Notes under the pieces: generated by a model
Told to the model about the DNA's origin: nothing
What the model saw: only the letters and a program-made list of their open reading frames with translations
Database searches by the model: none
Program-made: the position numbers and the translations under genes
In this document: positions 1-32,000 of the stretch, in pieces
How the letters are laid out: the number at the start of each line of letters is the position of its first letter
How positions within the stretch are numbered: position 1 is the stretch's first letter
Assembly: GCA_965277405.1 (NCBI GenBank)
Contig: OZ255726.1
Location: 1,129,123-1,161,122, forward strand
From: Gammaproteobacteria bacterium
GTDB lineage: Bacteria; Pseudomonadota; Gammaproteobacteria; G965277405
Reading direction: 5' to 3'
Length of the DNA: 32,000 bases

Positions 1-558
1 GGGCTGGCTGCAGGAAAATTCTTCGTTGCCAGCATGCACCGCGAAGAAAATGTCGATCCCCTAGATTCGCTGCGCAGCATTGTGGCGACCCTCAATATGC
101 TTGCGGGCAGATATGGGTATCCCATTATGATTTCCACACACCCTCGGACCCGCAAGCGGCTGGAGGAAACCGGCCTTCAATCCAACAATACGCTGCTGCG
201 GTTCATGAAGCCCTTCGGGTTCCTAGACTATGTGAAACTGCAGCTGAACGCCTTGTGCATTCTGTCCGACAGCGGCTCGATCACGGAGGAGGCATCTATC
301 CTCAATCTTCCAGCAGTGACCCTACGTAACGTGCATGAGCGACCGGAAGGTATGGATGTCGGCACACTGGTCATGTCGGGGCTTGACACCCAGTCGGTGC
401 TTGACGCTGTCAAACTTGTGATCTCGCAGCATGACAGCAAGAACCGGGTATTCCAGGTTGTCCCAGATTATCTGGCGGCAGCTGTTTCCAAGCAGGTTGT
501 GAGGCTAGTTCTGAGCTATATTGGTTATGTAAACCGAACCGTGTGGCATGAGCAGTAA
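1..558 (+). CDS. UDP-N-acetylglucosamine 2-epimerase family protein (WecB/Cap5G-like), C-terminal part; 5' end lies outside the window
   Basis: The frame is open from base 1 (GLAAGKFFVAS precedes the listed Met). MHREEN, LSDSGSITEEA and HERPEG match the recalled HRREN / DSGGxQEEA / ERPE blocks of non-hydrolysing UDP-GlcNAc 2-epimerases. Confidence 0.8.
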   Translation, partial: GLAAGKFFVASMHREENVDPLDSLRSIVATLNMLAGRYGYPIMISTHPRTRKRLEETGLQSNNTLLRFMKPFGFLDYVKLQLNALCILSDSGSITEEASILNLPAVTLRNVHERPEGMDVGTLVMSGLDTQSVLDAVKLVISQHDSKNRVFQVVPDYLAAAVSKQVVRLVLSYIGYVNRTVWHEQ

Positions 559-565
559 CCGCCCC

Positions 566-652
566 ATGCGCGTGCTTGTTACCGGAGCCAACGGATTTGT
601 CGGCAAGGCGCTTGCCGACGCGACGGCGAGGTTTTGGTCAGAGCTTCCTTAG
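566..652 (+). pseudogene. Truncated N-terminal stub (28 codons) of an NAD-dependent epimerase/dehydratase (extended SDR)
   Basis: ATG at 566 translates MRVLVTGANGFVGKALADATARFWSELP, then TAG at 650-652. VLVTGxxGFxG is the classic Rossmann NAD-binding start of proteins of ~300 aa. It is too short to appear in the ORF track. Confidence 0.55.
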
Positions 653-842
653 ATCAACGGCGAAAGCTACAGGCTCAAACACAGCCGTAAAACCGACTAT
701 AACCAGAACAGCTGGACTAACGGCCAGTAGGCGCTTTGGCATGCGTTAGCTATATGGAAAGCACCCACACCAAAGCGTCGCCTAACCTCAAAACTCAGTG
801 GCTCCTTGTTACGCCGCGATCTGGACCTCTTTTAAGCCAAGA

Positions 843-870
843 TTGACAGCTAGGAACAATACGGTAGAAT
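843..870 (+). promoter_or_regulatory. Sigma70-like promoter upstream of the sugar ABC operon
   Basis: TTGACA (843-848), 16-nt spacer, TAGAAT (865-870). It is followed by GAGGAG (891-896) and ATG at 902. Confidence 0.4.
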
Positions 871-973
871 CCTGATAAGCCAATTTAAAAGAGGAGTAAA
901 TATGACTGACTAAAACAAAAACCCGAAGAAACCTGCAAGGCGCGACTTCCTGAAGACCGTAGCGCTAGGATCT

Positions 974-1924
974 GTGGTGCTGGGTGCCGGAACGTTAGCA
1001 CCAGAACTCGTGTCAAAAACCGCCAGCGTGGCATATGCCCAAGGTGGTGATAAGTTGAAGATGGCTTTTATCCAGTATATACCGCACACCGTGCCGGCTG
1101 CCTGGAGCAAGGGCATTGAAGATGTCCTGAATTCTCAGCCGACGATCGAGTATCAGTTGCTCGACGGTCAGGCTAAAGCCGAGGTTCAGGCGAGTTTGAT
1201 GGATTCACTCATTATTAACGGTACCAACGTGATCTTTCTGCAGCCCGTTGATAGCGTGGCTCTGGGTCCGTCAATCGCTAAGGCGCGGCGCGCGGGAATT
1301 CCAGTGATCACACTCAACATTGATGCGCCTGAACTCCATGCTGCGCATGTGGAGATGAGTCACTATCTAGGAGCCAAGGACATTGCTAAATCGACGGGTG
1401 CGGCAATGGGTGGTACTGGTAAGGTGGCAATCCTGAATGCGCCTCCTGGACTGATTATCCGTGATCAGCGTGAAAATGGCTTTGTCGATGGCATGGTCGA
1501 ACATCATCCCAGCATACAGATTGTAGCCAATCAGGTTGCCGACTGGTCGCGCAAGAAGGCGCAGGATGTATTCACCACGATCCTGGCGGCAAATCCTGAT
1601 GTGACAGGTGTTTATGGTATCAACGATTCCATGGCCCTTGGTGCCGTAGATGTTGCCAAGCAAAAGGGAATTCTTGATAAAATTACCGTCTACGGCAACG
1701 ATGGTGAGAAAGATGCACTGCAGTCGATTGAAAATGGCGAGCTCACCGGAACACAATATACTGACGTGTATCAGCAAGGCCGGTATGCAGCAGCCGCTGC
1801 CACGGTGCTTGCCAGTGGCGGTGTTTCGGCGCGTGATATCGGTAGACAGGGAGCCCTTTTGATGCCGTACATCATTGCGACGCTGGATACGGTAGGCCAG
1901 ATCGGTCCAGCGCAACGCTGGTAG
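974..1924 (+). CDS. Sugar ABC transporter periplasmic substrate-binding protein (RbsB/CUT2-like); 5' end disrupted, see findings
   Basis: Periplasmic-binding-protein type I fold signature by eye (FIQYIPHTV..., ...VDSVALGPSIAKARRAGIPVITLN..., ...GINDSMALGAVDVAKQKG). It is the first gene of a permease/ATPase/permease cluster. The ancestral start looks like ATG 902 with a Tat signal (ARRDFLK), interrupted by TAA at 911-913. GTG 974 is the first start after that stop. Confidence 0.75.
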   Translation: MVLGAGTLAPELVSKTASVAYAQGGDKLKMAFIQYIPHTVPAAWSKGIEDVLNSQPTIEYQLLDGQAKAEVQASLMDSLIINGTNVIFLQPVDSVALGPSIAKARRAGIPVITLNIDAPELHAAHVEMSHYLGAKDIAKSTGAAMGGTGKVAILNAPPGLIIRDQRENGFVDGMVEHHPSIQIVANQVADWSRKKAQDVFTTILAANPDVTGVYGINDSMALGAVDVAKQKGILDKITVYGNDGEKDALQSIENGELTGTQYTDVYQQGRYAAAAATVLASGGVSARDIGRQGALLMPYIIATLDTVGQIGPAQRW

Positions 1925-2005
1925 GTGTTCAGGTTGTTGTAATGTTACGAACGCGGGGCGTGTTTTACCGATAAATCACGCCTCGGGCTTTGCAGGTTTG
2001 GCGCA

Positions 2006-2938
2006 ATGCACTTGATAAACAAAATACCCAACAAGGAACTCCTGTTCCTCTTAGTTGCCGCCGTTGTGATATTTTCGATATTTGCAAATCGATTTTTGAC
2101 GCCCTCGAACTTTGAGAACATTCTTACGGGTTATTCGTTTCTGGCAATTCTTGCCATCGGCCAGGGTCTGACCATCATGGTTAGAGGAATTGATCTCAGC
2201 ATCGGGTCGAACGTTGCTTTGGGGGCGATGGTGCTTTTCGATTTGACGATGATCCTGCAACTTCCAGGATATCAGGCAATACCGCTTGCGACCTTGGCTG
2301 CCTATCGCGGAGCAGTTTATGCCATTTCGGGGCGGCAACTTTTCCCCGAACTGTCTTCAAAACCCATAACCGACCCATGGATTCGTTATCTGGGTGATTT
2401 TATCGACCTAGGCGGTCTATTGCGGCTCGACGGTGTTGTGCAACTTCCCTGGATACCAGTTTCCTTTGTTGTGCTTCTTATCTTTGCCGCTGTCGTCCAG
2501 TTTGCGGTGTTTAGCACGCGCTGGGGGCTAAACCTGAGGACACTTGGGGGCAACGCGGAAGCCGCGCATCTTGCCGGTCTAAACACCAGCCTTCTGGAAA
2601 TTTCAGCCTATGTTATTTGCGGCCTAGCGGCCGGGCTTGCAGCCGTCATCCTAGTTGGACGCTTCACGACCGCGACGGAGGCGCTTGGCAGCGGCATGGA
2701 ACTAACCTCGATTGCTGCGGCCGTGATTGGCGGAACCAGGTTGCACGGTGGTGTAGGCGGGGTGTTCGGCCCGCTAATTGGCGCCTTCCTGCTTGGTGTT
2801 ATTTTGATCGGGTTGACGTTGATGGGCGTTTCGCAATTTATCCAGCAGATTTTGACGGGTACAATACTAATTGCAGCAGTTTCATATGATCGATTCCTCA
2901 TTCATCGTTCGAAAAAGCGTGCTGGGGTGACAACATGA
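2006..2938 (+). CDS. Sugar ABC transporter permease (RbsC/AraH family)
   Basis: Multi-TM protein with GIDLSIGS, LGGNAEAAHLAGLN and AAVIGGTRLHGGVGG blocks typical of CUT2 permeases. Its stop overlaps the next start (ATGA at 2935-2938). Confidence 0.8.
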   Translation: MHLINKIPNKELLFLLVAAVVIFSIFANRFLTPSNFENILTGYSFLAILAIGQGLTIMVRGIDLSIGSNVALGAMVLFDLTMILQLPGYQAIPLATLAAYRGAVYAISGRQLFPELSSKPITDPWIRYLGDFIDLGGLLRLDGVVQLPWIPVSFVVLLIFAAVVQFAVFSTRWGLNLRTLGGNAEAAHLAGLNTSLLEISAYVICGLAAGLAAVILVGRFTTATEALGSGMELTSIAAAVIGGTRLHGGVGGVFGPLIGAFLLGVILIGLTLMGVSQFIQQILTGTILIAAVSYDRFLIHRSKKRAGVTT

Positions 2939-4449
2939 TACCCTTTGCCCTGCAAGCGCTTGCGGTATCGAAGAAATTTGGCACTTTTGCAGCTCTGCAG
3001 CCGCTAGATTTTTCGATTGAGGTGGGGGAGGTGCGCGGACTGGTTGGCAGTAACGGTGCGGGAAAGACCACCTTCATCAAGGTGCTAACGGGTGCACACC
3101 GCCCGACAACTGGCACGATTTTGGTGGACGGGCACGAACTGCCGGACAATTCGACCGCTGCGCATCTGCACGCTGGTATCGCATGCATCTATCAGCATTC
3201 CAGTCTGGCACCAAATCTGACAGTTCTTGACAACCTGTATTTAGGACGTCATCCATGCGGTATCCTTGGCATAATCAATAGACAAAAATTGCGAGCGGAT
3301 GGCCTTGCGCTTCTTACCGGTCATGGAGTGGATGTTGAGCCCGACGTGCTCGTTGAGACCTTGCCCACGGTCAAACAGAAACAAATCGAAATCCTCAAGG
3401 CCTTGGCACAAAATGCCAAAATAATCCTGATGGACGAACCGACAGCGTGGCTGTCACATGCGGAGGTAAAGCGGCTCCACGAAACTATTGCCAGACTGCA
3501 AGCGCGCGGCATCGCTATTGTCTATATTTCCCATATGATAAACGAAATTTTTCAGGTCTGTGACAGTGTGTCGGTCCTGCGCGATGGAACACATGTTTGG
3601 ACCGGCGCGGTCTCTAGTACGGATCGCCCTGAGTTGATACAGCATATGCTTGGTGAATCAGCTAGCAAACTCACCGGTCATTCCAGACCTCAGGACAGGG
3701 CAAAGCGTAACTCCGGTGCGGTGAAATTGTCCAGCAAGGGGCTTTGCCGTGCCGGGTATTTTTTTGATGTCAACTTCGATCTGCATGCTGGTGAAATTTT
3801 GTGTGTTACCGGACTGATCGGAGCCAAGCGCACCGAACTTGTGCGTTGTCTATTCGGCGCAGACCGACCGGACAAGGGAACAATCGAGATCGACGGTGCA
3901 CCGGTGCAAATCAGTTCACCCAGACAGGCAATGAACCTGGGCATCGGTTTCGTTCCCGAGGATCGTCACCGAGATGGCCTTTTTTTGACGCATTCAATCC
4001 GCGAAAACCTGGTTCTTGCCGCGCTTTCCAAGCTCAGCGATGGGCTGTTGATGAGGAGCCGTGTGTTTCGTGATGTAGCTGCACGCCAGGTCAAAAAGCT
4101 AAACATCGTACCGACCGATCCAGAACGGGTGGTCGGCTGGCTCAGTGGTGGCAACCAGCAGAAAATCCTGCTCGGCAAATGGCTTGAAACCAATCCGTCG
4201 ATCATCATTCTTGATGAGCCGACGGTCGGCGTCGATGTCGGCGCCAAGGCTGAAATCTACGCAATTCTTGATGAATTGAAGCGCCGTGGCGCGGCTGTTT
4301 TGGTTGTTTCGTCGGACATTGAGGAAGTTCAAGCGATTGCCGACAGAATTGCGGTGATGGCGGATGGGTGTCTTGGCAAGTGCTTTGAGGCATCGAGTGT
4401 TACACATGCGGAATTGATAGGCTTGATCAGCGGAAATGCGACCGCATGA
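2935..4449 (+). CDS. Sugar ABC transporter ATP-binding protein with two tandem ABC domains (RbsA/MglA type)
   Basis: Walker A GSNGAGKTT, Walker B IILMDEPT, second-domain signature LSGGNQQK and Walker B IIILDEPTVGVD. The 504-aa length fits CUT2 duplicated ATPases. Confidence 0.9.
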   Translation: MIPFALQALAVSKKFGTFAALQPLDFSIEVGEVRGLVGSNGAGKTTFIKVLTGAHRPTTGTILVDGHELPDNSTAAHLHAGIACIYQHSSLAPNLTVLDNLYLGRHPCGILGIINRQKLRADGLALLTGHGVDVEPDVLVETLPTVKQKQIEILKALAQNAKIILMDEPTAWLSHAEVKRLHETIARLQARGIAIVYISHMINEIFQVCDSVSVLRDGTHVWTGAVSSTDRPELIQHMLGESASKLTGHSRPQDRAKRNSGAVKLSSKGLCRAGYFFDVNFDLHAGEILCVTGLIGAKRTELVRCLFGADRPDKGTIEIDGAPVQISSPRQAMNLGIGFVPEDRHRDGLFLTHSIRENLVLAALSKLSDGLLMRSRVFRDVAARQVKKLNIVPTDPERVVGWLSGGNQQKILLGKWLETNPSIIILDEPTVGVDVGAKAEIYAILDELKRRGAAVLVVSSDIEEVQAIADRIAVMADGCLGKCFEASSVTHAELIGLISGNATA

Positions 4450-5375
4450 GCACTTTTGCGGACAAATTTTCCAGCCTTGCATTGCCTATTGCGGTTGTAG
4501 TAACCGCTCTTGTGTTTGGACTGGTTGAGCCAGCCTTTTTGTCGTCGGGAAACCTGACGGGCATCGTGCATCGTATGGCGACCATTGGCATTATGGCAGT
4601 TGGCATGACGTTTGTGATCATGACAGGCGGCATTGACCTTGCGGTCGGTCCTGTTATGGCGCTCGCCGGGCTTGCGTCGTATTTCTCACTTCAGGTCGGC
4701 ATTCCCCTGCCATTGTCAATCGTGGTCGGCGTGTTGAGCGGTGCGGTTGTCGGTGCAATCAATGGCACAGCAATAGCGTTTTTCAGGTTGCCTGCGATAA
4801 TTGTGACCCTTGGCATGTTGTCGATCGTGCGTGGCGTGGCGCTGACGATCGGCGGACCGACCCTCCACCAGATCAGCGACCAACCTGCGTACACATTCAT
4901 AGGTACAGGGTCGTTTTGCGGCCTTCCGGTTTCGGTGTTGATTTTTGCATTGCTGGCTTTGATTGCAGTGCTGGTCCAGAAATACACCATCTACGGCCTT
5001 CAGATTTCGACCCTTGGTGACAATGAAAGAGCGTCGGAACTGTCCGGTCGCCCCACCCGATTGCTGAAATTGTCAACATATGTTGTGTGTGGAGTGACTG
5101 CAGCAATTGCGGGTATTATCGAGAGCTCACAAGTTTACACCGCGTCGGCGAACTTTGGTGAGTTTGGCACTGAACTCGATGTGATTTCAGCCGTCATACT
5201 TGGCGGGGCAAGCATGTTTGGCGGAAAGGAGTATGTATGGAACACAGTGCTGGGTGTCCTATTTCTGGGTGTGATCAATAGCGGGCTGAACATTTTGAAC
5301 ATTCCCGTGGATGTTCAGCTAATGGTCAAGGGCGCTATAATTGTTTTGGCGATCAGCGTTTCTTTGCATAAGTAA
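4446..5375 (+). CDS. Sugar ABC transporter permease (RbsC/AraH family), second copy
   Basis: GIDLAVGP, INGTAIAFFRLPAIIVTLGMLSIVRG, LGDNERASELSG and AVILGGASMFGG blocks. There is a 4-bp ATGA overlap with the ATPase gene. Confidence 0.85.
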   Translation: MSTFADKFSSLALPIAVVVTALVFGLVEPAFLSSGNLTGIVHRMATIGIMAVGMTFVIMTGGIDLAVGPVMALAGLASYFSLQVGIPLPLSIVVGVLSGAVVGAINGTAIAFFRLPAIIVTLGMLSIVRGVALTIGGPTLHQISDQPAYTFIGTGSFCGLPVSVLIFALLALIAVLVQKYTIYGLQISTLGDNERASELSGRPTRLLKLSTYVVCGVTAAIAGIIESSQVYTASANFGEFGTELDVISAVILGGASMFGGKEYVWNTVLGVLFLGVINSGLNILNIPVDVQLMVKGAIIVLAISVSLHK

Positions 5376-5928
5376 CGGGAGGCTAGCATAGTGAGGTCCT
5401 GTCGATATAGTGCAGCCCTCAAATGTTCTGGCATTGTGGGTTATGCAACACTCAAATCTTCGAGGTGATACCAATGCAGAATTCCGACAGTTGTCTGGCT
5501 TGGAAAAAGATGCAAGACCATCGCATTAACATATTTTTTCATAGAAAATATCTGCATTCCTCATTACTCAGAAAATCATCGTATGCGGAGTATCAGCAGG
5601 TCACAATCTTAGTTTTAGTGATGCTTTGTGAGGAAATTCCCGCTTGTGAACTCGATTGTTTGGCAGACCTCATACATTGGCAAGACCTGCGCCAACACCT
5701 GCGCATTGTGCCTAGAGACAATATCAGTATGGTTACAATATTTATTACCAACATGGTACAACTTAGCGGATGAAGCAGTGAGCCATGCAGTTGCTCGCGC
5801 TTTAGTTTGCATGAAGTTTGGTAATTTTACTCTTGCAGGCAGCTAATGCGACAATGTGTGTCCGCTTGCGGAACAAGGTAAACACATAATCTTTTCAAAG
5901 CCCTCCTTAGCATTTACACTTAGGGAAT

Positions 5929-6210
5929 CTCTGATTAAGTCCATAATGGGCAAGATTGAGAAAAACGCTTATGATAACTAGACGCAGTGCATAGATAATG
6001 CTGGTGGTCTTGTGGGTGTTGCCACGCGCTGCTACGACGTTAGCACCGCTTTTTTCCCGTCGTTGTGTTGAATATACTTTGGGTTTGCTGTAGCGGTACT
6101 TGCTGTGTTGCATCCCTTGGCGTATATGCTACGGCATACGCTCAGCGGTTTGCGTCTTGCAATCATCAGCAATTACCATCAAATTCGCTTCATCAGCGAC
6201 TTAATCAGAG
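5929..6210 (+). repeat. MITE-like TIR-bounded repeat, copy 1
   Basis: Left end CTCTGATTAAGTC (5929-5941) is the perfect reverse complement of right end GACTTAATCAGAG (6198-6210). The internal core (e.g. TTTTTTCCCG..GTTGTGTTGAATATACTTTGGGTTTGC...CTTGCTGTGTTGCATCC) is shared with copies 2 and 3. Confidence 0.8.
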
Positions 6211-6544
6211 GTGTCCTTTAAGGTATACAATGGAGCGGTGCGATAAGCTCCTATATCTTGTCTTCCTGCGCTAATACCTTGAATACCTTGCGACATTAGC
6301 AGACGGTTGTTTTGTCATGTTCTCTTCTGCCAAGACTCAGACAGCAAAAGCGCATGGGGGCAGGCCAGTCGCGATCTTGTTAGCTAAATTTTATCATCCA
6401 CAAGGTTGTAGCGCAAGCTGAACACAGGTGACTTGAACATCAACACGCTGTCTATCGGCTTGCGTCCAATACGCGAATTACGTTACTTATCGCCAGCTCT
6501 ATCTAGCACAGGTCATAATTCATCTAGTAGCAACAGTTTGATTT

Positions 6545-6565
6545 AGACCTGTGGGTCTTTTTCTT
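6545..6565 (+). terminator. Weak hairpin plus T-run (terminator-like) with no obvious upstream plus-strand gene
   Basis: AGACC-TGTG-GGTCT followed by TTTTCTT. The stem is only 5 bp. It lies 9 nt from the stop of the minus-strand pal-like gene, but the T-run is on the plus strand. Confidence 0.2.
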
Positions 6566-6573
6566 GGATTGTA

Positions 6574-7140
6574 TTAGTAAATTAAATTCGCTCTGCGATT
6601 TAACTTCCACGCACCTTCATTATCAGCACTATCAACTGGTCGTAACTCACCATAACTGATTACATTAATATTTTTTTGCCGTACGCCACGAATACGTAAA
6701 TACCTAGCTACAGCTTCACCGCGACGATTACCTAATGCGTTATTATATTCAATCGTGCCACGATCATCAGCATGACCTTCGATAGTTACTTCTAATTCCG
6801 GCTGTGCAAGCAAACGAGATAAAATCACTTCTGCATGCGCATCTAACGCTTCAAACGCAATTCCCTTGAGTTCATCTTGATCATAGTCAAAGTAATATGT
6901 TTTAACATCTAAAAGTTCAGCCGTTCTTCGTGATTCTTCACTTGCTTCACTTGCTTCACTTGCTTCAGTGGCAGCAGTTGCTTGTTCGGTTGGTGTTTCT
7001 TGCTGTAGTGTGGCTTCTTGCTCTACAGTTTCAGCAACACTACCACTATCTTCGGTGTCACTACTTTTTACTTGATTTTGCGCGCAAGCACTAATTCCAG
7101 CTAAAAACACAAAAAACAAAATGGTTTGCAGTATTTTCAT
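6574..7140 (-). CDS. Peptidoglycan-associated lipoprotein-like protein (OmpA C-terminal domain)
   Basis: Lipobox LAGISAC after a hydrophobic leader, then an acidic low-complexity linker. OmpA/Pal C-terminal domain: EGHADDRGTIEYNNALGNRRGEAVARYL ... NRRANLIY. Confidence 0.85.
   Translation of the reverse strand: MKILQTILFFVFLAGISACAQNQVKSSDTEDSGSVAETVEQEATLQQETPTEQATAATEASEASEASEESRRTAELLDVKTYYFDYDQDELKGIAFEALDAHAEVILSRLLAQPELEVTIEGHADDRGTIEYNNALGNRRGEAVARYLRIRGVRQKNINVISYGELRPVDSADNEGAWKLNRRANLIY
6941..6967 (-). repeat. 9-bp in-frame tandem repeat x3 inside the pal-like gene
   Basis: CTTGCTTCA x3 on the plus strand, encoding (EAS)3 within ATEASEASEASEES. Confidence 0.9.
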
Positions 7141-7154
7141 TATATTTTTCCTAG

Positions 7155-7721
7155 TTAATATTTTAATTCAACTCGTCTATTTTGCATCCAAGCAGTTTCG
7201 TCATTCCCTTTGACTGCTGGGACCTCTTCACCATAGCTTACAACACGTACTGCTGTTTTGGGAACACCTCGATGAACTAAATACGTACTTACAGCAGCAG
7301 CCCGTCTTTCTGCTAAGGCAATATTATAGCCTTTAGAGCCACGATCGTCTGTATGTCCTTCAACTATAACAACAAGATTCGGGTTACTCAATAACGCATG
7401 TGTCATATTTTGCACATGAGCATCTAAAGTAGCGAATGCTTGTGGGCGTATTTGACTACTGTTCGTAGTAAATAAGAATACACGCTGTTGTAAGTTTGAG
7501 TCTGAGCCGAGTAATTCTAGGGATTGTGTAATCAAATAATCTGTTGGACGGAGTTCATCATCAAAACCAAACTCAGAACCTTGTGTAATGTCTTGTTCGG
7601 GAAAGTTTTGATCAGAAAAAAAGCTGTTGTTAGTATTGTCATCAACTGGAATAACAACTGCGCAACTCCCAATGGACGTCATCATAACAAAAAAAGCCAG
7701 TCGAATACTGGTGTCAATCAT
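7155..7721 (-). CDS. Second OmpA/Pal-like lipoprotein (tandem paralogue)
   Basis: Starting at internal Met 16 gives MIDTSIRLAFFVMMTSIGSC with lipobox SIGSC. The ORF could extend to 7766. C-terminal domain: EGHTDDRGSKGYNIALAERRAAAVSTYL ... NRRVELKY. Confidence 0.8.
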   Translation of the reverse strand: MIDTSIRLAFFVMMTSIGSCAVVIPVDDNTNNSFFSDQNFPEQDITQGSEFGFDDELRPTDYLITQSLELLGSDSNLQQRVFLFTTNSSQIRPQAFATLDAHVQNMTHALLSNPNLVVIVEGHTDDRGSKGYNIALAERRAAAVSTYLVHRGVPKTAVRVVSYGEEVPAVKGNDETAWMQNRRVELKY

Positions 7722-7940
7722 AACTATACTGCCATTGGCTTTGTGAACGAGAATATATTTTAACAAGATGCTTAAGTGTTCTGTAGTAAGAAAGCTGATT
7801 TCCTATACAAATTATAATTGTCAGGTAGGTTATTAGCATATTATTGTGTGAAACTCTAGGGAAAATGTAAATATCAAAATCTGATAATCTCTTGGCAATA
7901 ATAGTAGAAAGTTTACAAACTCTTGGCACTATACTAACAG

Positions 7941-8024
7941 GCCCGGATGGTGGAATTGGTAGACACTCAAGACTTAAAATCTTGTGGACGTAAGTCCGTG
8001 CCGGTTCGAGTCCGGCTCTGGGTA
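7941..8024 (+). tRNA. tRNA-Leu (anticodon UAA)
   Basis: Hand-folded cloverleaf. Acceptor GCCCGGA/TCTGGGT, anticodon arm CAAGA-CTTAAAA-TCTTG (anticodon TAA), long variable arm GGAC..GTCC, T arm GCCGG-TTCGAGT-CCGGC. CCA is not encoded. Confidence 0.9.
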
Positions 8025-8238
8025 TCATTTTTTGTTGCAATAGTATGGGGTGCATCCAGATTAGTATGTAGTATTTTGCACAAAGGTTACAATTTTGAGC
8101 GTGTAGTTTGTGTGTAATCATTTATGAAAAAACACAGGCCCGCTTGTTGTGATGCGTTTAGAGCCGCTTTTTTTTATAAGCTTTAGCATTATGTGTGGTT
8201 TGTTTGTGTTGGCGCGGTTCAGTCGTCGGTTAAGAAAC

Positions 8239-8507
8239 CTTTGATTAAGCCCATGATGGGCGAGACGGAGAAAAAAACGCTGATAAAACTTAAGCGAAGT
8301 GCGCGCTAACGCTTGGTGGGTCTTGCCAAGTGCTGCAACGAGGCAGCGCAGCGTTTTTTCCCGTTGTTGTGTTGAATATACTTTCGGTTTGCGGCAGCGG
8401 CACTTGCTGTGTTGCATCCCATGGCGTATATGCTATGCCATGCGCTTAGCGCCTTGCAATCCTCAGCAAATGCAGGCAAACTCGCGCCATAAGCGAGTTA
8501 ATCAAAG
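8239..8507 (+). repeat. MITE-like TIR-bounded repeat, copy 2
   Basis: Ends are CTTTGATTAAGC (8239-) and GTTAATCAAAG (-8507). The core is alignable by eye to copies 1 and 3 at roughly 75-85% identity with indels. Confidence 0.8.
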
Positions 8508-8589
8508 ATTACATAGGGCAGCGGTAATGCCTTGTAATCAACGCCAGTTCGATACAAACTTGGCGTATTTGCAATTATTAATATATTAT

Positions 8590-9576
8590 ATGCAATACCC
8601 TCAAACTAGAATGCGCCGGCTACGCTCTGACGTATGGATACGGAAACTGGTACAACAAACATCGTTAAGCGTGCATGACTTTATCTACCCTGTATTCGTC
8701 CACTATGACCCAAACCATCGTCAGCCGATTGCCGCGCTGCCTGGGATTGAGCGGATGGGTAATACAGTGTTGCTGCGTCATTTGCAGCCATTGGTACGGC
8801 AAGGGTTGCTGGCGATTGCAATATTTCCTGTTATTGATGCTAACAAAAAATCAGCAGATGCTGCTGAGGCTTGGAACCCTAACGGATTGGTGCAACAAGC
8901 AGTCGTTAGTGTTAAAAAGCACTTTCCTCAACTTGGGGTGATTACTGATGTTGCCTTGGATCCGTATACCAGCCACGGTCAAGATGGGCTCATGGATGCG
9001 CATGGATATATCGTCAATGACAGCAGTTGCGATGTGTTAGTGAAACAGGCGTTGTCGCATGCAGATGCAGGTGCTGATATAGTTGCACCGTCTGATATGA
9101 TGGATGGGCGGATTGGGTTAATTCGCACTGCTTTGGAGGAACATGCGTATCCATTAGTTAAAATATTGGCATATAGTGCGAAATATGCATCAGCATATTA
9201 TGGACCGTTTCGCGCAGCGGTTGGTTCAGTACAAAGCCTTGCTGGTGCTAATAAATCAACGTACCAAATGGATATCGCCAACAGTGCCGAAGCGCTAAAG
9301 GAAATTCAATTAGATATCGATGAAGGCGCTGATATTGTTATGGTAAAACCGGCGCTACCGTATCTGGATATCATTCAGTCGGCACATAACATATTTAAAA
9401 CAACACCTGTGTTTGCATATCAAGTGAGTGGTGAGTATGCGCAACTCCAAGCTGCAATAGCCAATGGCTGGCTTGATGATGCGGCTATTGTCGAAGCATG
9501 TATGGCGATAAAGCGTGCGGGGGCGAGTGCAATGTTGAGTTACTTTACTCCGAAAATTTTTTCATTGCTGGCGTGA
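8590..9576 (+). CDS. hemB: Porphobilinogen synthase (delta-aminolevulinic acid dehydratase)
   Basis: MQYPQTRMRRLR... is a typical HemB N-terminus. Active-site lysine contexts SAKYASAYYGPFR and IVMVKPALPYLD are present. DVALDPYTSHGQDG is the Asp-rich (non-Cys, Mg-type) metal site. The start is set at ATG 8590 because upstream ORF codons lie inside repeat copy 2. Confidence 0.9.
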   Translation: MQYPQTRMRRLRSDVWIRKLVQQTSLSVHDFIYPVFVHYDPNHRQPIAALPGIERMGNTVLLRHLQPLVRQGLLAIAIFPVIDANKKSADAAEAWNPNGLVQQAVVSVKKHFPQLGVITDVALDPYTSHGQDGLMDAHGYIVNDSSCDVLVKQALSHADAGADIVAPSDMMDGRIGLIRTALEEHAYPLVKILAYSAKYASAYYGPFRAAVGSVQSLAGANKSTYQMDIANSAEALKEIQLDIDEGADIVMVKPALPYLDIIQSAHNIFKTTPVFAYQVSGEYAQLQAAIANGWLDDAAIVEACMAIKRAGASAMLSYFTPKIFSLLA

Positions 9577-10604
9577 GTAGTTTGCATGCGCTAAATGACG
9601 TTATTATTTCTCAACAGAACACTCTGGCTGTTCCAGCAATAGCAGATGCGCTTGTGGTTGTGAGCCACTTGCAAGATGTCCAACAATTGCCAGCCTTACA
9701 AGAGCGTCTGCAGTTGCCAATACTGCTGCTCGGTAGTGGGAGTAACGTGGTATTACCACAACGGTTGCATCGGCTAGTTGTTAAGTTGGCTGTTGGCAAA
9801 ATGAGTGTTCACGCAGAAGATGATGCGTCGATCATCATTGATGTGGCAGCGGGCTATAACTGGCATCAACTCGTCTACACGGCGACACAACGCGGCTGGT
9901 TTGGTTTAGAGAAGTTAGCGCTTATTCCAGGGACTGTTGGTGCAGCTCCTTTGCAAAATATAGGCGCATATGGCGCATCATTTAGTGATTGTTGTGTGGC
10001 GGTAGAATATTATGATTTGCAGCAGCAAACGTGGTGTTGGCGTGCTAGTGAGCGTTGTGAATTTGGATATAGAACGAGTTGGTTTGCCCACCAACGTCAG
10101 TTGATAGTTACTCAAGTCAGGTTGCGATTAGCTAAATTTGCAGCTGCTATTCAGCCTGAATATCAGCAGTTGCGAGATAGGTGTGGTGACCAGCTTGCGC
10201 CGATGGATGTGTTGCATGCGGTCATTGCCTTGCGTACAAGAAAACTTCATGACCCGCAGCGCACCCCAAATGCTGGGAGTTTTTTTCACAATCCTGTTGT
10301 CGATGTGGCGATTGCAGAGAATATTTGCACTAGGTTTCCACAAATCAAATCACATGTTCGTCAACAACAAGTTGTTATCCCTGCAGCTGCACTTATTGAA
10401 CACGCTGGTCTCAAAGGTTTTTGCGATAGTGTGTACAATGGTGCTGCAGTGTCGGGGCGACACGCGCTGTGTCTTATCAATTGTGGCCATGCAACAGGGA
10501 ATGATTTTTTGCGACTTGCCAAGCACATCCAGCGCACAGTATTGGCGCAATTTGGGGTATTGTTGACGATAGAACCGCAGGTAATTCAGCCCGTCCAACA
10601 ATGA
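9573..10604 (+). CDS. murB: UDP-N-acetylenolpyruvoylglucosamine reductase
   Basis: LLGSGSNVV, LALIPGTVGAAPLQNIGAYG, FGYRTS and NAGSFFHNP match MurB blocks. GTG 9573 overlaps the hemB stop (GTGA) and gives 343 aa, against ~342 aa for E. coli MurB. ATG 9498 would lie inside hemB. Confidence 0.85.
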   Translation: MSSLHALNDVIISQQNTLAVPAIADALVVVSHLQDVQQLPALQERLQLPILLLGSGSNVVLPQRLHRLVVKLAVGKMSVHAEDDASIIIDVAAGYNWHQLVYTATQRGWFGLEKLALIPGTVGAAPLQNIGAYGASFSDCCVAVEYYDLQQQTWCWRASERCEFGYRTSWFAHQRQLIVTQVRLRLAKFAAAIQPEYQQLRDRCGDQLAPMDVLHAVIALRTRKLHDPQRTPNAGSFFHNPVVDVAIAENICTRFPQIKSHVRQQQVVIPAAALIEHAGLKGFCDSVYNGAAVSGRHALCLINCGHATGNDFLRLAKHIQRTVLAQFGVLLTIEPQVIQPVQQ

Positions 10605-10632
10605 TGTAATCATAGGAGTAGCAGCAGATAAT

Positions 10633-11811
10633 ATGGCAGTATCGATACCAGCTTTTCCAGAGTTCTACACACATGAGTTTCGTACAGTTGTGGCAGCAAC
10701 GCATGTGCGGTATGCCAATCGTGACGATATGGTTATGATTGAATTACCCGATACTGCAACGATTGCTGGGGTATTTACGCTTAACGCATTTGCCGCGGCA
10801 CCTGTTAAGATATGTCGCAATCATATGCAGCGAGCAACAGCAAAATACCTCATCGTCAACTCTGGTAATGCGAATGCTGCCACAGGCGCCCAAGGGCTTG
10901 TCGCTGCGCAGGAGATTTTACAGCACTATGCCATTATGCTTGGATGTCATATTGAGCAAATCCTGCCGTTCTCTACAGGTGTGATTGGTGAGCAGTTGCC
11001 TATTGAGAAACTCAAACGTGGGTTTTCGTTGCCTATCGATTGGCGGCATAATGCTTGGCTACGCGCGACGCAGGCGATGATGACGACTGATACCCAAGCC
11101 AAAGCCGTATATTTACGCGATGGTGGTGTATATATTGCGGGAATTATAAAAGGGTCTGGCATGATTGAGCCACATATGGCAACCATGTTGGGGTTTTTAT
11201 TTACAAATATGACCGTAAATCAAGCAGATCTGCAGCAATTGCTGACGGAGGTTGTCGATGTTACTTTTCATTGTTTGACAATAGACAGTGATACATCAAC
11301 AAATGATAGTGTGATGCTTAGTGCAAGCAATACACAGCACATCAGTATGTCAAGGTTTTCCGTATTGCTCGAGCGTGCTTGTAGTCAATTGGCACAAATG
11401 GTGGCGCGAGATGGCGAAGGCGCGAGCAAGTTTATAACTGTGCAAGTATACGGTGAGGCACACCAGCAAGCTCGCAGTATTGGCAAAGCAGTGGCGAATT
11501 CACCATTAGTAAAAACTGCGCTGTTTGCTAGCGACCCGAATTGGGGAAGAATTATTATGGCCGTTGGCAAAGCTGGTGTGAATATCGACCAACGCTTGGT
11601 AGATATTTGGATAAATAATGCCTGTGTTGTCACAGCTGGCATGCAGGCAGCAAGCTATAGTGAAGCTATCGGTCAAAAGTTGTTACAGCAAGAAGACATT
11701 ACCATTGATATTTATATGCGAGGCAAAGGAACCCAGCCCCCGAGCGCGCGTATTTGGACATGCGATTTGTCTCATGAATACGTACGGATAAATGCTGAGT
11801 ACCGCAGCTAG
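10633..11811 (+). CDS. argJ: Bifunctional glutamate N-acetyltransferase / amino-acid acetyltransferase
   Basis: Self-cleavage site context GMIEPHMATMLGFLFT, then TNDSVM and DPNWGRI blocks. Confidence 0.9.
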   Translation: MAVSIPAFPEFYTHEFRTVVAATHVRYANRDDMVMIELPDTATIAGVFTLNAFAAAPVKICRNHMQRATAKYLIVNSGNANAATGAQGLVAAQEILQHYAIMLGCHIEQILPFSTGVIGEQLPIEKLKRGFSLPIDWRHNAWLRATQAMMTTDTQAKAVYLRDGGVYIAGIIKGSGMIEPHMATMLGFLFTNMTVNQADLQQLLTEVVDVTFHCLTIDSDTSTNDSVMLSASNTQHISMSRFSVLLERACSQLAQMVARDGEGASKFITVQVYGEAHQQARSIGKAVANSPLVKTALFASDPNWGRIIMAVGKAGVNIDQRLVDIWINNACVVTAGMQAASYSEAIGQKLLQQEDITIDIYMRGKGTQPPSARIWTCDLSHEYVRINAEYRS

Positions 11812-11844
11812 TATGTTGCATAGCCTCAAGCGTGTTCTTTTCCC

Positions 11845-14421
11845 ATGAGCACATTCTCGCTGAGCAATCATACGCCGATGATGCAGCAGTATTTGTCGAT
11901 AAAAGCCGCGCACCCCGATACGCTGTTGTTGTATCGCATGGGCGATTTCTACGAGCTATTCTTTGAAGATGCACAACGTGCCGCTGATTTGCTTGGGATT
12001 ACCTTAACCCATCGCGGCAAATCGAATGGCAAACCTATTCCGATGGCTGGCGTTCCGTTTCATGCTATCGATCGATATTTAAGCACCCTAGTAAAACTCG
12101 GTGAAACAGTGGCAATTTGCGAGCAAATTGGTAGTCCTGGCAACAGCAAAGGCCCTGTTGAGCGTAAGGTTGTGCGCATAATTACTCCAGGAACCTTGAC
12201 TGACGAGAGTTTGTTAGAAGCGCACCAACGCAATGTTTTGGTTGCAATATATCCGTATGGTGACACGCAATCTGCTTGGGGTTTGGCGAGTATTGCGTTG
12301 AGTGAAGGGGTTATTTTTGTGATGCATACCAGTGATCTTGTCAATGAACTGGCACGTATTAAGCCTGTCGAAATCTTGTATCCAGAAGAAGCGAAAATTG
12401 ATAGCAATTGGTACGCTGCATCATGGAAAAAACTGCACCAGTGGCATTTTGATGGAAATCAAGCCGTTGCTGAGCTAAGCAAACATTTCGGGGTTGCCGA
12501 CTTGCATTCATTTGGGTGCTTGGAGGTGCCACAAGCATTGGTTGCATGCGGTGCGCTGTGGTTTTATATTGTTGATACACAACGCCACGAAATATCCCAT
12601 ATCCACGATATTGTTGTCGAACAAACTAATGCGTATGTTTTGCTCGATGCAGCAACGCGGCGTAACTTAGAAATTGACGTGAATTTGCGCGGTGGCAGTG
12701 CAGCAACCTTGGTCGGCGTCGTTGATAAAACTGTAACAGGAATGGGTGCACGGCTATTACGCCAATGGCTGCACCAACCATTACGAGATCAACAACAAGT
12801 AACTGCAAGACATCAGGCTGTAGGCGCATTGATAGCCCAACAATGGTCTGGAGATGTTCGTGCAGAAATGCGAAAATGTGGCGATATCGAGCGGATTTGT
12901 GCACGCCTTGCGTTGGCAACCATCCGTCCGCGTGACTTTTTAAAACTCGCTGAGTCGTTGGCTGTTTTACCCGAGTTGATCGCAGTATTCGATGCATCAC
13001 CTCCAGGCTTATTGGGCGATGTCATCAACCAAATTGATGTTTTGGAAAAATTAACGGTATTACTGCATTCAGCAATAGATACGCATACACCAATGTTGTT
13101 GCGTGATGGTGGCGTGATCGCCACCGGGTATGACCGGGATTTGGACGGGTTGCGTAATCTGAGCGCAAATACCAATGAATACCTTGCCAAATATGAATTG
13201 CGCGAAAAGCAGCGGACCGGCATCCAAACATTGAAGGTGGGCTATAATTCTGTGCATGGGTATTATATTGAAATTGGTAAGGCACAACAAGCAGCAATCC
13301 CAGATGATTATCGCCGGCGGCAGACACTAAAAAATTATGAGCGATACATCACTCCAGAGCTTAAGGAATATGAAGATAAGATTGTAGGTGCGAGTCAACG
13401 GGCGTTGCAACGCGAAAAAGAGCTGTATACCCAGCTGATTGAGCGCAGTTTATCAGATTTAACTGCGCTACAGAGCAATGCGCGGGTGATCGCGGTGCTC
13501 GATGTTCTAGCAAGTTTTGCTGTATGTGCTGAAGAGAAACAATGGGCATGTCCAGAAATGACGGTTGCTGGACAGGTTACTATTCGTCAAGGGCGCCACC
13601 CTGTAGTTGAAGCACAACTTGGCAAAACATTTGTAGCCAATGATTGCGTGTTACACCAGAAAGAAAAAATGTGGTTGATTACTGGTCCCAATATGGGAGG
13701 AAAATCAACATTTATGCGGCAAGTGGCAGTGACTGTGCTGTTGGCATATTGTGGTTGTTGGGTTCCTGCTAGTTCAGCAACAATTGGTCCGATCGATAGA
13801 ATCTTCACGCGGATAGGTGCGGCTGATGATTTGGCTGGTGGGCGTTCTACGTTCATGGTGGAAATGATTGAGTCAGCAGAGATTTTGCGTCATGCTACCC
13901 GCGATAGTTTAGTGTTGCTCGATGAAATTGGCCGCGGCACGAGTACCTTTGACGGGCTCGCGTTGGCATGGTCCATTGCTAGCCACATTGCCAACTCTAT
14001 ACAGGCGTATGCCTTATTTGCGACCCATTATTTTGAATTGACGCAATTGCCAACTATTGCCCCAACTGTAGTAAACATGCACGTAGCGGCTAAAGAGCAT
14101 AAAGATCAAATTATCTTTTTGTATCAATTACGCCAAGGACCAGCTGGGCAAAGTTACGGGCTGCAAGTCGCAAAACTGGCTGGTATTCCAGCCGTTGTCG
14201 TCAAAGAAGCCAAGCAGTACTTGCAAGTTTTGCAACAATCACAGCCAGCAAATGAAACGATGTCTACTGTAGATTATGTTGATGATACAGTAGCTGAACC
14301 GGCGGCAATTGCTGCGTTGATTGCTGAGCTGGCATTGACAAGTCCAGATACATTGACTCCAAAACAAGCACATGATTTGCTGTACACATTGCAACAGCGA
14401 GCACTGCGTTGTATTGAGTAA
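11845..14421 (+). CDS. mutS: DNA mismatch repair protein MutS
   Basis: N-terminus [34 protein letters not shown], Walker [29 protein letters not shown]. Length 858 aa. Confidence 0.97.
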
Positions 14422-14435
14422 AACTGTTATGAACC

Positions 14436-14731
14436 CTCTGATTAATTCCATGATGGCCGAGACGAAAAAAAACGCTGATGACACTTAAGCGCAGCACTTG
14501 ATAATACTGGTGGTCTTGTGGGTGTTGTCAAGTACTGCAACGACGTTGGCGCAGCGTTTTTTCCCGGAGTTGTGTTGAATATACTTTGGGTTTGCGGCAA
14601 TTGCTTACGCTTGCTGTGTTGCATCCATTGGCGGATATGCTACAGCATGCGCCTGCGGAATGCTCGCGGTTTGCGCCTTGCGATCATCAGCAATTGCAGG
14701 CAAACTCGTTCCATCAGCGAGTTAACCAGAG
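14436..14731 (+). repeat. MITE-like TIR-bounded repeat, copy 3
   Basis: Ends are CTCTGATTAATTCC (14436-) and GTTAACCAGAG (-14731). The core is shared with copies 1 and 2. It fills the mutS/pmbA convergent gap. Confidence 0.8.
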
Positions 14732-14736
14732 CTCCC

Positions 14737-16068
14737 TTATGCTCCTATAGTAAAACCATGAATCAGTATTGAACCTGTATGGATGGAGCTACGAGTGTCG
14801 ATATCATTACCATGTGCTTGGATGCCCGCAAAGATATCAATCAAATTTGCAGCCAAGGTGATCTCTTCGACAGCATGCGTGATTTTCCCTGCGGAAATCC
14901 ATTTGCCACTCGCGCCAAAAGAAATATCACCAGTGAGCGTGTTGGCACCTTGACCCATGATATCCGTACATAAAAAACCTGTGTGACATTGCTCCACGAG
15001 GGCGTCGAAGTTTGTTATGTGGTCACTTTCAATTGAAATAACACCAATATAACCGCCGTTACCAGTTGGTTTGGTGTTGCATTTGCGTGCATACACGATG
15101 TTAAATAAAAACTGTTTGAGGATGCCGTTTTCAATAATAGTTTTGTCTTGCGTGGCGATGCCATCTTGATCGTACCATGCGCTCCCGCTGATGCCACGCT
15201 GGTGGCATTGTTCGTGAACCTGTAGCCATGGTGGAAATATTTGTTTGCCAATTTTATCGATTAAAAAACTAGATTGTTTGAATAGATGTTTGCCATGACA
15301 GGCGCTCAGTAGTTGCCGCCAAACCATCTGTGCTACATCAGCATGCAGCAGCACAGGGTATGTGCCAGATGTTATTGTATGCGGTTGCAGTTTATCTAGC
15401 GCCTTATGCGCCGCATTGGTTGCGATAGCACTGCTGAATGGCATTTTAGTAACGTCGTGGTGCGTCACATAGTCGTAGGCAATTTGCTTTTTACCCGCGC
15501 TTGCAGCAATAACTGCACAAGAGGCTGAATATTGTGTTTGTTGCGTTTGTTGTGCCCAGCCGTGGCTGTTAAAAATCATTGTGGACTCGTTAGACTGGCT
15601 AAATGTACATTGCTCAACGCTAATACGATTATCGACGTTTGTAGCTGTACGTTCTAGTTGATTGCAGTAATCAATAGCTTGTGATGTAGACAAAGACGCA
15701 GGGTGATACAAGTCAAAGGAATTGTTGTGTATATCACGTTGTTTGGCTAAATACGTAAGTTCAGGTAACGCATAGTGGTGGTCTGCTTGGTTAAGTTCGG
15801 CTTGGCGGATGGTTTGCAGCAACAACGAATGCAGCGTATCAGCATCAATTTGATTGCTGTGTGAAACACTATGTCGACCATCACTAATAACCGTAACCGC
15901 AACAGCATATTCGTCAAAATCTTCCAGCTGTTCCAGTTGCAGATTTCTGGTTTCAATGTTTGTTCCACATTCATGGGAAATCACGATTTGGCATTGAACA
16001 CCATGTTCATTGGCAAGAGCGATAGTTTTCTCTGAGTTACTAATGATAGTTGCAATAGTATGATGCAT
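14737..16068 (-). CDS. pmbA: TldD/PmbA family metalloprotease subunit, PmbA (TldE)-like
   Basis: 443 aa. The C-terminal block GQGANTLTGDISFGASGKWI is typical of the TldD/PmbA family. I saw no HExxxH-type motif, which favours PmbA over TldD. Confidence 0.75.
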   Translation of the reverse strand: MHHTIATIISNSEKTIALANEHGVQCQIVISHECGTNIETRNLQLEQLEDFDEYAVAVTVISDGRHSVSHSNQIDADTLHSLLLQTIRQAELNQADHHYALPELTYLAKQRDIHNNSFDLYHPASLSTSQAIDYCNQLERTATNVDNRISVEQCTFSQSNESTMIFNSHGWAQQTQQTQYSASCAVIAASAGKKQIAYDYVTHHDVTKMPFSSAIATNAAHKALDKLQPHTITSGTYPVLLHADVAQMVWRQLLSACHGKHLFKQSSFLIDKIGKQIFPPWLQVHEQCHQRGISGSAWYDQDGIATQDKTIIENGILKQFLFNIVYARKCNTKPTGNGGYIGVISIESDHITNFDALVEQCHTGFLCTDIMGQGANTLTGDISFGASGKWISAGKITHAVEEITLAANLIDIFAGIQAHGNDIDTRSSIHTGSILIHGFTIGA

Positions 16069-16400
16069 GGTGATTTGCGAAGTCTAGTGGGGAAATAAGT
16101 TTGCGGATAAATTGTACTGATTGTAAGGTGAATTCACAAGCAGGTATTGGGCTGCGTTGTTTGCAACTAAACAACCTTCACGTTTACTACTCCTAACAAC
16201 CGCTGTAACCCATTGTAATTTATTTATAAATAGGATATAAAAGAGAGTAAGAGTTGCGCTATGGACGAATTGGCAATTATATGTTACTCAGCAACTGCCA
16301 ATAAATAACATAATAATGTAACTATCGCATTACTAAATATAACAAGACGATAACTATATATACGACCATCGCATTTTAGGACCACTACGAATCTTGTTTC

Positions 16401-17105
16401 ATGCGACTAAACTATAAATTTCAACATGCCGTGCTGCATGGCATAGCTGATAAATTACGTAATGTTCGACTGTTTGCTATAATAAGCGCAGGTTTTTTGG
16501 GATTGGTTTCAGGTTGTTCATTGCTTGGTCTTGCTGATGGTGCGGAAAATACGACGCCTGCTGACTCGTTGGCTCAATTATTAGGTAATCAGCTCGGCCA
16601 ACAAAAAACCAATCAACGGGTTTCAGCTGCTTCTATATATGGTGAGAAAGGCATTATTTTATATGATCCTTTAGGGAATGGTACGGATTTCGTGTTGGAC
16701 CCATCTGGGCGGATTGTGAAATCTGATTTAGACGCGGCAGAAACAGGATTAGAAATTAACGATTTGGAACGACGTTTTTTTCGTTCCAACAAGCATCTGA
16801 TTGATGCCGAAAGTTTATTTTATTCTGGTTTGTACGAAGAAGCACTCAACGAAACAAAAGCATCAATTGAGCTTACTCCGCGTTCAGCAAAAGCTTATGC
16901 AATAAAAGGTTCATTGGAATATAAGCTTGGGCGGCTAGAGCGTGCTAGAGCAGCTTGGATGGTTGCATTAAAGCTTGACCCAAAGATGAAAAGCGTGTCA
17001 CGCGCCCTCTATTTAACTTCTATTCCTGATGCAAATCAAAGAATAGCTGCAACAAGTGGCAGCACGGATAGCGCAGTAGTAGTTGGTGGGGGCACAGAAC
17101 AGTAA
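16401..17105 (+). CDS. Lipoprotein with C-terminal TPR-like repeats
   Basis: Lipobox GLVSGC after a hydrophobic stretch. TPR-like helices: YSGLYEEALNETKASIELTPRSAKAYAIKGSLEYKLGRLERARAAWMVALKLDPKM. Confidence 0.7.
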   Translation: MRLNYKFQHAVLHGIADKLRNVRLFAIISAGFLGLVSGCSLLGLADGAENTTPADSLAQLLGNQLGQQKTNQRVSAASIYGEKGIILYDPLGNGTDFVLDPSGRIVKSDLDAAETGLEINDLERRFFRSNKHLIDAESLFYSGLYEEALNETKASIELTPRSAKAYAIKGSLEYKLGRLERARAAWMVALKLDPKMKSVSRALYLTSIPDANQRIAATSGSTDSAVVVGGGTEQ

Positions 17106-17195
17106 TAATAATGAAAAATAATATTGCAGAGCATCCGTACATCTTATTCGGAAAGAGTCCGTGAATCTCATGCTTGATCAACTCCGTTTTTTATT

Positions 17196-19208
17196 ATGGG
17201 CTGTAATATAATGCCTCAAAATATACTGGCAATATTCATTGGCGTAGTGGTAATGCTCTCAGGTCAAGCATGGGCTGTAATTATTGATGTGGAAAATCCA
17301 GCTGTTGACGAGGTGTTTTTTGAAAAAGAAATGGAAAGCAGGCTTTCTCGTGATATTCAAGCATATCTTGGACATGATAGGTTTATTTTAGGTATTGATT
17401 TTAAGCTTTCTTCGTTTGCAGGCTTCGGGAGGCAAGGTAGCGATGCTGGTGATAGCGATGCTGGTGATAGAGTGGTTGTTCGTGAAATAACAACGTCATT
17501 GCCTGGTTTACCTGGTGCAGAAGTAAAATTTCAAAAAGAATTAACGGGTGAAGATATTAATAATTTGCGGGAAAATCTGCGCTTAGATGAAAGCTCGCTG
17601 GGGTCTAGAAGTCCGCTAAGCTCTGTGCTACAGCCAAGCACACAAAGTGCTAATGCGCTTGCAGGAACTGGAACTGAAGTGTTTCTTGTGTTAGATACTA
17701 CGGTGACAACGGCGCAGGAAAACTTTATCCGCGATGTAATGTCTAGAAAGTTGAGTATAGATCTAAACAAAGGTGATAGTATTCAAATCGTTCGATCTAC
17801 TTTTGAACGTGAAAGTAATAGTTCAAATACGAGCAATCAACAGCCTAATCAATTTGGAGAAAATCCTGCGCAGCAACCGCCATTATCTGGAAATCAAGTC
17901 CCCGTTGCAGGTGCAGGCGCACCAACTACTGACTCGGGAAATGTAAGTGATTCAGTAACTGATCCAACTTTGTTGCAAAAAATCAATGAACTTGAACAGG
18001 GGTTGAAGAAAGATTTTATTGAGAAAAATTTAGTTTGGATTTTACTCGGTGGCTTTGGTTTTTTATTGTTTTTTAGTCTGATATTGTTTTTGGCATCACG
18101 CAAACCGGCGCAATCAATGATGCCAGCGTATCCGCCGATGGCGCCGCCGCAAAGTCCTAGAACAGGCGCTAGTAATGCCGAAAAAAATAATGTTGATCAA
18201 ATTGAGATTGAGGGAATGCGTCATCGTGCGGTAGTGGCAGAAACTAAACGTGAGATTGCAGCGATAGGTTTAGCATCGCCCAATATTGTAAAACAAGAAA
18301 TGAACAATCTGTGGGCACAAAACCGCATGGATACGATTGCTGCTGTATATACTGGTCTTGGAAATTCAATTTATGAGTCATTGTTTGGTGGACTGTCTGC
18401 ATCTCAATCTTCAGAAATTAGTGCGTATTTATCAGAACGTGAAATCACATCGACACAATTAGAGGCACAAGTTAAAGATTTTTATTCTCGATCATTACGT
18501 GCTGCGAACGACCCTGATGGTAAGCATAAGTCGCATTCATTTGCATTCTTAAATAAAATGAGAATAGGGTCGCTGCAATTCTTGTTAAAAAATGAAAAAC
18601 CACGGGTCAAAGCCTTGGTTATTTCACAGCTTGAAAATGAAAAGGCAACGACTGTATTAAATAGTTTTGAGGATAAAGATCGAAGTAAAGTTGTTCATGA
18701 ATTAGCTCAATTTGAAGACTTTCCGTATGAGACATTTAATGAAGTTGCGCAATTATTGGTTAGAAAAGCTAAAAAAATTCCTGCTGTTAATAATGTTGGG
18801 GCAAATGGTATAAATATTTTAATTAATTTATTGGATAATATGGATAGCAGTGATGAAAGTCGCTTAATTGAAGAATTGCAAAATATGGATCCTGAGTTAC
18901 ACGATAAGCTTAAAACATTGTATTTTACTTTTAATGATCTAAGTAAAGCGCCGCTGCGTGTTATGGGTGAAGCGCTACTAGAAGTTGATAAAAGCACTAT
19001 CGCTATAGCGTTAATGCAAGCATCTGATGTTATTAGAAAACGTGTTTTAAGCAGTATGCCTAAGCGTGTTTCCCAGACTATTGAGGTTGAAATAAAAGAA
19101 ATACAAGACACTATTAAAAACGAACAGATTCAGTCTGCTCGAAAAGTGTTGTTACGCAGTATGCGTGCTTTAGTACGCAATGGTAAAATTGATATGAGTA
19201 AAATCTAA
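17196..19208 (+). CDS. Membrane-anchored FliG-like protein. Layout: N-terminal signal/TM, ~250-aa periplasmic region, TM helix, Pro-rich linker, then a cytoplasmic FliG middle + C-terminal-like domain
   Basis: N-terminal hydrophobic ILAIFIGVVVMLSGQAWA; TM at residues 279-300 (LVWILLGGFGFLLFFSLILFLA); linker PAYPPMAPPQSP. Residues ~455-670 carry FliG-like blocks: LLKNEKPRVKALVISQL (cf EHPQtiAliLs), GANGINILINLLD (cf GGxxxAAeILN), LYFTFNDL (cf MFvFEDl), and SSMPKRVSQTIEVEIKE...ARKVLLRSMRALVRNGKI (cf nMSkRaaemlkeDle...aqqkIv...RrLeeeGeI). The start could instead be ATG 17211. Confidence 0.8.
   Translation: MGCNIMPQNILAIFIGVVVMLSGQAWAVIIDVENPAVDEVFFEKEMESRLSRDIQAYLGHDRFILGIDFKLSSFAGFGRQGSDAGDSDAGDRVVVREITTSLPGLPGAEVKFQKELTGEDINNLRENLRLDESSLGSRSPLSSVLQPSTQSANALAGTGTEVFLVLDTTVTTAQENFIRDVMSRKLSIDLNKGDSIQIVRSTFERESNSSNTSNQQPNQFGENPAQQPPLSGNQVPVAGAGAPTTDSGNVSDSVTDPTLLQKINELEQGLKKDFIEKNLVWILLGGFGFLLFFSLILFLASRKPAQSMMPAYPPMAPPQSPRTGASNAEKNNVDQIEIEGMRHRAVVAETKREIAAIGLASPNIVKQEMNNLWAQNRMDTIAAVYTGLGNSIYESLFGGLSASQSSEISAYLSEREITSTQLEAQVKDFYSRSLRAANDPDGKHKSHSFAFLNKMRIGSLQFLLKNEKPRVKALVISQLENEKATTVLNSFEDKDRSKVVHELAQFEDFPYETFNEVAQLLVRKAKKIPAVNNVGANGINILINLLDNMDSSDESRLIEELQNMDPELHDKLKTLYFTFNDLSKAPLRVMGEALLEVDKSTIAIALMQASDVIRKRVLSSMPKRVSQTIEVEIKEIQDTIKNEQIQSARKVLLRSMRALVRNGKIDMSKI
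17439..17468 (+). repeat. Perfect 15-bp in-frame tandem duplication inside the FliG-like gene
   Basis: AGCGATGCTGGTGAT x2, encoding SDAGD-SDAGD in the periplasmic region. Confidence 0.9.
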
Positions 19209-19219
19209 GACTATTTTGC

Positions 19220-20011
19220 ATGCCATCCTTCGGAACAATTGGTGGCTTTATAGCAGGGATTGTACTGTTCACAACTGCTGTTAGCCAAGCCACTGATGAT
19301 TATATTATATTCCTAAGCGTCCCCAGCGTACTTTTAGTCGTTGGCGGTACGATTTCCGCAACATTTTTAAGTTTTGAGGTTAGGGATATTTTTAGTGCGT
19401 TTTTTGGTATGTTTTTTTTGTTTTTTAAGAAAAATAATGAGAAAGGTTTTAGAAAAGATATAAAGATGCTATTAGATTTTGCTAAAATACAACGAACAGA
19501 AGGAATGCTGCAAATTGAAATGCAACTTACAAGAACGCAACGTAAAGATGTTTTTATTAGCTTTGCTGTTGATTTACTATTGAGTAATTATCGTCCGGCT
19601 GAGATACGGTCAATGTTAACGGATATGGTATTAGCAAATTTTGATAAAGGTAACCTCAAGGCCTCTGTCATGCGTACAATGGGTGCGTATTCGCCTGCTT
19701 TTGGAATGATAGGTACGTTAATTGGTCTTATTATTATTCTCAGTGGATTCGGTGGAGATATATCACAACTAGGCGCTGGGCTTTCACTGGCGCTTATTTC
19801 CACCTTATATGGCGTTTTATTAGCCAATTTCACGTATTATCCTGCCGCAGAAAAATTCGCTAGAAATACTGATTTGCAACATTTTCGTGAAAAAATTTTA
19901 TTAGAAGGCTTTGTGTTGATTGCTGCAAGAAAAGGAGCGTTGGCTATACAGGATAAATTAAATAGCTTGTTAACGCCTGAATTACGCTACAAAATTAACA
20001 GTAGTCAATAA
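19220..20011 (+). CDS. motA: Flagellar-type stator protein MotA/PomA homologue (MotA/TolQ/ExbB proton-channel family)
   Basis: 263 aa with a 4-TM layout and a long cytoplasmic loop. RTEGMLQIE, AYSPAFGMIGTLIGLI, LGAGLSLALISTLYGVLLANFTYYPAAEKF and the C-terminal EGFVLIAARKGALAIQDKL align by eye with MotA of Bacillus and E. coli rather than ExbB/TolQ. Confidence 0.85.
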   Translation: MPSFGTIGGFIAGIVLFTTAVSQATDDYIIFLSVPSVLLVVGGTISATFLSFEVRDIFSAFFGMFFLFFKKNNEKGFRKDIKMLLDFAKIQRTEGMLQIEMQLTRTQRKDVFISFAVDLLLSNYRPAEIRSMLTDMVLANFDKGNLKASVMRTMGAYSPAFGMIGTLIGLIIILSGFGGDISQLGAGLSLALISTLYGVLLANFTYYPAAEKFARNTDLQHFREKILLEGFVLIAARKGALAIQDKLNSLLTPELRYKINSSQ

Positions 20012-20014
20012 GTC

Positions 20015-20713
20015 ATGGATGTGTATCCAGAAGGGGGGGTAGCTACAAGACTACAATCAAACAGCAGTGGAAAAGATGCTAGGAGGAATGAGCCTTGGCT
20101 GTTAACGTATTCAGACACGATTACTTTGCTTTTTACTTTTGTGCTGATAATTTTAAAAATTTCTTCTATTGATGTGAATAAGGCAGAAGAATTACGTGAA
20201 GGTTTATCTCAAACATTTTTAAAAAAAGATATTTCAACTGCATTTCAATCATTTTCAAAAGAAATTGAGCAAGTAACAAACATTAATCATGATTTACAGG
20301 TTGATATCACCAGTAGATACGTGACTATAGAGTTGACAAACTCAAGTATATACGATGTTGGTAGCGCTGATATTGTGAATAAAGAGATTAAAACTATACA
20401 GTCAGTAGTTGATATTCTAATACAAGACCCATACGCAAGGTATACATTAGAAGTTGAAGGACATACTGATGATGTTCCAATTAAAAACTTGGAGTTTCAG
20501 TCCAATTGGGAACTTTCAACTGCTCGAGCAACAAACATTGTTAGATATTTAGAAGAAAATGGTGTAAGTAGAGAACGGATGAAAGCAATTGGATACGCAG
20601 ATTCTAAACCATTGCCTGAGACCTTGGATATTAATGGCAATATTGTTCCTGAAAAAAGACCGTTAAATCGTAGAATTTCAATCCGTATTTCACGCTATAA
20701 AATTAATGACTAA
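20015..20713 (+). CDS. motB: MotB-like stator protein with OmpA-like peptidoglycan-binding domain
   Basis: EPWLLTYSDTITLLFTFVLIIL is the MotB TM helix, with the conserved Asp at codon 34 (20114-20116). C-terminal LEVEGHTDDVPI...SNWELSTARATNIVRYL...NRRISIRI is the OmpA-like domain. It starts 3 bp after motA. Confidence 0.85.
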   Translation: MDVYPEGGVATRLQSNSSGKDARRNEPWLLTYSDTITLLFTFVLIILKISSIDVNKAEELREGLSQTFLKKDISTAFQSFSKEIEQVTNINHDLQVDITSRYVTIELTNSSIYDVGSADIVNKEIKTIQSVVDILIQDPYARYTLEVEGHTDDVPIKNLEFQSNWELSTARATNIVRYLEENGVSRERMKAIGYADSKPLPETLDINGNIVPEKRPLNRRISIRISRYKIND

Positions 20714-21662
20714 AAGAGTTCATCATCAACAAATACAATCACTACTAAACGCTTTACAAAATAATATTGTTGGACAAAAAAAACTATTAGAAAGATTGAT
20801 CATTGGATTATTATCTGATGGACATATATTAGTTGAAGGCGCGCCAGGGTTAGCAAAATCGCTAACTGTTGCAACATTAGCAAAGCTTATAAACTGTGAT
20901 TTTCAGCGTATTCAATTTACTCCAGATTTACTCCCCAGCGATATTACAGGGAGTGAAATCTACAAGCCGCAAACTCAAGCATTTAGCTACCAAAAAGGGC
21001 CAATATTTAGTAATTTAGTGTTAGCTGATGAAATTAATAGAGCACCAGCAAAGGTTCAATCAGCCCTGCTTGAAGCAATGTCTGAACGCCAAGTAACCAT
21101 CGGCAATACAACGTATACGTTACCAGCTTTATTTCAGGTCATGGCAACTCAAAATCCCATTGAACACGAAGGTACGTTCCAACTGCCAGAAGCACAGCTT
21201 GATAGGTTTATTATGTATGTGGCAATTGATTATCCTTCTATAGATGAAGAGTTAATGATTATGCGACTTAATCAAAAAAAGGCGGTTGAGATCACACCAG
21301 TTATTGACATTACAACTATTTTGCAAGCACGTGAGGAAGTCCGTGAGATGTATATTCACGAAAGATTATTAATGTATATTGCAGAAGTTGTCCATGCTAC
21401 GCGTACCCAAAAAAACAGAACAAGTGGCAATCAAGGCTATATAGAAATAGGTGCAGGACCAAGAGCAAGTATTGCGTTAGCAACACTGTCACGTTCTCTT
21501 GCATATCTAAGAGGTCAAGACGAGGTCACTCCAGATATTATCCAAGAGCTGTGTTATGACGTGCTCGCCCATCGAATCATTTTAAATTTTAGCTCAGAAA
21601 ACACAGTTCAACAAAAATACCAAATAATTGACGAGGTACTGAGTAGCGTGAAAATTGTATAG
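20706..21662 (+). CDS. moxR: MoxR-family AAA+ ATPase
   Basis: Walker A EGAPGLAKS, Walker B plus downstream LADEINRAPAKVQSALLEAMSERQVTIG, then ATQNPIEHEGTFQLPEAQLDRF. Length 318 aa, with an 8-bp overlap with motB. Confidence 0.9.
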   Translation: MTKRVHHQQIQSLLNALQNNIVGQKKLLERLIIGLLSDGHILVEGAPGLAKSLTVATLAKLINCDFQRIQFTPDLLPSDITGSEIYKPQTQAFSYQKGPIFSNLVLADEINRAPAKVQSALLEAMSERQVTIGNTTYTLPALFQVMATQNPIEHEGTFQLPEAQLDRFIMYVAIDYPSIDEELMIMRLNQKKAVEITPVIDITTILQAREEVREMYIHERLLMYIAEVVHATRTQKNRTSGNQGYIEIGAGPRASIALATLSRSLAYLRGQDEVTPDIIQELCYDVLAHRIILNFSSENTVQQKYQIIDEVLSSVKIV

Positions 21663-22460
21663 ATGTTTCAAGTTTTAGAAAAGCTGTCAACAGGGTGGTT
21701 AATAAATTCCGAATATATCCAAGCAGCGTATGCGTATCAGCGCAAGGTCAGTAAAAGTAGGCTACATCATACTTATGGTGCCAGCAGATTAACAAAAAAA
21801 GGAAAAGGTTCTGATTTTGATCATTTAAGGGAGTTCACTAGCAGTGATGATATTCGACATATTGCATGGAAAGCTTCGTTACGATCACAAAAAACATATA
21901 CAAAAGTATTTTCTGATGAGATTGAAGATAAGATAAAAATTTATGTGATGTTGAATGCCGAGTTGTCATTTGCTATAAAAAAAAGATCTGCAGCATTTGC
22001 TTTATATATAGCACTCCACAGCGCTGTAGAAACATGTTATAAAAAAAATATGCAATGTGAAATTTTGCTTATTCATGGCAACAATGTCATCGAGAGAGCC
22101 AAAATACGTATGCAGAAAGAAATTATCAGAACACTTAGTAGCCTTGCTAAGAAAATCAACGCTGCAATGTGTAAGTATAAAACTGGTGATTTATTTAAAA
22201 TGGATGATATAAAGATTACTCCGCATTCAATTGTTCTTACAGGTGCGCGTAATATACAGCATTACGGATTAGATAGCAGCACCCTACTGGGCAGCACACT
22301 ACTGGTAGTAGATGAAGAACCATTGCAACGAATAAGAATTATTGCCCAAACAAATTCTGGTGTGAAACAGGTTAATGTCGGCGCAAATGCCATAGACTGC
22401 GCCATCGTTGCAGATGACACTGTCGAAGATATCTATGCAAAAGTGCAAAGCTGTATATGA
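21663..22460 (+). CDS. DUF58 domain protein (usual MoxR partner)
   Basis: GKGSDFDHLREFTSSDDIRHIAWKASLRSQKTYTKVF matches the DUF58 core (GxGxEF..R.Y..GDd.R.IdWk.tAR). The ATG directly abuts the moxR TAG. Confidence 0.8.
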   Translation: MFQVLEKLSTGWLINSEYIQAAYAYQRKVSKSRLHHTYGASRLTKKGKGSDFDHLREFTSSDDIRHIAWKASLRSQKTYTKVFSDEIEDKIKIYVMLNAELSFAIKKRSAAFALYIALHSAVETCYKKNMQCEILLIHGNNVIERAKIRMQKEIIRTLSSLAKKINAAMCKYKTGDLFKMDDIKITPHSIVLTGARNIQHYGLDSSTLLGSTLLVVDEEPLQRIRIIAQTNSGVKQVNVGANAIDCAIVADDTVEDIYAKVQSCI

Positions 22461-22870
22461 AAGATGTTCATCAACCATATAATTTATATCTTTATTTAAA
22501 TATTACTTGGATTGCTATTGCAATTGTTTTCATGGTATTTCTTATAATAAGTTATATATATTTACAACGATATCTAGCAAATAGAAAAATACAGCAAACT
22601 ATACGTAGGTTGCAAGATATAGAGAGCGATGAGGTTTTTGCATTAAACATTGTGCAAGCCATCAAGCATTCAATGGATGAACATGGGATACAAAGCAATA
22701 TGCTCCATGGCGAACGCTTGTATAAAACCTTGCTTAAACATTACAAATACAAGGCAACCATCACATTAAGAGACTTTTTAATATCAACATACAAAGAACA
22801 AAAAATGATTCAGAGACATTTAGTTCTAAAAGAAATTGAGTTACTAATAAAAAGCAATGTTAGCAATTGA
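22457..22870 (+). CDS. Small single-pass membrane protein, in the position held by DUF4381-type proteins in Bat-like operons
   Basis: TM helix ITWIAIAIVFMVFLIISYIYL followed by a basic stretch. It has 4-bp and 14-bp overlaps with its neighbours. The family assignment is by position only. Confidence 0.55.
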   Translation: MKDVHQPYNLYLYLNITWIAIAIVFMVFLIISYIYLQRYLANRKIQQTIRRLQDIESDEVFALNIVQAIKHSMDEHGIQSNMLHGERLYKTLLKHYKYKATITLRDFLISTYKEQKMIQRHLVLKEIELLIKSNVSN

Positions 22871-23783
22871 TTGGCCGCTATTTTCTATTGTAGTAATTGG
22901 TTGCTATGTATTGTATAAATACCGAAAAACCATCCGCGTTACTAGCATCTGGTATCCATTTGTAATAGATGAGGCAACTAAAAAATCTCACTATCGTTCG
23001 TCCTTTTTATTTGCAGTGTGCTCTATATTGCTGATTGGCGGAGGTATGCGCCTGCAAAAAATAGATGAAACTGTTAGTATTAAGCAGAATTATAGGGACT
23101 TAATACTAGCAATAGACGCATCAGATAGCATGCGAGTACGCGATATGGAAATAAATAATCAGCTTTTTAGCAGATACGACGCTGTAAAATATTATATGGA
23201 TAAGTTTATCGATAAACGTCAAGGTGATCGATTAGGGTTTGTGATATTCGGATCAAAGGCATATATTCAAGCACCATTAACAGCCGATTTATCGGTGATA
23301 AAAACATACCTAGAAGAGTCATATATAGGCATTGCTGGGCCAAAGACGGCAATTGGTGATGCACTTGCCTTAGCAGTCAAACAAAAAGACAAAGATGACA
23401 CGAATCAAGCAATTATTTTAATAACAGACGGCTCAAATACATCAGGAACAATTGATCCATATCAAGCCGTAGCAATTGCAAAAAAAAAGAAGATTAAAAT
23501 ATATACCATAGCTATTGGCAATAGACGATTTTCACGAGACATAGATTTTAGGTTTCTGCAAACCGCTGCAGCATCAACCAACGGCAAGCATTTCTATGCC
23601 AGTAACGCAAATGAATTGGCATCTATTTATGCGCAACTAGATCGACTAGAACAAAATATCGAACAGTCTTCAACGTTTAGCAAGTATTTTGAGTTGTACT
23701 ATTGGTTTGTATTAGCCTTCATTATTGTGTTTATAGTGGGTTATATGTTTACTCCGTCAAGGCGTGTCAGGAAACATATATAA
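22857..23783 (+). CDS. BatA-like membrane protein with von Willebrand factor A domain
   Basis: Two N-terminal TM helices and one C-terminal TM helix. MIDAS motif LILAIDASDSM and AIILITDGSNTSG. Confidence 0.85.
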   Translation: MLAIDWPLFSIVVIGCYVLYKYRKTIRVTSIWYPFVIDEATKKSHYRSSFLFAVCSILLIGGGMRLQKIDETVSIKQNYRDLILAIDASDSMRVRDMEINNQLFSRYDAVKYYMDKFIDKRQGDRLGFVIFGSKAYIQAPLTADLSVIKTYLEESYIGIAGPKTAIGDALALAVKQKDKDDTNQAIILITDGSNTSGTIDPYQAVAIAKKKKIKIYTIAIGNRRFSRDIDFRFLQTAAASTNGKHFYASNANELASIYAQLDRLEQNIEQSSTFSKYFELYYWFVLAFIIVFIVGYMFTPSRRVRKHI

Positions 23784-23814
23784 AACAACTTTAGGCAATT
23801 TAATGCGAATCATA

Positions 23815-24249
23815 ATGGATAATAATCAATTAAAAATTGCTGGATTTAGTTTGATTGAATTGCTGATTGTAATGGTGATTGTTGCTGTACTCAGTGTTGT
23901 CGCCTTGCCAGTATACCAAACGTATGTAGGGCGAGCAAAGTTTACAGAGGTTATTCAAGCTACCGCACCATATAAAATTGCCGCAGAAATTGCATGGCAA
24001 AATACTGCAACGAGTCTAACTGATCTTGATGCTGGATCCCATGGAATTCCAGATGCAACAGGAAGTAATGACCGCGAAATAAAATCTATCACTATGGTCG
24101 CTGGAGTTATTACCGCAACAGCAAATACTGTCGTAGATGAAAACAACGCAGGAGTAACTTACGTACTTCAGGCCCACGATTTTTCAGGTGGAATCATATG
24201 GAAGGTTGATGCTGCCAACAGTAGCTGTAAAAATCTTGGCTATTGTTGA
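23815..24249 (+). CDS. Type IV pilin (prepilin with N-terminal methylation motif)
   Basis: Leader MDNNQLKIAG, then the cleavage/methylation motif G|FSLIELLIVMVIVAVLS. The C-terminus is CKNLGYC (Cys pair). Starts at GTG 23764 or ATG 23803 would give atypically long leaders. Confidence 0.85.
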   Translation: MDNNQLKIAGFSLIELLIVMVIVAVLSVVALPVYQTYVGRAKFTEVIQATAPYKIAAEIAWQNTATSLTDLDAGSHGIPDATGSNDREIKSITMVAGVITATANTVVDENNAGVTYVLQAHDFSGGIIWKVDAANSSCKNLGYC

Positions 24250-24408
24250 AAATGATGTTGTAAAGTTTTGTGTTTATAGCTGAAGAAGGCGTAGACTAAT
24301 AAAACTATTGCAAAAACAGCTTCCTATCTCGACAGCTTGTAGTTAGCTCCTTGAAATTTATGTAATAGCATAAACATACAAAACACTTCTATTTACAAAA
24401 TCAAAGAA

Positions 24409-26346
24409 ATGGCAAAAAATGTACTGATATGGATCGGGATTGTTCTTGGACTTGTATTTATATTAAGTCAAGAGATGAGCTTTGAGCCGGAACAAGAAAA
24501 TATTTCATATTCAGATTTCCTCACAAGTGTGCGCAATGGAAAATTATCTCAAGTCACCATAGATGGCTATACTATCTCAGGGCAATATCAAAATGGACAG
24601 GGCTTTGAAACAGTTCGACCAGCTGCGCAAGACCCTAAACTAATTGATGATTTGTACAATAATAAAGTTGAAATCGTAGGTAAGTTACCTGAGCAACCGT
24701 CGTTATGGCGACAATTGCTGGTCGCAAGTTTCCCAATAATATTGATGGTAACAATATTTATGTTAGTAATGCGCCAAATGCAAGGAGGCATGGGCGGGGG
24801 GCGATCTGGTGGACCAATGTCGTTTGGGCGCAGTAAAGCGAAATTACTCAGGTCCGATGAAGTCAAAGTAACATTTGCAGATGTTGCAGGAGTCGATGAG
24901 GCAAAAGAAGAAGTCAGTGAATTGGTTGAGTTTCTAAAAGAACCTGCAAAATTTAAAAATTTAGGTGGCAAAATACCGAAAGGGGTGTTGATGTCTGGTT
25001 TACCAGGAACAGGTAAAACCTTATTAGCGAAAGCCATCGCTGGAGAGGCAGATGTGCCATTCTTTAGCATCTCTGGATCGGATTTCGTAGAAATGTTTGT
25101 AGGTGTTGGCGCCTCAAGGGTGCGCGACATGTTTACCCAAGCTCGAAAACAATCACCATGCATTATTTTTATTGATGAGATTGATGCAGTCGGTCGTCAT
25201 CGAGGTGCAGGTATGGGCGGTGGTCACGATGAACGTGAGCAAACATTGAATCAATTGCTTGTAGAAATGGACGGCTTTGATGGACACGAAGGCGTGATTG
25301 TCATTGCCGCCACAAATAGGCCTGATGTACTTGACCCAGCACTTCTTCGACCAGGTAGATTCGACAGGCAGGTCGTAGTTGGGTTGCCAGACATCCGTGG
25401 GAGAACAGAAATTCTGCAGGTTCATACACGTAAAGTACCGATAGATAAAAATGTTAATGTTGAAGTAATCGCGCGTGCAACACCTGGTTTTTCTGGCGCT
25501 GATTTAGCAAATCTCGTGAATGAAGCTGCATTATTTTCTGCGAAAAAAGGTAGGAGAAAAGTCAGCATGGCTGAGTTTGAACAAGCTAAAGATAAAATTT
25601 TAATGGGTGCCGAACGCCGCTCGATGGTGATGAGTGACGAAGAAAAACGCAATACTGCATACCATGAGTCAGGTCATGCAATCGTTGGGAGACTGGTTCC
25701 AGAACATGATCCTGTGTATAAAGTGACTATTATTCCACGTGGTAGGGCACTTGGGGTAACAATGTTCTTGCCAGAAAAAGATAAATACAGCCATAGTAAA
25801 CGTGCAATTGAGAGTCAGATTGCTAGCTTATTTGGTGGGCGAGTAGCGGAAGAATTGACGTTAGGAAGTGATGGTATAACTACAGGTGCATCGAACGATA
25901 TTGAACGCGCCACCAGTCTGGCAAGGAATATGGTTACAAAATGGGGGTTATCTGAGGCAATTGGACCGTTACATTTTGGTGAAGAGAATGAAAATCCATT
26001 TTTGGGCTATTCAGCAGCAAAACAACAAAGCCCAATTGCTAGTGATACAGCAAATAAAATTGATGCCGAAGTAAAGCGCATCATTCAACAATCACACGTT
26101 CGGGCTAAAAAAATTCTGGTTGACAATCGTGATATTTTAGAACTTATGTCGGATGCGCTGATGGAGTATGAAACGCTTGAGTCGAAGCAGATTGACGATA
26201 TTATGAAGAGGATTAAACCCAAGCCCATAGATGAATATAAAGATGATGATAGCGGTAGCGCATCTTCAACAGTTAATAAGCAGAAAAAACCTAAAGCAAT
26301 GAAAACTGATGACTATAAAGGCACAGGGGACCCATCAGTTGCTTAG
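24409..26346 (+). CDS. ftsH: ATP-dependent zinc metalloprotease FtsH
   Basis: Walker [19 protein letters not shown], Walker [33 protein letters not shown], zinc site HESGHAIV. Two N-terminal TM segments. Confidence 0.97.
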
Positions 26347-26570
26347 TATAAAATCAGTTGATTATTTTTGATTATATTTATCAAAGGTTCCTTCATAGTT
26401 GAAAATTACAGTAAAAAGCCACAGATATTTTGAAAATTAGCAATTTTTATTTAGATTTATATGTAAAATTCATCCTTTTTAAACCTATTATTCAGTAACA
26501 ACTATGATATACACCAATTATGGTGCATACAGAGATAACTGGGTTACATGGTTTTTGTGTCTTACAATAT

Positions 26571-26647
26571 AGGCGCGTAGCTCAGTTGGTTAGAGCACTA
26601 CCTTGACATGGTAGGGGTCGTTGGTTCGATTCCAATCGCGCCTACCA
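26571..26647 (+). tRNA. tRNA-Val (anticodon GAC)
   Basis: Acceptor AGGCGCG/CGCGCCT, D arm TAGCTCAGTTGGTTAGAGCA, anticodon arm CTACC-TTGACAT-GGTAG, T arm with GGTTCGATTCC. The 3' CCA is encoded. Confidence 0.92.
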
Positions 26648-26695
26648 TTGTATAAAAAAATTATAAGCAATTAGTGACGTTCAACTCTGCGGTAT

Positions 26696-28588
26696 ATGCC
26701 AAAAATTACACTTCCTGATAATACAGTTCTTGATTATCCACACCCGGTTACATTAGGTGAAGTGGCAATTAAAATAGGAGCAGGCTTGGCAAAGGCTGCA
26801 GTAGCTGGCAGCGTCAATGGTAAGCAGCAAGACTTGGATGATGTCATCACACAAGATAGTTCGGTGCTACTGTATACTGCCAAGAACCCAGAAGGAGTTG
26901 CAGTAATTAGACACTCTTGCGCACATTTATTTGGTCACGCAATTAAACAGCTGTTCCCCAATGTACAAATGGCAATTGGCCCCGTAATTGAAAATGGTTT
27001 TTACTACGATATTAAGTATGAGCGGAGCATTACTTTAGCTGAAATGGCAGAAGTTGAGCAACGCATGATGGTACTTGCGAAACAAGCATATGTTGTCAAC
27101 AAAGTTATGACCAAGCGCTGCGAAGCTATTGAAATATTCACAACACGGCATGAACCCTATAAGCTTGAATTAATCAGAGACCTCCCCAATGTTACAGAAT
27201 TTGGCTTATATCACCATCAAGAATACATCGACATGTGTATTGGCCCACATGTTCCGCATATGGGGCATATTAAGGCATTTAAACTGACAAGTATTGCTGG
27301 AGCATATTGGCGCGGTGATGCCAACAATACGGCAATGCAACGCTTTTATGGCACATGTTGGCCCGATACCAAGCAGCTACGCCAATACTTATTTCAACTA
27401 GAACAAGCGCAGCTGCGCGATCACCGTAAACTGGGCAAACATCTTGGTTTATTTCACCAACAAGAAGAAGCACCAGGCATGGTGTTTTGGCATGCAAAAG
27501 GTCAGCTATTATTTTGTTTAATAGAGCAGTATTTGCGGAAAAAATTTAATGATACTGGCTATCAGGAAATCAAAACACCGTTATTGATTGATAAATCGTT
27601 GTGGGAAAAATCTGGGCATTGGGAGAAGTTTCGTGACGACATGTTTGTTACTGATTCTGAAAAAAGAACATTTTGTGTAAAACCAATGAATTGTCCAGGT
27701 CATATTCAAATCTTTAATCAAGGATTAAAAAGCTATAAAGAGCTGCCAATACGCTTTGCGGAATTTGGTGTTGTCCACAGAAACGAAGCCAGCGGGACAT
27801 TACACGGACTGATGCGGTTACGTAGTTTTACCCAAGATGATTCACACGTGTTTTGCAAGGAAGAGCAGCTGCTTGATGAAGTAGGGCAGATGATTGATAT
27901 AATACTCAACGTCTATCAAGACTTCGGTTTTGATGAAGTTGAACTGAAACTATCAACCAGGCCAGCGCAACGTGTTGGCGCTGATGAAATTTGGGATAAA
28001 GCAGAACACGCACTCGCAGCTGCGCTTAATAGCAAAAATCTCACATGGCAAGAGTTGCCAGGAGAAGGCGCATTTTATGGTCCAAAGATTGAGTTTTCAT
28101 TACGAGATTGCTTACATCGAGTATGGCAATGTGGCACAATTCAAGTAGACTTTTCTATGCCAGCAAGACTTGGAGCTGTATACATTGATAGCGATAATAG
28201 CAAGCGCGTACCAGTTATGATTCACCGAGCAGTGCTTGGTTCAATTGAACGTTTTATAGGAATTTTGATTGAGCACTATGCAGGCAAGCTGCCAGTTTGG
28301 TTGGCACCGGTACAATGTGTTATTTTACCAATTTCCGAACATCAACATCAGTATGCCGAATCAGTACAAACGCAATTGCGAGTATTAGGCGTGCGTAGCG
28401 AGACCGATATGCGCGCTGAGAAAATAAATTATAAAATTCGTAACCACAGTATGAACAAAACGCCATATTTATTTATTGTTGGTGACGCAGAGCAGCAAAA
28501 AAACAGCGTGCGAGTCCGCGAGCAAAATGGCACAGACTTGGGTGAATTGTCACTTGAGTCCGCACAAAAACTATTTCTTGCAAAATGA
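26696..28588 (+). CDS. thrS: Threonine--tRNA ligase
   Basis: 630 aa. N-terminal TGS-like MPKITLPDN..., class II core FRDDMF, VKPMNCPGH, RLRSFTQDDSHVFC, HRAVLGSIERFIGILIEHYAGKLPVWLAP. Confidence 0.96.
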   Translation: MPKITLPDNTVLDYPHPVTLGEVAIKIGAGLAKAAVAGSVNGKQQDLDDVITQDSSVLLYTAKNPEGVAVIRHSCAHLFGHAIKQLFPNVQMAIGPVIENGFYYDIKYERSITLAEMAEVEQRMMVLAKQAYVVNKVMTKRCEAIEIFTTRHEPYKLELIRDLPNVTEFGLYHHQEYIDMCIGPHVPHMGHIKAFKLTSIAGAYWRGDANNTAMQRFYGTCWPDTKQLRQYLFQLEQAQLRDHRKLGKHLGLFHQQEEAPGMVFWHAKGQLLFCLIEQYLRKKFNDTGYQEIKTPLLIDKSLWEKSGHWEKFRDDMFVTDSEKRTFCVKPMNCPGHIQIFNQGLKSYKELPIRFAEFGVVHRNEASGTLHGLMRLRSFTQDDSHVFCKEEQLLDEVGQMIDIILNVYQDFGFDEVELKLSTRPAQRVGADEIWDKAEHALAAALNSKNLTWQELPGEGAFYGPKIEFSLRDCLHRVWQCGTIQVDFSMPARLGAVYIDSDNSKRVPVMIHRAVLGSIERFIGILIEHYAGKLPVWLAPVQCVILPISEHQHQYAESVQTQLRVLGVRSETDMRAEKINYKIRNHSMNKTPYLFIVGDAEQQKNSVRVREQNGTDLGELSLESAQKLFLAK

Positions 28589-28695
28589 CTACTGCGCGAA
28601 GTTGCGTATTTCGTGTAATATTATTCAGATACATTCGTCCACAACTACAAACCATGCGATGATTATTATATTGCTTTTAAAAAAGGAGTAGCACC

Positions 28696-29217
28696 ATAGC
28701 CAAACAAAAAAAAAGATTAGTTAACGAAGACATTGAAGCTGTAACCTTACGCGTAATCGATGAGGTTGGTAAACAAGTAGGTGTTATGGACAGAGAGCAG
28801 GCATTGCAGCTTGCTAAAAGTAAATCACTGGACTTGCTGCTGATTGCAGACATGGGGGAACCGCCAGTCGCCAAGATTATTGATTACGGCAAATATCTTT
28901 TCGACGCAAAAAAGAAAAAAAGCGCTTCACAGAAAAAGCAACATCAGACACAATTGAAAGAAATAAAAATCCGCCCAGGCACCGAAGAAAGTGACTATCA
29001 GGTAAAAATTCGCAACCTGACTCGTTTCCTTAATGATGGTGATAAGACAAAAGTAACATTACGTTTTCGTGGTCGAGAGATGGCGCATACGGAATTAGGC
29101 AGAAAAATGCTCGAACGCATTAAGCTTGATCTCGATGAACATGGAGACGTTGAACAGATGCCTGAGCTTGAAGGAAGACAAATGATTATGATTTTGTCGC
29201 CAAAACGTAAAAACTAA
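28696..29217 (+). CDS. infC: Translation initiation factor IF-3, with a non-canonical ATA start
   Basis: The conserved IF3 N-terminus (RLVNEDIEAVTLRVIDEVGKQVGV) lies upstream of the first ATG (28786). In frame, between the stop at 28678-80 and 28786, the only plausible start is ATA 28696, which sits 7 nt after GGAG (28685-28688). C-terminal block: KEIKIRPGTEESDYQVKIRNLTRFL...LRFRGREMAH. Confidence 0.8.
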   Translation: MAKQKKRLVNEDIEAVTLRVIDEVGKQVGVMDREQALQLAKSKSLDLLLIADMGEPPVAKIIDYGKYLFDAKKKKSASQKKQHQTQLKEIKIRPGTEESDYQVKIRNLTRFLNDGDKTKVTLRFRGREMAHTELGRKMLERIKLDLDEHGDVEQMPELEGRQMIMILSPKRKN

Positions 29218-29240
29218 AATTAACTTAATGCGAGCATTAT

Positions 29241-29435
29241 ATGTCAAAAATTAAATCAAATCGTGGGGCTGCCAAGCGTTTTAAGGCGCGGGCAAACTAC
29301 ATCAAACGTAAACAGTCGTTCCTACGGCACATTCTTACTAAAAAGTCCACAAAACGTAAACGGGCACTACGACCTAAACTAGCTGTGCATAAATCTGATG
29401 TGGCATCGATCAAACGAATGCTTCCAAATCTATAA
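29241..29435 (+). CDS. rpmI: 50S ribosomal protein L35
   Basis: 64-aa basic protein [15 protein letters not shown]..., located between infC and rplT. Confidence 0.95.
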
Positions 29436-29447
29436 TTAGGAACTGAC

Positions 29448-29810
29448 ATGCCAAGAGTAACAAGATCTGTTGTCGCCCGCGCTAAACATAAAAAAATTTT
29501 AAAACAGGCTAAAGGATATTATGGGGCGAGGAGCAGAGTATTTCGCGTTGCCAAACAAGCCGTTATTAAAGCCAAACAATATGCATACCGAGATCGGCGC
29601 AATAAAAAAAGAGACTTTCGTAGACTGTGGATTGTGCGTATTAACGCAGCAGCGCGTATGTATGATATGACCTATAGCCAATTTATTCATGGTCTTCATA
29701 CAGCAGAAATAGCGATCGATCGCAAGATTCTTGCAGATATTGCGGTACACGACCTTGCGGCATTTGCAGAATTGATTGCAAAAATCAAGCAAGCTGCACC
29801 TAATAAGTAA
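29448..29810 (+). CDS. rplT: 50S ribosomal protein L20
   Basis: [42 protein letters not shown]...[24 protein letters not shown]. Confidence 0.97.
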
Positions 29811-29836
29811 CGTTTATCAAGTAGAGATAGCAACGC

Positions 29837-30859
29837 ATGGAGCAAATCCAGGCTATACAACAGCATGCGCAAACATTAATTGAAGCAGTAGCTTCTTTGC
29901 AGGATGTAGAGCGTGTCCGCACCAAGGTGACTGGTAAGCAGAGCCAACTTACACAGGCATTTAGAGCGCTGAAATCGCTACCGCCAGCAGAAAAGACCCA
30001 AGTTGGTGCCGCCTTAAATGTTGCAAAGAATTATGTGCATGATTTGTTGAAAAACAAAGAAGCAATGCTGCAACAAGAGTATTACCAACAACAAATGAAA
30101 CGTGAAGCTATTGACGTTACTTTGCCTGGAATATCCAGAAACTCAGCGGGGGTTCATCCAATCACAGCAACACGTAGAAAAGCAGAAGCGATATTTCAGT
30201 CCATGGGATGTGTGATTGAGACAGGACCAGAAATAGAAGATGAATACCATAATTTTACGGCATTAAACTTGCCTGAATTGCACCCGTCGCGTGACTTGAT
30301 GGACACATTTTATATTGCTGATGATTTAGTATTGCGTACACATACATCACCGGTGCAAGTAAGAACAATGGAGTCTCAAGCACCGCCGATACAAATGATT
30401 TGCCCAGGTCGGGTGTATCGTTGTGATTCTGATGTCACCCATACTCCAATGTTTCATCAAATAGAAGGATTGATCGTTGATCAAGGGATTGGGTTCGCCC
30501 ACTTGAAAGGTTGTATGGATACATTTCTACAAGCTTTTTTTGGGTCATCGGTACGTAGCCGCTTTCGATCATCATATTTTCCATTTACCGAGCCGTCAGC
30601 AGAAGTTGATGTGAGTTGTGTGAATTGTGATGGTATAGGTTGTCGCGTTTGTGCGCATACAGGTTGGATAGAAATACTCGGTTGCGGAATGGTCAATCCA
30701 AAAGTATTGCGTATGTCTAATATAGATGCTGATAAATACACGGGTTTTGCGTTTGGAATTGGGATAGAGCGCTTAGCAATGCTAGATTTACATGTCGCAG
30801 ACATTCGTTTGTTGTATGAAAACGAGCGCACATTTTTACAACAATTCATCGCTGAGTAA
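29837..30859 (+). CDS. pheS: Phenylalanine--tRNA ligase alpha subunit
   Basis: Class II motifs HPSRDLMDTFY, FPFTEPSAEVDV and GFAFGIGIERLAML. Length 340 aa. Confidence 0.96.
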   Translation: MEQIQAIQQHAQTLIEAVASLQDVERVRTKVTGKQSQLTQAFRALKSLPPAEKTQVGAALNVAKNYVHDLLKNKEAMLQQEYYQQQMKREAIDVTLPGISRNSAGVHPITATRRKAEAIFQSMGCVIETGPEIEDEYHNFTALNLPELHPSRDLMDTFYIADDLVLRTHTSPVQVRTMESQAPPIQMICPGRVYRCDSDVTHTPMFHQIEGLIVDQGIGFAHLKGCMDTFLQAFFGSSVRSRFRSSYFPFTEPSAEVDVSCVNCDGIGCRVCAHTGWIEILGCGMVNPKVLRMSNIDADKYTGFAFGIGIERLAMLDLHVADIRLLYENERTFLQQFIAE

Positions 30860-30870
30860 AGTAAAACGCA

Positions 30871-32000
30871 ATGAAGTGTTCTACCCAGTGGTTACAGGCG
30901 CATCTGCAAAGCGATGAATCAATTGAGCAAATAGCTGAAACTCTGTCGTTTGCAGGGTTAGAGGTTGATTCACTACAAGCGGTTGCTGCAAAATTTGATG
31001 ATGTCGTGGTGGCAGAGATACAAGAGGTAATACAGCACCCCAACGCTGATACCCTTAAACTGTGCAAGGTATTTGATGGAATACAGCGCTATCAAATTGT
31101 TTGTGGAGCGACTAATGTTCGTGTAGGTTTGCGTACAGCCTTGGCGAAAATAGGCGCGGTTCTTCCTGGAAACCTTATTATTAAGAAATCTCATATTCGT
31201 GGAGAAGAATCGTTGGGGATGATGTGTTCAGTCCGCGAGCTGACGCTAGGTGAAGATCATGATGGCATTGTTGAAATCGATGCAAATATAGCGCTTGGCA
31301 GCAATATATATGAGTATTTCCAACTCGATGATCAAATCATTGAAATTGGCGTAACACCAAACCGTGGCGACTGCTTAAGTGTCGCAGGCATCGCCAGAGA
31401 CATTGCTGCTCAGCAGCAATGCGCGCGGATCACGCCAAAAATAACACCAGTTGTAGCTAGCACAAGCTCAGCAATAGCTGTGAATGTGCATGCAACAGCA
31501 GCATGTCCAGTATTCTGTTTACGTGTTATTGATGGTATTGACCATGATGCGCAAACACCACTTTGGATGCGTGAACGGTTGCGGCGCAGTGGGGTGCGTT
31601 TAGTAAGCCCTATAGTGGATATTACCAATTATGTTATGTTGGAAATCGGCCAACCCATGCATGCATTTGAACGTGGTGCTTTTGCTGAAACGTTGCATGT
31701 GCGCTGGGCTGGTGCGGATGAACAAGTGCAACTGCTCAATGGTAAAACAATTAAACTTAGTACAGATGAACTAGTGATAGCCAACGATACCCAAAACGAT
31801 ACCCAAGCTGTGGCGCTTGCTGGTGTTATGGGCAGCTTGCAATCAGAAGTATCGAGCAAATCGACGTCAATTGTGCTTGAAGCCGCGCATTTTATTCCAA
31901 ATGTGATTCGCGGGAAAAGCCGCAAATTCTCTTTAAATTCCGAAGCTTCAATGCGGTTTGAGCGTGGCGTGGATTATACATTGCCGCAGCAGGCAATTGA
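30871..32000 (+). CDS. pheT: Phenylalanine--tRNA ligase beta subunit, N-terminal part (continues past the window end)
   Basis: My own translation from ATG 30871: MKCSTQWLQAHLQSDESIEQIAETLSFAGLEVDS...VVAEIQEVIQHPNADTLKLCKV...GEESLGMMCS...IEIGVTPNRGDCLSVAGIARD. The frame is open to base 32000. It is absent from the ORF track because there is no stop. Confidence 0.93.
   Translation, partial: MKCSTQWLQAHLQSDESIEQIAETLSFAGLEVDSLQAVAAKFDDVVVAEIQEVIQHPNADTLKLCKVFDGIQRYQIVCGATNVRVGLRTALAKIGAVLPGNLIIKKSHIRGEESLGMMCSVRELTLGEDHDGIVEIDANIALGSNIYEYFQLDDQIIEIGVTPNRGDCLSVAGIARDIAAQQQCARITPKITPVVASTSSAIAVNVHATAACPVFCLRVIDGIDHDAQTPLWMRERLRRSGVRLVSPIVDITNYVMLEIGQPMHAFERGAFAETLHVRWAGADEQVQLLNGKTIKLSTDELVIANDTQNDTQAVALAGVMGSLQSEVSSKSTSIVLEAAHFIPNVIRGKSRKFSLNSEASMRFERGVDYTLPQQAI

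Follow-up and report, generated by a model that had tools for sequence, protein, structure and literature searches.

A widespread and apparently undescribed bacterial gene cassette resembles a minimal rotary motor without a flagellum attached

Several features of the locus described here have counterparts in well-studied systems. In Salmonella FliF, the RBM3 domain spans residues 228-438; a fragment with RBM3 alone forms the S-ring and collar, and the export gate sits inside the RBM2 ring (PMC11739650, also the source of the domain limits). Engineered single-chain FliF-FliG proteins, such as the Salmonella deletion fusions and Vibrio FliFG, make MS-rings (PMC10941966) or MS-ring-like rings (PMC10941966, PMC11481574), which shows that rings can assemble from covalently linked FliF and FliG. 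They are laboratory constructs of ~100 kDa, with full-length FliF, RBM1-3 and two transmembrane (TM) helices, inside a normal flagellum. In 5:2 MotAB-type units, the passage of ions is coupled to the turning of MotA around MotB (PMC12505986). Units of the MotAB family also operate without a flagellum: ExbBD-TonB, TolQR-TolA, AglRQS, GldLM, and ZorAB are ion-driven inner-membrane units that energise a process in the periplasm, at the outer membrane, or at the surface, and such motors use generic (GIT-type) A and B subunits with non-FliG partners (PMC12505986).

The window, that is, the whole 32,000-nucleotide stretch of gammaproteobacterial DNA analysed, carries nine genes on the plus strand at positions 16401-24249. 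The gene of a TPR lipoprotein is followed after 90 nt by the gene of a 670-aa fusion protein, after another 11 nt by motA, and after 3 nt by motB; motB overlaps moxR by 8 nt, moxR adjoins a DUF58 gene with no gap, the latter overlaps the gene of a small TM protein by 4 nt, and this in turn overlaps a VWA gene by 14 nt. Finally, a pilin ATG (23815) follows after 31 nt, in an ORF open from the GTG at 23764. The ORF and Pfam check reproduced exactly the block and junctions given in a first-pass annotation of this DNA and confirmed each of its domain calls, the DUF58 match, like one to DUF4381 in the small TM protein, being borderline. Its central observation, a flagellar-type MotA/MotB pair co-operonic with a membrane-anchored FliG protein outside any flagellar context, is likewise upheld. 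The flanks are made of housekeeping genes: hemB, murB, argJ, mutS, pmbA (on the minus strand), ftsH, tRNA-Val, thrS, infC, rplT, and pheS. The left 8 kb of the window hold a sugar ABC transporter, two OmpA-family genes, and a tRNA-Leu. The annotation had also reported the 32 kb to lack fliF, fliM/N, flh, flg, and che genes; indeed, no other flagellar or chemotaxis gene was found in the window, but the 670-aa protein itself holds a FliF-derived half. The same gene order was seen again in many independent contigs, and thus the arrangement is not due to chance.

The 670-aa protein (17196..19208) was initially described as FliG-like. The FliG assignment is correct, with strong Pfam matches to FliG_M (1.5e-13) and FliG_C (2e-19), but the completeness of FliG (N, M, and C) and the homology of the N-terminal half to FliF, running from RBM3 to the C-terminal end of FliF, had been missed. 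A superfamily profile built from 46 members matched, in the PDB, FliG (1e-46), Salmonella FliF (6scn_A, E 6.5e-11, over residues 229-558 of 560), and Vibrio FliF (2.4e-8). With a profile of the N-terminal part only, FliF still ranked first, and the alignment covered RBM3a, RBM3b with its RGD..F, and the C-terminal FliG-binding helix. Pfam detects FliG_M and FliG_C in all 46 members, FliG_N in 34, and YscJ_FliF_C in 12, in the relative P0011 above threshold; the window protein alone has no Pfam FliF match, and thus its link to FliF comes from the family profiles and its relatives. In Foldseek searches with the AF2 model (mean pLDDT 77), FliG came first, with ~310-320 columns aligned to near-full-length FliG chains, and the strongest non-FliG matches were FliF RBM3/collar rings.

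The protein starts with a predicted signal peptide (aa 1-27, ending in AWA before V; 17196..17276), suggested by the hydrophobic N-terminus and by AXA-type sites throughout the family; another annotated start lies at M6, and the database copy (P0001) has 665 aa. The following periplasmic RBM3-like S-ring domain (17298..17798), defined from the AF2 model and residue alignment to RBM3a and RBM3b, consists of a helix (35-58), a strand (63-68), an insertion of ~90 aa, a strand (161-167), a helix (172-185), and a strand (195-201) whose GD....V....F signature aligns with FliF RGDxLxVVxSPF. The core elements are modelled with pLDDT 87-97; the insertion, located at the beta-collar position and shorter than that of FliF, is modelled as disordered and contains a near-invariant LPGLP motif at aa 102-106. 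A single TM helix (approximately aa 278-302; 18027..18101), found by a hydropathy scan within AF2 helix 258-300 and inside the FliF-aligned span, is equivalent to FliF TM2. By alignment and AF2, the cytoplasmic helix containing GLASPNIVKQEMNNLW (18228..18311; AF2 helix 331-360, pLDDT >90) corresponds to the C-terminal FliF segment that binds FliG_N; it is aligned with DPRVVALVIRQWMSND of Salmonella FliF, at the C-terminal end of the FliF match. Complete FliG follows (18321..19193, by profile, Pfam, and Foldseek), with domains N (~aa 376-450), M (458-529), and C (559-666); the family profile aligns to residues 23-321 of E. coli FliG and to stand-alone 310-aa FliGs from residue ~10. Judged from the profile, Pfam, and fold matches and from an unfused version in another lineage, the protein is a natural FliF'-FliG fusion comprising the signal peptide, RBM3, the TM helix, the FliG-binding helix, and full FliG, and it is an entire minimal rotor subunit.

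Thus the cassette shares with the flagellar motor core the homologous FliF RBM3/S-ring domain, TM2, the C-terminal FliG-binding helix, and a complete FliG with its torque-helix charges. In contrast to the flagellum, FliF and FliG form one polypeptide, and a cleavable signal peptide replaces TM1, RBM1, and RBM2 (the FliF match begins at residue 229), which leaves nothing to house the type III export gate. In addition, the FliM-binding EHPQ..R160 motif is lost, being replaced by E[K/D/E]xR..E, and no fliM/N, flh, fliPQR, rod, hook, or filament genes lie near the cassette. The engineered fusions differ from this naturally occurring protein, which is without RBM1/2 and TM1 and is found outside any flagellar context.

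The stator is of the flagellar type. MotA (19220..20011; Pfam MotA_ExbB 1.1e-18), a PomA/MotP-like A subunit with four TM helices (3-22, 27-54, 155-182, and 183-204), matches Aquifex, Clostridium, and Bacillus MotA and Vibrio PomA best in the PDB, at ~1e-25 over nearly the full length; its NCBIfam matches to MotP, PomA, and MotA are each under the equivalog cut-off. MotB (20015..20713; Pfam MotB_plug 4.8e-11 and OmpA 2.2e-15, NCBIfam MotD 5e-43), with flagellar MotB and PomB as its best PDB matches, has the TM residue Asp34 (D32 of E. coli), the plug, and the OmpA-like peptidoglycan-binding domain. MotA gave no ZorA match, and no ZorA, ExbD, or TolR signature was found in the system by Pfam, NCBIfam, and the ZorA comparison. 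In contrast to the non-flagellar 5:2 motors, this flagellar-type stator with plug and OmpA domain is proposed to act on a genuine FliG ring.

The residues at the proposed stator-rotor contact are also those of the flagellar core. The equivalents of MotA E98, P173, and P222 and of MotB D32 are kept in 24 of 24 sequences, and that of MotA R90 in 23 of 24. In the torque helix of the fusion (R624, E632, and K641 in the window protein), the position of FliG R281 is R or K and that of D289 is E or D in all 24 aligned proteins, R or K being found at the former in 42/46 across the superfamily; these charges would pair with the conserved MotA R90 and E98 equivalents. The D288 position is Val in the window protein, and K264 and R297 are not conserved. 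The loss of the latter two charges would suit a static FliF'-FliG docking platform that unplugs and gates MotAB. Instead of working as a rotary motor, such a system could leak ions in a regulated way, sense membrane potential or mechanical force, or tether the envelope through its peptidoglycan anchor. The lack of an axle, a bushing, or an evident load to be rotated agrees with this reading, and the TPR lipoprotein together with the OmpA-type anchor could clamp the ring. However, the two charge pairs on which torque depends most, as well as MotA P173 and P222, are conserved across deep divergence, and ion flow through such stators is coupled to rotation. We therefore regard a static platform as unlikely.

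The TPR lipoprotein (16401..17105; Pfam TPR_2 2.4e-07) has a lipobox LVSG-C39 followed by Ser, with the Cys invariant in 12 of 12 aligned orthologs, and C-terminal TPR repeats at ~aa 130-200. Its gene was at first treated as the boundary of the locus, but no other partner accompanies the fusion gene as constantly, a homolog being located directly upstream in 72 of 77 assessable loci; an outer-membrane-like protein is encoded in 49 of 60 loci, and was not found in the window or in the fetched loci of its clade. The conserved unit is thus the TPR lipoprotein, FliF'-FliG, and MotAB, often with a putative outer-membrane barrel; as compared with the flagellar core, the lipoprotein and, in most lineages, the barrel are its dedicated partners. 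Elaborated flagellar motors have periplasmic TPR/Sel1 scaffolds, MotX in the Vibrio T-ring and PflA/PflB in Campylobacter. Like these, the lipoprotein is periplasmic, is built of helical repeats, and is encoded together with a PomAB-like stator or rotor ring, which it presumably contacts. In contrast to them, it is a lipoprotein in a non-flagellar cassette, and only generic TPR matches, with no specific sequence similarity, were detected in the PDB.

The fusion forms at least 159 clusters (50% identity, E<1e-30) in very different lineages, the locus scans being biased towards closer relatives. In one locus (L087), FliF' and FliG are separate proteins; they share their partners with the fused form, and no further flagellar gene is nearby, YscJ_FliF_C being the sole Pfam family of its FliF'. 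The cassette also occurs in Bermanella, a flagellated genus (PMC6248924), where it lies among housekeeping genes and away from flagellar ones; this location and the architecture, with neither RBM1/2 nor the FliM-binding motif, argue against a canonical motor locus. Its presence in a flagellated genus and the retained stator-contact charges of FliG_C would fit a role as accessory or regulator of a true flagellum whose genes lie elsewhere, such as a decoy rotor that sequesters or pre-activates stators, a brake, a clutch, or the rotor of another, specialised flagellar system with its remaining genes at a different locus. Moreover, not all members of the superfamily come with a dedicated stator: in several distant ones no motAB adjoins the gene, and these would need stators encoded elsewhere. 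On the other hand, the cassette has its own tightly linked, co-evolving motAB, with motB downstream of the fusion gene in 57 of 63 loci; no flagellar gene was found within 10 kb on either side in any locus examined; and a fusion with neither RBM1/2 nor the FliM-binding motif cannot template export-gate or C-ring assembly. In addition, the closest relatives of the window are found in genomes of 1.8-2.2 Mb, one with an ankyrin-repeat protein, which is suggestive of a host-associated lifestyle. A flagellar accessory thus seems improbable.

The truncated gene set and these small genomes might also indicate a decaying, functionless remnant of a lost flagellar system. Yet all ORFs of the cassette are intact, functional residues are conserved, dN/dS values of 0.04-0.11 (0.11 for the TPR lipoprotein; rough, since dS is saturated) point to purifying selection on each of the four core genes, and the same reduced architecture recurs in all these lineages and in the unfused form. 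This conservation pattern effectively refutes decay, to which we give hardly any credence.

The first-pass annotation had proposed that a MoxR-DUF58-VWA module is involved in the assembly or output of the machine. The MoxR-type AAA+ ATPase (20706..21662; Pfam AAA_3 5.8e-63, AAA_lid_2) has intact Walker A (GAPGLAKS) and Walker B (LVLADE) motifs. DUF58 proteins are the usual partners of MoxR, and the DUF58-like protein (21663..22460; borderline, 23.5 bits against a cut-off of 23.4) has orthologs in loci L001, L007, and L008, which carry the DUF58 domain. It is followed by a DUF4381-like protein with a single TM segment at 9-41 (22457..22870; borderline, 26.2 against 27.2 bits), also present in L008, and by a BatA-like membrane VWA protein (22857..23783; Pfam VWA 9.4e-18, NCBIfam BatA 4e-39, under its cut-off) with an intact MIDAS (DASDS at aa 87) and TM segments 1-20, 48-66, and 276-302, whose gene was seen in the window and L008 only. 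The type IV, PpdD/PilA-like prepilin (23815..24249; Pfam N_methyl and Pilin, NCBIfam PRK10574 7e-23), adjoining the VWA gene, has an ortholog (50% identical) at the same position only in L008, and it is doubtful that it belongs to the system. The module shares its components and usual order with the Bat operons of the Bacteroides, Leptospira, and Francisella type, but it is truncated, without BatB, BatC, BatD, and BatE, and is translationally coupled to motB, a linkage limited to the window's clade.

That this module is integral to the machine, as assembly factor or output module, is a possibility we hold tentatively. moxR closely follows motB in three different genomic neighbourhoods (8-nt overlap in the window, 1-nt overlaps in L001 and L007, a 73-nt gap in L008), with fusion proteins only 44-50% identical between the lineages; Walker and MIDAS motifs are intact, and no plus-strand terminator-like site was found between the genes of the block. 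However, just 5 of the 56 assessable loci have moxR after motB, and these belong without exception to the window's clade, where this order was seen in L001/2, L007, and L008/9/33. It is missing from the whole Bermanella-type clade, the sampled distant members, and the unfused version. No VWA gene was found near MoxR-DUF58 in L001 and L007, Bat-type MoxR operons are commonly stand-alone units, and adjacency within one clade can descend from a single fusion event. Thus MoxR-DUF58-DUF4381-VWA, with or without the pilin, is a lineage-specific appendage, neither a core part nor a general partner of the machine.

Overall, the earlier interpretation is partly supported and needs to be re-centred on the rotor-stator unit; its proposal of a non-flagellar envelope machine driven by ion-motive force is strengthened, and the gene order is conserved in related genomes. 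We consider it rather probable that the products of the locus make up a self-contained rotor-stator unit that derives from the flagellum without being one. How a ring would form and rotate, what it would be coupled to, and whether MoxR has a role are inferred as follows. The fusion protein would be exported via its signal peptide and cross the inner membrane once, and its periplasmic RBM3 domain would oligomerise into an S-ring-like ring, beneath which a ring of complete FliG subunits would hang from the membrane. The co-encoded MotA5B2-type stator, held to peptidoglycan by the OmpA domain of MotB, would conduct ions via the conserved Asp and push the torque helix of FliG_C via the charge pairs MotA R90 with FliG D289 and MotA E98 with FliG R281, so that the ring may turn or at least bear torque. 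With no RBM1/RBM2, export gate, rod, hook, or filament, the unit would have to deliver its output from the periplasmic ring, most likely to the TPR lipoprotein and, in most lineages, also to the putative outer-membrane beta-barrel protein encoded just upstream. In the window's clade, the appended chaperone-type module probably aids assembly or remodelling, or is merely co-expressed. We found no description of the cassette in the searchable literature; this apparently undescribed, widespread rotor-stator cassette resembles a minimal rotary motor that lacks an attached flagellum.

The coordinates and junctions of the nine-gene block proposed in the first-pass annotation were reproduced exactly by the ORF list, and each of its domain calls was borne out by Pfam, DUF58 and DUF4381 lying at or just under their thresholds. 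On the forward strand of the window, the gene for a TPR protein (16401-17105) is followed after 90 nt by the gene for the 670-aa FliG-like protein (17196-19208), after 11 nt by motA (19220-20011), and after a further 3 nt by motB (20015-20713). The latter overlaps moxR (20706-21662) by 8 nt; the DUF58 gene (21663-22460) abuts moxR with no gap and overlaps by 4 nt the gene for a small DUF4381-like transmembrane protein (22457-22870), which in turn overlaps the VWA gene (22857-23783) by 14 nt. A PpdD/PilA-like type IV prepilin gene, also on the forward strand and identified by Pfam (ORF 23764-24249), starts with an ATG at 23815 after a gap of 31 nt. As had been claimed, the 32-kb window holds no other flagellar or chemotaxis gene, its remainder being housekeeping genes (hemB, murB, argJ, mutS, pmbA, ftsH, thrS, infC, rplT, and pheS); it additionally carries a sugar ABC transporter, two OmpA-family genes, and two tRNAs. 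The window proteins are singletons at 90% identity clustering. A promoter and terminator scan gave counts at or below the shuffled expectation and was uninformative.

Some features of the window stand apart from the operon. GC content is heterogeneous: about 0.52 in the sugar ABC-transporter block (974-5375), 0.41-0.47 in the housekeeping genes, and 0.35-0.39 in the nine-gene operon (17000-24000); either the transporter block or the operon could have been acquired horizontally. A tandem OmpA-family pair (6574-7766, reverse strand) lies about 9 kb upstream of the cassette, and the related locus L008 has a similar tandem (313-2183, reverse strand) about 7 kb ahead of its own cassette, with different intervening genes. 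The longest hemB ORF (8299-9576) has a GTG start about 100 residues ahead of the ALAD domain and is overlapped by 79 nt by the longest murB ORF (9498-10604); both are probably over-extended, with the true starts further downstream.

By its homologies, the 670-aa protein is a truncated FliF joined to a complete FliG. The significant FliG-profile match on which the first-pass annotation had staked its reading was found: a profile of 46 diverse family members matched FliG in PDB at 1e-46, and Pfam scans of the single members detected FliG_M and FliG_C in all 46 and FliG_N in 34. The family profile aligns to residues 23-321 of E. coli FliG, so that the protein contains a complete FliG. When this profile was used for an exhaustive HMM search, the family grew to 159 representatives of clusters at 50% identity (E<1e-30), most of them 550-730 aa long, twice the normal FliG length; a word-indexed homologue search gave only 12 clusters, and the same 12 with the superfamily alignment as the query.

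The protein opens with a signal peptide that has an AXA-type site; some 250 residues in the periplasm, a single transmembrane segment at about residues 278-302, and a cytoplasmic region of about 370 residues follow. In PDB, the 46-member profile matched Salmonella FliF (6scn_A, E 6.5e-11, profile positions 34-319 aligned to FliF residues 229-558 of 560) and Vibrio FliF (2.4e-8), with a match to FliG_N (5tdy_B) directly after the FliF span. The span covered by homology is RBM3, TM2, and the C-terminal tail. In Salmonella FliF, RBM3 occupies residues 228-438 and consists of RBM3a, the beta-collar, and RBM3b; the export gate is housed in the RBM2 ring, and the FliF C-terminus binds FliG_N (PMC11739650). 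Since the homology starts at FliF residue 229, the 670-aa protein is a FliF truncated exactly where RBM2 gives way to RBM3, with a whole FliG joined to its C-terminus, and the lengths agree with such a fusion (about 332 plus 331 aa versus 670). A profile of the N-terminal halves only still ranked FliF first. The hallmarks shared in the alignment of this half to FliF are the first helix of RBM3, the RBM3b beta-alpha-beta unit with an 'RGDxLxVVxSPF' signature, and the C-terminal FliG-binding helix (FliF 'DPRVVALVIRQWMSND' versus family 'qPelvanvledWlee'). A periplasmic-domain profile of eight close sequences had no match in PDB, and FliF was reached only with the wider superfamily profile.

Among the 46 members scanned singly, PF08345 (YscJ_FliF_C) was matched in 12, one of which, P0011, lies above the Pfam threshold across the whole model. 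PF01514 (YscJ_FliF) had no match in any of the 46, P0011 included. The canonical FliF architecture, with RBM1, RBM2, and RBM3 between two transmembrane helices, is thus replaced by one that opens with a signal peptide. The fusion protein of the window by itself has no Pfam FliF match, its FliF signal being seen only via family profiles; we assign it to the FliF family because it is aligned with matching relatives and has a modelled RBM core. The AlphaFold model, built from the 46-sequence alignment, has a mean pLDDT of 77 and replaces an earlier AF2 model from a 12-sequence alignment, which was too poor in the periplasmic part. Its alpha-beta...beta-alpha-beta core is predicted with confidence (pLDDT 87-97), whereas the collar-position insertion is modelled as disordered; a long transmembrane helix is seen as well, and the FliG region exceeds pLDDT 90. 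In a Foldseek search with the model, FliG structures ranked first, nine of the top 13 matches being near full length, and the strongest non-FliG matches were FliF MS-ring and RBM3-collar structures (probabilities 0.84-0.97, weak E-values). Inside this insertion at the beta-collar lies an LPGLP motif (residues 102-106; window 17499-17513), which the 12 closest family members all share unchanged and from which the superfamily scarcely departs; no counterpart was identified in FliF.

Independent confirmation of the identity of the fusion is provided by an unfused version. In locus L087 (6487-8933), and also in L088, a 504-aa FliF' is followed by a 310-aa FliG, with overlapping stop and start codons. 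The sole family detected on this FliF' is YscJ_FliF_C (E 9.8e-10, across the whole model and above the Pfam threshold); PF01514 again has no match. MotA-MotB and three TPR proteins are encoded upstream, and a further TPR gene downstream; the flanks hold purine and lipid biosynthesis genes and no other flagellar gene. The arrangement suggests that the fusion arose from an adjacent gene pair.

The partner of this putative rotor is a stator that aligns with the flagellar class. MotA has four transmembrane segments and a cytoplasmic loop of about 100 aa, and aligns with solved flagellar MotA/PomA structures over nearly its full length at about 1e-25. Its best NCBIfam matches are MotP, PomA, and MotA, all far below the equivalog cut-offs and hence to be read as a ranking of similarity. 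MotB has MotB_plug (4.8e-11) and OmpA (2.2e-15) domains in Pfam, and flagellar MotB, PomB, and MotD as its best matches. Residues are numbered here by reference sequences that were validated by their lengths and by published residues falling at the published numbers. Among 24 non-redundant orthologs, MotB D34, the equivalent of D32, is conserved in all, as are MotA E98, P173, and P222, and the equivalent of MotA R90 in 23. In FliG, position 281 is R or K in 24/24 (and in 42 of the 46 superfamily members) and position 289 is E or D in 24/24; D288 is acidic in 22, being Val in the window and Ser in one other member, and K264 and R297 are not conserved. The charge pairs MotA R90-FliG D289 and MotA E98-FliG R281 are regarded as the main torque contacts (PMC12505986); with R281, D289, and MotA R90/E98 retained, both pairs are therefore kept. 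Beside these retained charges, we give a low probability to the reading of the assembly as a static platform for gating or sensing. As far as sequence allows the assignment, the stator belongs to the flagellar-type (FIT) class (PMC12505986): the A subunit has four transmembrane segments and the torque-interface charges R90/E98 in the cytoplasm, and the B subunit a transmembrane Asp, a plug, and an OmpA-like peptidoglycan-binding domain.

The FliM-binding EHPQ...R160 motif of FliG_M, by contrast with the torque residues, is replaced by E-[K/D/E]-x-R...E in all 24 orthologs, with H126, Q128, and R160 exchanged, and these positions are variable across the 46 superfamily members. This loss is consistent with the absence of a switch complex. 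The fusion gene and its TPR, motA, and motB neighbors all have dN/dS values of 0.04-0.11, ratios that are rough since dS is saturated; dN is far below dS. Next to such values, the view that the cassette is a decaying relic appears highly improbable. In the Bermanella-type clade (clade B), MotA (e.g., L022:11890-12684) has Asp at the PomA K89 and E97 positions in all 20 sequences, in the pattern R-D...E-D, and in the FliG parts K264 is replaced by Cys and R297 by small residues. Such a charge pattern, specific to the cassette, may render rotor and stator cognate and insulate them from the flagellar set.

The neighborhood proved to be conserved in related genomes. Context look-ups and genome and metagenome scans yielded 88 loci, of which 86 entered the co-occurrence counts; the scans are biased towards closer relatives, and that of metagenomes was run with a 14-sequence subset of the alignment. 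A single-sequence scan of a genome contig collection that does not contain the window's own 44-50% clade gave no match. The TPR lipoprotein is encoded directly upstream of the fusion gene in 72 of 77 assessable loci and MotB downstream in 57 of 63; motA is undercounted in loci with a 4-nt overlap between it and the fusion gene, its presence there being confirmed separately. The lipobox Cys of the TPR protein is invariant and followed by Ser. A specific kinship to the flagellar scaffolds MotX and PflA/B was rejected, as only generic TPR matches were seen. A third companion is a putative outer-membrane protein of 377-436 aa with a beta-barrel-like ending, '...TLGYRF/Y' (L022:8196-9329; homologs in L003-L028, L031:105-1247, and L032:749-2059), encoded upstream in 49 of 60 assessable loci, and in most lineages just upstream of the TPR gene. 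Neither the window nor the loci fetched from the window's clade showed such a gene. A FlgO match of the 377-aa clade B protein deserves no more than a mention, being sub-threshold (E 0.0012) and not reproduced in its distant homologs.

Some very distant members keep the TPR partner and have no adjacent motAB. In a Bacteroidota-like locus (L029:9232-10972), whose neighbors carry T9SS Por_Secre_tail domains, the gene order is permuted: motAB lies two genes downstream of the fusion gene, and a weakly matching homolog of the outer-membrane-like protein and a TPR homolog are located between them rather than upstream. In a 1.8-Mb relative, a 469-aa multi-ankyrin-repeat protein is encoded near the cassette (L001:5334-6743), which hints at a host-associated lifestyle, and a type I-F Cas3 lies downstream on the contig of L008 (21792-22022).

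The clade of Bermanella, Oceaniserpentilla, and Thalassolituus has the cassette without MoxR; Bermanella sp. R86531, whose genome is complete (NZ_CP139003.1), carries it with a pterin dehydratase gene on one side and pyrG-eno-ftsB-ispDF on the other. As Bermanella marisrubri is flagellated (PMC6248924), the cassette is an extra system in that clade. The cassette might be taken for a flagellar accessory or decoy, which we consider unlikely; no genes for export apparatus, rod, hook, or filament occur in the 32-kb window or within 10 kb on either side of the cassette in any locus, and neither fliM nor fliN in the window or in any fetched locus.

The proposed partnership of the MoxR module with the machine did not hold as a general one: the motB-moxR junctions are tight in the window's clade, but only five of 56 assessable loci have MoxR downstream. 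All five belong to this clade (L001/L002, L007, and L008, the same as L033). Here moxR overlaps motB by 8 nt in the window and by 1 nt in L001 and L007, and follows it after 73 nt in L008. The linkage persists in three different neighborhoods at a fusion-protein identity of only 44-50%. In the window, MoxR (AAA_3, 5.8e-63, Walker A and B intact) is followed by DUF58 (23.5 versus a cut-off of 23.4 bits) and a single BatA-like VWA protein with an intact MIDAS and three transmembrane helices (NCBIfam BatA 134 versus a cut-off of 380); no BatB, BatC, BatD, or BatE is encoded downstream of it. Since the upstream TPR lipoprotein is also conserved in loci that lack MoxR, it is assigned to the motor cassette rather than to Bat. 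L008 has all nine genes, pilin included, and L001 and L007 end after DUF58. In both VWA-bearing lineages, the prepilin gene directly follows the VWA gene (window; L008:16844-17302), the products being 50% identical, which may reflect either functional linkage or inherited synteny. The most fitting view of MoxR-DUF58-DUF4381-VWA is that of a Bat-type chaperone module which the operon acquired in a single clade; that it helps to assemble the complex is possible, but we hold this to be rather doubtful.

Of known systems, the flagellar motor core is the closest. The cassette shares with it the FliG_C torque-helix charges complementary to MotA R90/E98, and differs from a canonical flagellar locus in RBM1/2, the FliM motif, and gene context. 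Two other ion-driven systems were considered and rejected. For Zorya (ZorAB with ZorC/D/E), PADLOC found no ZorA match for MotA and none for the other proteins, MotB showing only generic ZorB/MotB similarity (63 bits). The ExbBD/TolQR/AglRQS type does not agree with a B subunit of MotB type (plug and OmpA) and an A subunit with four rather than three transmembrane segments; the latter scores 1e-30 or better with flagellar MotA/PomA models versus 1e-4 with ExbB.

Homologies, conserved residues, gene linkage, and selection were observed directly; as to ring formation, rotation, and the coupling partner, we infer the following. The cassette is probably a minimal, flagellum-derived rotor-stator unit. 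The RBM3 domain would build an S-ring-like periplasmic ring, with a ring of covalently attached FliG hanging beneath the membrane, and a dedicated peptidoglycan-anchored MotA5B2 would deliver ion-driven torque via the conserved charge pairs. Competence for ring formation is supported because the FliF RBM3 fragment by itself forms the S-ring and collar (PMC11739650) and engineered FliF-FliG fusions form MS-rings (PMC10941966). With RBM1/2, export gate, rod, and filament all missing, the output would have to come from the periplasmic ring, and most plausibly would be taken by the TPR lipoprotein, plus the outer-membrane protein where present. More tentatively, and at somewhat less than even probability, the cassette, with an outer-membrane barrel in most lineages, may be an autonomous envelope-spanning rotary machine of a new type, whose spinning periplasmic ring would drive some process at the outer membrane or cell surface and to which the MoxR/VWA chaperone set would have been recruited in the window's clade. 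The cassette might descend from the flagellar motor by repurposing or, more provocatively, be a surviving relative of a rotor-stator module that predates the union with the type III export apparatus.

Every part of the system belongs to a known flagellar or MoxR family; the assembly is not a known one. To our knowledge, all accounts of FliF and FliG to date treat them as proteins of the flagellum. Searches of the openly accessible literature found engineered FliF-FliG fusions only, and no natural fusion, FliG-MotAB-MoxR cassette, or FliF'-FliG-TPR cassette, so that the suggested novelty holds to that extent. FIT stators, in turn, are treated as diagnostic of, and exclusive to, flagella (PMC12505986). 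In one source database, a member of the family bears the name 'flagellar motor switch protein FliG', and the best NCBIfam matches of the stator genes are flagellar MotA/MotB-type models; such labels could inflate predictions of motility in non-flagellated or host-associated bacteria. A widespread and selectively maintained cassette thus retains exactly the torque-generating core, that is, the S-ring domain, FliG, and MotAB, and discards the export gate housing, switch, rod, hook, and filament. As an autonomous machine of the kind suggested above, it would be the first known use of a FliF/FliG rotor outside the flagellum and the first non-flagellar job of a flagellar-type stator. If the proposed function is true, it would be a new class among the few ion-driven 5:2 motors with non-flagellar outputs. 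Structural and biophysical studies would then gain a rotor-stator pair that is minimal by nature, and there would be a concrete handle on a long-standing question, the origin of the flagellar motor from pre-existing modules.

Follow-up and report, generated by a model that had tools for sequence, protein, structure and literature searches.

An open reading frame in the analyzed stretch of DNA (hereafter the window, 32,000 nucleotides) encodes a single polypeptide in which the RBM3/β-collar module of FliF is joined to FliG, within a conserved operon that also encodes a MotA/MotB stator pair (Table 1). The domain identities, the conservation of the operon, and the conservation of the coupling residues are shown. 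A flagellum-independent rotor-stator machine is the best reading of this module, and one that we favor by a modest margin; ring formation, rotation, partners, and output are inferred. The presence of its own MotA and MotB in the conserved operon, without other flagellar genes, implies that the fusion probably belongs to a separate small rotary machine. No description of a FliF(RBM3)-FliG fusion family was found in the literature searched.

The initial annotation, which was made without database searches, had proposed a fused FliF-plus-FliG architecture. This proposal held with refinements, as did the reading frame and every feature listed for it (segments, linkers, and duplication), and none of the outcomes that it named as refuting was observed, i.e. 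a better match of the C-terminal region to MgtE_N or another unrelated all-helical fold, a periplasmic region without an RBM/FliF-like fold, or placement of the FliG-like part outside the cytoplasm. The features seen in the reading frame (domains, segments, and repeat) are far beyond chance. A database protein (P0001) has the identical sequence beginning at Met6.

Table 1. Coordinates of the fusion gene, its predicted segments, and the adjoining genes in the window
Feature	Coordinates	Strand	Basis
TPR lipoprotein, 234 aa, first gene of the conserved module	16401..17105	+	Pfam TPR_2/TPR_11
FliF(RBM3)-FliG fusion protein, 670 aa (665 aa from Met6, nt 17211)	17196..19208	+	
Predicted Sec signal peptide, residues 1–27, cleavage after QAWA	17196..17276	+	Hydrophobic window 9–31
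RBM3a, helix and first strand, residues 32–72, RLSRDIQAYLGHDRFILGIDFKL	17289..17411	+	Aligns with Salmonella FliF 234–270
Variable insertion at the FliF β-collar position, residues 73–160	17412..17675	+	Low pLDDT
15-bp tandem duplication (SDAGD x2), within the variable insertion	17439..17468	+	
RBM3b, strand-helix-strand, residues 161–205, EVFLVLDTT...GDSIQIVRSTFE	17676..17810	+	Aligns with FliF 395–441
Q/N/P/S-rich low-complexity periplasmic linker, residues 206–276	17811..18023	+	Translation
Transmembrane helix, residues 279–301, followed by R/K	18030..18098	+	Kyte-Doolittle maximum 2.6
Pro-rich cytoplasmic linker, residues 302–339	18099..18212	+	
Two conserved helices, residues 340–376, at the position expected for the FliG-binding C-terminal tail of FliF	18213..18323	+	AF2
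FliG N-domain-like region, residues 377–444	18324..18527	+	FliG_N matches of relatives, profile, Foldseek
FliG middle domain, residues 460–529	18573..18782	+	Pfam FliG_M, 3hjl alignment
FliG C-terminal domain, residues 559–666, YFTF hinge 576–579	18870..19193	+	Pfam FliG_C
Torque-helix segment, residues 619–641	19050..19118	+	HMMER alignments to FliG structures
MotA/PomA-type stator A subunit, 263 aa	19220..20011	+	Pfam MotA_ExbB
MotB-type stator B subunit, 232 aa, with plug, channel Asp34, and OmpA-like peptidoglycan-binding domain	20015..20713	+	Pfam MotB_plug, OmpA
MoxR AAA+ ATPase, DUF58, DUF4381, and VWA genes	20706..23783	+	Pfam

The C-terminal half of the protein is FliG. Pfam matches were obtained for the middle domain (FliG_M, PF14841; E = 1.5e-13, 51.2 bits against a cut-off of 25) and for the C-terminal domain (FliG_C, PF01706; E = 2e-19, 70.2 bits against a cut-off of 23.3), and residues 458–667 align with residues 119–327 of Aquifex FliG (3hjl) with one single-residue gap (phmmer, E = 2.7e-21), so that the gap-free alignment claimed for residues ~455–670 nearly held. 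Full-length FliG chains are matched in Foldseek by the AF2 model of the cytoplasmic half (pLDDT 87.8) over 307–319 columns (E = 6.5e-10 to 2e-9), the widest alignment covering 319 columns of a 321-residue chain. The claimed middle and C-terminal motifs, including the torque helix, likewise held: Arg624, Glu630, Glu632, and Lys641 of the fusion lie at or near the positions of Arg281, Asp288/Asp289, and Arg297 in E. coli FliG (numbering of the first three from PMC12505986). The charges that the initial annotation had proposed checking across homologues are kept, the R/K and E-[DE] positions of the torque helix being conserved in 18 loci together with the YFTF hinge. In contrast to flagellar FliG, the FliM-binding EHPQR motif is degenerate, reading E-K-P-R with a glutamate replacing the final arginine in the window protein and E-[KD]-[PAT]-R ... 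E in the family. The NCBIfam FliG equivalog TIGR00207 was not reached (86.8 bits against a cut-off of 226.7).

It is likely that the fusion also includes the FliG N domain, on weaker evidence than for the middle and C-terminal domains. Two relatives match positions 4–73 of Pfam FliG_N (PF14842) at the homologous place (P0048 and P0033, the former with 34.4 bits, above the cut-off of 25), and a family profile of the region (A5) matches residues 5–65 of FliG in the PDB only weakly (E = 0.012–0.03); the sole FliG_N match of the window protein itself is a cross-match over the middle domain. Together with the middle and C-terminal domains, this N-like region, which had not been claimed before, suggests that all of FliG is probably fused. 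The preceding residues 340–376 form two helices in the AF2 model (2–21 and 23–35, pLDDT about 90), and from their position only it is possible that they are the equivalent of the FliF tail; a 45-position profile of them (A7) matched only designed coiled coils among PDB sequences, and presence of the FliF tail is therefore not claimed.

An MgtE assignment was rejected. The MgtE_N match (19.1 bits) falls below its cut-off of 25.9 and clearly below those of FliG_C and FliG_M, no CBS or MgtE domain accompanies it in Pfam, and Foldseek E values are 1.2 or worse for MgtE, whereas FliG reaches 6.5e-10.

Residues 32–205 are homologous to the RBM3/β-collar module, the S-ring-forming part of FliF (PMC11481574), as shown at the level of the family. 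A profile of 32 family N-domains (A4) matches residues 234–441 of Salmonella FliF (E = 3.4e-6) and also Vibrio FliF, and PDB 8z4d is matched by both halves of the fusion protein. Pfam YscJ_FliF_C (PF08345) is matched by 16 of the 47 relatives scanned (best E = 2.1e-12), two of which exceed the cut-off of 23.8 bits (P0030, 33.4 bits; P0027, 24.4 bits). The window protein alone gave no PF08345 match at E <= 0.1, and the link to FliF therefore rests on family profiles and transitivity: when searched with an HMM made from six FliF_C-positive but distant members, the window protein reaches 78 bits, with RBM3a scoring 42 bits and RBM3b 38 bits. The link emerged only after an exhaustive search had widened the family beyond the nine closest members; a narrow profile of those nine periplasmic domains (A2) found no FliF among PDB sequences, its sole match, an adhesin at E = 1.5, being a chance one. 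On the AF2 model, which is poor overall (mean pLDDT 56), the best 12 Foldseek matches of the periplasmic domain are all FliF RBM3, supporting a FliF-like fold; at RBM3b the alignment to FliF RBM3 covers 47 columns (rmsd 2.0 Å, 23% identity), with E values of only about 1e-2.

The two periplasmic blocks that had been likened to FliF/SctJ-type proteins held, narrowed to the halves of RBM3/collar only. They are the most conserved periplasmic stretches, and each aligns with one half of FliF RBM3; in the domain model RBM3a forms a helix (8–31) and a strand (36–41) with pLDDT about 80, and the RBM3b alignment takes in the RGD..V....F signature. The insertion between them is predicted to be disordered and is poorly conserved outside an LPGLP motif (residues 102–106, nt 17499–17513), which aligns with the FliF collar-loop region and is invariant in alignments A1 and A2 and nearly so across 32 sequences. 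The insertion also carries the perfect tandem duplication, AGCGATGCTGGTGAT x2, which held exactly as claimed and is absent from all eight aligned homologues. RBM3/collar is the sole FliF module present: the RBM1/RBM2 family (YscJ_FliF, PF01514) gave no match in the window protein at E <= 0.1 and is not among the families listed for the 47 scanned relatives, and the spacing from signal peptide to RBM3 is only about 30 residues.

A check for the two transmembrane segments of FliF found two hydrophobic segments by Kyte-Doolittle analysis, residues 9–31 and 277–302, where ~9–27 and 279–300 had been claimed. The first, previously left as either a signal peptide or TM1, ends in AXA-type cleavage sites at the equivalent position in aligned homologues and is therefore probably cleaved; that it is a signal peptide rather than TM1 is likely, and this inference is drawn from sequence rules without a predictor. 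The second is kept in position in all aligned homologues. A signal peptide followed by one transmembrane helix with basic residues after it would place the FliG part in the cytoplasm, giving a single-pass inner-membrane protein, a topology that is again inferred from sequence rules only. The Q/N/P-rich linker (claimed at 205–260, now 206–276), whose length and sequence both differ among homologues, and the Pro-rich stretch (claimed at 305–325, visible at 302–322) both held.

The order TPR lipoprotein, fusion, MotA, MotB is the same in all 18 complete loci, where the stop codon of one gene often overlaps the start codon of the next; these loci comprise the window, three small-genome relatives, and 14 Oceanospirillales, e.g. 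Bermanella. By best match, the stator belongs with flagellar MotAB/PomAB and not with ExbBD/TolQR: the best PDB matches of MotA are flagellar MotA/PomA (E = 1.7e-25), and MotB matches flagellar MotB 6ysf (E = 8.8e-28). Arg92 and Glu100 of MotA correspond, with equal spacing, to E. coli MotA Arg90 and Glu98, the arginine being conserved in 18 of 19 loci and the acidic partner in all 19, and the channel aspartate of MotB (Asp34) is invariant in 19 loci. The NCBIfam cut-offs were not reached by MotA (best score 128.6 bits against 394 for MotA/PomA/MotP) or by MotB (147.4 against 283 for MotB/MotD/MotS).

The TPR lipoprotein gene immediately precedes the fusion gene in each of the complete loci, and its lipobox (L-V-S-G-C) is conserved at every locus, where position +2 is S or A. 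Its identification as a known flagellar scaffold was rejected, since its PDB matches are only to generic or designed TPR repeats. Downstream, the MoxR, DUF58, DUF4381, and VWA genes overlap MotB and one another at their start and stop codons; MoxR-DUF58 also follows MotB in the three loci L017–L019 and does not do so in the 14 Oceanospirillales loci, and it is possible that these genes share the transcription unit in the window clade only. Promoter and terminator scans gave nothing beyond the shuffled expectation. Flagellar Pfam families are absent from every other window ORF of at least 120 residues and also from the flanking genes annotated at nine related loci, so that export, rod, hook, and FliM/FliN genes are all lacking nearby. 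The initial annotation had included neither the dedicated MotA/MotB pair nor the TPR lipoprotein gene, which give the fusion its meaning.

The family is broad. A single-sequence search with the fusion protein found only 12 relatives, and a word-indexed search with a wide N-domain alignment gave no matches; an exhaustive profile search placed the N-domain in 62 clusters at 50% identity. Among 47 N-domain relatives scanned, FliG_M is present in 42 and FliG_C in 41. MotAB still adjoins the fusion gene in three distant loci (L020, L024, and L025), and no recognizable MotAB was found within 7 kb in another distant clade (L023). Identity between fusion clades is only about 30%, and none of the 18 loci shows a broken frame or a change of gene order. 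The module is retained in the small genomes of the window clade (1.8–2.2 Mb), and in free-living relatives it is accompanied by an outer-membrane barrel-like protein. Bermanella marisrubri makes ordinary flagella (PMC6248924), and the module is therefore likely to be an extra system in that genus.

We propose that the fusion joins the S-ring-forming FliF module covalently to the whole of FliG across the inner membrane. Copies would come together via RBM3 to form a ring in the membrane, with one FliG per subunit, resembling the flagellar MS ring plus the upper C ring. Peptidoglycan would anchor the co-transcribed MotA/MotB units, and ion flow through the channel at MotB Asp34 would cause MotA Arg92 and Glu100 to push the FliG torque helix, turning the ring. 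The RBM3 ring and the LPGLP-bearing insertion may then deliver rotation in the periplasm, to the upstream-encoded TPR lipoprotein and, in free-living relatives, also to the outer-membrane barrel-like protein. Ring formation is not precluded by covalent fusion, because rings of 34/35 subunits are known for FliFG fusion proteins of Vibrio (PMC11481574) and a functional Salmonella FliF-FliG fusion has been reported (cited in PMC11481574). The absence of RBM1/RBM2, a type III export gate, a rod, and FliM/FliN argues that the machine is no flagellum and that it probably rotates in one direction only. A bolder reading, that the module is a self-contained, flagellum-independent, ion-driven rotary motor working on the envelope via the TPR lipoprotein and, in free-living relatives, the barrel-like protein, could as well be wrong as right.

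Of the alternatives, a non-rotating force transducer survives best, and we consider it unlikely. Here a rotating MotA pentamer would grip the FliG of single molecules or small oligomers, without a large ring, and energy would pass via the transmembrane helix and periplasmic domain to outer-membrane partners, as in ExbBD-TonB or TolQR-TolA. The long flexible periplasmic linker, the predicted disorder of the collar-position insertion, and the TPR lipoprotein and (in relatives) barrel-like protein as periplasm-spanning, outer-membrane-associated partners are consistent with this. However, RBM3 is a ring-building motif, with known cases forming 30- to 35-mer rings (PMC11481574), the stator is of the MotAB/PomAB rather than the ExbBD/TolQR type, and the torque helix and hinge of FliG show the same conservation as in a rotor that turns. 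A decoy or brake, in which membrane-anchored FliG sequesters or regulates flagellar stators and so modulates swimming, is very unlikely. It is supported by the flagellation of Bermanella carriers (PMC6248924) and by the intact torque helix, but the complete loci bring their own MotA/MotB pair with matching conservation, a decoy would have no need of an RBM3 domain, a TPR lipoprotein, or an outer-membrane partner, and the module is kept in 1.8–2.2 Mb genomes. Less likely still is a genuine, divergent FliF/FliG of a (second) flagellar system. The closest characterized relatives of all four proteins are flagellar; against this, the protein lacks the RBM1/RBM2 domains that hold the export gate, its FliM-binding EHPQR motif is degenerate, the FliG and MotA scores lie far below the NCBIfam equivalog cut-offs, and export, rod, hook, FliM, and FliN genes are absent from all loci examined. 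A decaying flagellar-gene remnant without present function, as might be suggested by the small genomes of the window clade and the recent in-frame duplication in a disordered loop, is all but ruled out by intact frames and strict order in 18 loci of such divergent clades, the retention of invariant functional residues, and the spread of the N-domain over 62 clusters, with FliG domains kept in 42 of the 47 relatives scanned.

The flagellar motor is the classic example of a rotary machine, and to our knowledge no FliF/FliG rotor with a MotAB stator is known outside the flagellum built on a type III export apparatus. If the rotor-stator reading is true, the module would be the first flagellar rotor-stator core operating without that apparatus, a rod, or a filament, and a living model of how the flagellar motor could have arisen from modules or been re-used. 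It suggests that a torque-generating core is able to stand, and be selected, on its own, which bears on how the motor could have been put together from modules or how its parts can serve again. It would also offer structural and single-molecule work a very small rotor-stator pair (one rotor protein, fixed 1:1 stoichiometry, no switch complex), and it points to an uncharacterized energy-dependent envelope process in marine Gammaproteobacteria and their small-genome relatives. Since Bermanella is cultivable, the prediction is open to testing.

The module shares with the flagellar MS/C ring core an RBM3 split by a collar-position insertion, a transmembrane helix followed by FliG N-like, middle, and C-terminal parts in the order FliF to FliG, the torque-helix charges, the [M/Y]FxF hinge, the MotA R/E pair, and the MotB plug, aspartate, and OmpA domain. 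In contrast to that core, it has one polypeptide instead of two, lacks RBM1/RBM2, has a probable cleaved signal peptide in place of TM1, carries a degenerate FliM motif, and has no export, rod, hook, filament, or switch genes nearby. The Chlamydiaceae FliF-FliG is likewise a natural fusion of a shortened FliF and a FliG-like domain outside a complete flagellar set, the FliF part consisting of a signal sequence, RBM-type periplasmic domains, and a transmembrane segment, and the FliG-like domain being cytoplasmic (Bergeron, 2016; PMC4768692). The chlamydial protein, at about 330 residues, has an RBM2-like domain, an unassigned RBM-like region, and only a FliG middle-domain-like segment, and is proposed to work with the injectisome, with no MotAB partner described (PMC4768692); the window fusion instead has RBM3 only, a FliG with the torque domain, and a co-encoded stator. 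The engineered Salmonella and Vibrio FliF-FliG proteins (PMC11481574; PDB 8z4d) have the same head-to-tail order, but join full-length FliF and FliG inside a normal flagellum. The sporulation channel protein SpoIIIAG has an RBM3-like fold with an inserted β region and forms a large ring without a flagellum (PMC11481574, PMC4768692). Unlike the window fusion, it is not coupled to FliG or a stator, and it was not matched in family-profile or Foldseek searches of the periplasmic domain. ExbBD-TonB, TolQR-TolA, GldLM, AglRQS, and ZorAB likewise pair a MotAB-family engine with a non-flagellar partner for envelope work (PMC12505986). ExbBD, TolQR, GldLM, AglRQS, and ZorAB belong to the non-flagellar branch and work without FliG, whereas the engine of the window module is, by best match, of the flagellar branch.

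The cytoplasmic half of the fusion protein is a FliG. Pfam places FliG_M at residues 460–529 (E 1.5e-13) and FliG_C at residues 559–666 (E 2e-19), both well over their gathering scores, and the only solved-structure sequences matched by phmmer are FliG, the best being full-length Aquifex FliG (E 2.7e-21), on which residues 458–667 align to 119–327 with one single-residue gap. A model of residues 340–670, built from an alignment of 21 family members, is all-helical (mean pLDDT 87.8), and full-length FliG chains rank top in a Foldseek search of the PDB: 8wiw (E 6.5e-10, 307 columns against a 310-residue chain), 3hjl (E 2e-9, 319 against 321) and 8umx (317 against 328). For the region ahead of FliG_M the signal is weaker: with a profile of residues 340–457, four of the five best PDB matches are FliG N-terminal residues 5–65, at only E 0.012–0.03, and Pfam FliG_N (positions 4–73) is matched at the homologous place, corresponding to window protein residues 377–444, in two relatives, one of them over the gathering score (P0048, 34.4 bits). 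Taken together, these Pfam, phmmer, Foldseek and profile matches establish the M and C domains and make the N domain likely. The initial annotation's claim of FliG M and C motifs over residues ~455–670 thus held, and the FliG part probably extends to the N domain as well. Two more conserved helices (residues 340–376) precede the N-like region, at the position that a head-to-tail fusion would give the FliF C-terminal tail; a short profile built on these helices did not retrieve a FliF tail, so the equivalence remains an inference from position only.

The same annotation would have counted a better match of this half to MgtE_N against the FliG reading. The MgtE reading fails: MgtE_N reaches just 19 bits, under the Pfam cut-off, and the MgtE cytoplasmic domains give Foldseek E values of 1.2 and 3.4, leaving FliG far ahead in both searches.

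The periplasmic part is supported as a FliF S-ring module, through family profiles rather than through the window protein itself: no Pfam family matches its residues 1–455, and a periplasmic profile of the nine closest relatives found no match among PDB sequences. In an exhaustive profile search of 1.84 billion representatives the domain turned up in 62 clusters (E <= 1e-3), most of 550–780 aa; among 47 scanned, 42 carry FliG_M and 41 FliG_C. Sixteen of the 47 match Pfam YscJ_FliF_C, the model for FliF's C-terminal periplasmic domain, at best with E 2.1e-12. Domain tables of individual members (P0030 33.4 bits and P0027 24.4 bits, cut-off 23.8) have profile positions 3–147 of 147 covered by the periplasmic region of proteins that also have FliG_M and FliG_C. 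A profile of 32 family periplasmic N-domains aligns to Salmonella FliF residues 234–441 (E 3.4e-6) and to Vibrio FliF (E 6e-4 and 5e-3), the invariant LPGLP motif falling on the FliF collar loop. The two periplasmic FliF-like blocks claimed in the initial annotation held, since they align to both halves of FliF RBM3: the first matches the helix and initial strand of RBM3, and the second its closing strand-helix-strand, in which the FliF signature RGD..V....F lies. Built solely on six distant FliF_C-positive members, an HMM gives the window protein 78 bits, split over residues 32–72 and 96–205, and the homology chain to FliF is thus a tight one. For residues 28–207 the AlphaFold model is poor overall (pLDDT 56), with a core at about 80 of helix-strand then strand-helix-strand, broken by a disordered insertion; its best 12 Foldseek matches are FliF RBM3 structures without exception (E about 1e-2, probability 0.99–1.0, 47 columns, rmsd 2 Å, 23% identity). 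FliF RBM3 too is divided by a β-collar, into RBM3a and RBM3b, and RBM3 and the collar together form the S ring (PMC11481574). RBM1 and RBM2 are judged absent because Pfam YscJ_FliF has no match in the window protein or the 47 scanned relatives, and the signal peptide and RBM3 lie only about 30 residues apart, too little to accommodate them.

Two hydrophobic segments (residues 9–31 and 277–302) are found by a Kyte-Doolittle scan, and the translation has a Q/N/P-rich stretch past residue 205 and a Pro-rich stretch past the second segment. The first segment ends at AXA-type sites in aligned family members (QAWA/V in the window protein; SQAWA/A, AAQA/A, HSQA/V and VYSA/P in others), so that, by sequence rules and without a predictor, a first TM helix is less probable here than a cleaved Sec signal. 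Arg or Lys residues come directly after the second segment, so the FliG part is inferred, on established rules and again with no predictor, to be cytoplasmic. A 100% identical protein in a public collection (P0001, from a 2.17-Mb contig) takes Met6 as its start and has 665 aa. The exact tandem duplication encoding SDAGD twice is absent from eight aligned homologues and sits where the protein is least conserved; it is specific to this genome, within the disordered collar-position insertion, and most simply viewed as recent slippage without functional meaning. The ORF, hydrophobic segments, low-complexity stretches and 15-bp duplication described initially are thus all present, and the FliF-plus-FliG reading is supported and sharpened, to a signal peptide, a FliF RBM3 with a collar-position insertion, a linker, a TM helix and all of FliG, its N domain only likely.

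The fusion gene is one of four in a conserved module that also encodes a dedicated MotAB stator and a TPR lipoprotein. The TPR protein upstream has 234 aa and a lipobox; the MotA and MotB genes follow the fusion gene after gaps of 11 and 3 bp. We compared 16 genome loci from Bermanella, Thalassolituus, Oceaniserpentilla, Saccharospirillaceae and other Gammaproteobacteria, and three closer-clade loci (44–50% identity, on 1.8-Mb contigs), searching all their ORFs by phmmer with the window proteins as queries. All 18 complete loci, window included, keep the order TPR, fusion, MotA, MotB, frequently with stop/start overlaps. Among distant loci, L024 has the same four genes, L025 has fusion, MotA and MotB, and L020 and L016 have MotA, MotB, a 372-aa protein, TPR and fusion; L023, the sole such case among the distant loci examined, has no recognisable MotAB nearby. 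No flagellar Pfam domains occur in other window ORFs of at least 120 aa or in the annotated flanks of related loci.

MotA (263 aa) has a MotA_ExbB domain and flagellar MotA and PomA as best PDB matches (E 1.7e-25); MotB (232 aa) has the MotB plug and an OmpA-like domain, with flagellar MotB as best match (E 8.8e-28). The top-ranked NCBIfam models for the stator are flagellar MotP/PomA/MotA and MotD/MotB, far under their cut-offs, and the fusion protein scores 86.8 bits for FliG (cut-off 226.7); this ranking and these sub-cut-off scores indicate a divergent paralogous set. The stator-rotor contacts named in PMC12505986 include the MotA and FliG residues tabulated here. Canonical FliG binds FliM through the EHPQR motif, and its degeneracy in the family fits with the absence of FliM.

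Coordinates of the module, its coupling residues and neighbouring features
Feature	Location	Strand	Remarks
Fusion gene	window 17196-19208	+	ORF listing; ATG start, 670 aa
Tandem duplication	window 17439-17468		AGCGATGCTGGTGAT x2
Sugar-type ABC transporter region	window 1-5400		
OmpA-family genes and 135-aa ORF	window 6574-8121	-	
ALAD ORF	window 8299-9576		425 aa
MurB ORF	window 9498-10604		
Genes after motB	window 20706-24249		
Sel1-repeat/SPOR protein	L016:5114-6532; L020:3191-4663		
Polysaccharide export cluster	L020:10614-16819		
Ankyrin-repeat protein	L017:5334-6743; L018:5332-6741		469 aa
Secreted 343-377-aa protein	L012:8196-9329; L020:6227-7345; L024:5466-6497; L023:6229-7338		same position in L001-L016
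Stator coupling residues	MotA R92, E100		E. coli R90/E98, same spacing; R in 18/19 loci, acidic residue in 19/19
Channel Asp	MotB D34		invariant across loci compared
FliG coupling residue	fusion R624		E. coli R281; R or K in relatives
FliG coupling residues	fusion E630/E632		D288/D289; EVE in window, KEEM or REDL in relatives
FliG hinge	fusion YFTF		MFxF hinge; invariant
FliG EHPQR motif	fusion E-K-P-R ... E		degenerate; family E-[KD]-[PAT]-R ... E

In members of the window clade, motB overlaps at its end with MoxR and DUF58 genes, which in the window itself are followed by DUF4381 and VWA genes. The full run there, with overlapping stop/start codons, consists of MoxR AAA+ ATPase, DUF58, DUF4381, VWA protein and type IV pilin-like genes; MoxR-DUF58 behind motB is common to the three closest relatives and not found in the Oceanospirillales loci. 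Two distant loci, L016 and L020, carry a Sel1-repeat/SPOR (peptidoglycan-binding) protein ahead of motA, and L020 a Wza/Wzc/Wzy-type polysaccharide export cluster after the fusion gene. Two of the closest relatives, on 1.8-Mb contigs, encode an ankyrin-repeat protein within a few kb of the operon; this protein and the small genomes hint at a possible host-associated lifestyle for the window clade.

Elsewhere in the window, the first 5400 nt have a G+C of 0.52–0.54 versus 0.34–0.47 in the remainder, encode a sugar-type ABC transporter (periplasmic binding protein, two permeases, ATPase) and might be an acquired island. Tandem OmpA-family genes (188 and 203 aa), beside an ORF without a Pfam match, match MotB weakly via the OmpA domain. 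Because the ALAD (HemB) domain begins at residue 103 of its ORF, and this ORF overlaps the next by about 80 bases, the true start codons probably lie further downstream than the mechanical calls.

Two envelope proteins are candidate partners. The TPR lipoprotein has S/A at the +2 residue and, from sequence alone and by the E. coli +2 rule, is inferred to be outer-membrane-targeted. In most related loci (Bermanella-type loci, L016, L020, L023 and L024) the gene for a secreted protein adjoins those for TPR and fusion; the protein's N-domain has a CxxC and sub-threshold Pfam matches to FlgO (E 1.2e-3) and CsgG (E 0.02), and its C-terminal part is β-rich, outer-membrane barrel-like and ends in F. 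We infer that it is likely a further component of the machine; neither the window nor the operon flanks of the three closest relatives hold a copy.

The established parts are a ring-building domain of the RBM3 type, a TM helix, a FliG whose torque helix is intact, and a co-inherited flagellar-type stator with coupling and channel residues intact. Because all of these are present, we infer that fusion subunits would build a membrane ring, with FliG in 1:1 ratio, which MotAB units held by peptidoglycan would turn. The output of rotation would have to lie in the periplasm, where the TPR lipoprotein and, where encoded, the secreted protein may receive it. The machine cannot be a flagellum, as RBM1/RBM2, export gate, rod and switch are lacking. 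The fusion protein most probably works, by inference, like the rotor core of FliF/FliG, and differs from orthodox FliF/FliG in lacking RBM1/RBM2 and EHPQR, in its sub-threshold orthologue scores and in its non-flagellar neighbourhood. Whether the whole is a rotary, flagellum-independent machine is finely balanced on this evidence.

We found no description of the fusion family in the literature searched. In a recent survey of MotAB relatives, generic and flagellar ion transporters are kept apart, and FliG comes up a single time, as the rotor contact in flagella (PMC12505986). Since Bermanella marisrubri builds ordinary flagella (PMC6248924), the module is presumably an extra system in that genus, though without whole-genome confirmation. 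Covalent fusion of FliF and FliG is compatible with assembly, since Vibrio FliFG fusions assemble as 34/35-mer rings (PMC11481574) and a functional Salmonella fusion is cited in the same paper; these engineered fusions are of full-length flagellar proteins. Among described proteins the Chlamydiaceae FliF-FliG fusion comes nearest; it differs in its length of about 330 aa, its RBM2-like periplasmic domains, its possession of only a FliG middle-domain-like segment, and its lack of a described stator partner (PMC4768692).
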